Shown here piece after piece: positions 1-64,000 of a DNA stretch of 64,000 nucleotides (its first letter is position 1; each line of letters begins with the position of its first letter). The DNA lies in the NCBI GenBank assembly GCA_977017575.1, contig CDRNVI010000041.1:186001-250000 (forward strand). The letters are read 5' to 3'. The position numbers were made by a program, and so were the translations under genes. A model generated the notes under the pieces. The model was not told where the DNA came from. It saw only the letters and a list, made by a program, of their open reading frames with translations, and did not search any database. Source of the DNA: Paramoeba atlantica. Taxonomy: Eukaryota; Protista; Discosea.

Positions 1-780
1 CAATCGACACGTCCCGTTCAAAAGCCTAAACCTCATACGTGTGGTTCTTGCTACGGTGCAGAGTCGAACGATTTACAGTGCTGTGAGAGTTGTGAGGACA
101 TAATCCGCGCATATCTCACGAAAGGGTGGATGCCACTTCCTTTGGAACACTACTCACAGTGTGTGACCGAGGTACCGTACACCCACGAGGGCTCCGGTTG
201 TCGCGTCTCGGCTTGCATACCCGTGACACTCCCGAAAGGGAGCCTTCGCATTCACTCGGGACCGATGCGATCGGTAGCGGGTATCACCGTACTGGACGCT
301 CAACTTCATACAAACAACCAACCTGAAAGAGAGGCTCGACCCGATGTGGATGTTCGTCACTCGTTTCACCACCTGAGTTTTGGGGATACGCCAGACACAG
401 TGGCATCCACCATCTCGGGATTTGTTACCCCTGAGTCAGGCCATTCGTATGTGCATCACTATATTCTGCAAGCCGTACGCACGATGTTATGCAACCGCAA
501 CGGTACGGTGTGGAATCACACACAGTACAGTGTAGCGAGGCATGTAAAAGAAATAACGGAGCAGGCACCTCACATTCCTGGAGTTTACCTAAGCTATGAA
601 TTTAGTCCACTACTTCTTCGCGTTACGCAACGCTCGCCGTACCGTAGCATATTCCACTTTCTGCTGTATCTTAGTTCAATTGCTGCCGGGGTTTATGTCG
701 CATTGTCTGTGGTTGAATCTTTGTGTCATTATGGAATGCATCACTGGCGCAAAAAAGCCCAAATTGGGAAGCAAGCCTGA
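1..780 (+). CDS. ERGIC3: ERGIC3/Erv46 COPII vesicle protein, 5' end outside the window
   Basis: Frame is open from base 1: CGSCYGAE..CCESCEDIIRAYLTKGW..YSQC (Erv46 Cys motif). C-terminal GVYLSYEFSPL, a TM segment and a KKxxxGK tail. Confidence 0.9.
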   Translation, partial: QSTRPVQKPKPHTCGSCYGAESNDLQCCESCEDIIRAYLTKGWMPLPLEHYSQCVTEVPYTHEGSGCRVSACIPVTLPKGSLRIHSGPMRSVAGITVLDAQLHTNNQPEREARPDVDVRHSFHHLSFGDTPDTVASTISGFVTPESGHSYVHHYILQAVRTMLCNRNGTVWNHTQYSVARHVKEITEQAPHIPGVYLSYEFSPLLLRVTQRSPYRSIFHFLLYLSSIAAGVYVALSVVESLCHYGMHHWRKKAQIGKQA

Positions 781-1007
781 CCGAGACTGATATAGAATTA
801 TGAAGCTACTCCCCACTTCTTATAGACATGCTTTCTATAAACCAATTCACTTATGACGACAAAAGGTTTAAGCTGTCTTTCATGATATAGCTACTTTGTA
901 GTTACATTGCGTATTTCTTCCATGAAAGATTTTAAGCTTTGACACCTAAGGATTTTACTACAAAGGGATTTGATAGCAAGAGCAAACTACACATTTACAG
1001 AACTTAT

Positions 1008-1406
1008 ATGACTTCAGAAGATTCTTTGCCTAATCAACCTAATGGGCTTCCTATATCTAGCGTAAGATGGAATGAACACATGAGTCAGAACGAGATCGAT
1101 CGAGTTCATCCTCCCGCTTCGACGCAGGAAATGCTGGTCCAGCAAGAAGCACAGATTGAATCTCTTGGCGGGGGTGTACAGCGAGTACGTGAGGCAGCCG
1201 AGGATATTCGCTTCGCTTTAGAAGAGGATGAAGGAGCAAGAAAAGATCTTGAAGGCTCTTTAGATAAATTAATGTCCAAGGTACAAGCTCTGAATCTTCG
1301 AGTGAGCAAGTTTCTTAGTCGGCAATCGACGAAAACGAAGCTAGTTTGTATCATTATTGGTATATTAATACTTACTTTGCTTTTGATTTTTGCTTTACTA
1401 GTCTGA
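1008..1406 (+). CDS. Qc-type t-SNARE (syntaxin 6/8-like)
   Basis: Heptad SNARE helix QQEAQIESLGGGVQRVREAAEDIRFALEEDE followed by a C-terminal hydrophobic anchor; first ATG at 1008. Confidence 0.75.
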   Translation: MTSEDSLPNQPNGLPISSVRWNEHMSQNEIDRVHPPASTQEMLVQQEAQIESLGGGVQRVREAAEDIRFALEEDEGARKDLEGSLDKLMSKVQALNLRVSKFLSRQSTKTKLVCIIIGILILTLLLIFALLV

Positions 1407-1932
1407 CATTTGCGTAAACGGTTTATCTATCACTGCATACTAATCTGTACTTGCACAAGCCGCATAAAATGTGAGATGCAGGAATGGTCAGTAAAGCTCT
1501 AACATGATCTTTTTTGACTCAATCCTCGCTATAATGGAGACGTCGTGACCGCACGCATTTAATTGGTGCTTACACACTTACATTGTATGATCAGACATAA
1601 CGAAATCATAAATAGTCAGCGCAAGATAATATAATTGTCTTCCTAGGTAATATCATCTTTCAAGATAATATTATCTAGTACATGCAGTATTTTCATCATG
1701 TAGTTCTACATGTATCTTCCTCACGCTTCAATGCTATTAATTATCAACAAAGCGACGCCGGGCTTGGAACCGGTATCTAGCGTGTTTACGTAGGTGGTAA
1801 TAATGCATGTTTTACACACTGTATGTACTACTCTACATAAGACGATTGACTACCTAAGAAGGCTACATAAGAAAGATTGAACATTGACTCTTAAGCATTA
1901 TCAATTCATTGTATTCTCTACTTTTTTGGAGC

Positions 1933-2640
1933 ATGAGCTTATTGGACCAATTTCAAGTTCCTGTCAAAAAAACAGAGTCGAACAGCATGCACTTAACATT
2001 TTCATTGAAGCTCAAAAAAGTATTACGTGGCGCATATAATGCGGCAGTAGAGGAAAGCTGCATACCATTTACTCAGAATTCGACTAAGTGTGAAGGAAAA
2101 GATAGGCATTTTAACGTGCAGATGCAAAGGGCTCCATACGTATCTGTCACTGATGTTCTGGAAGAGTGGTATGAACAAATGATACGACAAGCTGAAGCTT
2201 GCACAATTCGCAGTGTTATATGTTTCTTGAAGGAACTTTTGTTCTTTACGCTTCCCAATTCTTTGGCAAGCACGTCGGCTGAACAAAGATATTTTGCAAG
2301 TTTCATTGACACTACCCATTTACATACAGCACGGCACGGTCAAAGTAAGTCACAAAAAGGGGAGAAACACAAAAGAAGCGTAGACAAGGACATGAGTTCC
2401 GAAGCACAAGAATACAAGTGTAGCGTTGAGGCAGAGAAAGTGGCGACACTTGCTCCCGTTGAGTATCTTGTTCGCTTAATCTCCCTTCTGCCCCATATTC
2501 TAAAGAAGTACGCCTCTTTTTATGGTACTCTACCCGTCGGCACGCACTCAGGTCTAGAGCAGTGTTTGCAGTCACTATTAGATTATCTGGGGACAAGCGT
2601 CCAATTTTTGTCTCGGGATAAATATCAGGATATTAGTTAA
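1933..2640 (+). CDS. MRG-domain chromatin protein (MRG15/Eaf3-like, no chromodomain seen)
   Basis: LKLKKVL..SVTDVLEEW..LKELLFFTL..APVEYLVRLISLLP..LQSLLDYL follows the MRG domain pattern. Confidence 0.65.
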   Translation: MSLLDQFQVPVKKTESNSMHLTFSLKLKKVLRGAYNAAVEESCIPFTQNSTKCEGKDRHFNVQMQRAPYVSVTDVLEEWYEQMIRQAEACTIRSVICFLKELLFFTLPNSLASTSAEQRYFASFIDTTHLHTARHGQSKSQKGEKHKRSVDKDMSSEAQEYKCSVEAEKVATLAPVEYLVRLISLLPHILKKYASFYGTLPVGTHSGLEQCLQSLLDYLGTSVQFLSRDKYQDIS

Positions 2641-2859
2641 GGCGAATGACCTTGTGTTTGTTTTTGGTGCTACTTCTTCAGCTTTCCAAAAAGCAAAAAA
2701 CTCTCATAAAAATAGTACTGTATCAAAAATCGGTGGATTCTCAGCCGTTTGATTGATCAGCATCACAATGCCTTTTTCTGGAGCTCTGGACGTCGGCTGT
2801 ATTTCCCCGAATGATCAGAACATGCCCCCACTATTCGAAAAATATGCTATTAAACCCTG

Positions 2860-3141
2860 TTCCGGGTTAATGTGCCTATAGCCAATTATTGTACCGGCGG
2901 GGGCACAATAAGTCGGAACGACCGCTATTATTGTGCCCCCCCGACAGAAAAGAGGTGACCAAGCAGTTTTCGCCACTGCTGCCGACCAGGCACGTACGAT
3001 ATTGCGGTAGTCAAAGCACTATTTAAGTCAAAAAAATCACCACATAGCTTGCACTTTTCAGAGGTATTTTTGTCCATGATAGTAAACCCTTTTATGATGG
3101 CTAGTTATTGTGCCGGGGGGGGGGGGCACAATAACCCGGAA
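2860..3141. mobile_element. Decayed MITE-like element
   Basis: 17-bp inverted termini TTCCGGGTTA(A/T)TGTGCC at 2860-2876 and 3125-3141, with about five internal TTATTGT(G/A)CC / GGCACAATAA motifs. Confidence 0.45.
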
Positions 3142-3552
3142 TGCTGGTAGTAAATATGCCATCAATAAATCTTACACGAAATCAGATCATTTTGCTGGCC
3201 ATGATAGAATGTGAACTTGTGTTAGTAATCCCCCATTTCTCTATATGGCTATTTACATGTGAATAGAACTCGAATAAACATACTTGAATTTATATTCTAA
3301 TTATATTTGTAGGACTATTATTCCCATATTTACAAGTGATAAAATTTTGAACATGTATTTAAAACCCATTCGTAAGTATATTGAGTGGAAGGCCTATATT
3401 AGGAAACGGCCGTATTTTATTTATAAGAATGTTTATCTACAAGAAGTGGAAACTGGTGTGTTTTCGAATATAAAAGTGCGTTTATTTAGAATCCAAGTTT
3501 CTTAATATTCTTTTCTATACTACATTATATCAATGCCAAATTGGGTTCTAAA

Positions 3553-3610
3553 TACAGTCCAGGTATTGGTTTCCCCCCCCAGGCTCCTGAGCACACCGTA
3601 AGAGCTTTTG
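3553..3610 (+). mobile_element. Tc1-like terminal inverted repeat, family B (TA-CAGTCCAG)
   Basis: TACAGTCCAGGTATTGGTTTCCCCCCCAGGCT aligns with the reverse complement of 28520-28571. The TA+CAGT start is typical of Tc1/mariner. Confidence 0.5.
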
Positions 3611-3788
3611 ACCTAATTCCTTCGGCATTCAACAGATCTCGAAAAAGTAGAGCGTTTCCCGTCGTTTGTTTGCCCATCACCCCCCCTGGGTTCTGGGTGG
3701 GTGTGATCAAAGATGGCAAATTTCAAAAAAAAGAAAATGTTTTTGAAGGGAGGTAAAAAATGACAAAAAAGGTGTATGAATTCCTATA

Positions 3789-4323
3789 TTAATACCCACA
3801 ATGGTCTCCTTGAACGCTCTGCACTATTCGCAAGCGTTTAGGTACTGAATTTATGCAATTTAAGACTTGGCGTCGATAAGGATGACGCTTAAGCATCATG
3901 AAGGCTTTCTTTATTGCCTTCCGGAGCTGTGTTTCAGTCTCTGGCTTCAGAATTTCTTTTACAATTCGGTCCATTATTGACCAAACATTCTCGATCGGAT
4001 TGAGCTCAGGAGAGAGTGCTGGCCACTCCAATCGAGTAATTCCTTTTTCGAAAAGGACACGCTTCGTTTTGTTATGCGTGGCCGCATTGTCCATTTGCAC
4101 AATCGCTTGTTCTCTATTTTCAACTAAATATTCAAGAATACCCCCCCTTTTTGAAAAACACTCAACAAGAATCGTTTCACCCTTCACGGAACTTGCATCC
4201 CTAATTTTTTTATGTATTCCACCAGAGGGCTATGTGAGAGCTCTCGAATGCGCTATTATTTTCTAAAATTGGCCATGTATTAAAATTTTTAGATCCCCCC
4301 AGAGCGAGCTAATCCCCCCTGTA
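3789..4323 (-). mobile_element. Internally deleted Tc1/mariner element: DDE_3 transposase C-terminal fragment (3789-4187) plus 5' TIR (TA-CAGGGGGG at 4323-4314)
   Basis: QMDNAATH..LEWPALSPELNPIENVW is the Tc1 catalytic signature. The frame is closed by TAG about 45 nt upstream and no N-terminal HTH is seen. The TIR region is homologous to 42106-42195. Confidence 0.85.
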
Positions 4324-4422
4324 TCTTGTCATTTAAAAGGCACTACAAACTTGCTTCTGATTTTTTAGCGGATATCATGGCATAGGGGATTGTTTTTTAT
4401 AGTCCGAGTACACCACTTATCT

Positions 4423-5208
4423 ATGTCCAATAAGCTTAGTGTCCTCTTTGCCAAAACAGATAAAAAGAAGGCCAAGGCCGGCGTTGGAGATTCAGTGACC
4501 CGTAGAGATGCTTTTTCAGGTGAGTCGTCTTTTTCACAATCCAGTGTATCGATACACCTTGACGAACCTTCTGATATTCAGGTTATTGAAAAGGAAGCTG
4601 TACATTCTCCAATTGAGCATGCAAGCCCCAGTGATAGTGAGCCTCTGGATGATGTTATATCCGCATTGCAAGTCGACTCTGGTCCTAAGCTCTTTCGTGC
4701 TCGTGGTGGTCAAACCTCTGAGGCCCGCATGGACGCTATAAATTGGCCTGCATTGGGCTACACAGAAAGTAGGGCAAACAAACCTAAGAACATACGAAAG
4801 AATGAGGGAAATCAGATGAGAAACGCTTCTGGGACTGACGCAGAGCTCGTGCTATCTCGAACCCTCCAAGAAGAGCTGAGATATGATTCACCTGTAGGGG
4901 TTCAAGAGGGAAAAACCCACATCACAGCCCCTGTTGTATCCCCATCGGGGTCTGCTAAAGGAAAGTATGTGCCACCTAGCCAGAGACAGTCAGGAAATAA
5001 TACCGGAGCAATTGAATCGGCGAGCTGTGATAAAAACGAATATGCAAAGAAAAGGGCATCTCTTTCAGCAGAACACGGGACCAAACACCAGGAAAATGTA
5101 TCTGCTTTACCATTAAACTTAAAGTTGGCGTCCAATGATTCTACTTCGGGATCAGGACGTCCGAAGTATATTTCTCCAAGTCAAAGGCAAGTGACACAAC
5201 ATCTCTAG
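4423..5208 (+). CDS. Low-complexity hypothetical protein, possibly CDV3-like
   Basis: 262-codon ORF in cluster orientation. N-terminus LSVLFAKTDKKKAK recalls CDV3; NWPALG and two KY(V/I)(P/S)PSQR motifs. Confidence 0.5.
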   Translation: MSNKLSVLFAKTDKKKAKAGVGDSVTRRDAFSGESSFSQSSVSIHLDEPSDIQVIEKEAVHSPIEHASPSDSEPLDDVISALQVDSGPKLFRARGGQTSEARMDAINWPALGYTESRANKPKNIRKNEGNQMRNASGTDAELVLSRTLQEELRYDSPVGVQEGKTHITAPVVSPSGSAKGKYVPPSQRQSGNNTGAIESASCDKNEYAKKRASLSAEHGTKHQENVSALPLNLKLASNDSTSGSGRPKYISPSQRQVTQHL

Positions 5209-5441
5209 AAGGCGCACTTGCTTTTCACGAGTTTATTCTGCGCACCATGGGCTTATAGACTTTACTTGTATCTGATTTCCTATGTCGATTCAACATAGAA
5301 CATTGTCCACGGACAGAATCCCCTACACACATACATGAGTTTTTATTACATTTCTCGCATTACAAGAATAATAGCTTCTTTTCGGATCACTTGTTAGCCA
5401 ATATTTGTCTGGTTACACAACTACTGCGCTACCCTTGATTA

Positions 5442-6000
5442 TTGCGGTGGTTGTATAACTACCGCTCTACCCTCGATTATTGCAAAAAAAGTAAACAAAA
5501 ACAGTGAAAATATAAAGAGAAACACAGTAATATAATAGTCTATTATAGAAGAAAAAAATATAAAAGGGGGCTCCGGTGATCCAAAATTGAAAAAAAAATT
5601 GAAAAAAATGGGGGGTCTAGGGGGGGTCCACGGGGGGGGCATACATCGCGAATTTTTTCCGAATTTTTTGCTTTTCGAAATCAAGCGCGGGGAAGTGGTA
5701 GAGTAGGCTGCGGCGATAATTTTCCACCCCCCCCCTGGGGGTACCACCCCCTGGTACGCGCAGGAGGGGTCCGACAAGGTCAAAAATTCCGAAATTTTTG
5801 GGGTGACCAAAAAAAAAATTGACCCGAAAAAAGGTAAAAATAATATTTTTCCAAAGTCGACTCCTAAAACGCGTTTTAAGAGGTATGGACCTCAGCTACC
5901 ATTCTACGACGTTTTTTTCGTCAGATTCGCCTCCTTCCCCTACTGGCAACGCATCAAAAACGGCCCAATTCGGGTTGAAATTTAAAAAACAATCCATTTT
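5442..6000 (-). mobile_element. Dispersed copy of hairpin-ended repeat R (subfamily R2)
   Basis: Starts A|TTGCGGTGGTTGTATAACTACCGC, the same terminus as at 39141, 42620 and 63651. Interior matches 40420-41050. Confidence 0.85.
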
Positions 6001-6044
6001 TTAAACACTACCCCCCTATCCCACCGTTGCCTCGGTAACCCCCC

Positions 6045-6104
6045 TCATTAGAGGTGCTTTTTAAGCAACGTTTAAGAGCGTTGCTTAAAAAGCACCGCTA
6101 ATGA
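6045..6104. repeat. 26-bp inverted repeat with 8-nt loop
   Basis: TCATTAGAGGTGCTTTTTAAGCAACG ... CGTTGCTTAAAAAGCACCGCTAATGA, one mismatch. Confidence 0.9.
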
Positions 6105-6841
6105 AAGCAGTAACAAAACCTTCAGCGCAGTAAGAAAAGAAGAGCGCAGTAACAAAACCTTCAACGTCAAGCAAACGCGTTTCACGAAACGACTAAAATA
6201 GAAAAAATATTTGTTTACTGCTACCCTCCACGCATTCGTCGTAGCTCAACCCCCCCTACTTAGATGATAGAAACCTGTCAAGTTTGGCTGATTTTTGGCT
6301 TTACTATTGATTTTTTACCGTTCGGTTTTTTGTCATTTACCATTTAGTTTTTACCATTTAATTTTCTTTCGTAATAGTAAAGATTTTCGATGAATTATTT
6401 TTTGAATTTTTGGTACCACCCACTTACACGGTACATACTTACACGGTACATACTTACATAGGGCCGTTTGACTAAAACCTGCGGCACTATAAGTGGGGGG
6501 CACAGTATATCGCTTTGCAGGGTAAAGTATTTATGCCTAAATTCAAATATCAATCTTTATGATGAATTGGACAAACTAAGAAGACGAGTCTAATGTGTTA
6601 CACATACACATATGACGTATCATTGAGTCCATCGGCTACCAATGACTGATTTTAATAAACAAAGTATACTTGATGTGATACATATTTTTCATCTTTACTA
6701 TCTACCTGAAACTTTTCACCTCGTAACACGGTAGCTGACTACGTTTTAAACCGTTTAGAATCCTATACTCTTCCCTATAAACTTCGCTCCTTTTTTTCAC
6801 CCTATCTTTCCCTTTCTCTCTCTGTCTCCCTCCCCTTTCCC

Positions 6842-7513
6842 ATGACCCTCTCCCCCCCTCCCCCCTCCCCAACAAACCCAACACAACCACAACCCCCACC
6901 ACCCCAGCCCCCCTCCCCCCACCCCCCTCCCTCCCTCTCCCCCCTCCCCCCTCTCCCCCTCCAACACCCCCTCCCCTTCCCCTGTACCCTCTGGCACCAC
7001 CACCGACCCCCGCTCGTACCCCCCAACACCCCCTCCCCTATCTCCTCATCCTCTCCCCCCCCCTCCTCCCACGACTTCCTCCACCACCTCCACCCCCTGC
7101 TCGACCTCCACACCGTCGAGCAGTTCTGGTCCCTCCACCCCCGGCTGCTCCCCCCCTCCCGCCTCCCCTGCGGCACCGACCGCTTCGTGTTCGCCCAGCA
7201 CGTCCCGCCGACGTGGGAGCACGAGCGCAACCGCCGCGGGGGGGAGTACGTGTGGCGCGTGGCCAAGGGGCACACCGACCGCGCGTGGGAGGCCGCGCTG
7301 GTGGGGTTCCTGCGGCACGGGCTCGGGGCGCGCCCCGGGGAGGTGTGCGGGGTGGGGGTGTCGGTGCGGCGGCGGGTGGATGTGGTGCGGGTGTGGGTGG
7401 GGTCGGGGGACGCGGTGGGGAGGGTGGTGGAGGGGATGCGGGGGGAGGGGGGGTGGGCGAGGGAGGCGGTGGTGTCGGAGGAGTTTAAGAGGCACAGGGT
7501 GGAGGGAGGTTAG
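6842..7513 (+). CDS. eIF4E-family cap-binding protein with Pro-rich N-terminus
   Basis: HPL..TLW, TVEQFWSL, PPSRLPCGTD, PTWEH..NRRGG, DRAWE, VCGVGVSVR and VRVW reproduce the eIF4E Trp pattern. Confidence 0.85.
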   Translation: MTLSPPPPSPTNPTQPQPPPPQPPSPHPPPSLSPLPPLPLQHPLPFPCTLWHHHRPPLVPPNTPSPISSSSPPPSSHDFLHHLHPLLDLHTVEQFWSLHPRLLPPSRLPCGTDRFVFAQHVPPTWEHERNRRGGEYVWRVAKGHTDRAWEAALVGFLRHGLGARPGEVCGVGVSVRRRVDVVRVWVGSGDAVGRVVEGMRGEGGWAREAVVSEEFKRHRVEGG

Positions 7514-7791
7514 GGGGTGTGATGGGGGTGGGGTGGCGGAAGAGAGGAAATGCGGGGGTTTGAAAAGTGAAGAGAGCATGGTGTTGTAGTGTTTTTTCGC
7601 TTATATTGCAGAGATCATGGTGTTGTATGGTTTTTCCCTCAAATTTTCATTCGTTTGGGAACATTTTACCATTTTTTAATCAATGAATCCTTTTATCAAT
7701 ACATTTGTATTTCAAGTTTGGTGTATTTCAATGTATTTCAAGTTTGGTAGGGAGTAAAAAAGCACACGTTTCCTTTTTTTCTTCAAAATAC

Positions 7792-8214
7792 ATGCAACCC
7801 ATTTCCCAGGACACCTACCGACTGGTGTTTCCCTCTGTGGACCCTCAAAAGCTCCGGGCCTGTCGTGAGTGTCGTCTGATCCTCCCCCTCGAGAGCTTTC
7901 GGCGTCAGGGATGCGTGAACTGTAATCTACGGGAAGGAACTGTTGGTATCACCCGGGGTTATAACACACGTATGCTGGAGCGACGTGTTACCTCACACTT
8001 TGATGGAACACTTGCACTGATGAACCCAAAGGGGTCCTGGGTGGCCTCCAGTGTGGGGTTGCAGCAGCAGTGCGCGACTCCCGGGCTCTACGCCATGCGA
8101 CTGCTGACCCAGGATGAGGGAAGCGACAGTGAGAGTGTTGCAGGCTCCAGTGATACGTATGAGGATGAGATGATAGCCGCTTCGGAGGGTGGGGAGGAGG
8201 AAGTCGTTGCGTAG
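7792..8214 (+). CDS. SPT4: Transcription elongation factor SPT4
   Basis: LRACRECRLI..F..QGCVNC..TSHFDGTLALMNPKGSWVA..PGLYAM, plus an acidic tail. Confidence 0.9.
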   Translation: MQPISQDTYRLVFPSVDPQKLRACRECRLILPLESFRRQGCVNCNLREGTVGITRGYNTRMLERRVTSHFDGTLALMNPKGSWVASSVGLQQQCATPGLYAMRLLTQDEGSDSESVAGSSDTYEDEMIAASEGGEEEVVA

Positions 8215-8598
8215 AAATACGGACGTTTTTAAGGACACAACTTTAAGTACGCCACAATAACGATATTCCACGACATTCCACCACGTCATATGGTACGTAC
8301 TATGTGGCACTCAAGGTGCAGAAAAGTTCTTTCGAGCTCTGTTTATTCTCCCCGTGTTACGGTGTCGATTTCAAACGTTTTGCACTTCGTTCGAAGATCG
8401 GTAGGATTAGTGTCCCAAGTCATTTATCTGGAGGTTATATCCGGCTTCATGGTGGTATTCGAATTAAAATCTTCACATTCAAGTTCAAGTTTTCTGTAAA
8501 ATTTGCTATCGGTTCAATATATTCGTTACGTGTACAGAGAAATCGCATACTGTATGTAGTTCGAGATCAATCTAAATTACTGTATTTCTTTGATAAAC

Positions 8599-9666
8599 AT
8601 GATGGACGAAGAGCTTTCTGATTTAGATTGGTTGGAGGATGCTACTCCCCTTGATTCTGTTCTCTGTTCTGAGACCCATGTGAGTTCAGATGACGAGGCT
8701 TCGCCCTCTACTTCCGAGGATCTCTCCCTACTTGCGATGGCAAAAGTAAGGCTTGGAGCTGCTCAGCTTGCGCCGGAGGAAGGATCTATTCAAAAATCAT
8801 CAAACCCCACGAAAACACGAAAGCGAGACATTGCGAAGAGAGAGAAGACTCAGAAAAACAGGAAAATGAGCGTCGAAGAAGAAGAATTACTAGACGTCAC
8901 CTCCTTAAGGGATGAGGACCTTGTGACTCCTCATGCCGCAGGCGTTTCGGGACCTTTAAACGAAATGACGACTACATCCTCAGGTTCGGAAATGGCAAGG
9001 AAAACTGCCCGAACGTTACCCAATGTTACGCTTTCGCGTATCCCGGATCGTACCTTCCCGCCCAACACCCCTGACTCCGGAATCGATAAAGAGAATTCAC
9101 CCTCTTATCTCACCTGCGTCCGCAGTATTTTACAGGAACATAAAGAGCAACGTCGATCGGCACGTACAGATTGGATGAAACGAACACTCTCGCATGTGTG
9201 TGAGTCCGAGGCTGTAGCCCTGGAGGGTTCGAAAAAGGCGGTGGTGTGGGCTAATGAAACTGTGCCGGATGAAAATACATTTAGCCTAGAGGACGCGATA
9301 TCCGAAAACCCGGTCGTTGAAGATGTTGAGGGGGAAGACGACGAGAATGAGACTCGTCCACCAGCGTGGATGTTTTCGATAACAACAAAATCAAGACCAG
9401 AGCCCTGGACGCTGGACGAGAAGCGACGGTACATCGACTGCATTCAGCAATTCGGAATGGATTTCTCGATAATTAATTACATGTTCCCCGGGCGTTCTCG
9501 GAAGGAAATGAGGCGCATGTACCGCGCTATGCAGCGCGCAAACCCTCAGCTTCTCACCCGCCTTTTGTCGACAAGGAAAGCAAGCATTACTCCTGAAGAG
9601 TTTGAAGAATGGAAGGCGAAGAGTAATGCCACAAGAAATTTCTCGGGGAATAGAGCACAATTTTGA
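8599..9666 (+). CDS. BDP1: TFIIIB subunit B''/BDP1-like SANT protein
   Basis: C-terminal PWTLDEKRRYIDCIQQFGMDFSIINYMFPGRSRKEMRRMYRAMQRANP matches the BDP1 SANT domain; acidic N-terminus. Confidence 0.75.
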   Translation: MMDEELSDLDWLEDATPLDSVLCSETHVSSDDEASPSTSEDLSLLAMAKVRLGAAQLAPEEGSIQKSSNPTKTRKRDIAKREKTQKNRKMSVEEEELLDVTSLRDEDLVTPHAAGVSGPLNEMTTTSSGSEMARKTARTLPNVTLSRIPDRTFPPNTPDSGIDKENSPSYLTCVRSILQEHKEQRRSARTDWMKRTLSHVCESEAVALEGSKKAVVWANETVPDENTFSLEDAISENPVVEDVEGEDDENETRPPAWMFSITTKSRPEPWTLDEKRRYIDCIQQFGMDFSIINYMFPGRSRKEMRRMYRAMQRANPQLLTRLLSTRKASITPEEFEEWKAKSNATRNFSGNRAQF

Positions 9667-9872
9667 TTAGAGTGCAAGTTTGAGTAGACTACGACTTTGA
9701 ACGGAGCACAAGTTCTGTTGAATGTCTTCTTCGCTGATGTTTCCACTAACTGTAGGATTGCGACTACGTTCTCATCTTATTCGTACATGTAACTGTATTC
9801 AAAGTAAGAGTTAGCTGTTCAAAGTTAATAATCTGAGCATCTTAAGTGATTCCCTACTCTTGTTCTAAAGAT

Positions 9873-10700
9873 ATGAATGCATTGAAGGAGAGATATGCTA
9901 CATGCCTGCAAGAATTCTCTCCTGAAGAAACAAATTTTAGGGACTTAATCGTGTGTCAGAAAAAATATTTGGAGCTCTTGGACGAATTAAACAGCTATGA
10001 TAGCATGCAAAGGGATGTTTTTCTTCACCTCTTACGACCCTTGTATCGGAAGTCAAACGCCTTGTTGTCGAAATACAAAAGAGAAGAATTGTTAAAGCTC
10101 TCATCGAAAAAATCCGAAAGCCATGCGGTGGATGACAGAACGACACCCTCTGCATTCTCGCACGAAGCTCAGCGAGTGATCGAGAGAGAAGTCGCGCGTG
10201 CGGAGACCAGTCTTCGAACGCTCGAAGAGGGTGGCGACCTCATTCGAGGCGTGCACCACAGCTACGGCGTGTATGATGCAACCGCCCGACACACCCAGCA
10301 AGCACTCCGGGGACTGCAGCGTGTGTGGAGGAGCGATGCTCTATTGTTAAGGTACAGCATTTTCCTGTTTGTGATGGTGTGTGCCCATGTGTGGCTCTCT
10401 CGTCTCCGTTTGTACCGCTCAATGTATTACGTAGTGTGGGGTGCATACATAGGAATCATGCAACTTTGTTTTTGGTTGCATAAGCATGTGATTAAGAGTG
10501 AAATTATTACCGCACTGTTCGCACAGTTTCACGTTACTTTCAACATGCGTATTTCAGGTGCAAATAGAACTTCAAATGCAATGAATCACAGGGACGAGTG
10601 GAATTTTCAATTAGAGGCGAAACCGAACACCTCAACGCATACTCCAAGCGCGTCAAATGAAACTTTTCGAGAATTACGTAAAAGTAACATCGAACTTTAG
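9873..10700 (+). CDS. SEC20: SEC20/BNIP1-like ER SNARE
   Basis: QRVIEREVARAETSLRTLEEGGDLIRGVHHSY..LQRVWRSDALLLRYSIFLFVMV follows the Sec20 helix plus TM pattern. Confidence 0.72.
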   Translation: MNALKERYATCLQEFSPEETNFRDLIVCQKKYLELLDELNSYDSMQRDVFLHLLRPLYRKSNALLSKYKREELLKLSSKKSESHAVDDRTTPSAFSHEAQRVIEREVARAETSLRTLEEGGDLIRGVHHSYGVYDATARHTQQALRGLQRVWRSDALLLRYSIFLFVMVCAHVWLSRLRLYRSMYYVVWGAYIGIMQLCFWLHKHVIKSEIITALFAQFHVTFNMRISGANRTSNAMNHRDEWNFQLEAKPNTSTHTPSASNETFRELRKSNIEL

Positions 10701-10969
10701 TTCCTCATCTAACGTTGATTTTCTCGCATTACATGTGATGGTTCGACTGTACTGCTGTGTATCGCGGTTGCGGCATTGCTATAGCCAGGCTACGCACTGA
10801 TACTACAGGCTAAGCCTGTAGTATGCTCTTTTACTAAACCTCAACAAACCATGTCTCACGCATATTTTGCATGACGATAAGAAATATATTGTAGGATTTT
10901 TAATTTTTTTCATTGTATAATGTCTTGTTTTGGTAGGTCACTCAAAAATCAAGAAATAAAGTATAAGTA

Positions 10970-11378
10970 AAGGGGGGGTACGTCTATTGTTGGCAATCAT
11001 CTATTGTTGGCAAACTAATAAAAACACCTATTGCTGGCAATCGGTTATTGTTGACATTTAATTATTTTTGGTTTTTTTGACCCATTGCCATGTATGACGT
11101 ATAAACTCCTGGAATCTGCGAAGGTCAAAATTTCCACTTTTTTCGAAACTTTCCTCTTTTTCGAGGATACGTATACATGTATGTGTCCTCGTGTATGTGA
11201 GGGGGGGCGACGGTAGTGTAAGTGATAAAAGTAGCGTAAGTTACCTTGATAGCCAACAATAGTTGATTTTATTGCCGTTCCATCTATTGTTGGTAAAGGG
11301 GGGTATTGTATCATCTATTGTTGGCTATCGGCTATTGTTGGCAAAAAAAAGTAGCCAACAATAGACGAGCCCCCCCTC
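10970..11378. mobile_element. 409-bp MITE with TA flanks
   Basis: TA at 10968-69 and 11379-80; 25-bp TIR (A/G)AGGGGGGG(TA/CT)CGTCTATTGTTGGC; several subterminal (T)CTATTGTTGGC copies. Confidence 0.8.
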
Positions 11379-11413
11379 TAGTTGTAACCCACATTTTTTA
11401 TATCACATAACGT

Positions 11414-12213
11414 ATGTGTGCACTTGTTGGTTACACCGTCGATGTGTCGACTTCACAGCAAAGCCGTGTAGGGAAAGTACGAGGAGCCAACTTGCCATCG
11501 GAATTTTTTCTGATTCGATTCGTAGAATCCATTGAGAATCCACATACCACATGGAATGCATCGGTACCCATCTGTGATTGGAAAGGAGTCACTTGCGAGG
11601 ACGGTGGCGACATTACAGAAATCTTTTGGGAAAATATGGAGCTTCATGGATCGGTCCAATGGGAATGGTTGCCCAGTACAGTACGAAAGTTGGACCTGAC
11701 GATAAACGGGCTGACGAGCGAGCTTCCCCTTGATAACTTACAGCAAGAACTGGTTGTTTTTATTGCACCGGAGAACTCTTTTACAGGTGAAATTGATTTA
11801 GCACACCTGCCGGACACTCTCCGTATTCTTCACTTACACAATAACATGTTGAACGGCAGCATAGAACTCGGTTCCCTTCCTGAGAGCTTGGAAGCGCTCA
11901 GTCTACATTCGAACAAATTTTCTGGGAGCATTGATCTCGAAAGCCTTCAAGTTTAAGGGGTCTGAACTTAGGCGATAACAACTTGACTGGGACGCTGAAT
12001 TTGGAGCATTTACCGGCTACATTAAAAGGCCTTAACCTGGAATACAACGACTTTTCCGGTGCATCTAAGCTTGACGCACTTCCTACAGGCCAGGAACTCA
12101 GAATGGTGAACGGAAACAAAGAGCTTGGGGGTATCGTTCGAACTTCATATCTTCCTGCACCGCTAACATTTTTTCGTCACAAATATACGAAAATATGCGT
12201 TATGGAGACGTGA
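11414..12213 (+). pseudogene. LRR protein split by a frameshift near 11950 (pseudogene or assembly indel)
   Basis: WN..ICDWKGVTC cap and 23-aa LRRs. After TAA at 11954 another frame resumes GLNLGDNNLTGTLNLEHLP in register. Confidence 0.75.
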
Positions 12214-12682
12214 AGCGATTAAGAAGTGTTTTTAAACATGCTAAACAACCAAGTATGCTAAGTGGACCCTTTGATTAGTTTACTTGTACATACCTGTACA
12301 TACATGTGTAAGCTTTTATTTCTTTGATTACCTGCTAGCAATACCTAGCACTTGATTTGCTATGAATTTAAATATTTTTTAGAGTTGGACTGCTGAGTAG
12401 TCAACAACGTTAATGACATTAAATGTTGAATGATTACCCACTTGTTTCGGGTATGTATGTATTTTAGTTATACATGTACATGTTTCTTTTCGTATCCCAT
12501 TTAAGGTAGAAAAAAAAGAGATAGAAACGTTTGCCGTTCGACAGTGATTTCAAATAAAATCTGCAGATTCAAGTGGGTTGAAACAACCTACATGTATTTC
12601 TTGAGCCGCATTCTCTTTTCTAACATTACACGCCCAGTAATGCACGACCAGGAGTATCATTACACGCTCTTTTACTTGAATC

Positions 12683-13429
12683 ATGAAAATGAAGCACGTT
12701 TATTTATTCAGTTGTCACGATTCAAGCTCGTCCCAACAAAGTTCTAATTCTCGTGCCAGCAGAGTTGGAAGAGCAAATTTACCACCTGAATATGAACTCA
12801 CGCAACTTATTGAGGATATCGGAAATAAGCATCCCACATGGAATACGTTGGTCCCTGCGTGTGAGTGGAAAGGTGTCAAGTGTGAGGGCACTTATATTAC
12901 TCAGCTAGATTGGATACAACGAAGCCTTTTCGGGTCCATTCGATGGCCCTGGCTTCCGCAGTCACTGCAGAACTTTCTAGGAAGTACGAATCACCTTACG
13001 GGGACTGTCGAACTCGATGCCCTGCCCTCGGGTATTCTCCATTTCAGTGTGATGGACAATGCTTTCAGTGGGAAATTGGATCTTCGATATTTACCGCAGA
13101 CGGTAAAACGGCTTAGCTTCAGTTACAATCAATTTGAAGGAGAGGTTGACCTAAATCACCTTCCTATAAATCTTGCGAGGCTCCATTTAGGTTACAACCA
13201 CTTGTCTGGCCCTATAAATTTGACTAACCTTCCACCTAATCTAGTCGACTTATCTTTGCCTAACAATCAATTTTCGGGTACCGCAATAATGAATAACCTG
13301 CCGAAAAGCTTACAGGCACTGCATGTGCATGGTAATAAGCAATTATGTGGTAAAGTTGACGCCTCGACTTTGCCAACTATTTTAGACAGCTTTCTTTATT
13401 CTGATACTAAAATAATTCTTCAAGAATGA
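12683..13429 (+). CDS. LRR protein, copy 2 (tandem paralogue of 13794-14534)
   Basis: SRVGRANLPPE..CEWKGVKC cap followed by LPxxLxxLxLxxNxFSG repeats. Confidence 0.9.
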   Translation: MKMKHVYLFSCHDSSSSQQSSNSRASRVGRANLPPEYELTQLIEDIGNKHPTWNTLVPACEWKGVKCEGTYITQLDWIQRSLFGSIRWPWLPQSLQNFLGSTNHLTGTVELDALPSGILHFSVMDNAFSGKLDLRYLPQTVKRLSFSYNQFEGEVDLNHLPINLARLHLGYNHLSGPINLTNLPPNLVDLSLPNNQFSGTAIMNNLPKSLQALHVHGNKQLCGKVDASTLPTILDSFLYSDTKIILQE

Positions 13430-13793
13430 GTTACATGCAGCTGTGGAGATCATATTCAAAAAATATTCTCCATACTTAATAAGCGTTTTGGTGACACTCC
13501 CAACCAGCACAAAAACCTACATGTACGAAATATCGTACGCAATGACTAGTATAGTATTCTTCACTCTTACTTTTATTTTTTTAAGGTCAAACTTCATTCA
13601 ATTTGGAAGCAGTTTTCAGTGCGAAGTAGTACAGGTGTCTTTCCGTACCGCACTCTTCACGGAAAACGAGGTGCGCCTAAATGGGGGGGGGGGTATTTTC
13701 TGCACAACATTCTCTTTTCTAACATTACATGCTCAGTAATACACAACCAGTAGTGCCATTACATGCTCCTTTACTTGTAAAATTATTTGTAAA

Positions 13794-14534
13794 ATGAAGC
13801 ACGCTTATTTATTCAGTTGTCACGATTCAAGCTCGTCCGAACAAAGTTCTAATTCTCATGCCAGCAAAGTCGGAAGAGCAAATTTACCACCTGAATATGA
13901 ACTTATGCAACTTATTGAGGATATCGGAAATAAGCATTCCACATGGAATCCATCAGTCCCTGCGTGTGAGTGGAAAGGTGTCAAGTGTGAGGGCAGTTGT
14001 ATTACTAAGATAGATTGGATTGGACAAAATTTTTTCGGGTCCATTCGATGGCCCTGGCTTCCGCAGTCACTGCAGATCTTTCTAGTAAGTACGAACCAGC
14101 TTACGGGGGCTGTCGAACTCGATGCCCTGCCCTCGGGTATTCTCCATTTCAATGTGATGGACAATGCTTTCAGTGGGAAATTGGAGCTTCGACACTTACC
14201 CCAGACGGTAAAGCGGCTTTACTTTAGCTACAACCAATTTGAAGGAGAGGTTGACCTAAGTCACCTTCCCGCAAGTCTTATGATGCTCCATGTAGGTAAC
14301 AACCAACTGTATGGCCCCTTAAATTTGACAAATCTTCCACCTAATCTAGTCGACTTATCTTTGCCTAACAATCAGTTCTCGGGTACTGCAATCATGAATA
14401 ACTTGCCGAAAAGCTTGCAGGCAATAGATGTACATGGCAATAAACAATTATGTGGTAAAGTGGATGTCTCAACGTTGCCAACCATTTTAAACAGCTTTCT
14501 TTATTCTGATACTAAAATAGTTCTTCAAGAATGA
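13794..14534 (+). CDS. LRR protein, copy 3
   Basis: Closely similar to 12683-13429, including upstream (13708 vs 12610) and downstream non-coding blocks. Confidence 0.9.
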   Translation: MKHAYLFSCHDSSSSEQSSNSHASKVGRANLPPEYELMQLIEDIGNKHSTWNPSVPACEWKGVKCEGSCITKIDWIGQNFFGSIRWPWLPQSLQIFLVSTNQLTGAVELDALPSGILHFNVMDNAFSGKLELRHLPQTVKRLYFSYNQFEGEVDLSHLPASLMMLHVGNNQLYGPLNLTNLPPNLVDLSLPNNQFSGTAIMNNLPKSLQAIDVHGNKQLCGKVDVSTLPTILNSFLYSDTKIVLQE

Positions 14535-14634
14535 GTTCTTAGAGCATTGAGCAGAAAAGAAAGTAAAGGAAAGAAAGGGAAGTAAGAGGAAGGAAGGAAG
14601 TTATGGAAAGCACAAAGGTAAGGGAGAGCGTCGA

Positions 14635-14665
<31 letters not shown>

Positions 14666-14900
14666 TTACTACAAAAAATTATACAAAAGTTATACAAATG
14701 TATTACTACAAAAGTTATACAAAAGTAATACAAAAGTTATAATACAAAAGTTATAATACAAAAGTTATAATACAAAAGTTATAATACAAAAGTTATAATA
14801 CAAAAGTTATAATACAAAAGTTATAGTACAAAAGTTATAATACAAAAGTTATAATACAAAAGTTATAAGGTATAATTATAAAATATTTAGAAAATGAGTT
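14530..14900. mobile_element. 355-bp insertion flanked by the 8-bp direct repeat AATGAGTT
   Basis: AATGAGTT at 14530-37 and 14893-900. The paralogous locus at 13425-13445 has a single copy followed directly by the homologous flank. Confidence 0.75.
14727..14866. repeat. Minisatellite (AATACAAAAGTTAT) x10
   Basis: 14-bp period with one substitution; preceded by shorter variants and a (CTA)n tract at about 14635-14665. Confidence 0.95.
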
Positions 14901-15110
14901 CCATACAGCTGTGGAGATAATGTTAAAAAAGTATGATCCACTTTAATTCTCGTTTTGGTGTTTTCTGCCACCCAAGACAAAAACCTGCACGTACGCAATA
15001 TCGTAGGCAATGATTAGTACAGTATAGCACTCTTCATTCTTACTTTTATTTACTTTTTATTCACAATCTAGCCGTTACTTTCTGTTTTCCTTTCCCCACT
15101 CTGTTCCCCC

Positions 15111-15932
15111 ATGTTAGCGTTATTCCCCCGTGGCCCCTTAATGGACCCATGGCAGGCGGACTTCACCGCCTCCTGGGTCACCTCCACCTCCACGACCTTC
15201 CTCACCTTCCCCCTTGACACACTAAAAGTATTCTGGCAGGCCAACAACAATAACCCCCGACAGACGCTATCCACCCTCGGGGTCCTCGGGCTCTACCGCG
15301 GGGTTCAGGTCAGCCTGCTGCTCAACGGGGTGATCGTCTCCCTGATCTTTACCCTTTTCGAGGGGTGGAAACGAGAACTCGCGCGTCTCACTCCACTCAC
15401 GGGGCTCCAGATCCCCATAGCCGCTGGATTTCTCAGCGGGCTGTTCGGCTCCCTGGTGCTGTGCCCCACGAACTGCACAAAGGCACGGCTGCAGATCCAT
15501 GGGGGCTCGCTGAAAGAGGCCATAAAGCTGCTGAGGTTCCGCGGGATGTACCGAGGCATTCCTGCCGAGATGACGGCATGCTCGATCGGCCGGGCGTGTT
15601 ACTTTGGAAGCTACGAGGGGGTGAAATCGTTGTTTGTGACAAACCCCACGGAGCGACGGTGGTGGCACTCCATGGCAGCGGCCACGGTTACCGGAGTCAC
15701 CGGGTGGACGGTGATCTTTTCCGTGGACTTGGTGAAGACCAAACTGCAGGCCACGCCCTACCGCTATAAGGGGTACTGGGATTGTGCTGCCCAGACCTAC
15801 CGTTCGAAAGGAGTGTTGGGGTTCTGGACGGGATATCACCTCGCGGTGTCTCGATCCACACTAAATGCGATTATTGCACTCCCGCTGTTCGATGGCACCA
15901 AGGAATACCTGCATGGGAACTATGTGCGGTGA
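15111..15932 (+). CDS. Mitochondrial carrier family (SLC25) protein
   Basis: Three carrier repeats with FPLDTLKV, CPTNCTKARLQ and FSVDLVKTKLQ, plus G(L/M)YRG motifs. Substrate not assignable. Confidence 0.92.
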   Translation: MLALFPRGPLMDPWQADFTASWVTSTSTTFLTFPLDTLKVFWQANNNNPRQTLSTLGVLGLYRGVQVSLLLNGVIVSLIFTLFEGWKRELARLTPLTGLQIPIAAGFLSGLFGSLVLCPTNCTKARLQIHGGSLKEAIKLLRFRGMYRGIPAEMTACSIGRACYFGSYEGVKSLFVTNPTERRWWHSMAAATVTGVTGWTVIFSVDLVKTKLQATPYRYKGYWDCAAQTYRSKGVLGFWTGYHLAVSRSTLNAIIALPLFDGTKEYLHGNYVR

Positions 15933-16320
15933 TGGGCTCTCCGAGAAAAGGCGAGGGTGTGTGATCCCTGATTCTTACATTTTACACATTGTTGTGTGTG
16001 AAGGGGTCGTGTTTTACGACACATAGTTTTCGATCTTGAGAATCTAGTCACCTTAAGCAACTTTCTTGCCGTAACCTTTTGGTTTATTTGTCAAGGGAGC
16101 AGTAAAAGTTTCACAAAAAAACAAAAACAACATAAGAATCCATTTTTTTTAATTCGTTTAACTTCTACGTTTGGACAACTAGTTTCAGACTAAATTCTTC
16201 GTGGTGTACAGCGATCATTCGCGGTGTAGAGCTATATGAAAAAGAAGTTATTTTTTCATTTTTATTTTGTAATAGAGTACAACATTGCCTTTACATCACT
16301 CTTGCGACAAGCGTCGAAAA

Positions 16321-17070
16321 ATGAACCTAACTGAAAGTAATGAAGTGCAAAACTGTGCAGCGTGTGATCTTTACACAGATGAGAATTTCGAAGAAGCCTT
16401 AGTCCTGTTAGCGGAATTCCCATATGAAATTTCGGACACTGGAGACGATGAAGAATCATCGAATCGGTCTTCAATTGATTGGGAGGAAGTACAACCATGG
16501 ATGTTTTCGGTTGTAAGTGCACCACTAGAATATGACGTATCACATCGAAACCTACATCTGAAACGTTGGCGAAATGAAATGGAAGAGAGCACCACCCTCA
16601 ATGAACATACAGCAAAAGAGAATGACAACCTAAATGCGAACGAACAAGAATATATCGCACCGGAGACACCGTATGAAATACTATCTTGGAAAGGCATAAC
16701 AAACGACTTTGGCAGTGGACTGGAGCCACGGGTATACGCACGTGTAATTGCGAAGGCCAATAAACTGATCGTACGACAAGATCTAAATTCATGCGATGTG
16801 GATGAACATCGTACCGAAGGGGATACAATGCGGGTAAATCCATACTTGTTCGGTGCCTATGGTGACTCTGTTCCGAACGAAGTAGGAACTTTTCCATCTA
16901 CTGCACATGAGTCTTTCCCTGCATGGACAACACCTGTAGGACTACCGAAAACAAATCAATCATCACAAATCAATCAGCCCATCCCAACAAGTTTCATATC
17001 TCCAAATGAAGCATTGGGATCACGTATAGAACAGTGGAGGCAAAAACAATATAGCGAATTAACTAAGTAG
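16321..17070 (+). CDS. Hypothetical acidic protein
   Basis: 250-codon ORF in cluster orientation; no family recognised. Confidence 0.55.
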   Translation: MNLTESNEVQNCAACDLYTDENFEEALVLLAEFPYEISDTGDDEESSNRSSIDWEEVQPWMFSVVSAPLEYDVSHRNLHLKRWRNEMEESTTLNEHTAKENDNLNANEQEYIAPETPYEILSWKGITNDFGSGLEPRVYARVIAKANKLIVRQDLNSCDVDEHRTEGDTMRVNPYLFGAYGDSVPNEVGTFPSTAHESFPAWTTPVGLPKTNQSSQINQPIPTSFISPNEALGSRIEQWRQKQYSELTK

Positions 17071-17273
17071 GCACTAAACAGTGTTCTAGTTCTTTCCTAT
17101 GAGGTTGCTATGAGATATTGCCCCAGAACCGAATTACATGCTTGTACTTATTTTACTGTATATGCGATTGAAGCAGAACGTATACTTTTTGTTACAAACA
17201 TTTTATGTACACTTTTTATCACAAACAATTTAGAACGTACAATATAGGACAAATATATTTCTCGTCCAGAGTG

Positions 17274-19913
17274 ATGCTTGCGCGCGGTAGACCAATTTCA
17301 CTTGGCATTCTGAAAAATAGATGTTTGGCATTTCCTGCGTTCTCTCGCTTGATTCGTACGAATACTGTGTCGTTTGGCACAAGTGGGAGCTTGTCTTCTC
17401 TCGAGACCCTATCAACACCTAGTTTTGGGCCTTTGGTTCCACCCACCTCAACTGGATCGAGCAACAGTACTCCAGTCGAGGTGTCCAATGTTTCCATGCA
17501 CGCCTTGTCGGACCTCAACGCTTCCGAGATGCACGGGCCCTGGCTATTGATCCTTCCGGAACTTGACTATTCGGGGGGAAAGGACAGCCAGCCCATTCCC
17601 TCCGGAGAACTTTTGATGCTTCCCTGCGGCACGGCTTATTACCGTCCAGGTGCAGAGTTAGGCTACGGTGTCGGAAAATTTGAGGTAACGGCTGGCGGCA
17701 TGCTTCAAATGCGCTTGGAAATCTATGTCTACGCACAGACTTCCAAGCAACCTGCGACTAACTCACGAATTCTTACTTTTGAAGGAATTGTACAAAACGC
17801 AAAAATTGGATCGCACAATGCTGAGATCTACACTTGTAACGGAAAAGTAGCGTTGGAGGGAAGCGACATGGCCACTGGGGAATTCCAGATGGCAAAAATG
17901 GCAAATTGGAACGCCGAGACGCAAAATCCTCCTCCGTATGCCCCCAATGAGGAGCTGATGCGGGAGCTGGAGAAAGTGATACCCCCGATCGAGTCTTTTC
18001 CTCGCCGTCGTCGTGTGGACTTCACTAAGCATTCCGTTGGCACGATTCCTCATGTGTACTATGTACCCGAATGGGTGACCACTGAGGAGGAATCCACCAT
18101 GCTGCGTATTCTCAAAAATACCCCATCGGAGGTAAAGTCAAAACTTCAGAAGCGTCTGGTCCAGGAGTACGGTGGCTCCATGTGTTCCACTTGCAATACC
18201 AGCTTTGTATCGGAGGGCAACCTGCCCACGTGGTGCAACCAGGTCTGTGACGGATTGCTGCAAAGCTCTGTCTTTACCCCTGCGACATTTCCAAACAACG
18301 TACGAGTGCATGAGTATCAGCCGGGAGAAGGGATCGCACCCCACGTGGACGGTCCTATTTACGTCCCGCGTGTTGCCATTCTCTCACTTGCCGCCCCTAC
18401 GCTTATCTCGTTTTACCCTCGCCGTGAGCCCTATACCAACCCCATGGACCACTACGATGACACGTTCAAATTTGATGGGGAGATCGCGAAGGAGCGACCG
18501 ATCCAAAGTTTAATACTGGAGCCACGCTCCTTGCTTGTCTTTTCGAGCGACGCCTACTGGTTGCATCCTCATGGGATTACCGATAAATTGGAAGACTCGC
18601 TGTTAGAGGAGCATGCGGGTCCGATTGTGAATCGAAGCGTTGTGCACTGCGTTCCGCCCACAGCAACAAAACTTGCACGGAAGTACCGAGTAGGGGTCAC
18701 GGTCCGCAATTTGCTCCCCCGATGCAATCATCAGCCTACTCGCGCTGAGTACTTTCTTTCTCGGGCGTTGCACATTACGGAAGGAGCAACCCCCAAAAAG
18801 CACATTCCTATGAAAACTAAGACCAAGAGCACAATGCCTGCTTCATTGGACACCAAACCCCCGCACCCTACCTCAACATCTACACCGGCAAAAGCCATAC
18901 CCCAAGCCCCTGAACCCACCCCACGCCGTTTCACCCTTCCTCGTCTTCGAACCCCCACAACGTCGGAAGCCCCGACCGTATCTTCCTCCCCACCCTCCAC
19001 GCCTACCACGACGTCCCCTGTCTCCCCCACCCCTCCACCCCCCTCCCCTTCGAAATTTTCCCACCCCTCAACTCCCCCTCTCCATCCCCCAACCGCCGCT
19101 TCTCCACGACACCACGACACCCCCACCGTACCCCCGGCCCTACCCACAACCCCTCCCCCTCCCCTCCCCCCGGGGTACCCCCCCTACCCACATGTCCCCT
19201 ACCCCCCCATCTACCCCCTGGGTGTCTACCCCTGTGTGTACCCCGTAGTGCACACACCCCCCTATGCCCTGTGGAACACATGTAACCACAGTACAATGGT
19301 TAACCCCAATACAATGGTTAACCCCAATGCAATGGTTAACCCCAATGCAACGGTTAACCCCAATGCAATGGGTATCCACAACACAATGGTTAACCCCAAT
19401 GCAACGGTTAACCCCAATGCAATGGGTATCCACAACACAATGGTTAACCCCAATGCAATGGGTAGCCACACTACAATGGGTAACCCCAGTACTATGGTTA
19501 ACCCCAATACAATGGGTAGCCCCACACAAAGTAATCCGGGCTCACAGGGGACACAAGATACAAATACAAGTCCAGAGAATACGGTGATGGGATCCCATGG
19601 GGAGGGAATGAAAGACACAAGTAGAGTTCGGGAAGCTGGGGAACAGTACGGGGGGGACACGCTCAAACAAGCGTTAGAGGAGAGTAAGGAACGCGTGAGT
19701 GCGTTACGTGGTGATGTTGCGGCACTGCAAAAAGTGGTGGAGGGGTTTCAGAAGGCCACGAATGCGATACTGCAGGCGATGGTGGAGAACCATGTGAAGG
19801 CGAAACAGGATCAGGGGCTTGCGTTGGATGCCATGTGTAAAGCGGTGGTGGAAACGAATGCGATGGTGAAACAGATGGCACAAACTGTGAAGGATAAGTT
19901 GATTGAAAACTAA
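17274..19913 (+). CDS. ALKBH6-like 2OG-Fe(II) dioxygenase with N- and C-terminal extensions
   Basis: VYYVPEWVTTEEE, RLVQEYGG, PNNVRVHEYQPGEGIAPHVDGP (HxD), LEPRSLL, HPHGI (distal His) and YRVGVTVR. Confidence 0.85.
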   Translation: MLARGRPISLGILKNRCLAFPAFSRLIRTNTVSFGTSGSLSSLETLSTPSFGPLVPPTSTGSSNSTPVEVSNVSMHALSDLNASEMHGPWLLILPELDYSGGKDSQPIPSGELLMLPCGTAYYRPGAELGYGVGKFEVTAGGMLQMRLEIYVYAQTSKQPATNSRILTFEGIVQNAKIGSHNAEIYTCNGKVALEGSDMATGEFQMAKMANWNAETQNPPPYAPNEELMRELEKVIPPIESFPRRRRVDFTKHSVGTIPHVYYVPEWVTTEEESTMLRILKNTPSEVKSKLQKRLVQEYGGSMCSTCNTSFVSEGNLPTWCNQVCDGLLQSSVFTPATFPNNVRVHEYQPGEGIAPHVDGPIYVPRVAILSLAAPTLISFYPRREPYTNPMDHYDDTFKFDGEIAKERPIQSLILEPRSLLVFSSDAYWLHPHGITDKLEDSLLEEHAGPIVNRSVVHCVPPTATKLARKYRVGVTVRNLLPRCNHQPTRAEYFLSRALHITEGATPKKHIPMKTKTKSTMPASLDTKPPHPTSTSTPAKAIPQAPEPTPRRFTLPRLRTPTTSEAPTVSSSPPSTPTTTSPVSPTPPPPSPSKFSHPSTPPLHPPTAASPRHHDTPTVPPALPTTPPPPLPPGYPPYPHVPYPPIYPLGVYPCVYPVVHTPPYALWNTCNHSTMVNPNTMVNPNAMVNPNATVNPNAMGIHNTMVNPNATVNPNAMGIHNTMVNPNAMGSHTTMGNPSTMVNPNTMGSPTQSNPGSQGTQDTNTSPENTVMGSHGEGMKDTSRVREAGEQYGGDTLKQALEESKERVSALRGDVAALQKVVEGFQKATNAILQAMVENHVKAKQDQGLALDAMCKAVVETNAMVKQMAQTVKDKLIEN
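19290..19510 (+). repeat. Coding minisatellite, 18-bp units encoding (T/A)(M/V)VNPN
   Basis: Repeated CAATGGTTAACCCCAATG, in frame within the AlkB-like ORF. Confidence 0.9.
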
Positions 19914-20169
19914 GAAAAATGAAAGTACTGTGCACTTTTTGAATCATCTGGAAGAGTTCCTTGTAAGAGCATGAATGATGTGAATGGGCTCGCTTCCTAT
20001 ACGTTTAGCTTTGCTAGCATTAGATGCGTGTACATCGGTACGCATTCACAAACATAAGTTTTTTCTCTATACAACAGAGTTTTTTCTCTGTAGACAAAAC
20101 CCAATATTTATCGCACCAAAATTCCTGAAACCTTTTTTCCATAATTAAATTTATAGGTTTTACTCGTTT

Positions 20170-20901
20170 ATGTCCGACATCGAGGAACCTCCTACCAAAA
20201 GGTCACGAGTAGGAAAAATTTCGAGCATTTCTTTGCCTGTCGAAATCGAATTCGTACGCTTTATTCGAGACATTCAGAACCCCTACGCCTCCTGGGACGG
20301 GGAGACTCAAATCAGTGAGTGGAGCGGAATCCGCCGATCGCACGAGACACACTATCACATACATTGGAGTAATCGAAATCTTCGCGGATCCTTGTACTGG
20401 GAGTGTATTCCTCCGAATATCGTTTCTCTTGATCTCACAGCCAATCAACTACGCGGGAACGTGACTTTGGCGTTTGTTCCGTCCTGTTGTCATCGAATAA
20501 AACTCGGTCATAACTCATTTGGTCCGGGCTTGGATATGTCGGTGTTGCCGCAGTCGTTACAAATCCTTGACCTGTCAGAAAATCGATTTCGAACGCCCTT
20601 GGAACTGCGGAATCTCCCGCGACAACTTACACATCTGATATTGCATCACAACAGCTTTACAGGTACTCTTCGTATGTCTGATGTTCCCGCTTCATTGTCT
20701 CTTCTAGATGTTCAGTACAATAAAATTACACTTTTGGAGTCGGCCGAGACACCTTGTACCGTTCGGTACAACGACAATCCATTCCGCAATAGTTTAGGAA
20801 AGGGACAGCCTATCCTTGATGATTTGTTTCACGAAACAGCGTCTAAAGGGCAACCCTCAGTGAAGGATTTGTTTCACAAACAGAAGGCTTCACCTGAGTA
20901 G
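20170..20901 (+). CDS. LRR protein, copy 4 (divergent)
   Basis: RSRVGKISSISLP..SWDGE..EWSGI cap followed by 23-aa LRRs. Confidence 0.85.
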   Translation: MSDIEEPPTKRSRVGKISSISLPVEIEFVRFIRDIQNPYASWDGETQISEWSGIRRSHETHYHIHWSNRNLRGSLYWECIPPNIVSLDLTANQLRGNVTLAFVPSCCHRIKLGHNSFGPGLDMSVLPQSLQILDLSENRFRTPLELRNLPRQLTHLILHHNSFTGTLRMSDVPASLSLLDVQYNKITLLESAETPCTVRYNDNPFRNSLGKGQPILDDLFHETASKGQPSVKDLFHKQKASPE

Positions 20902-21274
20902 AATTTGTGAATTAGAGGTGTATCCTAGAGGCGGGATCCTAGAACTATTGGTTGGTGAAGTAGAAGATGCGCTTCTGGAGTCATTAATTTCAACATTTAT
21001 AGCGAATGTTACTTTCTGACGCCCGGTTTTTGGTTAAAATATGGATGCTTTCTTGCTAAATATTCTGGAACGGCTTACATTTTGCTCACAGGATCTTTTT
21101 TTTCTTAATTTTAATTTAATTGGCGATTCAAATTGTTATTCCTTCACTACAACACAACTGCATGCTATTTCCCTGAACGCGCTTGAAGTCTTTTTTGCTT
21201 TTTTTCAGTTTATGTATTCTGTTTTATCCTAAGAAGGATTTTTGACTACGATATCATCGTACTTTATTTTGTAA

Positions 21275-22108
21275 ATGTGTGAAATTTCGAGTCAGGAACT
21301 GACCTTAACTTCAGTTTACTATGATGTGCGAAAACCACCAAGACAGGTGCTCAAATTTCTGTTGATGTTCTTCTCGTCCATTCTTGTATTACAATTCACG
21401 TTTCTTCGTTCCATCAGATTCGATCGCGTAAATCATAGAAAATCTTATAGGAATCCTGAACAAGAAGAACATGATCAACACTCCTCCAATGCGCTCAATT
21501 TTAGTTCCACAGGTAGTGAAAAATTGAAGCTCGAAGGCTTCTACCTCAACGAAATTGTGATTGAACTTTTCTTGTTACTAAACACCCTTAGCGATAGTAT
21601 CTTTGATGAGTTGAAATCGTGGTACGACTTGTTTCAGAGAAAAAAGCACGTAACTTGTGGTGCGGGCATCTGGAATACCTGGCTCCACCGATTCCAAGTT
21701 CCGTCCTACATTCCGCTCCTACTGAACAATCTGATAATTGCCAGCATTACAGGGACTCTACTTTATACCTTCCTTTTCTACGTTGCATCGGAATCTCTTG
21801 CATTGTACGAAGACGTTGGACTGCAACTAGAAGGATATTCTTACTTCGGATTACAATGTTATCACCGTTTTATTCCTTGGGACCGTATACATGGAGTGTA
21901 CATCAACGAAAACTTTCATCGTTTTCAGGTAATTTATGTCCTTTGCATAGTATGGAGAGATTCCACGTCTCATATTCGAACAAGTGTCGCTTTCCAAGAA
22001 ACATTGCCTCGCATTGCACTCCTACAAAAGGTGTACAAAAGACTGCAATATTCGCTTTGTCATAGCGAAGAATGCTCTTATTCTGTCCCGTCGACGAAAG
22101 CTCCATAA
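21275..22108 (+). CDS. PIGH: GPI-GlcNAc transferase subunit PIG-H/GPI15
   Basis: ESLALYEDVGLQL..FIPWDRIHGVYINENF..VIYVLCIV..AFQETLPRIALLQKVY. Confidence 0.8.
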   Translation: MCEISSQELTLTSVYYDVRKPPRQVLKFLLMFFSSILVLQFTFLRSIRFDRVNHRKSYRNPEQEEHDQHSSNALNFSSTGSEKLKLEGFYLNEIVIELFLLLNTLSDSIFDELKSWYDLFQRKKHVTCGAGIWNTWLHRFQVPSYIPLLLNNLIIASITGTLLYTFLFYVASESLALYEDVGLQLEGYSYFGLQCYHRFIPWDRIHGVYINENFHRFQVIYVLCIVWRDSTSHIRTSVAFQETLPRIALLQKVYKRLQYSLCHSEECSYSVPSTKAP

Positions 22109-22263
22109 TTTCATTTCTGTGTATTGAGACTTCAAAAGACTTACTGTTTGGCCTGCTTTTTTTCATACTACATCGCAATGTTTGTGATTTAAGCCTCTGA
22201 GATACATGAGATTCTAGATATTCTTGATTGATTTATTTTTTTCGTAAGCCCTTTTGTACCACA

Positions 22264-22839
22264 ATGTTTCGCCCCTCCTCTACATTACTCATGACGATTT
22301 TCATGATCGTCGTGCTCCGTACCGTTGACATGACAAAGATCGAAACGCTTCACCGCATTTACCTTGTGTACGTCACTGTACACGGCCTACTGGCTCTCGC
22401 CCTGATTGATTTGTATTTCCGTATTCTCCGACGAGCCGATCACACGAAACTTTGCTACAAGGAACCAAAGTCATTGGGCTCCGGACTTCAACCACAGGAA
22501 GGGGACGGAAACACCGAAACGACACATATGAACTATGATCTCGCAAAATGGCGCGAGTTGGCCTTTTCTCGACTTTTTCTTGGTGTGCTTATTTTGTGCT
22601 TCGTGCACTACAAATGGGGCGTAGTGCCGCCGCTGCTGTATCAGTGCGTCCATCACCCCATGACGTTGTACAACAGTCCGATTTTCCAAATCCACACGTT
22701 GGGCAAACGTGCTTATGATAATCTACAGCGCCCTTTTGCTGAACCCAATGCGCTGCTTCGAATGACGCAAGGTGCAGAGGAAAATGCGAAGCCCTCTCGC
22801 GCAGAGCGACGAAGAGAAAAATCGGAGTCGACCGAATAA
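22264..22839 (+). CDS. PHO88: Pho88/SND2 family ER membrane protein
   Basis: YDL..FVHYKWGVVPPLLYQ..FQIHTLGKRAYDNLQRPF. Confidence 0.82.
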   Translation: MFRPSSTLLMTIFMIVVLRTVDMTKIETLHRIYLVYVTVHGLLALALIDLYFRILRRADHTKLCYKEPKSLGSGLQPQEGDGNTETTHMNYDLAKWRELAFSRLFLGVLILCFVHYKWGVVPPLLYQCVHHPMTLYNSPIFQIHTLGKRAYDNLQRPFAEPNALLRMTQGAEENAKPSRAERRREKSESTE

Positions 22840-23199
22840 AAAACGAGCGAATAAAGCCAGTGGCTCTAATTATTAAACCATCCGCTTTTTATACGAGTTT
22901 TACAGTATGTATGTTGAGATCCCTAATGCATGTTTTTTAATCTCTCTTTGTAACGCTAATCACATGCTTTTGCTTATTTAGCTTTCGCATTATTTCTTCT
23001 TCCCTTCTTTCTTTCCTTGATTTTTGCGTAGATGTTGTGCGGTGGGCTACGTATGGCAAACCACTTGTATCGTAAAAACGATTAGGCGCTTCTCTTTCAT
23101 ATACAGGATAAGTCCTCTTCAAAAGCAGTCACACTGCTTGGTTATTGTAAATGTTTCTTTGAGCATTCTCCATTAAATTTTTTAAACACGTACCGAACA

Positions 23200-23973
23200 A
23201 TGAATTGCCCACTTCTATTTTCATCGCAGCCTTCTCGAAATCGAGATTGTTCCTTGATTCACCTTCTCTTTGATTTAATACAGGCAGATGTCAAACTAGG
23301 TGACTGTGTAGCCCAACGATGTGCAGCAGAGTTTTTGCATCGACTGCGGGCGTTAGATACGTATGAAGACTTTCCTGTAGATTATCGGCGCATGTTCAGC
23401 GTGTACATCATTCTGACTGATGTTCGAAAGAACGTATCGGATATTACTGCTCTCCGAGACATGTGTCAACGTTTAAAAGAAATAGACATCGTGAATAAAT
23501 TGAAATTGCTATTAGATTCATATGAATCTTTATCGAATGCAACATCGAACTCATACAAAGAGTTGAATCTTTTGTCGCGTATGTTGGAAAAGTTTGAAAC
23601 GGGATCCGTAGATGAACAATGTGAAGTTGCTGAGTTGGAAGCTTTATCAAAGTATGCTCAAAACACGACATTGAACGTATGCTGCTTCGTCATAGAAACA
23701 CTCTCTAGGAATATGAGCAGTGAGACAAATACCTCAAATGATGTAGTCGGAAGATCGCACCATCCATCCATTTATTTTCACGTCACGTATGATGCGAAGT
23801 CCGAGCATCAACCACGTCGCAAAGATCAATGTGAGCTGTTCAACAATGCTACGAAAGCGATGCACGTTCAAAGGACCTACGCACTAAGACACCATTCAAT
23901 GTCAACCTCGTCTCACAATATCGAAGGTGGCAACAAGAGCGCGTACATCCTTCTAGAGGAGCAATACTCATAG
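23200..23973 (+). CDS. Hypothetical protein
   Basis: 257-codon ORF in cluster orientation, helical character; no family recognised. Confidence 0.5.
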   Translation: MNCPLLFSSQPSRNRDCSLIHLLFDLIQADVKLGDCVAQRCAAEFLHRLRALDTYEDFPVDYRRMFSVYIILTDVRKNVSDITALRDMCQRLKEIDIVNKLKLLLDSYESLSNATSNSYKELNLLSRMLEKFETGSVDEQCEVAELEALSKYAQNTTLNVCCFVIETLSRNMSSETNTSNDVVGRSHHPSIYFHVTYDAKSEHQPRRKDQCELFNNATKAMHVQRTYALRHHSMSTSSHNIEGGNKSAYILLEEQYS

Positions 23974-24218
23974 GCATGGGTTGCACGTGACTAGAGTATG
24001 CTGGGTATCTTTTTTTCTGATTTATTTGATTTCTACACTTGAGGGTGAAGCCTTAAAGATTTTAATGCACGGTGCGAATTGTTCTGTTTTGGCTACACTA
24101 AATAACAACGCTAATTCATTTCTTCTGCTTGGAAAATCTTTATCTACCTGTCGTATTTTCACGAGAAATCAATGTCATTTTTATAGCACAGACTGTTCAC
24201 ATCGTGATTGGAAAGTGA

Positions 24219-26243
24219 ATGGGACGTCTTGCGCTATATTCCGATGTGAGTGGTGTACATTGGATAGATTTTTCTGAGGAAGAGTTGCCATCTGAGGAAT
24301 TCAATCGTAATTCGAAGCATACTGTACGTCTTCCAGATGCCCTCAAAGCAAAACGAAAACCTGTCCAACCGACGGAGGACATCTGCTTGCCGCCAGACTT
24401 GTTAGCACTGAAGTGGCGCCCTTCACAGTATACCGAACTCCTCAGCGATGAAACCTGCAACCTGCAAGTTATGGCCTACTTTCAATCATACGCTGAACTA
24501 TTCCAAAAGCAATCGACAGCCACACGGCACGAGGAGGATGCGGACGTTCCTTATCGCGCATTGTTACTCACCGGACCCCCTGGAGTGGGTAAGAGTACTG
24601 TGTGTAACGTCATAGCCTCCCACTGGGGATTCCACACAATAGAGATCAACGCGAGTAGGGAGCGTAGTGAGGGGGCCCTCGCAAAGACGCTTCAAACCGT
24701 CCTGCAGGCCGCAAAGAATCAGTCCATTGCGGAGGGTGAAGGGAAAAACTTTCTTCTCATTGAGGAGGTAGATGGGATTTCTCCCAGTGGACTCAGCGCG
24801 TTGACGAATCATGGGCTAAAGTCCAACGTGCCGGTCCCGATTATATGCATTGCAAATGACTTGTACACACCCACGTTGCGCACATTGAGGCAACAGAGCG
24901 TGGTTGGGGTCATACAGTTTCCCGCTGTCCAGGAGTCACGTATGGCCTCTCGATTTCTTCGCATCATCACTAGTGAGGGGCTATATCCCTCTCTCGGGCC
25001 TACAGAGAAGTCCATGTTAGTAAAACGCATTGCGGCGACCTCCGAAGGGGATATGCGAAAAGGTCTCAATCTTCTTCAGTTTGCTTTTCTTCCCGCAGAA
25101 ACGGATGAAGTCGAAGGCTCAGCTCTCACAAGCACACCATTTCATCTCTGGAAACGTGTATTCCGAAGAGGGTCGTTGGAGGATGAGGCCACCAAAAAGC
25201 TGGTGCATGTGCGTGAACTGGCTGCTAAACTTCGGAATTTTGAAGACCTTGCTTTAGCCTCCGCAGGGGTGTATGAGAACTATCTGAGTTATTTGGGCAC
25301 TGGGGACTACACATATGACCGCGGATTACACACATGTAGGGCAGCGGAATGGTGGACAACCAGCGATCGCAGAAAACAAACAGTTGCTGACACGGATATG
25401 GTATGTGCGGCTGTAGCCGCCACTCATATTTCTTGCCAGGGCCATCGAACCGCCACACCCTCCTTGCATTGGCCTCGCTGCGCGAGCGCATGCACCTCAC
25501 TTAGCGGAATACGACAAGGCGAGCTAACCGAGCTCTCTCAGTTATACACCGTGAACAGAGGCGTGTTTATGAGCCCGTGGGATGTATTACTGGAGTACGT
25601 ACCGTGTGTGCATTCCCTCTGTACGGCCTTACGAGAGAAAATGCCCTCTGCGAGATCGGTTTCTCATTTGGACATGCTATCCGCGGAAAGGATCGCATAC
25701 GTTTCATATGTCGCGGAAGTGTTGCGGTGCTACGCCCCGTCCCTACTCACTTCTGGGATACATGCAGCGTCTACCGCGCGTCTGTCCGCGAAGAACCGAT
25801 TCGCCAATCAGAAAGTGGAGGTAGAATCAGATGCTGCGAATTCCGTGCATCTACTTGGCTCCTCTCTTCTTCCTGTGCATGTGCAGGGTTTTCTGTGCGA
25901 AGCCTATGCTAGGCAAGGAAACCGAGACCAAAAGCATAAGGCCGGTTCCGGTACTTCGGCAGAAATTTCATCCGCATCTGGCCAAAGGAAATCGATGGGT
26001 AACTCAGTAAGTAAGACACGTGAGGCACAGAGCGATAAGATCGTAGAGCCACCGAAAAAGGTACAAAAGCGAAGGGATCCTTTTCATAAGTTTAGGAAGG
26101 TCACTGTTGAATCATCAGACGGAAATAGCATCTCCGACTCGAAAAATACAAGCATAGTTACGGTACATAAGGTTCGGTACAAGCCTAGCGTCGCTACGAC
26201 TTCATCGGTGCGAAGAGATGCCTTTATTGAAGATTTTCTGTAA
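24219..26243 (+). CDS. CTF18: CTF18 (alternative RFC large subunit, AAA+)
   Basis: KWRPSQYTELLSDETCN, GPPGVGKS, IEINASRER, LIEEVDG and PIICIANDLYTPTLRTLR. Confidence 0.85.
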   Translation: MGRLALYSDVSGVHWIDFSEEELPSEEFNRNSKHTVRLPDALKAKRKPVQPTEDICLPPDLLALKWRPSQYTELLSDETCNLQVMAYFQSYAELFQKQSTATRHEEDADVPYRALLLTGPPGVGKSTVCNVIASHWGFHTIEINASRERSEGALAKTLQTVLQAAKNQSIAEGEGKNFLLIEEVDGISPSGLSALTNHGLKSNVPVPIICIANDLYTPTLRTLRQQSVVGVIQFPAVQESRMASRFLRIITSEGLYPSLGPTEKSMLVKRIAATSEGDMRKGLNLLQFAFLPAETDEVEGSALTSTPFHLWKRVFRRGSLEDEATKKLVHVRELAAKLRNFEDLALASAGVYENYLSYLGTGDYTYDRGLHTCRAAEWWTTSDRRKQTVADTDMVCAAVAATHISCQGHRTATPSLHWPRCASACTSLSGIRQGELTELSQLYTVNRGVFMSPWDVLLEYVPCVHSLCTALREKMPSARSVSHLDMLSAERIAYVSYVAEVLRCYAPSLLTSGIHAASTARLSAKNRFANQKVEVESDAANSVHLLGSSLLPVHVQGFLCEAYARQGNRDQKHKAGSGTSAEISSASGQRKSMGNSVSKTREAQSDKIVEPPKKVQKRRDPFHKFRKVTVESSDGNSISDSKNTSIVTVHKVRYKPSVATTSSVRRDAFIEDFL

Positions 26244-26550
26244 ATGGTGCCATCATTTCTGTATTTCGCATGCCCTGTTGCAGAATTTTTTACACGCCTA
26301 CGGTTTTTCTATCATATAAAATTGGCATTGTCAACAGACGAGTGGCAATAATATTTTACTTCAAACTAACATCTCTGATTCATATTTTTTTGCATAGGGG
26401 AGACCTGAAAACACAACGGCTGTGTATTGAACCAATCATTTCCTTTCTCTAAGCAGTGAATGATTAGTAAATGATCAAATTGTTCCCTACAGTGGTGAAT
26501 TAGAAGGTAAGAAATATTGATGTATGGCTAGTCACTCGGGCCTATGAATA

Positions 26551-27279
26551 ATGTCCACCGCTGAGAAACTTGTGAGAAATATGGAAAAGCAAACTGACGA
26601 GGAAGCACCCCTTAACTCCACTCGATACATCTCCCTACTGATTCGAATACATAGCACAGCCCATGTAAAAAAGGATACCGGGGTTGAGTCGCATCGTCTC
26701 TATGACTGGAAAGTGCAACTCACACCCTTGGAAGGATACGAAGAACTTCTCTCCTCAATTCTTGAGCGAGTTGTTTTTGAACTCCATCCAACTTTTGACA
26801 CTCCTCTGCGGTCGGTATCCTCTCCTGGGCCCTACGTGATTACTGAGGAGGGCTGGGGGCAGTTCGACATGGGTGTGTGTCTGTACTTAACCCATGGAGA
26901 GGTATACCGCACTACCCATGCGCTGCGCCTCACTCCTCACACCCCTCCTCCCCTTACTCTCTCTAAACATGCAAACTCCCCGGTGGGGTCCAAGCGTGTG
27001 AAGCCCACAGAGCCGAGTGCAGCTCCTCCAATGAGTTCCAGTCCCGTGGAATCCGACACGATTGAGGAACTCTTCATTCCTACTCGTATGGTGAAGGAAG
27101 AGGTTCTCTTGCGTTTACCTCCGAGACAGGTGTTCGAGGAGGAACAAGCCCAGTTGGATATTTTAGAAGAATATCACAAGGCCATTGCACGTGATACGCA
27201 AAGTCTGCGTCAAAAGATCCACGAGAGTTGTCAAAAAATGGTTACAAGGGGGATGAAAATTGAACCTGCGTATGAATGA
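26551..27279 (+). CDS. YEATS-domain protein (Yaf9-like)
   Basis: YDWKV..VVFELHPTF..GPYVITEEGWGQF, with a C-terminal coiled coil. Confidence 0.88.
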   Translation: MSTAEKLVRNMEKQTDEEAPLNSTRYISLLIRIHSTAHVKKDTGVESHRLYDWKVQLTPLEGYEELLSSILERVVFELHPTFDTPLRSVSSPGPYVITEEGWGQFDMGVCLYLTHGEVYRTTHALRLTPHTPPPLTLSKHANSPVGSKRVKPTEPSAAPPMSSSPVESDTIEELFIPTRMVKEEVLLRLPPRQVFEEEQAQLDILEEYHKAIARDTQSLRQKIHESCQKMVTRGMKIEPAYE

Positions 27280-27430
27280 ATAGAATAGAAATAGGTTTCT
27301 CCACATGACAAGTCATTTTATGTATGATGGGTCCTACTATTGATTTTCACGTCAATATTCTTACTGTACGCTCACTGTTTTATTTCTCATAGCATTGTTC
27401 AGTATCAACCTTATCACATACACTGACTGG

Positions 27431-28336
27431 ATGATTCCTCAAAAGTCGTCTCTACGAATTTCAGCCGAACTAGTTGATGAAAAACGTGTGTGTTCTATTA
27501 TTGGCGATGTGCGCGAAACGCTCACTACTAAATCCGCAAGTTTCACTGTTGAGGAATTAGAAATCCTTTTATCTACGAAAGAAATTTATCCTGACACAAA
27601 AGAGCCCTTGGAAATTTTATTCCGCTCACTGAGAGCTCAATTTGCGAAGTTCTTAAATCAAAATTGCGATTGCCGCCAAATAGTGAAAGAACTTGACAGA
27701 TATTGTGAACGCGTGTTGCGACTGTGGGGTTCCTCTCGTACTCGAATTCTGCGTATTTCAAAACCCTTCCTAGAAAAATGCAAAGGTGTTCTTGTCCACG
27801 GTCATAGTGAAACGCTCTGCGAGGCTGTGTGCGATGCTACGCACAACTCCAATTTTAAGGTATATTTCACCCAGTGTACTCCGTTAAACCTTGGTGGACT
27901 TTCGGGCAAGTATTTGGGTACAAGGAACAGTTCTACCCGTCAAACGCAGTGTCACGTTATACACGACGTATCCGTTTGGTCCTTTCTTTCGGAAGTACAG
28001 TGTGTGGTATTAGCAGCAAATGCTGTAACACCGCAAGGGGGGTGCATGTGTTCTACAGGAGCCTCGCAAGTTGCAACATTAGCAGCTTGCGCAAAAGTGG
28101 ACGTCTATGTCATAGCAGAAACATTCCGCTTTACGGAGCTATCTCCCATAAGTCTTCACGATGAGCAGATCTATTCTTCCTCATGCGGAGATCACACCGT
28201 CTCGAGGCCACTTGAATATGTAGACCCCAGCAATATTACTCTATATTTTACAGATGTGGGTGTATTCCAGCCCTCTAGTATGGCCGATGAAGTTCGGAAC
28301 GCTTTCTGTGGAAAATTTCATCCCACAAATGATTAG
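27431..28336 (+). CDS. EIF2B1: Translation initiation factor eIF2B alpha subunit
   Basis: VLVHGHSE, ANAVTPQGG..STGASQVA, YVIAETFRF and ITLYFTDVGVFQPSSMADEV. Confidence 0.8.
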   Translation: MIPQKSSLRISAELVDEKRVCSIIGDVRETLTTKSASFTVEELEILLSTKEIYPDTKEPLEILFRSLRAQFAKFLNQNCDCRQIVKELDRYCERVLRLWGSSRTRILRISKPFLEKCKGVLVHGHSETLCEAVCDATHNSNFKVYFTQCTPLNLGGLSGKYLGTRNSSTRQTQCHVIHDVSVWSFLSEVQCVVLAANAVTPQGGCMCSTGASQVATLAACAKVDVYVIAETFRFTELSPISLHDEQIYSSSCGDHTVSRPLEYVDPSNITLYFTDVGVFQPSSMADEVRNAFCGKFHPTND

Positions 28337-28519
28337 AATAAGGTGGGGCGAGATAGTGCCTTGTTGATGCACAGAAAATCTATCCTACGTTGCAATACCC
28401 TTTTGAAGCGAGAACCAGGCACCTCGGCTTTAAGCTGTGTAACGCGCTACTTCCAAAAAGGATATTGTAGGAAACACTAAATTTATTTGAACTACGAATC
28501 TACTCAGGGGGGCGAAATT

Positions 28520-28571
28520 TAAACTTTCACGATGTCCTCTGTAGCCTGGGGGGACTAATTTCTGGACTGTA
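28520..28571 (-). mobile_element. Solo Tc1-like TIR, family B
   Basis: Reverse complement TACAGTCCAGAAATTAGTCCCCCCAGGCT matches 3553-3590. Confidence 0.5.
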
Positions 28572-28987
28572 CACCCCCTTTCATTAATAATGATAATTGA
28601 AAAAAGATTTTTACCTCGGACTGAAAATTACTCAAAAATTATCAAAAAGGTTTCATTCTATCGTAACTCCCCTTTAATCTTGTCTTGTTTTTTTCCCTTC
28701 GTAGACAAAGTATCATACTACACACATGTATGTTTATTTCGGATCTCCCCTTATTGCCTTCATAAATAATGATAATAATAATGATAATGATAATCTCAGA
28801 AAATTTATTATTATCATTATCATTATTTATGAGAGGGGGTGTAATCTGCTTTCAACTTGCCTTTTTTCCAGTTTTTAGTGTGTTCTCCAGGAATTTACAT
28901 GCCGAATTGCACGTTAAGAATATTATTTTATTATGGATCTGCGATGCCACCTATACAATTTTACTGATTTGACTTTTTTGTAATATT

Positions 28988-29368
28988 ATGGTGCGCCTCT
29001 CTTCTCTTCAGGATTTCGTCAACGCCTCTGCAGATTTGTATCAAGAGAATCCCAGCCGTACTCGTTACTCCCTAAAAATTCGCGCAGCACCTCCAAAAAG
29101 TGGAATCGTTTGGAAAGCCACTGATGGAAAGTACACTTTAAACTGGGCCTCCGGCTCAAACGATGTGACAGCAGATTGCTTGGACCCTTTAATACAGTTT
29201 TCTAAAATTATGAGCGAAAATGGAGAATTCGATGAAACAAACGATTACGACGTCAATGTCATCATTAATTCAGAACCACCACAGGAATTTATGGCAGAAA
29301 TCTCAGCCAAAAGAAAGAAAAGGCGACGCACGAGTAATAAGAGAAAGAAGGAGAAATTATATGAATAA
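28988..29368 (+). CDS. SRP9: SRP9/SRP21-like Alu-domain protein
   Basis: MVRLSSLQDFVNASADLYQENPSRTRYSLKIR..IVWKATDGKYTL aligns by eye with plant SRP9 (MVY..SW.EFV..S..L...DP..TRY.MKYR...KLVLKVTD). Lys/Arg-rich tail as in fungal Srp21. Confidence 0.78.
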   Translation: MVRLSSLQDFVNASADLYQENPSRTRYSLKIRAAPPKSGIVWKATDGKYTLNWASGSNDVTADCLDPLIQFSKIMSENGEFDETNDYDVNVIINSEPPQEFMAEISAKRKKRRRTSNKRKKEKLYE

Positions 29369-29609
29369 TGAGATTGGGGATCTGACAACTGCAAAATAAC
29401 GAGTACAAAAAAAAAGTACATTTTTGTTTTTCACGAATTGGAATACTAACCCTGTGAAGTACTAATGATGCGCTTTACTTTGGTTTGTATTTCGCTATCA
29501 TACAGTAATATCGCTAGTGTAAAAAAATGGGTGTTTTGCTTTCATTCATTTTAACACCAAATATCGCTGAATTAAGTGCTAGATTGTTTCCTATACCGAG
29601 TTTCCACTC

Positions 29610-30374
29610 ATGTCAGAACAAAGCCCCGAAGTTAATGCTCCACACATTATAGTGATTGGTCCGCCAGGAGGCGGAAAAGGGACCTTGTGCGATACGTTAG
29701 CCCAACGTTATGTACATCTCTCCACTGGAGACTTGTTGCGAGCTGAAATCAGCAAAGGAACTGAATTAGGCAAACAAGTGGAGTCAAAAATGCGACAGGG
29801 ATCGCTAGTCCCGGACGATGTCGTAACCTCTCTGATACATCAGCGTGTTTCACAACCGGATTGCCAATCTCGCGGCTTTATCCTTGATGGGATTCCTCGA
29901 ACTCCGAATCAAGTCAAAGGACTGCAACTCTCGGTGGACATTGTCATTGTGTTACATGTCCCCGCGGAATGCTTGGTGAGTCGTTTAACAAACCGCCGGC
30001 TGGATCCGGTAACGGGTAAGATCTACAACTTAAAGACTAACATGCCATCGGAGAAAAAGATACAGGAACGGTTGCGACAGCGCCCGGATGATTTTCCGGA
30101 GACCATTCGCCGTCGTCTTGCCTCCTATGAGAGGAATCTACGCGAAATTATACACGAACTACGACGCGGGACCTCTCGGTTTGGAGGTCCCGATCTCACG
30201 CTGGATCACACTCCGTATCGATGTGCACCACATTTCATTCACCTTGACGGCACACACGCCCCAGATGTAGTCGCCAATCATTGCCAGCAGCAGCTAGAAT
30301 ATTTCTCATCGATTATGGCATTTTCTCCCTCCCAAATAGGTAACCAGAAGGAACCGATTAATAGTAAACTATAA
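29610..30374 (+). CDS. ADK: Adenylate kinase
   Basis: GPPGGGKGT, HLSTGDLLR, GFILDGIPRT, RRLDPVTGKIYN and QRPDD. Confidence 0.93.
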   Translation: MSEQSPEVNAPHIIVIGPPGGGKGTLCDTLAQRYVHLSTGDLLRAEISKGTELGKQVESKMRQGSLVPDDVVTSLIHQRVSQPDCQSRGFILDGIPRTPNQVKGLQLSVDIVIVLHVPAECLVSRLTNRRLDPVTGKIYNLKTNMPSEKKIQERLRQRPDDFPETIRRRLASYERNLREIIHELRRGTSRFGGPDLTLDHTPYRCAPHFIHLDGTHAPDVVANHCQQQLEYFSSIMAFSPSQIGNQKEPINSKL

Positions 30375-30814
30375 GTCACGCAAAAATATTAATTTTGGAT
30401 TTTTTTTGGAAATTCTTATGGGGAAGTAGGTAACTTAGTAGTTTATCATTTCTCTTCTACGACGTCAGTCGAGGAGGAAAAACACATTATACGCACACCG
30501 AATTTCATTTTTCTGTGATCATACAGGGTATATTTTTCTTTCTTTCCAAGCAAAAGGAAATGGGCTATGTACGCTGGGCATCGCACAATGATTCAACGTA
30601 GATTTTCTAAAATAAAGTAACCCGTTTTTAACCAATATCTACATTGATATAAAGGTCATAACCAAGATGTACGTGTATGATTTATCAACTACGTTACGCA
30701 TGCTAAGCTAATCCATTTTATTACAGATACTACCGTAGCGCGTAAAACCACTGAAAAAAAATATCTTTATAAGTTCAAAGCTTCTTTTGATCGTTACTCT
30801 GATTGATCCACGAT

Positions 30815-32893
30815 ATGCTGCAGGATATTTTAGAGGACGCAGGTTTACACGATTTTCACGACTTATTTCTCCAACGTGGAGTAGACGAAGACAATATCAC
30901 ACAACTCACCATGCAGGATTACCCCATGGTTGGGGTGACATCTGTGACGGACCGACGCAAGCTTTTTGACACGATTCAAAATTTGAAGCGTAAAAGAAAG
31001 CATCACACTGCATCTGGCGTACCGGATAATTCTTCAAATGAATATTTCGTTAGTGCAGAAAAAAAAACTGACTTCAGAGACATCCAAGAGACACCCCGAA
31101 ACAGTGAAGCCATTCAAAGTTCTCCGAGTCCGTTTCGTCATCCCAATAAGACGATTTCGGAAGATAGCGTATCTACCATGATGTCGAATGCATGTAGTTC
31201 AGAACGTGCCATACCTCAAAAGCGTCGGAGCCGAATTACGGTGGCCATACGTAAGCGACCGCTGAGTACTGAAGAACGAATGACCGGTCACGAGGATATT
31301 ATTTTCACGGAAAACGACACTTCTCTTACTCTCGTGGAGACGAAACACCGAGTCGACATGAGCAAATACTTGGATCGCCATCACTTTAACTTTGATGAAG
31401 TGATCTGCGAGGACGTCGATAATGCGGAAGTTTATCGAAAGACTGCACGACCTCTGGTAGAAACCGTCATGTCAGGGGGACATGCAACTTGCTTCGCATA
31501 CGGTCAAACAGGAAGTGGAAAAACACACACTATGCTGGGGAAAGGTGAGGATCACGGTATCTATTTTCAGGCCGCACGAGATATTTGGTCACAACTTGGC
31601 AGCACGTTATATGTGACGTCTAGCTTTTTTGAGATATACTCTGGCAAGTTATACGATCTTCTGAACGAACGTAAAGCACTCCACTGCCGAGAAGACGGAA
31701 AAGGGGTGGTTAACATTGTAGGTCTTTCTGAGCACCGAATCGACAGCCCGGAACAACTTATGGAAGTTGTGGCGTATGGTAACTGCACTCGCGCATCTGG
31801 CACAACAGGAATGAACGCAGACTCTTCACGTAGTCACGCAATATTGAGAATAAACTTACGACAGGATGACTCTGACGTATTCGGACGCTTTTCCTTCATA
31901 GATTTGGCCGGAAGCGAACGCGGAGCTGATACCTTGGATTCCGACAGACAGACACGAATGGAAGGATCGGAGATCAACCGATCATTGCTTGCCCTGAAGG
32001 AGTGCATCCGGTCACTCGACCAAGGGCATCGGCATGTGCCTTTTAGGGGATCTAAGCTTACCGCCGTTTTGAGAGACTCTTTTGCTGGAAACTCTCGTAC
32101 AGTGATGATCGGCAATGTTAGCCCCGCATCATCTAGCTCGGAGCATACATTAAATACACTAAGGTATGCTGATCGAGTGAAGGAATTGAGGAAGATCGGA
32201 TCAGAGCCGACTGGAGAATGCATGGTTGGGCAAGTACCCACGGAAGTCATTCAATCCGAGCGATACGAACCACGGACACGTCCAACTGTAGGACATAGAC
32301 CACCATTAACATCGCGCGGTTTCGAAGAGGGATTACGTTCTTCTCGTCCCAAAGGAAGTCCTTATTCCAACACACGCCAAGAGCCTCGTCAGAGGCTTTC
32401 CTGTAAATCTAGACTGAGTATTCATGGAGAGCAACTTCGAACCACACGATCTACCGTTTCTCAGAATAGGCGCAATTCACTTCTCACAGTTCGGGATCCC
32501 CCCACTTCTTCACATAGAAACACTGTTAATAGTTTTCACTTCGATGAACCTTCACTCGAAAATTCTCCACGCCCCCGAGATAGCACGTGTTCTGCATTGT
32601 CAGAATGTTCGCGTCGTGATTCTTCACAACGCTACAGTATTTCAAGCGATCAAGAAGGATTGGTCTTATCACATCGCCACTATATCGATGAAATGCTGGA
32701 GCGGACCAAAGCAGAAATGGGTCACCTTGCTGCCTTAGAACAGAAACAATGCTCTTTTCATCACTACGTCGATGCACTTGATGCCCTTTTGCTAGAGCAT
32801 ACAACGCGTACGGTAGCTTTAAGAGAGGGCATAGCTCAATTCCGGCAAAATAACGAGTTTCGAGCGTCATCTCCTCATGCTCTTTTCAGTTAG
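30815..32893 (+). CDS. Kinesin-13 with N-terminal SAM domain
   Basis: SAM helices; RITVAIRKRPL, FAYGQTGSGKT, FFEIY, SSRSHA, FIDLAGSERGAD and HVPFRGSKLT. Confidence 0.93.
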   Translation: MLQDILEDAGLHDFHDLFLQRGVDEDNITQLTMQDYPMVGVTSVTDRRKLFDTIQNLKRKRKHHTASGVPDNSSNEYFVSAEKKTDFRDIQETPRNSEAIQSSPSPFRHPNKTISEDSVSTMMSNACSSERAIPQKRRSRITVAIRKRPLSTEERMTGHEDIIFTENDTSLTLVETKHRVDMSKYLDRHHFNFDEVICEDVDNAEVYRKTARPLVETVMSGGHATCFAYGQTGSGKTHTMLGKGEDHGIYFQAARDIWSQLGSTLYVTSSFFEIYSGKLYDLLNERKALHCREDGKGVVNIVGLSEHRIDSPEQLMEVVAYGNCTRASGTTGMNADSSRSHAILRINLRQDDSDVFGRFSFIDLAGSERGADTLDSDRQTRMEGSEINRSLLALKECIRSLDQGHRHVPFRGSKLTAVLRDSFAGNSRTVMIGNVSPASSSSEHTLNTLRYADRVKELRKIGSEPTGECMVGQVPTEVIQSERYEPRTRPTVGHRPPLTSRGFEEGLRSSRPKGSPYSNTRQEPRQRLSCKSRLSIHGEQLRTTRSTVSQNRRNSLLTVRDPPTSSHRNTVNSFHFDEPSLENSPRPRDSTCSALSECSRRDSSQRYSISSDQEGLVLSHRHYIDEMLERTKAEMGHLAALEQKQCSFHHYVDALDALLLEHTTRTVALREGIAQFRQNNEFRASSPHALFS

Positions 32894-33062
32894 AGATAAA
32901 GTTGATAACTTCATAACCTTATCACATTTTATTTTTATTTCTCACTTTCCCTCGCTTCTACTTTCAATGTTTTATCAAAGGGAACGACCTTGATAATCGG
33001 ATTTTTGACGATCTTTTTCGTGAGTGCGGCTATCTAAACCCTCTAATTTCATAAATATTGCG

Positions 33063-33084
33063 CTTCTTTTTATTTCCTTCTGAG
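33063..33084 (+). promoter_or_regulatory. Probable trans-splice acceptor (pyrimidine tract plus AG) for ATP synthase alpha
   Basis: CTTCTTTTTATTTCCTTCTGAG ends 5 nt before the ATG. Similar tracts precede other genes (e.g. 15040-15070, 27360-27392). Confidence 0.55.
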
Positions 33085-33089
33085 TTTCT

Positions 33090-34817
33090 ATGCGACGTTT
33101 CTCACTTCCGTTTTTTCGCGCGCCTTTTTCCCTGGCGTTTCCCATACGACGTCTGACGAATCCCTCGGTGGCACGTGCAGCCGGTAAGGCGGTGACCTCC
33201 AGTGAGTTAATCGGACATATTCATAGCATTGACGGCACCATTGCCACGGTTCTTCCCTCTCCGGGAAGCTCGGAGGTGGCGTACAACACCATTATTGAGA
33301 TCCACGTACGGGCGAATCTTGCCGCATCGGGTCTTGTGTTCAACTTGGAGAAGGATGGACGTGTGGGTATTATTCTCATGGATAACATTCACGAGGTCAA
33401 GTCCGGGCAGAAAGTAACCGCCAGTGGTGAGCTTCTCTCCATCCCCTGTGGGTTCAGTGTGCTTGGGAAAGTAGTCAACCCGCTAGGTCATGAGATTCCC
33501 ACGGGAAATGAGGACGACGCAACGGTGTCCTTTGCGGGCGACAAGGAAATGGGTCGTGTGGATACCAATGCGCCGAATATTGTATCGCGTTCTCCTGTGA
33601 ACTACAACCTCCTTACAGGCTTTAAGAGCGTAGACACGCTTATTCCGGTAGGTCGAGGCCAGCGAGAGCTCATCGTGGGGGATCGTCAGACCGGAAAGAC
33701 CTCTTTGGCAGTGAGCACGATTATCAATCAGGTCCGCGTGAATCGTCAGATTCTGTCCAAGAACGCTGTGTTGTCCATCTACGTCTCCGTCGGCCAGCGT
33801 TGCTCCAATGTGGCTCGTATCCACCGGCTCCTCAGCAGCTACGGTGCTCTGCGCTACACCACTATCATGGCTGCCACCGCTGCCGAGCCGGCGGGTCTGC
33901 AGTTCCTTGCGCCTTACAGTGGGGTCACGATGGGGGAATACTTCATGCATCGTGGACGGCACTGTCTGGTCGTTTACGACGACCTCTCGAAGCAGGCTGT
34001 GGCATACCGCCAGCTCTCCCTGTTGCTGCGACGACCTCCTGGACGTGAGGCGTACCCCGGAGATGTGTTTTATCTCCACTCCCGGTTGCTGGAGCGTGCG
34101 GCGATGTTGTCCCCCGGGAAAGGAGGAGGCTCGCTGACGGCGCTGCCTGTAGTGGAGACATTGTCCAACGACGTCACGGCGTACATTGTGACCAATGTGA
34201 TTTCTATCACGGACGGTCAGATCTATCTTGATACGAAGTTGTTCACCGGGGGACAACGTCCCGCTGTGAACATTGGGCTCTCTGTCTCCCGGGTAGGTTC
34301 CAATGCTCAAAATGTGGCGATGAAAAAGATTGCAGGTGATCTGAAGAAGATATTGGCTGAGTACCGAAAACTTGCTAGCGATTCCGTTGGAGGACAGCAG
34401 GTGATGACGATCCCCATGATTCGTGGTGCGCGCTTTGTGGCGTTGTTCAATCAGAAGGGGCCGTCCTATTTTATGCATGCTTTAGTGTCTCTTTATGCAT
34501 GTCTTCACGGGTACATGGATGATGTAAAGTTGCAGTACGTGAAATTCTATGAGTATCTACTTGTGAACAAAGACTTGGGCATACTCTACGGGGCAGCTAA
34601 AAACAGATTCTTCTACATGTATCTAAATGACCTCAATTACATTATTCGAATACTGACACTGAATTCCCCAGTCCTTCAAAATGAGTTAAACGCCATGCTA
34701 AAAACGCATACGTCGATCTTTCTGCAGCACTACCAATCCCGCATGAACAGCATGAAATCGGAAAAGGAACAAATCGCACTCAAAAACCTGTTGTACAGTT
34801 GCAAACGAGCCGTGTAA
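33090..34817 (+). CDS. ATP1: Mitochondrial F1-ATP synthase alpha subunit, kinetoplastid type
   Basis: GDRQTGKT, RRPPGREAYPGDVFYLHSRLLERAA, the trypanosomatid-like C-terminus ..LKNLLYSCKRAV, and an Arg-rich presequence. Confidence 0.97.
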   Translation: MRRFSLPFFRAPFSLAFPIRRLTNPSVARAAGKAVTSSELIGHIHSIDGTIATVLPSPGSSEVAYNTIIEIHVRANLAASGLVFNLEKDGRVGIILMDNIHEVKSGQKVTASGELLSIPCGFSVLGKVVNPLGHEIPTGNEDDATVSFAGDKEMGRVDTNAPNIVSRSPVNYNLLTGFKSVDTLIPVGRGQRELIVGDRQTGKTSLAVSTIINQVRVNRQILSKNAVLSIYVSVGQRCSNVARIHRLLSSYGALRYTTIMAATAAEPAGLQFLAPYSGVTMGEYFMHRGRHCLVVYDDLSKQAVAYRQLSLLLRRPPGREAYPGDVFYLHSRLLERAAMLSPGKGGGSLTALPVVETLSNDVTAYIVTNVISITDGQIYLDTKLFTGGQRPAVNIGLSVSRVGSNAQNVAMKKIAGDLKKILAEYRKLASDSVGGQQVMTIPMIRGARFVALFNQKGPSYFMHALVSLYACLHGYMDDVKLQYVKFYEYLLVNKDLGILYGAAKNRFFYMYLNDLNYIIRILTLNSPVLQNELNAMLKTHTSIFLQHYQSRMNSMKSEKEQIALKNLLYSCKRAV

Positions 34818-35223
34818 GGGAAAAAATAGAGTTCGTACATATTAGGATACAGACTGAAGCACATTGTATAATCATACGAAATGGATATTAAAATGTATTA
34901 AGTGAAGTATCATACAAAAATACTACAATTCTCTTGTACGAAAGTTTTTGTAGGGAACATTCCAATTACCGATAACAAATTATTGCACTAGTAAGTGATT
35001 CGATGATATTTGTTTTTTAGAACCTCATAGTTACATGCTCAATGAAAAGATTGAAAAAGAAAAACAGGCAAAGGGATTCATCGTCCGACACTTTCCGATA
35101 TTTAAAAGCCCCATCATCGCAATAGTTATAAGAATGTTCTGATTTCTGCTTTTTTAGGTAAAAATCCTCTAGCTTTACTCTCTTGAAATTTAAACTTTCT
35201 TTTAAGTATCTCTGTATAAATAT

Positions 35224-35520
35224 ATGGCGGATCCGTTTATTCGTCCTGGACAGCCTCATTCGCATCACACTGCTCATCTCATACACAAAGTCAGCGGCAC
35301 TGGCCATCCCGACACTACCGCACAAGAACTTGCTTGTCAGCATCAACGAGATCAGCTGTCGCACCTGCTGCTTTTTCTTCCCTCTACAATGTACATAGCA
35401 ACCTCAACGAATACGAATACCGAACGCGTGAGATGTCAATTACTGGAGCGTTTGCATGAACCATATTTCGCGACGGAGGAGGAACCTGTGTTTCGAGTTA
35501 GCGAGGCATTTAGTCAATGA
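35224..35520 (+). CDS. Small hypothetical protein
   Basis: 98-codon ATG ORF in cluster orientation within a GC-richer patch; no family recognised. Confidence 0.35.
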   Translation: MADPFIRPGQPHSHHTAHLIHKVSGTGHPDTTAQELACQHQRDQLSHLLLFLPSTMYIATSTNTNTERVRCQLLERLHEPYFATEEEPVFRVSEAFSQ

Positions 35521-35759
35521 CCTTATACCGTAAGATGACCGGCCCGCGACAATGGAGTAAGCTCATTAGTTTTCTTCTTAATATGTAACTTGGGTTATTT
35601 GTACCGCAAGCAATCTGCTCGGAGATATGACCTTGTATTTCGTAAAATTGTATCCTTACAAACACGCTTTTTTTGACCCACCGACATGTAAGCCTCTTCC
35701 TATGTAATTTCTCTAGAACCATATTATTATGGAAAATTGTCAATTCTCCTGTTCATAGC

Positions 35760-36878
35760 ATGACTTTGCAGCGCGGAAGCCTCAAACGCATACTACATGA
35801 TTCACGGTTATGGTGTACTTTTCAAAGACACAAATGCTCTCACGTGGAGAGGTCAGCTTTTACGGGAACATGCGTTCCAATTACATACTATTTTCTAAGG
35901 CACGAAAATACCTATAGAGTTATGCCTAACTTACCTTGCCCATTTCGCAACGACATTTTGCGGCGCTCCGTTACTTTTGACTTTGATAAGGAAGTAGAAG
36001 AACACGTGTCACTTGGGTCAGGTCCAGGTGGAGGTGCGCGAAATAAATGCAAAAATGCAGTAACCCTTCATCACCTCAATACTGGCATTCGAGTGCGATG
36101 CAGTAAGTTTAGGTCTCTACATGAAAATAGAAAGATGGCGTTGTGGAATTTACAAAAGCAATTGGAGGACTTTCTTCTCGGCGCACATGGACCCACAGAA
36201 CGCAAGCATCGTGCCAATAATATACCGAGAAGTCTGGAAGCCAGACATATAGAACACCAAAAGGTACAGAAATATTGCCTCGCAGAATTTTTTGGAGGAA
36301 TTTCTACGCAGAACGGCTCAGCAATAAAACAAACCATACATAAAGTTTTTTTGATGCAGGTTCGCGCGAATGTGTGGAGCTGGCTCGTAAATCATCCGGA
36401 ACCATTTTCTCTTATCTCACGGATCCTTCCTCTTCCAGGGATGCCTACATCTAAGGATTTGATCACACTCGAAGACTACTACGAAATCTTTGAAAATCCT
36501 TTGAGTCGAAAGGCATACCACAGAGTTCTCCAAACACTTCTTGAGGTATACGATATATCGTTCACATCGTCCACAGGAGAAGCAGTGGATAACTATGCAA
36601 GCGAATCCAATGATTCTGACTCAAAAGAAAATTTCTCGCAAACCGCACGGGATAGATCAAAGCATCTTAGATGCTACAACGATCCTCGTTTGGCAAAGCA
36701 TGCATTAGTGTTGAAGCGACAGGAGAATAAATTACTGTGGAATACACTCACATCTCGACTACTTTGTTCTTTCTCCATTGCTCCCGTTTTAAATTACGAC
36801 ATGATAGTAAAAGAATTAGTTGCTTATTTACTCGATTATCTGCCACAAGATCATACACATTCTCTATCAAATTTTTAA
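35760..36878 (+). CDS. RF-1/peptidyl-tRNA hydrolase domain protein (C12orf65/ICT1-like), GGQ replaced by GGG
   Basis: EEHVSLGSGPGGGARNKCKNAVTLHHLNTGIRVRCSKFRSLHENRKMA; presequence-like N-terminus. Confidence 0.8.
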   Translation: MTLQRGSLKRILHDSRLWCTFQRHKCSHVERSAFTGTCVPITYYFLRHENTYRVMPNLPCPFRNDILRRSVTFDFDKEVEEHVSLGSGPGGGARNKCKNAVTLHHLNTGIRVRCSKFRSLHENRKMALWNLQKQLEDFLLGAHGPTERKHRANNIPRSLEARHIEHQKVQKYCLAEFFGGISTQNGSAIKQTIHKVFLMQVRANVWSWLVNHPEPFSLISRILPLPGMPTSKDLITLEDYYEIFENPLSRKAYHRVLQTLLEVYDISFTSSTGEAVDNYASESNDSDSKENFSQTARDRSKHLRCYNDPRLAKHALVLKRQENKLLWNTLTSRLLCSFSIAPVLNYDMIVKELVAYLLDYLPQDHTHSLSNF

Positions 36879-37237
36879 GGCTTTTTGATATTGAGACCTT
36901 GATTTTACTCAGTACATGGCATTGTAATCTCGCTCACATTTACTAATTGTGTCGGTCACGATGATACTATTTGTTTATAGGCAAGCAGGTCCACATAAAA
37001 GATTCGGTACTGAAAGACCATCGTGGTAGTCATACTATGACTGCCTTGTAATTTCTTTATGAAATTATTGACAATAAAGAAATTTTCTTTGTTCTGTCAA
37101 TCAAGATGGCTGTGTATATACGCGCATGCTTTTATCTATTTTTATCTGTTCGTTCGTAATCACATTAGTTTGGCGAAAAGTTTTCAACTGTGTTTTTAGT
37201 GTAGTTTTTCAACCTGTGTTCTCTGTACGTATGATCT

Positions 37238-37675
37238 ATGTATGAGAGCAACGTACCACCGAATTGTTGTCTCAGCATGATGTCGTTCTTCAAAATGGTC
37301 CTAAGTGCTACGTTTTTTCTTCTTCTAGGTGCGTATTCATTTCCTGGTCCTGTGAATAGGGGGTGTAATTTGTTGTGCACGCTGGTGCAAGATAACGATA
37401 TTGAGAATGAAAATTCTGTTGTAGAGGAAGAAAGCAAGTGTGAATCAATTGATGATATTTCCTATTATGAAGATGGACGTTTACGTGACTTAAAAAATTC
37501 TTCTGAGACTCTTATCGTCACCGATTCTACTTCAGCAAATTACGACGAAGATTGGCCACAGGAACCTGCTCAGCAAAGTATGGGCGTTACACCTCATGAT
37601 CGCAGCTGTAGTGATTCCAAAGCGAACATTGGGAGGATACATCCTGGATTTGTCTCTTCTTTTGATCATTTTTGA
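37238..37675 (+). CDS. Hypothetical protein with hydrophobic N-segment and acidic body
   Basis: 145-codon ORF in cluster orientation. Confidence 0.4.
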   Translation: MYESNVPPNCCLSMMSFFKMVLSATFFLLLGAYSFPGPVNRGCNLLCTLVQDNDIENENSVVEEESKCESIDDISYYEDGRLRDLKNSSETLIVTDSTSANYDEDWPQEPAQQSMGVTPHDRSCSDSKANIGRIHPGFVSSFDHF

Positions 37676-37995
37676 CACAGCTCACATTTAGATGTACAAC
37701 ATACATTTACATGTACATGTATGTTATTCCTTCATCCTTTTTGTGCGCAAGTTAACCTGTACTATTTTCTACTTTCTCTTCGAAATGATTAGTGCTCACT
37801 TCAGTAGTAATACTCTTATTTTAGTGTAGATTTTTCTAATGTTATCTTAAATAATTCTCATCTCGTTCTGTATTCTAGAAAAATAGTATAAAAAATCTAT
37901 TTTTGCTTTACCAAACATTATGAAGTCGCTTTTCTGAGAATCAAGTCTCCACACAATCTGGTTTTCCTCAAACTTCGAAACTAAGGAATCTGACT

Positions 37996-39096
37996 ATGAT
38001 ACCAACGAGGTCGTATGAGCAGGTTGTGTCCGAGGCGCGGAATAATCTGAACTGCTTCATAGATACCTTACACTGCACAAATAAAGGCCTTACGTTAGAT
38101 GAGACATTCATAGCTGATGTTCTGAAATGTGACATTAGAAGACTAAGAGAAACACGGACACAAAGTAGTCGTTTTTGCTGTAATAGTTACACTTCAAAAT
38201 CTTTCCTTCATACCATGACGCAAGAAGCGCACAATGCCGGTATTCTGCTCCATGAAGGAATTGCGCTGGATACTGACCGATTCGGTGGCATTGGTTGGTT
38301 CAATGTTGGAAAACAAATTGTGCACCCCGGAAAACCCATCTGTTCCTTTCCTTTATCTCTCTCAATTAAACCTTCATGTAAACGTTCAACCCTTAGGATT
38401 AGGGGAAGTTTCGATTTTTCATGCCGCCTTGCGCGTCTCATTTGTAGTGAAAATTTTACAAGGTTGTCTACATATCGCTCATATTTACAGAGCAGCTGCC
38501 CTGAATACGCAACTTTAAACTTGGACAAGTCTCCTGCAATTAGAAACGGTCCTTATTTGAGTAAAAAGGAATTAAGCAGCTCCGGTGGCTTAAATTTTTT
38601 GAACAGGATTCAGTTCGCCGTTGAAAAAAAAATGGGATACTTTTCTAAAAGCACTTCATTGGATACAAGAAAGTGGGCCTTCAGCACTGCCCTTGGTCGT
38701 AAATTCTCTACCTATATTATACCGTACGCAGACTTTTTTAATCACTGCAGCACTCCAAATGCACACAGCACAATGCCTGCCTCAACTGGAACGCGAGTAG
38801 TTGATGTCATAGAAAATTATATGAATGGAGTTCCGTTATCTAGGCTTAGCGAATCTTACATGCACACATACGCGCTACGCAAAATTTTACCAAGGGAGAT
38901 GATCGAAATTGCTTATAGCGACATGGATCCCTTGGAAACGTCAAATACGCTATACCCATCAAGAGCCAGTGGGCACGACCTATGGTTGCTACAGTGGGGT
39001 TTTCTACCTCCAGAACGAACACGATACTCAATGGACCAGCTTGATCAGGCCACATCTACAATGTCGCAATTACGTATGATGCGCTTCAATTTTTAG
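37996..39096 (+). CDS. SET-domain methyltransferase (SETD3/Rubisco-LSMT-like)
   Basis: GGIGWF, IIPYADFFNHCSTPNA, EIAYSD and LLQWGF. Confidence 0.82.
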   Translation: MIPTRSYEQVVSEARNNLNCFIDTLHCTNKGLTLDETFIADVLKCDIRRLRETRTQSSRFCCNSYTSKSFLHTMTQEAHNAGILLHEGIALDTDRFGGIGWFNVGKQIVHPGKPICSFPLSLSIKPSCKRSTLRIRGSFDFSCRLARLICSENFTRLSTYRSYLQSSCPEYATLNLDKSPAIRNGPYLSKKELSSSGGLNFLNRIQFAVEKKMGYFSKSTSLDTRKWAFSTALGRKFSTYIIPYADFFNHCSTPNAHSTMPASTGTRVVDVIENYMNGVPLSRLSESYMHTYALRKILPREMIEIAYSDMDPLETSNTLYPSRASGHDLWLLQWGFLPPERTRYSMDQLDQATSTMSQLRMMRFNF

Positions 39097-39602
39097 GTGA
39101 CTTGTTTTAGAATTTTAGAATAACTTCATCATAAAATAAATTGCGGTGGTTGTACAACTACCGCTCTACCCTCGATTATTGGAAAAAAAAAGTGAATAAA
39201 AACAGTGAAAATATAAAGAGGAACACAGTAATAAATTTGTTAGACTCTTCGCTAAACGCGGTGGTTGTTTTCAACTTAGAAGTCACTCATGCTGCGCGCT
39301 TCGCGTTGAAAACGCCGCGTTTAACGAAGAGCCTAAAAAAGAAACATCGTCAAAAGATCATAAATAATCTATTTTGGGGGGTAAAAAAGCTCGATTTTTC
39401 GGCGAAAAATGCGAAATTTTAACCCGAATTTGGACAGTTTTTGATGCCTTACCCGTAGGGGCAGGAGGCGAATCTGTCAAAAAAAAAAGACGTCGCAGAA
39501 TGGTAGCTGAGGTCCAAAACTCTTAAAATACATTTTAGGAGTCAATTTCGGAAAAATAATATTCTTACTTTTTGTTTGGTGAAAAAAATGATTTTTTGGT
39601 TA

Positions 39603-40027
39603 CCGTTACCCCCCCGCTTACTTAGCCCCCACTTTTTGGCCCAAGACCCGTACTTTGTGGTGAACTTCATTCCTGCAGCTACGTAGCATTCCTGTAACCG
39701 TTATCATTTCCCCCCGGAACGTTAAACCAGACTGTGGTTTAAAATCCCGGTATGACGGCGTCGTCTTCACCGACGTGTGCACCAAGAACCTTTGTTCATC
39801 GATGTTTGTGCGCCATCTGTGTCCCTCCTTGAAGACCACTGGGCGTGACTCTGCCTCGCCTTACCCCGATGCAACGGTCGGTTGCAGTGCACCCCTCCGG
39901 CTGTGTAAAGAGGTGGTAAGTTGTCTGAGAAAATTCCGACACCCCCCTTACTTCACCACACGTCCAGCGACTAAATGTGGTGAAGGCGACTAAATGTGGG
40001 GGAGGCGAAGTAAAGGGGGGGTAACGG
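39603..40027. mobile_element. 425-bp MITE with TA duplication, inserted into an R2 copy
   Basis: TA|CCGTTACCCCCC...GGGGGGTAACGG|TA with an imperfect TIR of about 30 bp. Flanks rejoin the R2 sequence seen uninterrupted near 5800 and 40875. Confidence 0.8.
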
Positions 40028-41362
40028 TACACCAAAAAATTCGGAAATTTTTAACTTGTCGGACCCCTCCAGCGCGTAGCAGGGGGGTATCCCCAGGTGG
40101 GGGGTGGGGGGGTGGAAAATTATCGCCGCGGCATACACTCTACCACTTCGCCGCGCTCGATTTTGAAAAGCAAAAATTTCGAAAAAAAATCGCGACGCAT
40201 GCCCCCTCCCTGGACCCCCCCTAGACCCCCCCCTGCCCCCCCCCCTGGACCCCCCCCTGCACCCACCCTGGACCCCCCCATGGACCCCCCATTTTTTTGA
40301 ATTTTTTTTTCAGTTTTGGACCATCGGGGCCCCTTTTATATTTTTTTCTTCGACATTTTTTCTTCTGTATTATAAACTTTTTTTCTTCTATTACTGTGTT
40401 CCAGTTTATATTTTCTTTTCAAAAATGGGGTCTGGGGGGGCAGGGGGGGCATACGTCGCGAAACTTTTTTTTGATTTTTTTTCTTTTCAAAGAGTATGCT
40501 GCGGCGATGATTTTCCACCCCCCACATTTGGGGGTGACCCCCCCTGGCACGCGCAGGAGTGGTCCGACAAGTTCGAAATTATTAAAAATTTTGGGATGAC
40601 CCAAAAACAAATTTTTGACCAAAAAAAGTAAAAGTATCATTTTTCCAAAATGGACTCCTAAAACGCATTCTGAGAGTTTGGGAACTCAGCCACCGTTGTA
40701 CGAAGTTTTTTTCAACAGATTCGCCTTCTACCCCTGTTGATTTTCGAAATCGAGCGTAGGGAAGTGGTAGAGTAGGACGCGGCGATGACTTTCCACCCCC
40801 CCACCAGGGGGTAACCCCCCCTGGTACGCGCGGGAGGGGTCCGACAAGGTCAAAAATTCGGAAATTTTTGGGATGACCAAAAAAAGTATTTGACCCGAAA
40901 AAAAGTAAAAATATTATTTTTCGAAAATCGACTCCTAAACCGTATTTGGAGAGTTTGGGACCCCAGCTACCATTCTGCGACGTTTTTTTCGTCAGATTCG
41001 CCTCCTACCCCTTCTGGTAAGGCATCAAAAACGGCCTAAATTCGGGTTAAAATTTCGCATTTTTTGCCGAAAAATCGAGGTTTTCTCCCCAAAAAAATAG
41101 ATTATTTATGATCTTTTCGCGATTTTTCTTTTTAGGCTCTTCGTTAAACGCGGAGGTAGTTTTCAACGCGAAGCGCGCAGCATGAGTGACTTCTAAGTTG
41201 AAAACAACCACCGCGTTTAACGAAGAGCCTAAAAAAGAAAACCGGTGGTCCAAAAAAACAAGAAAACCCGGTGGTCCAAAACTGAAAAAAAATCAAAAAA
41301 ATGGGGTGCCCATGGGGGGGCTTTTTTAAAAAAATGGGGTCGTTTTTTGAATTTTCTCTCAG

Positions 41363-41476
41363 GACCGCTACGGTCAGCTCGTTTTGAACGAGCAGCTGAA
41401 GGGCCGGACTGCAGCTTCCTCCCTCCCCGCTCCTCCGCCGACGAGAAAGGCGGCCACGCGGGCGTGGCAATACCGT
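41363..41476 (+). pseudogene. Fragment of a paralogous VIPER-like gag
   Basis: Translates DRYGQLVLNEQLKGR versus DRYGQLVLDEQLRGR in the gag at about 59718-59762, with mostly synonymous DNA differences. Confidence 0.8.
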
Positions 41477-41553
41477 TTGCATATTTTTCTGTTTTTGAAA
41501 ATTTCTTGATGTGCAAAGTCACGAGGGTATCAAAATTTCTAAAAATGCTGAAA

Positions 41554-41920
41554 CGCTCCAGCGCGTGGGTCGCGCACTGAGAACCTGTGCCTACCCCTTC
41601 CGCAGGATTGTCCAGAGGCAAGGCCCAACTGTGAGCGAATCCCACTTCTGGAGGCAAAGGCCCCAGTTTGCGAGCAAGGCCCAACTGTGAGCGTAGCCCT
41701 GGGACATAATTATATTTTTTGGCGACCCGCGCGCTCCAGCGCGTGGGTCGCGCACTGAGAACCTGTGCCTACCCCTTCCGCAGGATTGTCCAGAGGCAAA
41801 AGGTCCAACTGTGAGCGAAGCCCACGTCTGGAGGCAAAGGCCCCAGTTTGCGAGCAAAACCCAATTGTGAGTGAAGCCCACTTCTGGAGGCAAAAGCCCC
41901 CGTTTGCGAGCAAGGCCTAA
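41554..41920. repeat. 178-bp tandem duplication with nested short subrepeats and a 13-bp hairpin (41722-41751)
   Basis: CGCTCCAGCGCGTGGGTCGCGCACTGAGAACC at 41554 and 41732; repeated GCAAGGCCCAACTGTGAGC-like units. Confidence 0.85.
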
Positions 41921-42105
41921 CCCAATCCATCCAATACAAAATACCGACAAAGTCGGCTAAAACACTTAGTACTTTCACATGAAACATTTCCATCTCTATC
42001 ACCTCCAAATTAGGAGTTTTTGTGCCTATCCTATCCTATCCTATAATACCCCTGCCGGGTAAATGGGTAATTACCCGCATTGACAGGTCGACTTAGAAAG
42101 CTACA

Positions 42106-42195
42106 TACAGGGGGGTAAATCAGATGCTGCGGGGGGTCTAAAAATTATAAAACCCTTCAAATTTTGGAAAATGACAGCGCATTCGAGAGCTCTCG
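42106..42195 (+). mobile_element. Tc1-like TIR region, family A (TA-CAGGGGGG)
   Basis: Aligns with the reverse complement of 4235-4323 (GGGGGGTCTAAAAATT..GCGCATTCGAGAGCTCTC). Confidence 0.65.
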
Positions 42196-42619
42196 CAGAG
42201 TTCTAGGTTTTTGCGCTATTTTCACCCCAAAAGAAAACAATTTTGTTTATGGCATTTTTTTAAAGTTTTTTTGCCCCTCTAAAATTTGCAGTTTTTCCCA
42301 AATTTGCTCATTTTTTCGTTTTTTCTCCATTTCGTCTCAGTTTTTGCCGCGAAAGCGATCCCGTTCTATGCAGAACAAAGGATCTCTCTCCGATAGGGCG
42401 TACTCCTCCCCTGGGCACACCAAATATTCACATACAGTAGCAAAAAAACCGTCAGCAAAAAAACCGTTCGAATGTTTCGGTTTTTTCTTCTTTTGTATAG
42501 AGCTATTGATTAAATATCACCGTTGCGCTGGTAATGTGTGCTAGTAGCATGAGTGTCACCTAATAGTACCCGTAGATAGTTTGCCTCAGTTCGTTCTACC
42601 AAAGAAATAAGAATGAATA

Positions 42620-43510
42620 TTGCGGTGGTTGTAAAACTACCGCTCTACACTCGATTATTGAAAAAAAAGTGAACAAAAACAGTGAAAATGTAAAGGGTAA
42701 CACAGTAATATAATAGAAGAAAAAAATATAAAAGGGGGCTCCGGTGGTCCAAAACTGAAAAAAAAAATTGAAAAAAATGGGGGGTCTAGGGGGGGGGGTC
42801 CAGGGGGGGGGCATGGTCGATCAAATTTTTTCGAAAAAATTAGTTTTCGAAAAAAACCGCAGAAAGGGTAGCCGGGGTCTTGGCGCGCATTTTCCACCCC
42901 CCTACCCGGGGGTGACCCCCCCGCGTATCCGCAGGACGGGTCCGCCAAGTTCGGATTTTTTCGGAAAAATTTTTTCGAAAAAAAATTCAACTTGGCGAAA
43001 AAAATGACAAAAAAAATATTTTTCCAAAATCGTTTCCCCTATTGTATTTTGATAGTTTGGGACCTACACTAGCTTTCTACGCAGTTGTTTTCGCAAGGTA
43101 TCACTTCTTCGAACTGTGGTGCGCCCCTCAAAATGACCCACTTTTGACTAAAAAAGGTGAAAAAGTATTTTTCGGACCTAAAGGGGCATTTTTGTGTCGA
43201 AAGAATGGTATGGTTGGAGTCGCATTCTCTACCCAATACGTTCGGTAGGCTTTCATTCATGCCTGCGAGTGATTTCCCACGCGCAAATGTCGGATTTAGT
43301 GCTCTGAGAGCAAAAATGTGCGAAAATGACCCCATTTGTACCCGAAATTCGGCTATTTTTGGCTATAATCTTTCCGTTTTCCAGGCTAAATTTTCTTTTT
43401 TAGGCTCTTCGTTAAACGCGGCGGTAGTTTTCAACGCGAAGCGCGCAGCATGAGTGACTTCTAAGTTGAAAGCAACCACCGCGTTTAACGAAGAGCCTAA
43501 AAAAGAAATA
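42620..43510 (-). mobile_element. Apparently full-length solo R1 unit
   Basis: Begins A|TTGCGGTGGTTGTAAAACTACCGC and ends with the 97-bp hairpin plus AAAAAAGAAATA; reverse complement of unit 55908-56830. Confidence 0.85.
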
Positions 43511-44927
43511 ACTCGAAAAATATAACTCGTTAATCACTGCATCCTTCCTAAAATTCTGTACGTAAACTTTTAATATATTTTTTTATATAATAATTTATTT
43601 TAGGCTCTTCGTTAAACGCGGTGGTTGCTTTCAACTTAGAAGTCACTCATGCTGCGCTATTCGCGTTGAAAACTACCGCCGCGTTTAACGAAGAGCCTAA
43701 AAAAGAAAATTGGCCAGGGACGCGGAAGAAAACGGAAGAATTTGAGCCAAAAATAGCCGATGTTTTGGTAAAAATGGGGTGATTTTTTGTATATAGAGCA
43801 CTAAAGTCGAGAATGCGACTCCAACCACACGATTCGTACGACTCAAAAAGACCTCTTGGTGTCCAAAAATTACTTTTTCGCATTTTTTGATCAAAAATGG
43901 GACATTTTGGGAGGCGTACCACGGCTTCAAGAAGCGACACCTCGCAAAACCAATGACGTAAAAAGCTAGAATAGGCCACGAACTATAAAAATACAATAGG
44001 CAAAACAAATTTGGAAAAATATTCTTTTTACCAATTTTTTCGTCAAGTTGAAAATTTTTTCAAAATTTTTTTTCCGAAAAAATCGGAACTTGACGGACCC
44101 GTCTTGCGGATACGAGGGGGGGTCACCCCCGGGTAGGGTATGCCCCCCCCATAGACCCCCCAGTTTTTTCAATTTTTGTTTTCAATTTTGGACCACCGGA
44201 TCCCCCTTTTATATTTTTTTCCTTTACGGCGTTTAACGAAGAGCTTAGAAAAGAAAAATTTGACAGGAGAGTAAAAGAAACCAGAGGGATAACTCTGGAT
44301 TTGGTCCAAAAAGAGCCGATAGTTGGGCAAAAATAGGGTTGTTTTTGCATATTTCCGCTCACATGTGTTTTCCTTCGGTTCGCACGATTTTGAACGAAGC
44401 AGGGTGGAGACCTCTTTTTTTGAAAGGCCCTTGAATTCACCCCGGCTTTTGAAGGGGGGGGGATTTACTTCGTGGGTTTACTTCTTCGTTTTGATTCATT
44501 TGGTTTACGCCAGGGGTGCAGTTAATGCCATGTCGGAACGCTTTTCTGACAGTAAGTTGGATATGCACTAATTCAGTCATCAAAAGCATATTTGTTGAAT
44601 GATCAGGCTAAAAATAGAAGAAGTGATGACTGCAACTGTAGATCTGCTATGTAAATGTAAACATTTTTTTAACAAATTTAGTTTCAATTGTATTTATTTG
44701 AGTTTAGAAAATGCGAAGTTACAAATACTTACAGAGGGTTTCCGAGACACAAAGTAAAACCACAGAAAAACTTTGATGCGATGAAACGTAAAAAAACGGT
44801 GCTGTGGACGAATTTAAGCCGAAAATTTCTCGAAAGAAAAGTGTTTTATTTCCTTCTCCAACCTTCGAATCATGAATTCAAAATTTTAAACCAACTTTCA
44901 CTTCCAAACGTCTTCTTACACACTTAT

Positions 44928-45269
44928 TCAGAAAATTAAGTATCTGTTTCTCTTCTTTTTCCCTTTGAAGTAAACGCTCGATGCGCGCTTCGCTTCTTCC
45001 GTAGTGCTAAAACACACGTGCGCCAGTCCTTTTTTTGATACGATTGTTATGCAATCGATTTCACCATACGAAGCGTAATGCTTGGTAAGGTCTTCTTTAG
45101 TCGTAGAGGAGGGAAGGTGTTCTATTGTGATTGAGCGCTCGTCACGCTCTTCGCGCGCAGAGCGCAAAACGTGTAGAGATTCTAAGTAATCATCTCTTTT
45201 GCGCTTTGTATCTCTTTCCTTGTCGGAAATGTCGTTACCATTGGTTGATTGATTCTCCGCCGAGGCCAT
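44928..45269 (-). CDS. Small RRM-domain ORF downstream of RepHel
   Basis: RNP2-like SITIEHLP, TTKEDLTKHYASYGEI and RNP1-like KGLAHVCF; ATG at 45269 gives 113 aa. Confidence 0.65.
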   Translation of the reverse strand: MASAENQSTNGNDISDKERDTKRKRDDYLESLHVLRSAREERDERSITIEHLPSSTTKEDLTKHYASYGEIDCITIVSKKGLAHVCFSTTEEAKRASSVYFKGKKKRNRYLIF

Positions 45270-45363
45270 AGTAAATTCAAAGAAAGTTTTTAAAAAAATC
45301 AAGCTGAGTCTAGAAACATTCAACTTAAAAAGCAATACATGAACGTAGAAGTCTTGTTTTTGA

Positions 45364-45560
45364 AGGGCCTGCCCGGAGGGCCCTTCGAGAGGGTGCAGAC
45401 CCGCTGCCGCGGGGGGTGCTTTACCTCGTGACATGTAATTTTGAAGGAAACAAGCTTCTGATAACTTTTTTTGCAGGGCCCGCCCGGAGCGCCCTTCGAG
45501 AGGGTACAGGCCCGCTGCCGCGGTGGGTGCTTTTGAAGCAAACAAGCTTCTGAAATTTCG
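45364..45560. repeat. 111-bp GC-rich tandem duplication between RepHel and the RRM ORF
   Basis: AGGGCC(T/C)GCCCGGAG(G/C)GCCCTTCGAGAGGGT at 45364 and 45475. Confidence 0.85.
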
Positions 45561-45761
45561 ATAAAAAAAATTGAAAGCAATTTTGACGGAGCGTAATTCT
45601 GCAGCTATGATGGAGACATTTTTTTTTGGTAGAGGGCGCGTGAGCGTTGGGGTCACTCGCACTTCTTCTGCCGAAGCTGAAGACGCCGGGCTTGTGACCG
45701 GTATCAAGCGTGCTTCCCCCCTAGAGAGGTCTTCCTAAGAAGATCGTTTCAATCTAATTTC

Positions 45762-48700
45762 TTAGAATTGATAAGTCAAATCGGTAAGCCGATTTGCTTT
45801 TTCCATGGCCGGAAATTTAGGCCTATGGTAACCTGAAGTCAGGTGTGTTCCTGGGCGATCTGTGCCCATGCCAGGGAGCACTCGAATATCATCGAGGCAT
45901 TGTGCCCTGGATATTGCTACTGTGAGCTTGGCGAGTTCCGGTCTCTTGGACCACGCCTTATCATTCAAGTCAAGAATAACACCTTTCTTCACGGTGATAC
46001 CTTGTACTTTGTGATACGTATAGGCAAATCCCAATTCCACTTGAAAGTTTCCTTGGGAAGCCTTATCATGGTGCTGCGCCTTTTTGGCGTAAAATTCTAC
46101 ACCTGACCCCTTCTCAATGCATTGCATAAAAGAAGGGGCTTTTCGTAGATAACGAACACCATCAATAGTGTCGTATGACAAATCGTCTGACACAAGGTCT
46201 CTCATTTCAATCACTGTCCCATTCGCAATTTTCATTGTATAAGGAGCAATGTTCTCGGTGATTACACCGGGTGCTCCTTTTACAAATACAGAAAATGCTT
46301 CAGGGTGTGTGTCAATGAGTTTACCTTGGACGTTATCGCCTGTCCATGCGAACAATGGGCAATTGTGACGTCTGGAAAAATTTCTTGCCATTGCGACATT
46401 AATCTTGTGCCGTTCAATATTTGTTCCAACAATGACAATTGCATTGCGGAACTTTTCTTGGTCCTCAGAGGTAAGAGGTTTTACCAATTGGATGAACTTC
46501 TTCAACCCCTCATTGGGAGCTTTTCGAAGAAGACGCAAGATATCTGAAAATACAGTATCTTGTCGTGCTCGCATTTGCTGTTTGAGTTCAAACACATACG
46601 AGACTTGAAAAATATTCTCAAAAATGGGATTATTACCAAGAGAGCTATCTTCTATGGTAAGAGACGCTCCTTGTACTGGTCTCAGCTGATAAAAATCTCC
46701 AACAAAGAGCATGTTGATGCCTCCATAGGGAAGCTGCTCATTTCCTTTGATTTGCTGCAGTCTAGTGTTGATACAGGCAAGGAAACACTTGCTGATCATT
46801 GACACTTCGTCGACTATGATTAATCGACATTTCTCATACCTTTGTTGGTATGGTAGAAGGCTACTGCTTGAAAGATGTTTCAAATTTCTTGCAGTAGCCC
46901 CTATCGGTATGCAGAGGGAAGCGTGTATTGTGCAACAGTGCAGTACTGATGCGGCGATCCCAGTGGGCGCCATTGCAATACATTGGCTTCCCAGTTCTTG
47001 CATTATGAAACGGGAAACTAGACTTTTCCCGGTTCCGGGGCCACCGAGCAGAAACATACATTTCCGCTCGGGGTCTAGTTTCCCGTTTAGTAAATCTTCA
47101 ATTTGATTTACGCACTGTTTCTGTGCTTGGTTCAGTTCAATGGAATTGTTGTCTTCGCGCAATATGTAGCTGCGATCGAACGTAATCTCTTCGTATTGAT
47201 TACTGCGAACCAGTGGACGATCCTCATTAAAATGAGCTCTGTCCACTGGTGCACTTGGCTCAGATTGAGCCGAAGTTGCAAATCGTTCGTTTTGGATCAT
47301 TTCAGCATAGCGCTCTCGCGCATTTATGACTGAAATATTGGACCTCGTCCTTGTCATTGTCGATGCAAGATCAACATTTTCTTCAGAGGAGTTCTCAGTA
47401 GAACCTCCTAACGCGGCCGTTAAAGCTCGCGTTTGTAGTTCGCAGTATGCATTCTGCTGAACCAATCGCTCTTCATTAACCACTGCAGTGTTCTGCTGTG
47501 CTTCAAGAGCATCTTGAAGATGAGGTTCAACCTCTCGCACTTCAAGCTCATTTTCGTACGCAATGTTGCGTGCTAATCTTGCTTCTTCCAGAGTGCAAGC
47601 ATCTTTGCGTCGATACAAATCTGCCGCGTTCTCTGTATTCTTCGAAGCATGTAAAAGCCGAAGAAAGTTGCACATTATGTCATACTTTCCAGGCGTATTT
47701 ATTTTCGCTTCATTGAGAAGCTTTTCAAACCCTTCTAGGGTCATTTCATGGCTCGGTGAGCCTTTCGTCCATGGGGAAAACAATGCCACCATGTGTTTCG
47801 CTACTCGAAGATGGCTTCGAGCTCGTGCCCCAGGTTCTTTTGAAGAACTCAATATGGGAAAACCTGGTATAGCTGGCACAGTGTGCAAAGAGCGCAACTG
47901 TTGCTCAACAATATCTCCAGGCTCAAATTCCGGGTGGCCGTCAATGTCCTCAAAGGCGTATCTCCCATTAGCACGACGTCCGCGACGACGTCTTCGATTT
48001 GTCCCTGACTCAAAATCTGAATCATGATCGGGCTCTTCTTGAGCTAGTTCAGCTCTTTTCTTCTTTACGCTGACAATGCCTGCATAGGAATACAGGTCAA
48101 GGTCTTGAAGATCTTCGCCCCTGTGCATGTAACGCACATGGAGTGGTGCAAGAACTGCACAATCATGTTCGGTGATCATTAGAGGAGCCTCTAAGATACC
48201 GTTGTCGAACTCCATATTAGAGTCTTGTGACGAATCATCGTCACTGATTTCTGGATCTCTGTGATCAGACTCACTTGGGATATTTGCCAGGAACTTCATT
48301 ACACGGTTCATATTGATCCATGTGAAGTTATGGCTCATATACTCGGAGGATTGGCCGAGACAAAAGGCAGTTGCCATTTCGATTGAAACTTCTATCTTTC
48401 GATGTGTCATGTTCGACAATTTCTGTAGAACTAAGCGCGCCATCGGAATGTCAGTTTGCACTCTGTTCTCTGAATTCAGACCCATTTGAAGGTGGTCATT
48501 GGCTGCGCGAAGTGCTGGTACAATGTACACAGGTGGACCAATGTCCTTGCTCATATATTTTATGAGATATTGCATAATTTTTATGCCTGGACCTTCGCTC
48601 CCAATGAAAACTACACATGTATTGCATCTTACGCAAGCAGTGAGTGTTTCATTGTACGGAACGGTGATGGATCCCCGTTTAGTGTGTTGTGTCGGGTCCT

Positions 48701-51700
48701 GGTTATTGCGCAGAAGCACAATCAGAGACCTTTCATCAAGTACTGGCCAAATGGTATCATTTTTAATCGGCCGTGTTGGAGCCTTGAGCCGGAATTCCGG
48801 TTGTCCGGATTCATCCATCTGAACCTCAACCTCTCTAACTTCCGTTTCATTTTCATGAAGTACGGATGGAATGCCATATCGGCATTTGTTCTTGCCAATG
48901 TTTCCTTTCATTTTGAAACACATGGGTCTGTGACCAACGTGCTGCTGAACATCAACAGCACATTTGGCCACATGTTCCCTGAAATAATCATCCTTTTCAT
49001 CAGGAATGATATGTAGACCTCCGCGATACATCTTTGAGTAGTCGAGCGTTGCATGGCCGTAAAGCTCCTTACTGATCCTTTGCGCCCACTCGGGCAGATC
49101 AGCGCGCATCGTCGTACCCAAAGACTTCGCGAGACCATCGTGCTCCTTCACAATGTGAATTAATTCGGAGACGTAATGTGGACTAAGATTCGTCCATAGC
49201 ACACTATGAAAGTGTAGCGCACCTCTTTTCTGGCATTCTACAACACCAAAAAATGCTCGAGGGCGACCAAAGAGGCCTTCAAGAACGTCACGTTCCTTCT
49301 TTACCTCATCTACATTCGACATTCCGTACAATTCGGTAAGAAGAGTACGGATTTGCCGTTCGAAAATGCTAGTGGATCTGACAGGATTCCCTTGCACAAG
49401 CTCAGATCGCTTGAGAAGGTTGGCCCGCATTTCCTGCATTTTTTCGCTCTCATCATTTGTGATGATTCTTAGAGCTAGAACGTTATCGTTCATGTTTGGA
49501 CTCACTGTGATCCAGTAACTTGGCAGTCCGTATCGCCTGTATAAGGCGTAGATCTGGCCTTGTGATGCCTTTCGCTTTGCTGGCGAAAAGGGTATCGTTT
49601 TTGCGCATACTTGCACAAATGGCAGAAACTTTGTTTCCAGAAGTTTCGCCTCGGAACTGTTTGGGTTCCTTATAGCCTGTTGCACAATGTGATAGAAAGC
49701 ATCAGCATTGCAAAAATTCATGAGGCTTCTGTGCATATCTTTGTTATACTTCAGATTTTGCACTACTGCTGATGAGACTGCACGGCGCCGAAGCACATCG
49801 TAGCAGTAAAATATGAATCCAGCATTCTTTGCAAATCGGGAATCCGATTGCTCTAGAATTTCCTTGATTTCATATAGTTCAAACGTTGAACCCTTAAAAG
49901 GGTACTTTTGCATCAGCGTCGGAAATGCTCCGAGCAAGATGTTTTCCATGTCGGTATACTCATTGAGTAAACCTTCTTTTTGTTTCAGTTGCATCGCCAC
50001 GGCATGCGTAATTTGCGCACCCGCCGGCGCATTGCTTACAGGGCTGTGATCAGTTACAAAAGATCGTGTGATCTCACCGCGAGGATCGCGATGTAACGTA
50101 TCGGAAGCCACTGCTTGGGTGACCATACTGTTGATGGCGTTTTCACCCTCCTGGGAAACAGATCTATCCCAAAGATGTGAGACAACGTCTCTACAATGTT
50201 GCTCGGTAACAACGTTGATCTTTCCTTCCTCTTTCAGTTGAGCATACACGTGGTTATGCTCACAGAGGAAGTGTACCCAGGTGTTCAGGGTCTCTGATTT
50301 CACGCCGAATATGCCACTCAGCTGTGCAGAACATAGTCTTTGACTACGTTTCGTTCTCCGTTCGTTGGCTATCCAAACAATTTGGATGTTCTTAATCGCG
50401 CCCTCGAGATCAGGAACTCTTTCGAGTTGCAAGAGCTCAAGGGTTTCGCGTGCTGTAGCCGTCACGTGTCCAGTGAACTTCGTGTCTGGCCTTAAGGATG
50501 CGGCATATGCGCCACCTTTCCTATGTACACTGATGATTGTGCAGTGTAAAAACACCTTTTGAAGAAGGATCTCTTCTACCAGCGTGGGTACTGGAAGGTG
50601 ATTTGTAGAAGGTTGTTCTACTGGACCGCGGGGAATTCTCCCTTTTTTGTCCATTATTCTTTGATCCCTTGCACAAAGTTGCGCTTCGGGATTCGGAAGG
50701 TCACTTTCGAGAAGAATAACTTTACAAGAATCACAACTTGTGATACGTTGGTCGTCGTTCATTCTCTTTTTGTACCTTTTCATGCACTCTTCTTGAGCTT
50801 CCGTACTGACTGAAAAATCTTCCAAAGGAAGACGATCAATGTAGGAAGTCTCATAGAAGTATTTTAGTGCGTCTTTTGGATTGCGCTCAATGTCAAAACG
50901 TGTTCGACGTGAGCCATCTCCATTGACTTCGTATGTGTCAAAATTGACAATACATTTCGCGATGCAACATCGTTCAAGCCAGTACCGAAGTTCATTGGCT
51001 GAAGATTCTTTGCATATTTCGTTTGTGTGAAAGATGGTATTTTCACACATCTGCATGATAGCATATGCTGCACTGTCAATAGTGCTAGCATTCGTCACAT
51101 TCGTGACAGTTGCTTGATTCAAAATTGAAACAATTTCATTTTCAAGAGAGGGACTCGTAATAAACGTATAAACGTTCTTTTCACCCTTCTTTTTCAAGGA
51201 AACAAGGACCCATATGGGCCCCGATGATTCATCTGTTTCCAAGTATGTAAATATGTGTAAACCCACACGGTTCCTTGAAGTGAACTTGTCACATTCATTG
51301 AATGGACATACTTTCACAGGAAATCGTCGTGTGTTAATGGTTTTACATAATACATTTTCCACAAAGTAGAGAATCTCTACTGATTTTAGTGGATGATCTA
51401 GCCTTGTGAATGCTTCTTTGGTACGCTTTTCTTGTGGATACAAAGTGAGGGGTATAACCCCCACTTCGCCTTTTTCCAGTGAAGCTTCGAGCCACTTCCA
51501 GAGTGATAAAAGTTTATCACGTTCTGTCAGTTTCGGCCAATCACGGTCTTGCGTGATAGTGTAGGCTATGGCTCCCAGGGAGAGCTCACCTTCATCGTTT
51601 CCTACTAAAGGAACTGGCGTAGTAGCCATGTTTCCAATATTGTAGACGGTTCGAATTGCCGCTATCTGTGTTTCCATAGAAGCTGCGCAATTATATGTGA

Positions 51701-52502
51701 ACACTCGTCGTTTAGTCAGACATACCATGGCGAGAGAATCGCCATTGCCTTTAACGTAAACGACGTTATGTCCATCACGATGTCTCTGAATAGAGCATCT
51801 TTTATCTCCATCGCTTTGGAGGGTTTCATCACAAACAATGTGTGAATTGATGAGAATATTCTCAATCAGTTGAAAAGATGTGAGTGTTAGCGTGGAGCAT
51901 TGCTTCACACGTTCCAGCTCATCATCCTGCGATACTGCATGAGCTCTGTTGCGCTCAGCTTGTGTGATCCGAAGTCGAAAAGCCCGAGCTTCAGCATGCC
52001 GCGGATGGCGGTAAAAATGCTTTTGAAGCCCCTTAAACGTGAACATTTGTTCGGTAGCGCACAAAGTGCATTTGAACTTGTTCTGTTCGCAGGGGAGGGC
52101 AAATTCGATCCAGTCGACTTTTGTTTGAACATAACGTGTATGCTCACTTGACACCAAATGGTATTCATCTGCCGGGATAATACCCGTTGTTCCTTGAATC
52201 TGTGCGAAATACGTACATACTTCGCACAGAGGAACATTCATATCAGTTAGGAGCACCTGTGAAGGGTGTCCCATACTGAGTATGTGTCGCATCATAGATT
52301 TGACACTTAGTTTGCGTATGGCGTGCAGTGCGCATACATACGATCCATTAGAGAAACTTACGTGAAGCTCCCATTTCGGATGTAGATACGCCATTTCCCG
52401 ATGTTTCAGAGAATTCGCGTGATTAGTATTCACCATGACTGGCGGGAATCTTGCAAGATAGCAAAGTAATTGAAAGGAATACATAAATGCATTCCTTCGC
52501 AA
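45762..52502 (-). mobile_element. Helitron RepHel: Zn fingers, HUH Rep endonuclease and PIF1/SF1B helicase (Helitron2/proto-Helentron-like; no AP endonuclease)
   Basis: Rep motif 1 YWITVSPN (~49500), motif 2 FFGVVECQKRGALHFHSVLW (~49205-49255), motif 3 YLIKYMSK (~48550). Helicase motifs GGPGTGKS, IIVDEVSMI, GDFYQLRPV, ELKQQMRA, AYTYHKVQG and VAISRA. Confidence 0.95.
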
Positions 52503-54124
52503 TGTTGTGCTACATGCTTCGTTATAGCCTCTTTTTCAAGAGGTGTTTCAGAACACCCAGGCAGTTTGCACTGGTATATGTTTTCTGTTTCAAGGACGTT
52601 TTCTGTCCAAAATGCGTACCACTGCTTGTGCTCAGAGCACTTCGCAGGATTGTGCTTCTTGGGCACACGCCCCGCATCAAAGAATGAACAAGCTTCACAG
52701 CTTTGTTCACTTGTTTTCATATGCTTTTTTTCGACGTGCTTTCTTGCAGCGCCGAGGCTCATCACTTCACCGGAACAAGCGTCCGCAACACACTTGTAAC
52801 CGGATTCTGTCCCTGCGCTTGCGTGAGCTATGGGAAGCTCGTGCCATAGTTCGAACAGTTGCTGTTCGTGTTCGTGGCTGATACTCGAAATATGCTCTCG
52901 AGTTTTCAAGATAGGACGCTGTCCATGCATACTCGAAAAAAAGGAGCATGCTTCACAAATGTCGTGATCTCCGCGCCCATGTTCGAAAACATGTTTGCGC
53001 ATGTAGTAGTACATAAATGTGTACGACGAAGGGTTTGCTTTACCCCGTGATTCTGCACATTTTGTGCACCGAAAGCCTGCAGACATGGTACCTTGCACCT
53101 CAAAGTCCATCCACATGTCGTACATCTCCTTCTCGGTTTTGTGATTCGCACTCGAGAGATGCTCTCGAGTACGTCTTATGGGGGGTTTCCCTTGCAACTC
53201 CTCGAAGAAGGAGCACTCTTTGCAATGGGAATGATCCCCGCGCCCATGTTCGAAAACATGTTTGCGCATGTCATCATACTTGAAAGTACGATGTTCAGGG
53301 TTTTGATCGCCCTGTGCTGTGGCACATTTCGTGCACCGAAAGCCTGCAGACACGGTACCTTGCACCTCAAGGTCCATCCACATGTCGTACATCTCCTTCT
53401 CGGTTTTGTGATTCGCACTCGAGAGATGCTCTCGAGTACGTCTTATGGGGGGTTTCCCTTGCAACTCCTCGAAGAAGGAGCACTCTTTGCAATGGGAATG
53501 ATCCCCGCGCCCATGTTCGAAAACATGTTTGCGCATGTCATCATACTTGAAAGTACGATGTTCAGGGTTTTGATCGCCCTGTGCTGTGGCACATTTCGTG
53601 CATGTAAAGCCATTGACAATGCTTCCTTCAATTTGAAGGACTTTCCACGCGTTAAAAATCTCTTTTTCACGCTTGTGTTTCACACGCTCGTCGTGCTTTT
53701 GTACGCTCAAAACGGGGGGTTTTCCCATGAGCTCTTGGAAGAACGAACAAGGTTCACAAATGATATGCAACCCTTTTAAATGTTCATTTACGTGCCGCTT
53801 CATCAGGGGAGCTGTCAATTCCACCCGAATGTTCGCGTTAGCACATTCTCGGCAGGTGTAAAATTCACCTTCTTCAGCAACATGCTGTTGCCATAGCTCG
53901 TATATTTGAGCTGAGCTTTTATGTGCTTTGCTAGCACTGTGATTAAGGGTCATGCGCACCCTTTTCTTTCCTTTCTTTCTTTGAAAGAAAGTGCAGCATT
54001 CGCAGTCGCGATATGCTTCGCCCAGAGCTTTGTTAGAGCTCAGTTGGCTTCCCCCACCCCCGGCCCCAGCAAGCGACACCTCCAACGACGCCGACGACAC
54101 GGACCACGACGAATCAGAAGACAT
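52430..54124 (-). CDS. Tandem zinc-finger array; probable N-terminus of RepHel, split by a 1-nt frameshift at about 52457
   Basis: Six bipartite units (CxxCxFF..Hx5H..W..CxxC..HxxxH). Unit 7 straddles the frame change and unit 8 lies in the RepHel ORF. Confidence 0.88.
   Translation of the reverse strand: MSSDSSWSVSSASLEVSLAGAGGGGSQLSSNKALGEAYRDCECCTFFQRKKGKKRVRMTLNHSASKAHKSSAQIYELWQQHVAEEGEFYTCRECANANIRVELTAPLMKRHVNEHLKGLHIICEPCSFFQELMGKPPVLSVQKHDERVKHKREKEIFNAWKVLQIEGSIVNGFTCTKCATAQGDQNPEHRTFKYDDMRKHVFEHGRGDHSHCKECSFFEELQGKPPIRRTREHLSSANHKTEKEMYDMWMDLEVQGTVSAGFRCTKCATAQGDQNPEHRTFKYDDMRKHVFEHGRGDHSHCKECSFFEELQGKPPIRRTREHLSSANHKTEKEMYDMWMDFEVQGTMSAGFRCTKCAESRGKANPSSYTFMYYYMRKHVFEHGRGDHDICEACSFFSSMHGQRPILKTREHISSISHEHEQQLFELWHELPIAHASAGTESGYKCVADACSGEVMSLGAARKHVEKKHMKTSEQSCEACSFFDAGRVPKKHNPAKCSEHKQWYAFWTENVLETENIYQCKLPGCSETPLEKEAITKHVAQHCEGMHLCIPFNYFAILQDSRQSW
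52976..53600 (-). repeat. 267-bp (89-aa) near-identical tandem duplication within the Zn-finger array
   Basis: CCCATGTTCGAAAACATGTTTGCGCATG at 52976, 53243 and 53510. Confidence 0.95.
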
Positions 54125-54253
54125 GAGAAGAATAATAGTATGAATAAAAAAGCGCTAAACAGTGAAAAAAATGTATGAACAAAAAAATTCGAAGCACAAA
54201 AATAAGAACATGTGATTTTCATCTCATTTTAGAGGATCATTTTTTAGAGGATC

Positions 54254-57200
54254 TTAGAAGTCACTCATGCTGCGCGCTTCGCGTTCAAAACTACCACCGC
54301 GTTTAACGAAGAGCCTAAAAAAGAAACTTCGGCCTGGACAGCTAAAGTAAAACAAAGATTATAGCCAAAAATAGCCGATTTTAGGGTAAAATTTTTAGGG
54401 TAAAATTTTTGGGTATTTTTGCTCTCAGAGCGCTAAATCTGACATTTGCGTGTGAGAAATCACTCGTAGGTGTGAATGGAAGCCTACTGAACGTATTGGG
54501 TATAGAATACGACTCCAACCACACCATTCTTTCGACATAAAAAGACCCCTTTGGGTTCGAAAATTACTTTTCCGCAATTTTTGGTCAAAAATGGGCCATT
54601 TTGGGAGGCGTGCCACGGCTAGAAGATGGGGTAACTTGCGAAAACAACGGTGTAGATGGCTAGTATAGGTCCTAAACTCTCAAAATACAATAGCGAAAAA
54701 AAATTTGAAAAAATATTTTTTTTACCATTTTTTCCGCCAAGTTGAATTTTTTCTCAATTTTTTTTTTTGAAAAAATCTAAACTTGGCGGACCCGTCCTGC
54801 GGATACGCGGGGGGGTCACCCCCGGGTAGTGGGGTGGAAAATGCGCGCCAAGACCCCGGTACCCCTTCTGCGGTTTTGTTTCGAAAATTTGCTCGACCAT
54901 GACCCCCCCCCCCCTGGACCCCCCATTTTTTTCAATTTTGGACCACCGGAGCCCCCTTTTATATTTTTTTCCTTTATTATATTACTGTGTTCCTCTTATA
55001 TTTTCACTGTTTTTGTTCACATTTTTTCAACGTTGAAAACTACCGCCGCGTTTAACGAAGAGCCTGAAAAAGAAAATTTGGCCTGTAAAGCTGAAGAAAA
55101 CGGAAAGATTATAGCCAAAAATAGCCGAATTTCGGGCAAAAATGGGGTGATTTTCGCGTATTTTCTCAGAGCACTAAATCCGACATTTGCGCGTGGGAAA
55201 TCACTCGCAGGCATGAATGAAAGCCTACCGAACGTATTGGGTAGAGAATGCGACTCCAACCATACCATTCTTTCGACACAAAAATGCCCCTTTAGGTCCG
55301 AAAAATACTTTTTCACCTTTTCTAGTCAAAAATGGGTCATTTTGGGGGGCGCACCACGGTTCGAAGAAGTGATACCTTGCGAAAACAACTGCGTAGAAAG
55401 CTAGTGTAGGTCCCAAACTATCAAAATACAATAGGGGAAACGATTTTGGAAAAATATTTTTTTTGTCATTTTTTTCGCCAAGTTGAAATTTTTTTCAAAA
55501 AATTTTTTCCGAAAAAATCCGAACTTGGCGGACCCGTCATGCGGATACGCGGGGGGGTCACCCCCGGGTAGGGGGGTGGAAAATGCGCGCCAAGACCCCG
55601 GCTACCCTTTCTGCGGTTTTTTTTTCGAAAACTAATTTTTTCGAAAAAATTTGCTCGACCATGCCCCCCCCCCCTGGACCCCCCCCCTGGACCCCCCCCC
55701 TGGACCCCCCCCCTGGACCCCCCCCCTGGACCCCCCCCATGGACCCCCCATTTTTTTCAAATTTTTTTTCAGTTTTGGACCACCGGAGCCCCCTTTTATA
55801 TTTTTTTCTTCTATTATATTACTGTGTTCCCCTTTATATTTTCACTGTTTTTGTTCACTTTTTTTTCAATAATCGAGTGTAGAGCGGTAGTTTTACAACC
55901 ACCGCAATAATATTTTCTTTTTTAGGCTCTTCGTTAAACGCGGTGGTTGCTTTCAACTTAGAAGTCACTCATGCTGCGCGCTTCGCGTTGAAAACTACCG
56001 CCGCGTTTAACGAAGAGCCTAAAAAAGAAAATTTAGCCTGGAAAACGGAAAGATTATAGCCAAAAATAGCCGAATTTCGGGTACAAATGGGGTCATTTTC
56101 GCATATTTTTGCTCTCAGAGCACTAAATCCGACATTTGCGCGTGGGAAATCACTCGCAGGCATGAATGAAAGCCTACCGAACGTATTGGGTAGAGAATAC
56201 GACTCCAACCATACCATTCTTTCGACACAAAAATGCCCCTTTAGGTCCGAAAAATACTTTTTCACCTTTTTTAGTCAAAAATGGGTCATTTTGGGGGGCG
56301 CACCACAGTTCGAAGAAGTGATACCTTGCGAAAACAACTGCGTAGAAAGCTAGTGTAGGTCCCAAACTATCAAAATACAATAGGGGAAACGATTTTGGAA
56401 AAATATCTTTTTTGCCATTTTTTTCGCCAAGTTGAAATTTTTTTCAAAATTTTTTTTCCGAAAAAATCCGAACTTGGCGGACCCGTCATGCGGATACGCG
56501 GGGGGGTCACCCCCGGGTAGGGGGGTGGAAATTGCGCGCCAAGACCCCGGCTACCCTTTCTGCGGTTTTTTTTCGAAAACTAATTTTTTCGAAAAAATTT
56601 GCTCGACCATGACCCCCCCCCCTGGACCCCCCCCCTGGACCCCCCCCCTGGACCCCCCCCATGGACCCCCCATTTTTTTCAATTTTTTTTTTCAGTTTTG
56701 GACCACCGGAGCCCCCTTTTATATTTTTTTCTTCTATTATATTACTGTGTTCCTCTTTATATTTTCACTGTTTTTGTTCACTTTTTTTTCAATAATCGAG
56801 TGTAGAGCGGTAGTTTTACAACCACCGCAATCTTTTTTAGGGCTCTTCGTTAAACGCGGTGGTTGCTTTCAACTTAGAAGTCACTCATGCTGCGCGCTTC
56901 GCGTTGAAAACTTCCACCGCGTTTAACGAAGAGCCTAAAAAAGAAAATTTAGCCTGGAAAACGGAAAGAATATAGCCGAAAATAGCCGAATTTCGGGTAC
57001 AAATGGGGTCATTTTCGAATATTTTTGCTCTCAGAGCACTAAATCCGACATCTGCGCGTGGGAAATCACTCGCAAGGCATGAATGAAAGCCTACCGAACG
57101 TATTGGGTAGAGAAATACGACTCCAACCATACCATTCTTTCGACACAAAAATGCCCTTTAGGTCCCGAAAATACTTTTTCACCTTTTTAGTCAAAAATGG

Positions 57201-57770
57201 GTCATTTTGAGGGGCGCACCACAGTTCGAAGAAGTGATACCTTGCGAAAACAACTGCGGAGAAAGCTAGTGGAGGTCCCAAACTATCAAAATACAATAGG
57301 GGAAACGATTTTGGAAAAATATTTTTTTTGTCATTTTTTTCGCCAAGTTGAAATTTTTTTCGAAAAAATTGTTCCGAAAAATCCGAACTTGGCGGACCCG
57401 TCCTGCGGATACGCGGGGGGGTCACCCCCCGGGTAGGGGGGTGGAAAATGCGCGCCAAGACCCCGGCTACCCTTTCTGCGGTTTTTTTTCGAAAACTAAT
57501 TTTTTCGAAAAAATTTGATCGACCATGCCCCCCCCCCCCTGGACCCCCCCCCTGGACCCCCCCCCTGGACCCCCCCCTGGACCCCCCCCCTGGACCCCCC
57601 CCATGGACCCCCCATTTTTTTCAAAAAAATTTTCAGTTTTGGACCACCGGAGCCCCCTTTATATTTTTTTCTTCTATTATATTACTGTGTTCCTCTTTAT
57701 ATTTTCACTGTTTTTGTTCACTTTTTTTTCAATAATCGAGTGTAGAGCGGTAGTTTTACAACCACCGCAA
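54254..57770 (+). repeat. Head-to-tail array of four R1 units (54254-55029 truncated, 55030-55907, 55908-56830, 56831-57770)
   Basis: Period of about 920-940 bp. Complete units have a 97-bp hairpin at one end, a variable (CTGGACCCCCC)n minisatellite, and GCGGTAGTTTTACAACCACCGCAA at the other end. Confidence 0.93.
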
Positions 57771-58434
57771 TTTATATTATGAGATATGATTTGTTTGTTT
57801 TGTTTAGAGATTTCATTTATTTAGTTTGGTATAGTGACACTCCTTCTCTAACCTTTTTATTGCGCCCGCCCACCAACCCCCAACCACTTCGCGGAGTTGG
57901 CGGACGGGATGCCCATGGGAGTTTGGCATAAAATTTTTAAATGCACCACGAGATTCACTAGCTACTATCCGGAAACTATCCCGAAGGAACCAAAGTGCAG
58001 GACACTAGAAGTCTACGCATGGAAATTTAAGGGGCTAATATCGGGTCAAATGCCCGGAAGGGGTTATAATTTTCATTGTTCTTTTCCCCGAAAGGGGGTT
58101 GTAATTGAATCATGTAATAAAAGCTACAATATGTATTCTGAAAATTTACATATTTACTGATTACTTACTTGTAGAATCTTTTTCCTTTACGCGTTTTTTG
58201 TTACCATGCGTTCCCAGCGACTTCGCGTGCCGGCGAACCCAGGACATGAGCGAGACCGCAGCCCTAAGCGAACACGTCCTCTCTCCCCTTTGGACCCCGA
58301 CAAACGCCGTTCCTTGTCTTGTCCAGCTGGGCGACCACCTTGTCCTGATCCAGCTTCGCCAGTAGACTCTTTCGCGGTTCCTTCGCTGCGCTATTCTGGC
58401 CGAAACCGACGCACAGTACACCCTTCTCCTTTTG

Positions 58435-58508
58435 AGGTGGCGGAGTGGGGGTGGAGGTGGCGGAGTGGGGGTGGAGGTGGCGGAGTGGGGGTGGAGGTGG
58501 CGGAGTGG
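58435..58508 (+). repeat. 20-bp G-rich tandem repeat (CGGAGTGGGGGTGGAGGTGG) x~3.7
   Basis: Exact 20-bp period; G-quadruplex-capable composition. Confidence 0.95.
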
Positions 58509-58857
58509 CAAGAACTCAAAGTTTGAAGCACATGGTGCTCAGACGGCGAGTTCAAACCCACTCATCGCAACATTCCTGGCGGCCTCACTCTAAGAGACTG
58601 GGCTGATAACCGACTAAGCCCAGTACTCGGAGGACCGTCCCGGACCCTCCCATCAGGGAACCAGCTCCCTTACCCGGCTTACACCTCTTGGGTAAGCCGT
58701 GTTGACGTACAGTTCGTCGACGCAGCGTGTTGGCAACAGCACGTTGGTGCCGCCTTGGACAAGCGGAAACTGGTAGAGGACGTCGGCCTCGGAACTTCCA
58801 AATCTGTCTGTGAAGGGTCTGGCTTGCCAGTGACCATCCGGAGCAATCCGGAATGAT

Positions 58858-59958
58858 TTGGATTTTTTTTTTCCTCCTTACCCCAGCCCTTACCCTGACC
58901 CCCTAACGGCCCCCAAGAACTCGGGAGATGTTCCCCCACGGCGGCAGAGCACGCTCAACCCTGACCAAGTTGAGGCTTCCCGCCCCCCTCAGCGTTATGA
59001 AGACCTTAATCTCGACCATGTAGACCGTGCTATTCGATCCAACCAAAATGCGCGTGGAATATTGACTCAGACTGCTAAGGAAGAATTTGTAACCAAGATA
59101 ATTAATCTTCTTCGCAAAGAATACCAGGTCACTGTCGAGGCAGTGTGGTCTCGACCAGGTGATGACATTCGACAGAAAGTCATAGGCGACGTTTACATGA
59201 AGCACCCAAATGACCCAGTGTCCTTAGAATTGGTCGCTGAGTGGGATGGTGATGTCAATACGGCATACCGCTTTCCCCATCCCGACATTACGTATCACGA
59301 TTTAACGGTCGTCCGTGTTCGGGCAAAGATGCCTGGAGGGCAGCCGGTGGAATCTTTAATCCCGTCCTTTGAACGAGTACGTATTACAGACCCCAAAAGC
59401 TTCTCCCCCTACGACCCGGTTACGTGGCAACCGTGGATCGACACGGAGGATTTGTTCAAGCCCCGAGACCTCATCCGTGAGCTGAGGGAGGCGCCGCAGC
59501 TAGGGGTTCGATTCAACCCGCCACCGCAGCGGCACCGTTTATTCAAGATCCTTATCGAATGGATCTACGCTGCTCGCCTGACGGAGGGTTGGATGGAGAA
59601 ACATAACCTTGCTGTGGCAGAACTCATAATCGAGGAACTCCGCAATCTCTACTGGGCCGCTGCGGGTGTTGCTGTCGAACGCGTGCAACAGCGACTGCAT
59701 CGTGATGATGATCCGAAGGATCGTTATGGGCAACTCGTTCTCGACGAACAACTCCGAGGTCGTCCCCAAGTTCGATCCTCCCGTCGTCGGCCTTTCTGCT
59801 TCTCGTGTCACCAGCCGGGCCACATTCGTGCGGACTGCCCGCAGATGGCTCAGGCCGAGCACCAGTTTCGTCCCTCCCATCCGACGAATCAGGATTTTCG
59901 CGGAGGGGTGGCGGGCGGCGCCGTCCGTTACGCCGGCTCAACACGGGGTTCCCACTAG
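58858..59958 (+). CDS. Gag-like protein with a CCHC knuckle; probably extends upstream to about 58206 across indels
   Basis: CFSCHQPGHIRADC (CX2CX4HX4C). The upstream frame at about 58530-58854 is also open and protein-like. Confidence 0.82.
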   Translation: MDFFFPPYPSPYPDPLTAPKNSGDVPPRRQSTLNPDQVEASRPPQRYEDLNLDHVDRAIRSNQNARGILTQTAKEEFVTKIINLLRKEYQVTVEAVWSRPGDDIRQKVIGDVYMKHPNDPVSLELVAEWDGDVNTAYRFPHPDITYHDLTVVRVRAKMPGGQPVESLIPSFERVRITDPKSFSPYDPVTWQPWIDTEDLFKPRDLIRELREAPQLGVRFNPPPQRHRLFKILIEWIYAARLTEGWMEKHNLAVAELIIEELRNLYWAAAGVAVERVQQRLHRDDDPKDRYGQLVLDEQLRGRPQVRSSRRRPFCFSCHQPGHIRADCPQMAQAEHQFRPSHPTNQDFRGGVAGGAVRYAGSTRGSH

Positions 59959-61649
59959 GGAATGCCCCCCACCCCTATTACTCGTGCCCCTTTCCTCAGG
60001 CGGCAAAGGGCTCCTACCGCTCCAACCTTACAAACGCGCTTACCCCGACGAGACTCTCCGGTGAGGCGTCCTCGACCCCCTCTTTCTTCCAATCCTCCCC
60101 TTCCTCATGTTGTTTCCACTCGTCCTCCGCGAAGTCGGTCCCTTCCCATACGCGCACTAAACCAGTCCGCAGGAGAAAAACCCGCCGCAGACCGCAACGC
60201 CATTCTCCAAGCCATCCTTCGCCTTCCTCCGAACGACCCACGCACACTACAACTGAGCGACGCTCTCGAACCGATGTGGGCCACGACCACATGGGCCAAC
60301 AGGGAGCGAATGTGGCTACGTATGCAGCAGTACTGCGCGGCAAAGGGTGTACCTTCAAATTCCACAAACGCGGTTCTCTTCCTACATTCGCTGCCTCTAG
60401 CCAGCTCGACGAGAATGGGTTACGCAGGAGGCTTGCGAACTTTATTTCAGTTAATGGGGGAAGAGTCGACTCCCTTAAAACTATATATAAAGGCCCTGCA
60501 AGCACAGGGGGGGCTAGAGCCCACGCGCCAAATGCAGCCCGTCAACCCCATTCTTCTACAAAAGCTACGCCGACACTTGAATCCGAAGGAGAGCATGTGT
60601 TGCCTCCTATGCTGGAAGGCAGCGGCGCGTTGGACCGAGACCGCGGATTTAAGAAGAGAACAGTTCGTGAGTGTAACAAGCTGCGAAGTGATAATTTATT
60701 GGGGGAGGGGCACAAAGACCACACGCCTAAACCCTTTTCGACCACACCTTTACGCCATTGTAACTGGGCCAGGAACGCCAGAACTCGCGCAGCATATCCA
60801 AAGCATGAACCCCGGGCAACGACTCTGTTACACGACAGTCCGCGAGATGGGCCATCAAATACGATCAATACTCGGTCAGGGGTACGGGACGCACTCTATC
60901 AAAAGGGGGGCAATCACTCATCTGTTTCACGAAATCTCTCTCGGAAATTTGCGCATGCAGGAGGTTCAAAACCTAACAAAACACCAGAACATAGAATCAC
61001 TGCTCAGATACAATGCAAACAGCGTTACAACGGCACGGGCCCTCGGGACACAACGAGTGTCTGCACTCCTTCCGGTACTTTAACAACCTCTCATGTTACA
61101 AAGTGTTATCACGAAGTCCCCTCTCTCCTTAGGCACTCCGTTATATGTGCCCGCCGTAGCTCGCGGTTCGCTATACCGAAGGATATGAGTCTACCCCTCC
61201 ATGTGAAAAAGTCAATCCCGGTGATTAAATTGGACAAAGTGAAGGAATGGTTAAATCCTGCGGCAGCCACACGTTTTCGCAAGGTACTAAATGAACTTTT
61301 ATGGGTTCCTACAGGCCCGTACCCCGAGCCTTCGGTACGTGGTTCTTTGCCCGAGGAAGACATACGTCTACTTGAGGGCGCCGGCGTTATAAGCAAGGTT
61401 TCGGGGAAGGACCTACTCAAAAGACCATCCATGCAATATATGATCCCCTTTACAGTGGTTGAAACCGACGACGAAGGTAATCAACGCCGCAGGTTTATAT
61501 CCTGGACACGAGATGACAACAACAGGCTTTTAAATTATGAACCGGAAGTTGCGCTGTATCACCCATCCAAATATCTACACAAAGCACATGATGCTATGGC
61601 AGTGAGCGCGACTTCACTTGTGGGTTTTACCAAATTAGTATTCCCTTGA
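59805..61649 (+). CDS. Overlapping pol frame (open from 59712); C-terminal part is the start of the reverse transcriptase
   Basis: Open for 646 codons across the gag 3' end and the whole YR gene. Contains IPFTVVE..RRRFISWTRDDN, which is RT-like. Confidence 0.7.
   Translation: MSPAGPHSCGLPADGSGRAPVSSLPSDESGFSRRGGGRRRPLRRLNTGFPLGNAPHPYYSCPFPQAAKGSYRSNLTNALTPTRLSGEASSTPSFFQSSPSSCCFHSSSAKSVPSHTRTKPVRRRKTRRRPQRHSPSHPSPSSERPTHTTTERRSRTDVGHDHMGQQGANVATYAAVLRGKGCTFKFHKRGSLPTFAASSQLDENGLRRRLANFISVNGGRVDSLKTIYKGPASTGGARAHAPNAARQPHSSTKATPTLESEGEHVLPPMLEGSGALDRDRGFKKRTVRECNKLRSDNLLGEGHKDHTPKPFSTTPLRHCNWARNARTRAAYPKHEPRATTLLHDSPRDGPSNTINTRSGVRDALYQKGGNHSSVSRNLSRKFAHAGGSKPNKTPEHRITAQIQCKQRYNGTGPRDTTSVCTPSGTLTTSHVTKCYHEVPSLLRHSVICARRSSRFAIPKDMSLPLHVKKSIPVIKLDKVKEWLNPAAATRFRKVLNELLWVPTGPYPEPSVRGSLPEEDIRLLEGAGVISKVSGKDLLKRPSMQYMIPFTVVETDDEGNQRRRFISWTRDDNNRLLNYEPEVALYHPSKYLHKAHDAMAVSATSLVGFTKLVFP
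59962..61083 (+). CDS. Tyrosine recombinase
   Basis: Catalytic set present: AAARW (R), GTKTT (K), THSIKRGA (H..R), TKHQ (H) and LLRYN (Y). Confidence 0.92.
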   Translation: MPPTPITRAPFLRRQRAPTAPTLQTRLPRRDSPVRRPRPPLSSNPPLPHVVSTRPPRSRSLPIRALNQSAGEKPAADRNAILQAILRLPPNDPRTLQLSDALEPMWATTTWANRERMWLRMQQYCAAKGVPSNSTNAVLFLHSLPLASSTRMGYAGGLRTLFQLMGEESTPLKLYIKALQAQGGLEPTRQMQPVNPILLQKLRRHLNPKESMCCLLCWKAAARWTETADLRREQFVSVTSCEVIIYWGRGTKTTRLNPFRPHLYAIVTGPGTPELAQHIQSMNPGQRLCYTTVREMGHQIRSILGQGYGTHSIKRGAITHLFHEISLGNLRMQEVQNLTKHQNIESLLRYNANSVTTARALGTQRVSALLPVL

Positions 61650-62652
61650 AGGCACGGCCCAAGTTTAGATTTCGATCGACATTGGGCGAAGTTTTCGAGA
61701 TGAACGTTCTTCCCATGGGTCATCGCTGCGCACCAGAAATCTGCACACTGTTACCGCCGCAATTGCCGGCGAGAGGTCGGTGTGTCAGGAGCGTTTCTCG
61801 TTTCACAGAGGTGCCACTGACGTTTACGTCGACGGAGTTCGTTTTTCGGGGACAGCGAACGAGACCGTCGAATACGCTCGCTTTATTGACGAGCGGTGTT
61901 CCAAAGCAAACGGCCCTCTTTAAAGACGCCGACAGCCCCCTGCTTTGAAGTATGTTTTCAAAGGGGTGGCTTTCGACCACGACACTCTTACGGCCTGCCT
62001 GGGACCGAGAGTGGTCAGTAAACTGCAAAAAGACAAATTTCATAAATTGTCTTTTGGTGATCTTGAGGCGGCGGTGGGGCGGTCTTCTGTATGGATCTGC
62101 AGTCTTGCGGCTCAATATGCCACGCTTTTATTTAGCGATGAAAGTCGCGCAGCGTAGGATCAACTTATTAAATCGCTGTCCGTATTTTATCGACAAGCAG
62201 TTGATCTTCCGGTAGTTACTCGTTCTACACTTACCGAATGGCGAAATGAATTGATATGCAATCTTCCCCGACCCCCGCCTCCTCATCCTGACACCGTTCC
62301 TCACCACCACAAGTTATACACGGATGCTTCTGCGAAGGGATGGGGGGGCATCATTTACCTTGATTCTGGGGAGGTATTAATTACTGGTGAGGCATGGCCG
62401 AAAAATTTTAAGTATGAAGTGAATCGGCCGAAGCGATGGCGGTCCGCTTAGCTATTAAAAAGTTTGCTATGCACTCCCCCAAAGGAACGTGCTTGGATAT
62501 CTTCGTGGATAACACCTCTGTAAGGCAGCGTTGAACAGGAGATTATCGAAGTCAGAAGGAGTGTCAAAGAATTGAAAGAAATAATACGAGACACTGAGAA
62601 ACGTGGGATTTGTGTCGAGGCGAGATATGTGTCTACGTTGAACAATCCGCCG
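61600..62652 (+). pseudogene. RT and RNase H remainder, broken by several single-base frameshifts
   Basis: DFTCGFYQI, LPMGHRCAPE, DVYVDGV, YVFKGVAFD; RNase H LYTDASAKGWGG, AEAMAVRLA, DIFVDNTSV and YVSTLNNP. Confidence 0.88.
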
Positions 62653-62656
62653 ATCA

Positions 62657-63617
62657 TATTTCTTTTTTAGGCTCTTCGTTAAACGCGGTGGTTGCTTTCA
62701 ACTTAGAAGTCACTCATGCTGCGCGCTTCGCGTTGAAAACTACCGCCGCGTTTAACGAAGAGCCTAAAAAAGAAAATTTAGCCTGGAAAACGGAAAGATT
62801 ATAGCCAAAAATAGCCGAATTTCGGGTACAAATGGGGTCATTTTCGCATATTTTTGGCTCTCAGAGCACTAAATCCGACATTTGCGCGTGGGAAATCACT
62901 CGCAGCATGAATGAAAGCCTACCGAACGTATTGGGTAGAGAATACGACTCCAACCATACCATTCTTTCGACACAAAAATGCCCCTTTAGGTCCGAAAAAT
63001 ACTTTTTCACCTTTTTTAGTCAAAAGTGGGTCAATTTGAGGGGCGCACCACAGTTCGAAGAAGTGATACCTTGCGAAAACAACTGCGTAGAAAGCTAGTG
63101 TAGGTCCCAAACTATCAAAATACAATAGGGGAAACGATTTGGAAAATATTTTTTTTGTCATTTTTTTCGCCAAGTTGAATTTTTTTTTGGAAAAATTTTT
63201 TCCGAAAAAATCCGAACTTGGCGGACCCGTCCTGCGGATACGCGGGGGGGTCACCCCCGGGTAGGGGGGTGGAAAATGCGCGCCAAGACCCCGGCTACCC
63301 TTTCTGCGGTTTTTTTTTCGAAAACTAATTTTTTTCGAAAAAATTTGCTCGACCCTGGATGACCCCCCCCCTGGACCCCCCCCCTGGACCCCCCCCCTGG
63401 ACCCCCCCCTGGACCCCCCCCCTGGACCCCCCCCCTGGACCCCCCCCATGGACCCCCCATTTTTTTCAAAAATTTTTTTCAGTTTTGGACCACCGGAGCC
63501 CCCTTTTATATTTTTTTCTTCTATTATATTACTGTGTTCCTCTTTATATTTTCACTGTTTTTGTTCACTTTTTTTTCAATAATCGAGTGTAGAGCGGTAG
63601 TTTTACAACCACCGCAA
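62657..63617 (+). mobile_element. Full-length R1 unit
   Basis: Same termini and interior as 55908-56830, with a longer minisatellite. Confidence 0.9.
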
Positions 63618-63650
63618 TAAGTCGGGGTAAAGAAGTTGACATTAAACAGA

Positions 63651-64000
63651 TTGCGGTGGTTGTAAAACTACCGCTCTACACTCGATTATTGAAAAAAAAG
63701 TGAACAAAAACAGTGAAAATATAAAGAGGAACACAGTAATATAATAGAAGAAAAAAATATAAAAGGGGGCTCCGGTGGACCAAAACTGAAAAAAAAATTT
63801 GAAAAAAATGGGGGGTCCATGGGCGGGGTCCAGCGGGGGGGTCCAGGGGGGGGGGGCATGGTCGAGCAAATTTTTTCGAAAAAATTAGTTTTCGAAAAAA
63901 AACCGCAGAAAGGGTAGCCGGGGTCTTGGCGCGTATTTTCCATCCCCCTACCCGGGGGTGACCCCCCCGCGTATCCGCATGACGGGTCCGCCAAGTTCGG
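63651..64000 (-). mobile_element. Inverted R1 unit running off the window end
   Basis: A|TTGCGGTGGTTGTAAAACTACCGC, 33 bp after the preceding unit, tail-to-tail. Confidence 0.9.

Follow-up and report, generated by a model that had tools for sequence, protein, structure and literature searches.

A very probable autonomous Helitron2-type rolling-circle transposon in the nuclear genome of a bodonid-like kinetoplastid

A 12.3-kb stretch of the genome assembly GCA_977017575.1 is very probably one copy of an autonomous rolling-circle transposon of the Helitron2 type that resides in the nuclear genome of a kinetoplastid resembling bodonids. It occupies positions 43597–55908 (minus strand) of the window, which is the whole stretch of 64,000 nucleotides that was analysed (contig CDRNVI010000041.1, positions 186,001 to 250,000) and to which all coordinates refer. 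The hallmark of the Helitron superfamily was found here, namely an HUH two-tyrosine Rep joined to a PIF1-type SF1B helicase in one protein (RepHel). The element is complete apart from two lesions and colinear with the C43 copy; the two are 99.73% identical across 10,016 bp, a value that falls to about 96.5% in the 5' 2.9 kb.

The limits of the element were set by comparing sister copies. An identical 5' end is found in C41, C43, C52, C47, and C38, five contigs with five unrelated upstream flanks, and a 3' fold-back end common to four copies is followed by four different downstream flanks. The first-pass annotation had drawn a rolling-circle transposon at 43600–57770; because the unit common to independent copies stops at 55908, the sequence at 55914–57771 lies outside the element, and that right boundary was 1.9 kb too generous. 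The co-oriented copies of a repeat, R, that were said to bracket the coding region are indeed present, at 43598–44268 and 54253–57771.

What does the element encode? The main part of ORF1 comprises 2,246 stop-free codons (45762–52502, minus strand), and the Rep and PIF1 motifs first noticed in it are borne out by Pfam and by conserved positions. Pfam places DUF6570 at aa 631–756 (50235–50612), Helitron_like_N at aa 882–1102 (E 2e-21; Rep HUH-Y2, 49197–49859), and PIF1 at aa 1790–1983 (E 6e-25; 46554–47135). Among 24 relatives, 70 positions show conservation of 90% or more, and the ORF keeps 63 of them; the catalytic positions kept include E/Q/HxH of motif 2, YxxxY-K of motif 3, Walker A GxxGxGK, and Walker B DE. 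Motif 2 reads RG-A-L-HFH in the window protein and RG-S-L-HxH in its relatives. The predicted Rep region matches the nuclease region of Helraiser (PDB 7lcc) with a Z score of 16.3 and an rmsd of 3.7 Å over 328 residues, followed by viral HUH Reps with Z scores of 4.6 or less. As previously claimed, there is no AP endonuclease: Pfam found neither Exo_endo_phos nor another nuclease domain after the helicase, and the 42 nearest relatives likewise lack an AP endonuclease. Protein identity to any database sequence is 32% or less. The combination of DUF6570, Helitron_like_N, and PIF1 also occurs in a named fungal match (Tulasnella) and in nearly all other relatives, a few of which carry OTU-type protease domains.

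The gene extends upstream of the 2,246-codon ORF into 52430–54124 (minus strand), a 564-aa N-terminal part with an array of zinc-finger-like CxxC...H...H motifs. Pairwise alignment with C43 places a frameshift at 52449–52450 (minus strand), where one T lost from a TTT run splits the window copy. Tandem repeats of 267 bp (89 aa) in the N-terminal part number 2.4 in the window copy and 4.4 in C43. The C43 copy has a single intact ORF of 2,965 aa with 17 zinc-finger-like motifs and all catalytic residues. A second gene, ORF2 (44928–45707, minus strand), encodes a small protein with a C-terminal RRM (Pfam RRM_1, E 3e-6), and its probable ATG start (45604–45606) is ATA in the window copy. ORF2 follows ORF1 in every copy that keeps the 3' part; on C62, a divergent RepHel fragment has an open version, 46% identical, immediately on its downstream side. 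The earlier description of a nearly intact, recently active RepHel element holds, but the window copy is broken and it is the C43 copy that is intact.

How are the ends of the element built? The 5' terminus (55884–55908, minus strand) reads ATT-GCGGTGGTTG and contains a hairpin (55884–55905; dG −8.6, z −3.3) together with the 5' arm of a 10-nt asymmetric inverted repeat. The 5' arm, GCGGTGGTTG, begins at nt 4, and its reverse complement, CAACCACCGC, is placed 26 nt inward of the consensus 3' end; R and the autonomous element agree in this. The ATT ahead of GCGG is invariant among the approximately 30 distinct 5' ends listed, one internal duplicate excepted, and the preceding base is variable. 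The 3' R-like region (43598–44268, minus strand) matches R positions 101–179, 310–642, and 733–912 at 83–94% by blastn and closes in a 105-nt terminal fold-back (43598–43702; dG −38.9, z −7.7). In the autonomous element and R, these fold-backs are 105–118 nt long, with dG of −39 to −47 and z of −7.7 to −10.5, and the stem takes in the terminal bases. The 5' hairpin is an inverted repetition of the central stem of the 3' fold-back, and the same protein surface could therefore read both ends.

The 3' ends are ragged between copies, and that of the window copy, CCTAAAA(T), is shorter than the consensus. The 5'-TC and CTRR-3' termini are absent, the ends reading (A)TTGCGG... and ...CCTAAAAAAGAAA. 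TTGCGG is invariably preceded by A, and a T is common after the terminal A run; both bases may belong to the element. No target-site duplication was found at the three R copies with both flanks, and one insertion inside a minisatellite can be parsed in several ways, with at most 1–3 ambiguous duplicated bases. The genome sequences examined contained no clean empty insertion site. The 5' junction, ...AT|TGCGG, is compatible with insertion within T(T/C), and other parsings fit too.

The 5' leader is built from R-like units. Unit 1 (55031–55908, minus strand; R positions 1–846, 93% to R by blastn) is without the right hairpin arm, and its left arm runs directly into the next unit. In unit 2 (54253–55027, minus strand; R positions 44–875, 80% to R), the hairpin is cut after the loop. 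The junction '...TCTAAG|ATCCTC' is identical in nine copies, old ones among them. A unique leader (54125–54252, minus strand) has a polypyrimidine tract and an AG just upstream of the ATG, which together make a possible trans-splice acceptor. The leader is conserved at eight loci, with 93–100% identity.

R itself is 918 bp long, non-coding, and has both termini in common with the autonomous element. A genome-wide count gave 39 tblastn matches for RepHel, many of them fragments with stops, eight loci for the leader, and 1,623 first-look candidates for R. All 40 scored regions contain R, at 92–100% identity and on many contigs. Two full-length copies lie head-to-tail directly upstream of the autonomous copy (55914–57771, minus strand; units at 55914–56831 and 56831–57771), and another is found at 62659–63618 (minus strand, 93% to R). 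A full-length copy in the opposite orientation (42619–43508, plus strand, 95% to R positions 1–918) stands tail-to-tail with the Helitron 3' end, with 88 bp between them. Tandem junctions vary: one contains a spacer of 5 nt, and in another TTGCGG directly follows a truncated 3' end. Between 57771 and 62654, a retroelement with a zf-CCHC ORF (58858–59958), VIPER-like by first reading, breaks up the R array. A 1.4-kb deletion derivative, consisting of element positions 1–180, 1022–1764, and 12198–12318, is found at at least three loci and has both element ends and no gene. The family may account for up to about 3% of the genome.

How might such an element move? By analogy with Helraiser and hairpin-reading HUH enzymes, the small hairpin and the inverted repeat would mark the 5' end, where the nuclease would nick one strand and remain bound via a tyrosine. 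The helicase would peel the strand in the 5' to 3' direction until a complete 3' fold-back signals the second cut, and the freed strand would be circularised and would then insert into A/T-rich DNA. Having the same two ends and no gene, the 918-bp R family and the 1.4-kb derivative would be moved in trans. Loss of the right fold-back arm in both leader units would keep the copied strand from ending early. We tentatively consider it possible that the family is active today and that the autonomous element is a composite that uses the 5' end of R, its own non-autonomous parasite, to transpose. In that case replication would start at an upstream R, pass two disabled R terminators, and stop at the complete 3' fold-back.

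To which organism does the element belong, and to which group? The F1-alpha protein of the host gene cluster is 89–90% identical to bodonid-type transcriptome sequences, 82% to Bodo saltans, 81% to Trypanosoma, 70% to Diplonema, and 67% to Euglena; judged by sequence, the cluster is kinetoplastid, as the first-pass annotation had proposed. The island of transposon sequences might still be a contaminant or a mis-join, a Helitron from another culture organism (prey, amoeba, or fungus) that was joined on by the assembler. In the Logan contigs of four DNA-type runs, by which the junction was checked, no contig spans 38300–44299 and all break at R; among named sequences, the closest relatives of the protein come from fungi, with 23–35% identity. 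Such an origin is nevertheless very improbable, given that a single contig of at least 393 kb holds both the island and the host genes and that a 5.9-kb short-read contig runs from the last host gene into an R 5' end, of which it includes the first 35 nt (39140–39174). It is also opposed by two repeats noted previously, an R-family fragment among the host genes (5441–5639) and a 98-bp repeat common to 4230–4324 and 42105–42200, by the occurrence of RepHel and R on dozens of assembly contigs, by the insertion of a retroelement (VIPER-like by first reading) in the R array, and by GC3 and codon use of the ORFs inside the host range. This composition, and the lack of a close donor lineage for the transposon protein in the databases searched, give no support to the suggested horizontal acquisition from an amoebozoan host. 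The Perkinsela-like setting is likewise unsupported, with an assembly of 45.7 Mb and an F1-alpha closest to free-living bodonid-type sequences. As for the group, assignment to the Helitron2 type is supported by termini that combine an asymmetric inverted repeat with a hairpin at each end and lack TC/CTRR, rather than by motif 2 alone. The RepHel architecture is common to all groups, the invariant A before TTGCGG and the frequent T after the A run are readable as an A^T target, and the OTU-type protease domains of a few relatives are known from Helentrons; a canonical Helitron (Helitron1), a Helentron, or a proto-Helentron is, however, improbable. Helitron1 elements begin with 5'-TC, end with CTRR-3', and have a palindrome of 16–20 nt about 11 bp from the 3' end (PMC4067079, PMC5148889), whereas here both motifs are missing and a 105-nt palindrome reaches the terminus. 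Motif 2 of Helitron1, RG-L-P-HxH (PMC4067079), differs from that of the window protein and its relatives, and the Rep of Helraiser was detected by fold alone, not by sequence. The missing AP endonuclease, in the window protein as in the 42 relatives, argues against a Helentron. The earlier placement on the Helitron2/proto-Helentron side accordingly stands for Helitron2; proto-Helentron, with Helitron1-like ends (PMC4067079), fits worse.

Is the family still alive? Comparison of its copies indicates that it is very young and recently active, with dS between copies of 0.002–0.03. Alternatively, the family could be extinct, all copies being relics and the R arrays satellite DNA maintained by recombination. 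The window and C52 copies are broken, many fragments carry stops, and the tandem R junctions are heterogeneous, all of which would suit extinction; so would a dN/dS near 1 (about 0.5–1.3 between copies, as decaying copies give, and by itself no proof of protein selection). We regard extinction as rather unlikely, since one copy retains an uninterrupted 2,965-codon ORF with complete catalytic residues, full-length copies differ by just 0.27%, and dispersed R copies are 95–99% identical across many contigs.

Kinetoplastids are a textbook case of retroelement-only genomes. To our knowledge, there has been no biochemical study of Helitron2 end recognition, and the copies described here offer natural variants for dissecting these ends: fold-backs that are complete or halved, 3' ends that are ragged, and zinc-finger arrays that differ in length. 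A 2025 survey of 57 trypanosomatids reported zero DNA transposons, and Merlin in Bodo and Perkinsela is the only DNA transposon cited there for the wider group (PMC12278014). Helitron transposases are stated to be absent from kinetoplastids in the searchable papers, and that literature holds no description of the present lineage, which the first-pass annotation had taken to be undescribed. That a free-living kinetoplastid harbours a young and highly amplified family of the Helitron2 type indicates that kinetoplastids are not refractory to rolling-circle elements, and it pushes back the question of when DNA transposons were lost from trypanosomatids. Nor is it safe to treat every PIF1-like gene in such a genome as a host paralogue. 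If the element is indeed an active composite, its natural variants would show where the termination signal of the Helitron2 type lies, and kinetoplastid biology would gain its first endogenous rolling-circle DNA transposon.

How does the element compare with known systems? Proto-Helentron-Pi of Phytophthora infestans is also large (approximately 14 kb), without an endonuclease, and equipped with extra ORFs, but it has Helitron1-like ends, 5' TT and 3' CTAG, and an A^T target (PMC4067079); the window element lacks the CTAG end and has an inverted repeat and hairpins. Helentrons and their HINE/DINE-1 partners share palindromic subterminal inverted repeats 2–4 nt from the 5' end, T/A-rich targets, and very large numbers of short non-autonomous derivatives, which can carry tandem repeats or form them (PMC4067079). 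In contrast to them, the window element is without the AP endonuclease C-terminal to the helicase that defines Helentrons (PMC4067079), and its hairpin is far longer. Helraiser, a bat Helitron1, resembles it in fold up to and including the HUH nuclease, in the two catalytic tyrosines, and in the PIF1-type helicase; sequence similarity, however, is confined to the helicase (E 2e-7), and the termini are of another type. In FoHeli1 and FoHeli2 of Fusarium oxysporum, as here, the 5' inverted repeat lies within a hairpin and recurs inverted within a 3' hairpin, some tens of nt before the terminus, and copies are very similar to each other; these elements differ in being 5–6 kb long, with TCAG starts, ATTTT ends, and short hairpins, and no comparably huge non-autonomous family or tandem arrays are reported for them (PMC5148889). 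According to the summaries in PMC4067079, PMC5148889, and PMC13085455, Helitron2 (Bao and Jurka 2013; for example in Chlamydomonas reinhardtii) shares with the window family a RepHel without endonuclease, a short asymmetric terminal inverted repeat, hairpins or palindromes at both ends, the lack of TC/CTRR and of a target-site duplication, and abundant non-autonomous partners. Set against the same accounts, the window element is distinguished by a 3' palindrome that forms a 105–118-nt fold-back up to the very terminus, a protein of about twice the usual size with approximately 17 N-terminal zinc-finger-like motifs, an RRM-encoding second ORF, a 5' leader made from two R-like units, and a kinetoplastid host.

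The RepHel open frame occupies 45762-52502 on the minus strand (2,246 codons in the ORF listing of the window), preceded by a 564-codon frame (52430-54124) and followed by a 259-codon frame (44928-45707) in which Pfam finds an RRM, here called ORF2. Within the RepHel frame, Pfam recognizes DUF6570 (aa 631-756), Helitron_like_N (aa 882-1102, E 2e-21) and PIF1 (aa 1790-1983, E 6e-25), and no domain C-terminal to the helicase. The 2,246-codon frame and its flanking co-oriented copies of R, a 918-bp non-autonomous repeat, are thus present as the first-pass annotation described them. When the protein was compared by tblastn with the assembly that contains the window (45.7 Mb in 248 contigs), 39 matches were obtained, including a full-length copy, 99% identical, on contig C43. 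There the zinc-finger and RepHel parts are fused in a single gene, ORF1, of 2,965 codons without interruption. The two copies differ at 27 of 10,016 aligned bases; the window copy has lost one T from a TTT run at ~52449, and the probable start codon of ORF2, ATG in C43, is ATA.

Is the element near-intact, as had been claimed? Its catalytic positions are: the RepHel protein retains 63 of the 70 positions that are at least 90% conserved in 24 relatives, including E/Q/HxH, YxxxY-K, a Cys/His cluster and the two Walker motifs, A and B. However, the window copy is frameshifted and lacks the ORF2 ATG, and it is C43 that has ORF1 intact. The N-terminal 890 residues of ORF1 contain 17 CxxC...H...H motifs, part of which build 89-aa tandem repeats (4.4 units in C43, 2.4 in the window copy). 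The Rep region, modelled with AlphaFold (pLDDT 80, pTM 0.83), superimposes on the Helraiser transposase (7lcc residues 363-791) with Z 16.3 and rmsd 3.7 Å over 328 residues, the runners-up being viral HUH Rep domains (Z 4.6); at the sequence level, Helraiser is matched through the helicase only.

A word-indexed protein search with the RepHel core gave only three weak matches. In the exhaustive search, which found 16,630 proteins, full-length relatives were 25-33% identical, and matches above 60% were short fragments from one other assembly (ERZ24900291). A domain scan of 42 relatives found Helitron_like_N and PIF1 in all, DUF6570 in 39, and OTU, UCH or Ulp1 protease domains in a few; none has an AP endonuclease, in agreement with the absence noted earlier for the element itself. 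The fragments, 84-96% identical, were considered as an independent lineage and rejected because ERZ24900291 carries the same transposon families. Its contigs ctg3595l and ctg2273l hold scrambled pieces of the same Helitron (95-96% nucleotide identity) together with R (93-97%) and the retroelement at window positions 57771-62654 (94%); the source is this organism or a very close relative.

ORF2 follows ORF1 in each copy that has kept its 3' part, and contig C62 has an open version, 46% identical, directly downstream of a divergent RepHel fragment; ORF2 therefore belongs to the element rather than having been captured by chance. Residues 71-131 of ORF2 are 55-71% identical to long tandem arrays at C99:10827-12832, C56:359271-360279, C83:248983-249544 and C38:114242-114803. 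These arrays may be a satellite that arose from this part of the element, or one that the element captured.

The boundaries of the element were set by comparing copies. Five of them (on the window's contig C41 and on C43, C52, C47 and C38) are colinear up to ATT-GCGGTGGTTG, at window base 55908, and their flanks are unrelated beyond it. This point lies 1.61-1.69 kb upstream of a junction at 54252, just past half a hairpin, which was rejected as the 5' end: the junction is found in nine copies, and all copies have 1.66 kb more upstream in common. The opposite end is defined by four copies with a common fold-back (a long 3' terminal hairpin) ending ...GAAGAGCC-TAAAA, at window base 43598/43597, after which the flanks differ. 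With these two ends, the element measures 12.3 kb. The span first annotated, 43600-57770, was too long on the right, where comparison with R resolves 55914-57771 into two separate full-length R units outside the element. R copies (~0.92 kb) flank the coding region on either side in the same orientation; the copy at 42619-43508 is inverted, and R recurs at 62659-64000. The retroelement at 57771-62654, with a CCHC zinc-knuckle ORF at 58858-59958 and overlapping ORFs at 59805-61649, splits the R array.

Read in gene sense, the element begins with two R-like units (R positions 1-846, then 44-875), both without the right arm of the fold-back. A 128-nt leader, ORF1, ORF2 and ~0.66 kb of unique sequence follow, and a diverged, R-like 3' portion is terminated by a complete fold-back. 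R itself has its first 846 nt (93%) and the fold-back in common with the autonomous element.

A 9-bp hairpin (dG -8.6) forms at the 5' end. The 3' fold-back, 105 nt in the window copy and 118 nt in R, has dG -39 to -47 and z -7.7 to -10.5 and includes the terminal bases within its stem. Nucleotides 4-13 of the 5' end, GCGGTGGTTG, recur as their reverse complement within the right arm of the fold-back, where this 10-mer is separated by 26 nt from the consensus 3' terminus, and the arms of the 5' hairpin recur in inverted form as the central stem of the fold-back. Neither 5'-TC nor CTRR-3' is present at the element ends. In the ~30 distinct 5' ends listed, with the exception of one internal duplicate, GCGG is preceded by ATT, and the base before that varies; the 3' ends are uneven, with CCTAAAA, CCTAAAAAAGAAA or longer forms. 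No target-site duplication is seen in the three R copies for which both flanks are available. A search for an empty site in ~300 kb of sequence returned only self-matches of tandem arrays and one insertion into an 18-bp minisatellite, which can be parsed in several ways. That minisatellite (unit TTGTTATCTTAATAAAAA; L036:6560-7840, an extracted region of C52) was hit by an R copy and, ~230 bp further, by the C52 autonomous copy. The fold-back of this R copy is 24 nt longer, and the added 24 nt match, in reverse complement, the sequence preceding its left arm.

How large and how old is the family? The genome-wide copy count gave, beside the RepHel matches, 1,623 first-look candidates for R; all 40 scored regions, on many contigs, contain R at 92-100% identity. 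If every candidate were full-length, R would total ~1.5 Mb. Summed contig depth of R relative to a neighbouring host gene, a rough indication only, ranges from several hundred to more than 1000-fold in four runs. A second derivative, joining element positions 1-180, 1022-1764 and 12198-12318, occurs at no fewer than three loci (at least three). Copies of ORF1 show synonymous divergence of 0.002-0.03 and dN/dS of 0.5-1.3, values that would be expected if young copies decay once inserted. Another R-related family begins like R for 190 nt and diverges from there on (window 5441-5983 and 40236-41054), with one copy between host genes and others in the repeat-rich island that carries the Helitron. 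On C43, a 346-aa ORF (C43:149936-150976; L013:6329-7369 in the extracted region) ends ~136 bp upstream of the Helitron 5' end; it weakly matches a Cas12f1-like TNB domain (E 2.4e-4), may be a TnpB/Fanzor-like gene, and has no counterpart in the window by tblastn. The paper that introduced Helitron2 reportedly dealt with eukaryotic TnpB homologues.

Which organism carries the family? The host genes at 1-39 kb are all on the plus strand. Their F1-ATPase alpha is 89-90% identical to bodonid-type transcriptome and metagenome sequences, 82% to Bodo saltans, ~81% to Trypanosoma, 70% to Diplonema and 67% to Euglena; its ranking against PDB was likewise taxonomically informative, whereas PDB searches with neighbouring host ORFs gave no taxon-specific signal. 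A spliced-leader-like 19-mer, CAGTTTCTGTACTTTGTTG, has ten identical occurrences and an eleventh variant (reversed control, 0), dispersed and not in tandem arrays: C3:645510, C10:202834, C14:91762, C23:255060, C40:886610, C42:14576, C51:68767, C58:186128, C99:99065 and C99:154371. Together, the F1-alpha identities and the 19-mer indicate a kinetoplastid outside the trypanosomatids, as the first-pass annotation had in part supposed, and one other than Perkinsela; that annotation had raised a Perkinsela-like endosymbiont as a possibility. Within this cluster, one ORF (6842-7513) is a sharp GC island (GC 73%, GC3 90%; neighbours GC 40-59%), and tandem repeats of 14 bp (14698-14907, intergenic) and 18 bp (19247-19560, in a 902-aa ORF at 17205-19913) are present.

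Contamination would make the Helitron foreign to these genes. Against this, one contig carries both host genes and island, R fragments lie between host genes at 5441-5639 (the copy noted at 5442), and a separate repeat links 4230-4324 to 42105-42200. In a 5.9-kb short-read contig, moreover, the final host gene runs into the first 35 nt of an R end, and the ORF composition of the island resembles that of the host. The full junction is spanned by none of the Logan contigs (four DNA-type runs of one study), which break at every repeat and are uninformative either way. Because no read or contig covers the whole junction, linkage of the island to the host genes is argued rather than proven. As for horizontal acquisition from an amoebozoan, or a Perkinsela-like setting, the assembly tblastn, F1-alpha and ORF composition gave no evidence of either.

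A study of 57 trypanosomatids reports no DNA transposons, discounts earlier Helitron calls as false positives, and gives Merlin in Bodo and Perkinsela as those known for the group (PMC12278014). Helitron-like ORFs in Diplonema receive a passing mention, and no comparable element is described for bodonids in the searchable literature, in keeping with the suggestion that the family is uncatalogued in kinetoplastids. It is a real and young Helitron2-type family, unusually proportioned, in a host class without prior record in that literature; it is probably still mobile, and we infer its transposition mechanism from homology and anatomy.

Published accounts define Helitron2-type ends by an inverted repeat that is asymmetric, a hairpin at each terminus, and a 3' repeat located 20-40 bp inside the end (PMC5148889, PMC4067079, PMC13085455). 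The element matches this definition in all three respects, which upholds its placement on the Helitron2 side. Motif 2 reads RG-A-L-HFH in the element, RG-S-L-HxH in its relatives and RG-L-P-HxH in Helitron1 (PMC4067079). By contrast, its ends do not match those of canonical Helitrons, it differs from the endonuclease-bearing Helentrons, and the proto-Helentron label fits less well, as the Phytophthora proto-Helentron has TT...CTAG ends.

Follow-up and report, generated by a model that had tools for sequence, protein, structure and literature searches.

In described Helitrons, a zinc-binding region at the N-terminus of the transposase is followed by a Rep nuclease of the HUH, two-tyrosine (Y2) type and then by a PIF1-like SF1B helicase; a DUF6570 domain often precedes the Rep domain, and a hairpin lies at the end of the element. 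In Helraiser, the 489 amino acids at the N-terminus, which include a zinc-finger-like motif, are required for the binding and cleavage of single-stranded DNA (PMC4778049), and for other Helitrons a single zinc-finger-like motif at the N-terminus has been reported (PMC5148889). In a survey from 2025, none of 57 trypanosomatid genomes yielded a DNA transposon, and the only DNA transposons reported from kinetoplastids are Merlin elements, in Bodo saltans and Perkinsela (PMC12278014).

The window analyzed here, a stretch of 64,000 nucleotides from an assembly of Paramoeba atlantica, contains an element with the hallmarks of a Helitron RepHel protein (Table 1). The HUH motif and the two catalytic tyrosines of Rep are both present in the RepHel frame, where the translation of the Rep domain shows ALHFHSVLW (with HFH) and YLIKYMSK, and the PIF1-like helicase is fused C-terminal to Rep. 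In the gene of this family, an array of ~890 aa in which zinc fingers alternate comes first, at the N-terminus, and is followed by DUF6570, Rep HUH/Y2 and the PIF1-like helicase, an order which matches Helraiser and other known Helitrons in the succession of zinc-binding region, nuclease and helicase, and known Helitrons also in the position of DUF6570 and in the hairpin at the element end. The family departs from the Helitrons described in PMC4778049 and PMC5148889 in that their single motif contrasts with 16–22 fingers here, organized among the element copies as 8–11 tandem bipartite units. The intact protein, at 2,965 aa, is also about twice as long as Helraiser, whose residue numbering extends to 1486 (PMC4778049), and its host, unlike those of known Helitrons, is a kinetoplastid-type protist. 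The genome (45.7 Mb in 248 contigs) is of the kinetoplastid type, with which it agrees that the kinetoplastid spliced leader, queried by its 3′ half, has 11 matches in it at one mismatch, against 0 for the control. The element is multicopy and mobile, with at least 16 loci that bear the junction described below and about 20 that bear Rep, on different contigs. It also adds evidence for an active-looking class II element in a kinetoplastid-type genome, whereas surveys of trypanosomatids found none (PMC12278014).

Table 1. Features of the Helitron-type element in the window (positions are those of the window)
Feature	Position	Strand	Details
Whole transposase gene, window copy	45762..54124	-	2,787 codons if single frame; split into ORF A and RepHel frame
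ORF A	52430..54124	-	564 aa
Zinc-finger array	51975..54013	-	8 bipartite units = 16 fingers
267-bp (89-codon) tandem repeat within array	52965..53687	-	TRF; 2 near-identical units in window
RepHel frame	45762..52502	-	Open, 2,246 codons
Cys-to-Phe codon	52472..52474	-	TTC in window, TGC in every other aligned copy
One-base loss	52447..52448	-	TT in window, TTT in 15/15 other junction copies
DUF6570 domain (PF20209)	50235..50612	-	Pfam, E 2.9e-11
Rep (HUH, two-tyrosine) nuclease, Helitron_like_N (PF14214)	49197..49859	-	Pfam, E 2.1e-21, above cut-off
PIF1-like SF1B helicase (PF05970)	46554..47135	-	Pfam, E 5.9e-25; Walker A GGPGTGKS
Long hairpin, element 3′ end	43589..43711	.	47-nt arms, 29-nt loop

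In the window copy the transposase is distributed over two reading frames, and the finger repeat crosses the change of frame: ORF A ends in ...GMHLCIPFNYFAILQDSRQSW followed by its stop codon, and the RepHel frame, which starts ...FPPVMVNTNHANSLKH, contains two more finger units at that point. The initial annotation had proposed that the zinc-finger ORF and RepHel are one gene split by a single base, to be checked against other genomic copies, and this comparison supports the proposal. An alignment of 181 nt across the junction in 16 copies (the window and 15 others), together with their translations, reads caagaTTccc in the window and caagaTTTccc in all of the rest. Thirteen of the 15 other copies, including diverged subfamilies at ~92% identity, continue in frame across the junction as CIPCNYFAILQ(D/E)(F/L)PPVMV..., rather than keeping two separate ORFs, and the remaining two have a different one-base deletion, 50 nt upstream of the junction lesion. 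In the window, by comparison, ORF A proceeds past the lesion only for QDSRQSW and then stops. The copy on contig C43 (L021:113-9010) is a single uninterrupted ORF of 2,965 codons, the only fully open frame among the ~20 Rep-bearing loci. Because every other junction copy carries the extra T, nearly all of them are in frame and the C43 copy is open over its whole length, the two ORFs are, on the evidence of the aligned copies, one Helitron transposase gene, which a missing base disrupts in the window copy. The length originally suggested for the fusion, 2,787 aa, is exactly that of the intact protein minus two 89-aa units (178 residues). The frame change itself had been placed at 52457 and has to be moved by 10 nt, to the lesion. 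Of the fused reading offered with it, the 22-residue register stands, and the residues ...AILARF... do not, two of them being off; the translations of the other copies give CIPCNYFAILQDFPPVMVNTNH as the ancestral reading. Settling the split in this manner avoids the annotation of a false stand-alone zinc-finger gene.

It is scarcely credible that the element uses two independent ORFs, or that they are joined by programmed ribosomal frameshifting such that the zinc-finger protein is made in excess and the fusion only rarely. The RepHel frame does possess an ATG (52436-52434) that overlaps the TGA of ORF A, within the ATGGTGA at 52436-52430 that the initial annotation had pointed out, and this is the kind of feature that such an arrangement might use, but the same codon is an internal Met in the in-frame copies, diverged subfamilies among them, and the intact C43 copy has no stop. 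As had also been remarked at the outset, the junction contains no canonical slippery heptamer. Programmed -1 or +1 frameshifting was therefore rejected, given that other copies run in frame through this point. The frame split is most probably ordinary decay, and neither frameshifting nor a two-gene arrangement is needed to account for it.

Aligned over 7,851 nt, the window and C43 copies share 99.8% identity and are separated by a single gap. Its private substitutions comprise about 10 that are non-synonymous and 2–3 that are synonymous, three further differences at the repeat boundary having been set aside as a likely alignment artefact, and since this is the ratio expected without selection the copy looks young and decaying. 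One of the changes is the Phe codon listed in Table 1, by which the type-A finger of unit 9 loses its second zinc ligand and which lies 26 nt upstream of the lost T. A copy on contig C52 is equally close to C43 and has its own, different one-base deletion. The window very probably holds a very young, dead or dying Helitron-type copy, in which the single transposase gene has lost one T of a TTT. An unlikely alternative is that the T was dropped in error from a short homopolymer during sequencing or assembly and that the window copy is truly in frame, in which case it would be a second full-length ORF, of 2,787 aa, with the Cys-to-Phe change still present. The location of the lesion in a T run is consistent with an error of this type, as is the fact that the near-identical, full-length C52 copy likewise has just one deletion of a single base, within a short AA run, and that in another assembly from this organism, ENA ERZ24900291, the frame changes elsewhere again, in tandem copies on contig C38. 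However, a run of three bases is short for a homopolymer error, and the predominance of non-synonymous private substitutions, one of them at a zinc ligand so close to the lost base, is as in an unselected copy. The exact product of ORF A has no record in other public assemblies.

Whatever befell the window copy, the main interest of the element is its array, which comprises 16–22 fingers, changes in unit number, is constrained and has no detectable relatives. The initial annotation's count of eight bipartite units and 16 fingers for the window copy is correct, and in the intact C43 protein residues 38-895 form ten bipartite units (20 fingers). The first half of each unit is a finger referred to here as type A, CxxCx[FY]F-x14-H-x5-H (CxxC-x17-H-x5-H), after which comes a helix that always contains one Trp. 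Type B, the C2H2 finger that makes up the second half, has the pattern [FY]xC-x2/4-C-x12/21-H-x3/4-H; four units (1, 7, 8 and 10) have the exact x12 pattern, the middle units have a 9-residue insert (C-x21-H), and the type-B finger of unit 9 is degenerate, with one Cys lost. Eight diverged units are 21–33% identical to the amplified unit, two closer. Among the eight diverged units compared, C4, C7, F10, H31, W41, C56, H81 and H85 are invariant, and this sharing of Cys, His, Phe and Trp positions is, as judged by sequence comparison, far beyond chance.

The difference in unit number between the window and C43 copies (8 and 10, respectively) is located in the 89-codon tandem repeat. This unit is present once in the C32 copy and in an old copy on contig C91, and twice in the window, C52, C82 and C34 copies; C43 has four, and each of the two C38 element copies has five. 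Units U3-U5 of C43 differ from one another by 0–1 nt, which implies that the expansions are very recent. Presumably, unit number drifts by unequal recombination or by slippage of the 267-bp repeat.

Relative to C43, the C91 copy is ~20% diverged in the array and nevertheless keeps every Cys and His ligand. Between these two copies the array has a dN/dS of 0.36 (dN 0.115, dS 0.32, over 338 codons), a sign of purifying selection, which suggests that the array is functional. Part of this divergence is neutral decay after insertion, so the constraint on the active lineage is probably stronger. In the old C91 copy (L034), whose array is ~80% identical, RepHel and the array fragment are found on opposite strands, which indicates an internal rearrangement.

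The predicted structure of the unit offers some indication of what its two halves might be. AlphaFold2 models one bipartite unit with a pLDDT of 83 and a pTM of 0.70, and half A alone with a pLDDT of 91. An exhaustive structural search with half A gave its best match in yeast Mod5, where 43 of the 47 residues superpose on the C-terminal zinc finger (3eph) with an rmsd of 2.3 Å and a Z of 4.6; it gave further matches to JAZ (2mkn), to TUT4, TUT1 and ZFa, and to zinc-finger chains in complexes of the spliceosomal U1 and U2 snRNPs, which are probably U1-C and SF3a66. Among the 30 top matches, nine are U1/matrin/JAZ-type fingers that cover the whole model, at Z values of only 2.3–4.6, low values being expected for a domain of 47 residues. 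Foldseek searches of the PDB gave a single weak match for half A, to a U11 snRNP chain, with none significant, and no match for the whole unit, and the sequence of the entire array likewise had no match in the PDB. The Pfam models zf-U1, zf-met and zf-C2H2_jaz do not match the array even at E <= 10. Neighbors in the ESM Atlas are clusters with zf-met/zf-C2H2_jaz and C2H2 domains, all with scores < 0.9 (zf-met/jaz 0.87–0.88).

In the model, then, the type-A finger weakly resembles the U1/matrin/JAZ-type fingers, which is a matter of resemblance and not of membership. Shared features are the CxxC ... H-x5-H arrangement and a long C-terminal helix, and the superposition has an rmsd of 1.6–2.3 Å over 35–43 residues. 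In contrast, the spacer between Cys and His, which is 12 residues in the U1/matrin/JAZ family, is 17 in type A and is accompanied by an extra short helix, and type-A fingers alternate with a second type of finger. U1/matrin/JAZ-type fingers usually bind RNA duplexes or stems, and ZFa and JAZ contain several of them with long linkers in between. The mitoribosomal proteins mS157 and mS132 were considered as relatives of type A and rejected; they share CSACSFF, with a profile E of only 0.45, and the literature on them yielded nothing relevant.

The type-B half appears to behave like a classical C2H2 finger. Its profile matches finger 5 of GLI (E 0.047) and finger 3 of TFIIIA, below or near threshold, and hhalign gives a probability of 89% against the Spin-doc zinc finger (PF18658). 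Where the units have the x12 spacing, type B reads [FY]-x-C-x2/4-C-x12-H-x3/4-H, as do classical C2H2 fingers, although the insert of the middle units and the lack of TGEKP-type linkers set it apart from them. Vertebrate Spin-doc repeat proteins (ZFTA/SPIN-DOC) match type B at a library-wide E of 3e-7 to 4e-4, whereas Pfam's own Spin-doc and C2H2 models remain sub-threshold on it; with ORF A and the array as queries Pfam gave noise only, even at E <= 10, and zf-C2H2 was not reported. In most units the helix residues of type B at the usual DNA-reading positions, before the first His, are alike, which argues against a classical base-reading array.

Relatives of the array were sought by several routes. 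A word search with the full-length protein retrieved no relative of the array (region 1-890). The same type of search with ORF A retrieved two proteins from ENA ERZ24900291, which were rejected as independent relatives, being derived from the same organism's C38 tandem copies (L037) at 99.7% identity. A profile of the unit found 19 matches among 1.84 billion protein representatives; the strong ones are ENA fragments of the same element, and the weak ones are vertebrate ZFTA/SPIN-DOC proteins, in the type-B half only. JGI metagenome contigs, scanned with the array as a single protein, contained no relative. By Pfam, word, profile and metagenome searches, the array therefore seems to be without detectable relatives outside this organism. 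Type-A fingers gave 134 matches within the genome, every one of them on a contig where the element, whole or in part, is also present.

Helitrons often capture genes, and it could be asked whether the array is a captured fragment of a host gene that became fused to RepHel and that does not serve to recognize the ends but, for instance, binds RNA, directs the protein to the nucleus or recruits a host factor. The structural lead for type A is consistent with this, in that U1/JAZ-type fingers usually bind RNA duplexes, and so is the presence in the same genome of a second RepHel family with just one N-terminal C2H2 finger. However, no host donor gene turned up in this genome, as the confinement of type-A matches to element-bearing contigs illustrates, the searches of public proteins retrieved no relatives, and purifying selection keeps the array inside the element. 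Capture is for these reasons distinctly improbable. The single finger of the second family suggests that only the family of the window element has undergone the expansion that produced the array. This second, distant family is represented by a RepHel on contig C99 (L041:689-7063, minus strand), an open ORF of 2,124 aa that is 27% identical in Rep and that has, in addition to its N-terminal finger, a C-terminal Ulp1-like cysteine protease; a long tandem array with a 24-bp period lies just upstream of it.

Homology between the window and C43 ends sharply at 43597, beside the long hairpin at the 3′ end, and this hairpin also closes the neighboring R repeats. The 5′ end of the element falls among R repeats. 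Of the traits of the Helitron2 subgroup, which are asymmetric terminal inverted repeats and a hairpin at each terminus, the 3′ hairpin was observed. Upstream of the gene, each R repeat of ~0.9 kb contains one tandem array of a 13-bp motif (CCCCCCCCCTGGA, 4.5–6.5 copies), and these arrays are found at 55666-55749, 56614-56671 and 57531-57613 in the window.

Considered together with Helraiser, the array may be the nucleic-acid-binding module of the element, engaging its ends or its targets, and would stand in for the zinc-finger-like domain with which that transposase binds DNA at its N-terminus. In such a scheme, the U1/JAZ-like fingers could grip double-helical stems, for example the ~45-bp terminal hairpins, and the C2H2 fingers could contribute contacts to DNA. 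The array might bind the long hairpin ends of the element; the initial annotation had suggested that it reads these termini or chooses targets, to which the fold of the type-A finger lends weak and indirect support. A more specific proposal, which we consider quite unlikely as it stands, is that a lineage-restricted, rapidly expandable array of alternating duplex-binding and C2H2 fingers measures and coats the unusually long terminal hairpins. If it were correct, the number of units would be expected to co-vary with the length of the hairpin stem, and the array would represent a new form of end recognition by an HUH transposase, within a branch of eukaryotes that is regarded as almost lacking DNA transposons. 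The array would also offer a natural system for studying how HUH transposases recognize structured single-stranded DNA or hairpin ends.

Other arrangements of element sequence occur in the genome. Contig C38 (L025, L036; L037 in the ENA assembly) carries two tandem 5′ element copies, 7.2 kb apart, each of which ends at CDS position 4848 and has five amplified finger units, and the same tandem arrangement is present in the independent ENA assembly ERZ24900291. Isolated 5′ fragments of the element that have no RepHel are located at C43:167279-168758 and C19:17875-18513; these consist of the upstream region and the first finger units, and are open for 345 aa. Within the window element, a short ORF that includes an RRM-like segment (ITIEHLPSSTTKEDLTKHYASYGEIDCITIV...) resides just 3′ of the RepHel stop, at 44928-45707 on the minus strand.

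Follow-up and report, generated by a model that had tools for sequence, protein, structure and literature searches.

A young, high-copy non-coding repeat with a ragged hairpin end and its probable Helitron2-group RepHel partner

Introduction

A DUF6570 domain upstream of Rep is the proposed marker of the Helitron2/Helentron group (PMC11417382). FoHeli4/5 and the proto-Helentron have reversed ORFs and carry 5' stem-loops relative to the ORF (PMC5148889, PMC11417382). Tandem Helitron arrays are also known and have been explained as concatemers (PMC5148889). Helitron transposases have been stated to be absent from kinetoplastid genomes (PMC8788227), and trypanosomatids have been stated to lack DNA transposons (PMC12278014). 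Here, we describe R, a non-coding repeat of ~0.92 kb, and an adjoining element that encodes a RepHel protein, both found in the window (the whole 64,000-nt stretch of DNA that was analyzed).

R is a young, high-copy passenger of the adjoining rolling-circle element, of an ordinary kind but with an unusual ragged hairpin end. We consider it very probable, with the RepHel steps and the array origin proposed below included, that R is a non-autonomous member of the Helitron2 group (HLE2) and that the 12.3-kb RepHel element is its autonomous partner. Features of the window are listed in Table 1.

Table 1. Coordinates of R copies, the RepHel element and related features in the window
Feature	Coordinates	Strand	Remarks
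Complete R copy b	56831..57770	-	5' TTGCGG at 57770; outer palindrome arm ends at 56840; 8-nt tail
Complete R copy a	55913..56830	-	5' end at 56830; palindrome 55924-56020; 11-nt tail
Spacer TATTA, 5 bp	55908-55912		Between R copy a and the autonomous element
Autonomous RepHel element, 12,310 bp	43598..55907	-	5' A|TTGCGG at 55907; 3' palindrome 43602-43698; 4-nt tail
R-like unit A (5' terminal region of the autonomous element)	55031..55907	-	93% identity to R; without palindrome loop and outer arm
R-like unit B	54254..55027	-	80% identity to R; begins near R position 44, without 5' hairpin; ends in palindrome loop
Cys/His-rich (zinc-finger-like) N-terminal ORF, 564 aa	52430..54124	-	267-bp tandem repeats; separated from RepHel by a 1-bp deletion near 52449
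RepHel ORF, 2246 aa	45762..52502	-	DUF6570, Helitron_like_N (HUH motif HFH), PIF1 helicase domain
Second ORF of the autonomous element	44928..45707	-	RRM domain; matched in position by a 226-aa ORF (from first Met) in the contig 43 copy
R-like 3' region of the autonomous element	43598..44268	-	Includes the terminal palindrome
Complete R copy, opposite orientation	42620..43508	+	Tail to tail with the autonomous element, 89 bp apart
Complete R copy	62659..63617	-	
R copy truncated by the window end	63651..64000	+	
Mini-R, 204 bp	39141..39344	+	First 94 bp of R fused to the palindrome in inverted ("flop") orientation
5'-terminal R fragment	5442..5639	+	89% identity to R

Structure and termini of R

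The original prediction, made from the sequence of the window, described a non-coding unit of ~0.9 kb, and R was found to hold neither conserved ORFs nor Rfam matches. One end is exact (A|TTGCGG, then a 9-bp hairpin) and the other is a palindrome of ~100 nt. Between them lies the minisatellite CCCCCCCCCTGGA (13-bp unit, 4.5 to 6.5 copies), whose copy number varies among R copies, as had been predicted. The 24-nt terminus TTGCGGTGGTTGTAAAACTACCGC occurs eight times in the window at ≤1 mismatch (0 expected by chance). An A precedes all eight, as had been claimed; the further claim, that unrelated sequence lies beyond every junction, fails for two, which adjoin the tail of another R.

The terminal hairpin (9-bp stem, 4-nt loop) has a G:T wobble on the strand of RepHel, with a folding energy of −8.0 kcal/mol (z −6.0) on that strand versus −6.2 kcal/mol on the opposite one, in agreement with the prediction. 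The fold-back at the far end has the perfect 20-bp arms that had been noted (55924-55943/56001-56020) and, in a longer form, 46-nt arms with 93% complementarity around a 29-nt loop (−49 kcal/mol, z −12). Both hairpin arms recur inside this palindrome as perfect inverted copies (I8 and I11; 10 and 11 nt), as expected from the terminal motifs reported there. Starting 2 nt inside the 5' end, the subterminal inverted repeats of R are palindromic; atypically, the palindrome loop interrupts the 3' copy.

R has a ragged 3' end with an A-rich tail, and where the palindrome stops depends on the copy. Its outer arm ends 0 to 37 nt past the core and, with few exceptions, is complementary to the stretch that precedes the inner arm; in three long tails, rare variants in the two arms match. 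Inverted dimers are present, as are palindromes in flipped orientation (3/65). No significant association was seen between tail length and sequence relatedness (the nearest neighbor fell in the same tail-length class for 32/65 copies versus 27 expected, p = 0.13). The palindrome end of the R/RepHel family is set by structure and not by a fixed sequence.

A tentative proposal, which we think rather unlikely to be correct, is that the ragged outer arm is rebuilt at each transposition. The freed 3' hairpin would prime synthesis on its own strand, in rolling-hairpin-like fashion; the position of the 3' end would depend on how far this fold-back synthesis ran, with inverted dimers sharing one palindrome as the extreme outcome. 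The nearly always complementary tails, their lengths not tracking relatedness, the inverted dimers and the flipped palindromes are compatible with such priming. Variable cutting within a long ancestral arm is a simpler alternative.

The two ends can also be read in the opposite polarity, as in an "HLE2-reverse" type with an inverted ORF; the moved strand would then lie opposite the RepHel ORF, with the short hairpin plus AA as 3' terminator and the palindrome as 5' end. The classic Helitron 3' end consists of a short GC-rich hairpin set a few bases back from a precise terminus next to a host T, FoHeli4/5 and the proto-Helentron set a precedent for reversed ORFs, and A|T is read at both junctions on either strand. 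On the RepHel strand the hairpin has the G:T wobble in place of an A:C mismatch and gains stability, but by only 1.8 kcal/mol, and the palindrome shows no strand preference in folding; these energies are too weak a guide to choose the moving strand. A ragged 5' end also fits sequence-specific HUH initiation less well than a ragged 3' end does, and 38-bp stubs of the exact end, found joined to a full copy, are consistent with a 3'-OH having been joined to a TTGCGG 5' end to which Rep is bound. We judge the opposite polarity possible, with the balance of evidence against it, and treat TTGCGG as the 5' end below.

Genomic copies and insertion sites

Exact 5' ends of the R family (24-mer) number 377 genome-wide, and the base before them is A in 354, G in 18, T in 5 and C in 0. 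R copies are mostly solitary with unique flanks; the exact 5' junction was present in 20/20 solitary copies examined, and median divergence from the consensus is 1.6%. An exact-match search of metagenome contigs for the 24-nt terminus gave 0 matches.

Copies flanked by G often end in G too (3 of ~8 independent events versus 0 of ~45 A-flank copies). An IS608-like guide base was considered for these copies and dropped, as a private variant common to them was not found.

Comparisons of filled and empty sites (n = 4) placed the insertion precisely between A and T, with no target bases duplicated or lost. Contig 157 (filled) was compared with contig 87 (empty; cgctaa|taataatc) and contig 94 (filled) with six empty paralogues (ggtta|tagggg); a filled site on contig 89 is matched by empty sequence at positions 11278-11357 of the window, and one R is inserted inside another R at AAATA|TAAAAGG. 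The empty sites reveal clean 0.9-kb R insertions into otherwise identical sequence, and at least one R insertion is missing from a second locus that is 99% identical. Flanking direct repeats in 55 R copies showed no excess over a flank-swap control. The predicted lack of a target site duplication (TSD), of TA or any other sequence, thus held at the four sites and in the 55-copy test. Two outliers (L009 and L059) have 11- to 13-bp flanking repeats plus filler sequence.

Being short, non-coding, abundant and sometimes tandem, with internal inverted repeats, R resembles a cut-and-paste MITE, a SINE or a plain satellite whose only link to RepHel is proximity. Such an identity is refuted by the TSD tests, by the lack in R of poly(A) and of matches to tRNA or other RNA families, by the solitary state and unique flanks of most copies and by ends identical to those of RepHel, nor are the two extreme ends of R simply inverted copies of one another; we give it almost no probability.

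Autonomous RepHel partner

The window element, read from 55907 to 43598, is collinear with copies on contig 43 (99.7%; unique flanks on both sides) and contig 52 (98.9%), and all three begin A|TTGCGGTGGTTGTAAAACTACCGC and finish in R's palindrome. A check of RepHel copies elsewhere for R termini, which had been suggested with the prediction, found the same ends and not unrelated ones, upholding the view of R as the non-autonomous partner of RepHel. R and the element are identical over at least the first 60 nt, and their palindromes differ at two loop positions. Like R, the element lies precisely between a host A and T, with target bases neither duplicated nor lost.

The window copy is frameshifted by 1 bp, and the contig 43 copy has an intact ORF of 2965 aa. 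The RepHel protein matches Helitron_like_N (PF14214, 2.1e-21), with an HFH motif, and PIF1 (PF05970, 5.9e-25); DUF6570 (PF20209) lies upstream of Rep (2.9e-11; 44.4 bits, cut-off 24.3). An endonuclease domain (Exo_endo_phos) was absent from the 2246-aa and 564-aa ORFs. The nearest database relatives of the RepHel protein share only ~32% identity with it. DUF6570 was found in 16/19 relatives (three of these with UCH), and Exo_endo_phos in one distant relative only (P0009). The contigs of two relatives (P0001 and P0002, 32% identity) do not reach far enough to include the element ends, and the flanks yielded no informative inverted repeats. A search of solved structures, with no Helitron transposase among the comparison entries, returned 0 matches for the Rep region and only PIF1-type helicases for the whole ORF.

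The autonomous element is bracketed by R-like units lying in direct orientation, and recombination between these repeats could leave "solo" remnants, in the fashion of a solo LTR. We find it very improbable that R copies arose in this way: there are 377 exact 5' ends versus only about 20 RepHel loci in the genome, and clean 0.9-kb insertions at empty sites contradict such an origin. R copies are also homogeneous (97%), yet their identity to the element is only 93% at the 5' unit and 84 to 87% at the 3' unit; they are therefore not chimeras of the two. At these identities to the 5' unit and the 3' body, R is likewise not a recent deletion of that RepHel subfamily.

Head-to-tail array

Positions 54254-57770 had been described as four head-to-tail units. 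Two are complete R copies (a and b), but the other two (R-like units A and B), fused together, make up the 5' region of the autonomous element; the internal termini, namely one hairpin and the outer arms of the palindromes, are missing from them, and they are conserved as the 5' region in other autonomous copies.

Rolling-circle read-through had been proposed as the source of the array, which would make it a concatemer formed in one event, whether by read-through or by several passes around a circular template. Concatemers are the explanation given for tandem Helitron arrays in PMC5148889, and arrays elsewhere in this genome have identical junctions and units 98.4 to 99.5% alike (for example, contig 43 at 131 to 137 kb and, on contigs 32 and 50, higher-order repeats of 1875 and 2667 bp); a concatemer origin is possible for those arrays. 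The window array differs. Its two complete R copies are 96.8% identical versus a family median of 97.2%, pairwise identity alone being a weak test in a star-like burst, and 50/63 and 30/63 other copies are closer to the respective copy than the pair are to each other. Only one non-consensus variant, a widespread one, is common to both, versus consensus changes at 9/892 sites in copy a and 21/887 sites in copy b. Their 3' tails differ in length, a 5-bp spacer precedes the autonomous element, and the remaining two "units" are a fixed part of that element. Because neighboring units are not sisters and the junctions differ, the window array does not look like a read-through concatemer; that origin is not supported for it by these comparisons, and we regard a one-event concatemer as improbable. 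The array on contig 81 has a 12-nt host-derived spacer between units that equals the window flank at 42608-42619.

Proposed transposition mechanism

From the common ends, we infer that R is mobilized in trans by RepHel. The HUH/PIF1 protein, supplied by an intact copy such as that on contig 43, would nick at A|TTGCGG beside the hairpin and unwind one strand; transfer would stop at or just beyond the palindrome, and the freed strand would be joined into a new A|T site. Head-to-tail arrays, including that of the window, would form mainly by repeated insertion at or beside resident ends, since those ends themselves read A|T. Later local tandem duplication may contribute to some arrays elsewhere.

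Host setting and significance

The genome that carries R and RepHel looks kinetoplastid-like and related to trypanosomes, because the closest match to its ATP synthase alpha subunit is that of T. brucei and because genes are arranged in one-strand clusters. The presence in such a genome of an autonomous/non-autonomous Helitron pair, apparently recent and amounting to hundreds of copies, would stand against the published absence. The giant-hairpin end makes the family a natural system for studying the termination of RepHel transfer. R occupies roughly 0.3 Mb or more and needs masking or annotation for gene calling in the assembly.

Comparison with known Helitrons

R and RepHel resemble canonical Helitrons (Helitron1/HLE1) in A/T insertion with no TSD, an HUH and PIF1 RepHel and many non-autonomous derivatives. 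They differ in lacking a 5' TC, a 3' CTRR and a 16- to 20-nt hairpin ~11 nt from a fixed 3' end, and in having DUF6570 and terminal inverted repeats. With Helitron2 (Chlamydomonas, FoHeli1/2), they have in common asymmetric terminal inverted repeats with the 3' copy upstream of the end, hairpin-forming sequence at both termini and a protein of the DUF6570-bearing group (PMC5148889, PMC11417382). Helitron2 is reported to insert at TTTT|T/C or TNAT|T and to have a defined 3' end, whereas R and RepHel insert at A|T and have a ragged 3' end, with the 3' inverted repeat divided between the two arms of a giant palindrome. The short (about 12- to 16-nt) terminal or subterminal inverted repeats typical of the HLE2 group are found in R (10 and 11 nt), but T/T insertion is not, the 5' flank base being A in 354/377. 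The family thus mixes group criteria, with the DUF6570 and inverted repeats of one and the A|T target of the other.

The original prediction had labeled R as HINE/DINE-1-like, that is, as a non-autonomous Helentron. Like HINE/DINE-1, R is non-coding and abundant, has ends in common with an autonomous partner, shows palindromic subterminal inverted repeats and central tandem repeats, lacks a TSD and occasionally forms tandem arrays (PMC4067079). These repeats and the DUF6570 of its partner fit the label in part. Against it, the partner lacks an APE endonuclease, the target is A|T and not TT or T-rich, and R has neither a variable terminal T run nor the short 3' stem-loop, a separate 5- to 10-bp palindrome 8 to 35 bp from the 3' end.

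The Phytophthora proto-Helentron and "HLE2-reverse" elements (FoHeli3-5) are likewise endowed with DUF6570, no endonuclease, a 5' TT, a stem-loop at the ORF-relative 5' end, A/T insertion without a TSD and extra ORFs (PMC4067079, PMC11417382). Compared with these, R and RepHel have no 3' CTAG, their far end is a ~100-nt palindrome with a variable outer arm, the protein is ~32% identical to its nearest relatives, and the host looks like a kinetoplastid-type protist. With DUF6570 present, the endonuclease absent, an A|T target and a ragged palindrome end, the element is, as classified from its sequence, a Helitron2-group variant nearest the proto-Helentron and not a true HINE/DINE-1.

Results

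Sequence comparison gives good support to the original prediction pairing R, a non-autonomous, non-coding repeat of about 0.92 kb, with the RepHel element, an autonomous Helitron-type transposon whose termini are those of R. The minus strand of the window was collinear with copies on contigs 43 and 52 throughout the span of the element (coding-part identity, 99.7% and 98.9%, respectively). Flanked left and right by unique DNA, the contig 43 copy starts ...TAATTAA|TTGCGGTGGTTG... and ends ...GAAGAGCCTAAAA|TTATC..., and the window copy starts ...ATATTA|TTGCGG and ends ...CCTAAAA|TAAATT. Collinearity and these ends therefore define an element with R's termini, identical to R for at least the first 60 nt and differing from it at two loop positions of the palindrome.

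The RepHel ORF (DUF6570, Helitron_like_N, and PIF1 domains, with an HFH motif) matched about 20 loci in the genome. In the window copy, a 1-bp deletion near 52449 cuts RepHel off from an N-terminal part that is Cys/His-rich and 564 aa long. The contig 43 copy has a single ORF of 2965 aa, and next to it one of 226 aa where the window has an RRM-domain ORF. It also exceeds the window copy by 549 bp, about two further units of a 267-bp (89-aa) tandem repeat in the zinc-finger-like N-terminal region. Upstream of the contig 52 copy, an 18-bp unit (ATCTTAATAAAAATTGTT) is repeated in tandem about 15 times and abuts the RepHel 5' end; the last repeat shares AAAAATTG with the RepHel 5' junction.

Coordinates of features (window positions unless a contig is named)
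Feature	Location	Details
RepHel element	55907 to 43598, minus strand	12,310 bp
RepHel ORF	52502 to 45762	2246 aa
267-bp tandem repeat	52965-53687
R-like unit A of RepHel element	55031-55907	93% identity to R
R-like unit B of RepHel element	54254-55027	80% identity to R
R copy a	55913-56830	tail 11 nt; 9 consensus differences
R copy b	56831-57770	tail 8 nt; 21 consensus differences
Insert, ~4.9 kb	57771-62658	between R copy b and R copy 62659-63617
ORF with CCHC zinc knuckle	58858-59958	among ORFs of the insert
Perfect 20-bp fold-back arms	55924-55943 / 56001-56020
R minisatellites	55666-55749, 56614-56671, 57531-57613
Diverged R relative	40200-41320	terminal palindrome 41122-41241
ATP synthase alpha subunit	33090-34817
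18-bp tandem array	contig 52, L023:1130-1400
Inverted R dimer	contig 8, L050:641-2409
R array	contig 43, 131-137 kb	identical junctions
R higher-order array	contig 32	period 1875 bp
R higher-order array	contig 50	period 2667 bp

The 24-nt terminus of R, TTGCGGTGGTTGTAAAACTACCGC, occurred eight times in the window at ≤1 mismatch (0 in 100 shuffles), each time preceded by A, and folded into a 9-bp stem with a 4-nt loop. This hairpin had an energy of -8.0 kcal/mol (z -6.0) on the RepHel-sense strand and -6.2 kcal/mol on the opposite strand, where it is weaker because a G:T wobble turns into an A:C mismatch. At the other end, the fold-back (inverted repeat I1) has 46-nt arms that are 93% complementary and are joined by a 29-nt loop (-49 kcal/mol, z -12, equal for either strand), and it contains perfect inverted copies (10 and 11 nt; I8 and I11) of both terminal-hairpin arms. 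The 13-bp minisatellite in the body (4.5 to 6.5 copies) reads (TCCAGGGGGGGGG)n on the RepHel-sense strand and could form candidate G-quadruplexes, structures that PIF1-type helicases unwind. No ORF was conserved among R copies, and R had no Rfam match. The original prediction had thus described R accurately (terminus, hairpin, fold-back, minisatellite, and non-coding nature), save for the status of four units. A diverged relative in the window (67 to 69% identity in the core), with its own G/C-rich minisatellite, has a terminal palindrome nearly identical to that of R, which suggests a second, older non-autonomous lineage sharing this end.

BLAST with one R unit gave 121 scored matches among 1626 candidates, mostly full length and at 96 to 98% identity. 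The exact 24-mer occurred 377 times in the genome, preceded by A (354), G (18), or T (5) and never by C, and each of the 20 solitary copies retrieved together with flanking sequence had an exact A|TTGCGG junction beside unrelated DNA. Across 65 aligned non-redundant copies, median distance to the consensus was 1.6% and median pairwise identity 97.2%; judged by these figures, R is a dispersed, young family.

Four filled sites were paired with empty ones: contig 157 against contig 87 (flanks 99% identical; cgctaa|taataatc), contig 94 against six paralogues of another repeat that lack R (ggtta|tagggg), contig 89 against window 11278-11357, and an R nested within R (AAATA|TAAAAGG) against intact R. 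In all four, the flanks rejoined exactly between A and T, with no base gained or lost. For the 55 copies whose flanks are not R, the length of the longest direct repeat across the insertion followed the distribution of a flank-swap control; of three outliers, one lies in a satellite, and the others have target direct repeats with filler at the palindrome end (L009, 11 bp and 25 nt; L059, 13 bp and 15 nt). The lack of an evident TSD stated in the original prediction was thereby borne out. Two findings had been named in advance as counting against the pairing, TSDs and unrelated ends on other RepHel copies; exact rejoining at four empty sites and no direct-repeat excess spoke against the first, and the RepHel copies elsewhere shared the same ends. 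TTA was the commonest 5' flank, seen in 20 of the 55 copies, and almost every 3' flank started with T. Where G precedes TTGCGG (L040, L053, L062, and L063), the last base of the element at the far junction was often G as well (3 of about 8 independent events versus 0 of about 45 A-flank copies); no variant shared by G-flank copies that would explain this was found.

The palindrome end is ragged: past the core ...GAAGAGCCT, the outer arm runs for 0 to 37 nt depending on the copy (peak, 10 to 11 nt), and empty-site comparisons showed that the element can terminate in A or T. The raggedness may come from variable cutting inside a long ancestral arm or from synthesis that the hairpin primes with the element's own strand as template. 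With few exceptions among copies, the tail is complementary to the stretch preceding the inner arm, and rare variants were matched across both arms in three long-tailed copies. The L009 tail/filler mismatches its own arm and matches the arm variant of unit B of the autonomous element; the L011 tail apparently also mismatches its own arm. Tail-length class was not significantly associated with sequence relatedness (p = 0.13), and tails were 4 nt in both the window and contig 43 elements (99.7% identical). The palindrome was flipped in 3 of 65 copies, plus several short derivatives; one of the three belongs to a full-length inverted dimer, two R tail to tail on one shared palindrome.

Four head-to-tail R units had been proposed in the window, with rolling-circle read-through as their origin. 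Two, copies a and b, are indeed free-standing; collinearity with contigs 43 and 52 shows the others to be the element's own 5' region, where units A and B are fused at a shared TTGAAA without palindrome loop, outer arm, or next hairpin. Copies a and b share 96.8% identity, and of 63 other copies, 50 are closer to a and 30 closer to b than a and b are to each other; the single non-consensus variant common to both is present in 25 copies. Copy b directly adjoins copy a, and TATTA lies between copy a and the autonomous element. This divergence, the unequal tails, and the spacer do not fit a single concatemer, and read-through is not supported: a and b are not sisters, and their junctions differ. 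The array fits independent insertions at, or close to, ends already in place, which themselves read A|T and would serve as sites for further insertion. Contig 81 displays such repeated insertion directly, with one R after ...GAATA|, matching the window's paralogous locus 42619/42620, and a second 12 nt upstream at ...GAAA|TAAG.

Genome wide, a pattern search recovered 29 head-to-tail junctions, their spacers 0 to 40 nt long. Arrays on contigs 43, 32, and 50, in which junctions are identical and units, or higher-order units, are 98.4 to 99.5% alike, are products of local amplification, which may have proceeded by unequal exchange or by rolling-circle multimers, two routes that sequence alone does not separate. 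At no fewer than five loci (contigs 2, 21, 32, 34, and 40; e.g., L035:1699-1760 and L067), the exact 5' end is present as a 38-bp stub (TTGCGG...CTCGATTA) directly upstream of a full copy, sometimes repeated and often immediately after a RepHel 3' end. No remainder of a disrupted host copy was found downstream at these loci, so simple nested insertion was ruled out.

In the 45.7-Mb, 248-contig assembly, of which the window is bases 186001-250000 of contig 41, the + strand carries every long ORF between window positions 130 and 39096. The ATP synthase alpha subunit scored 985 bits against solved chains 8ap6/6f5d and 825 bits against 6tdu, which we take to be the enzymes of Trypanosoma brucei and Euglena gracilis, respectively, versus about 420 bits against all remaining chains, which led us to read the source genome as euglenozoan, most likely a free-living kinetoplastid. 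Loci L038 (contig 30) and L039 (contig 3) are 100% identical across 2.1 kb, R copy included; taken with the contig 157/contig 87 pair, this suggests that the assembly contains recent duplications or haplotypes that were not collapsed.

Comparison with known elements

The authors of HELIANO describe DUF6570, present in the RepHel protein, as confined to the HLE2 (Helitron2/Helentron) clade, and UCH as overrepresented in two subgroups of that clade (PMC11417382). The nearest relatives of the protein are only 32% identical; 16 of 19 carry DUF6570, three UCH, and one an endonuclease. No endonuclease was found in the RepHel element, which is therefore not a Helentron, nor R strictly a HINE. Against the defining features of HINE/DINE-1 (PMC4067079), the label originally given to R holds for palindromic subterminal repeats (from 2 nt off the 5' end), central tandem repeats, and no TSD; it fails for the TT target, short 3' palindrome, and variable T run, which R lacks. 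Canonical Helitrons share the A|T target, but their TC...CTRR ends are missing here. The nearest published architecture is that of the proto-Helentron or "HLE2-reverse," which starts with TT, carries a stem-loop at its ORF-proximal 5' end, inserts between A and T, and encodes DUF6570 without an endonuclease (PMC4067079, PMC11417382), although its 3' end is defined and that of the R family ragged. Because reversed ORFs are documented among such elements (PMC5148889), our 5' and 3' labels for R and the element follow ORF direction, and either strand may be the moving one. The family should be labeled Helitron2-group, proto-Helentron-like, rather than HINE/DINE-1.

Putative Helitrons of trypanosomatids are described as false positives, and Merlin as the sole DNA transposon reported for Bodo saltans and Perkinsela (PMC12278014); a literature search, judged mainly by titles and abstracts, yielded no paper that seems to describe a Helitron in B. 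saltans. The host is thus unexpected on this literature, and the R/RepHel pair represents a known kind of element in a variant form.
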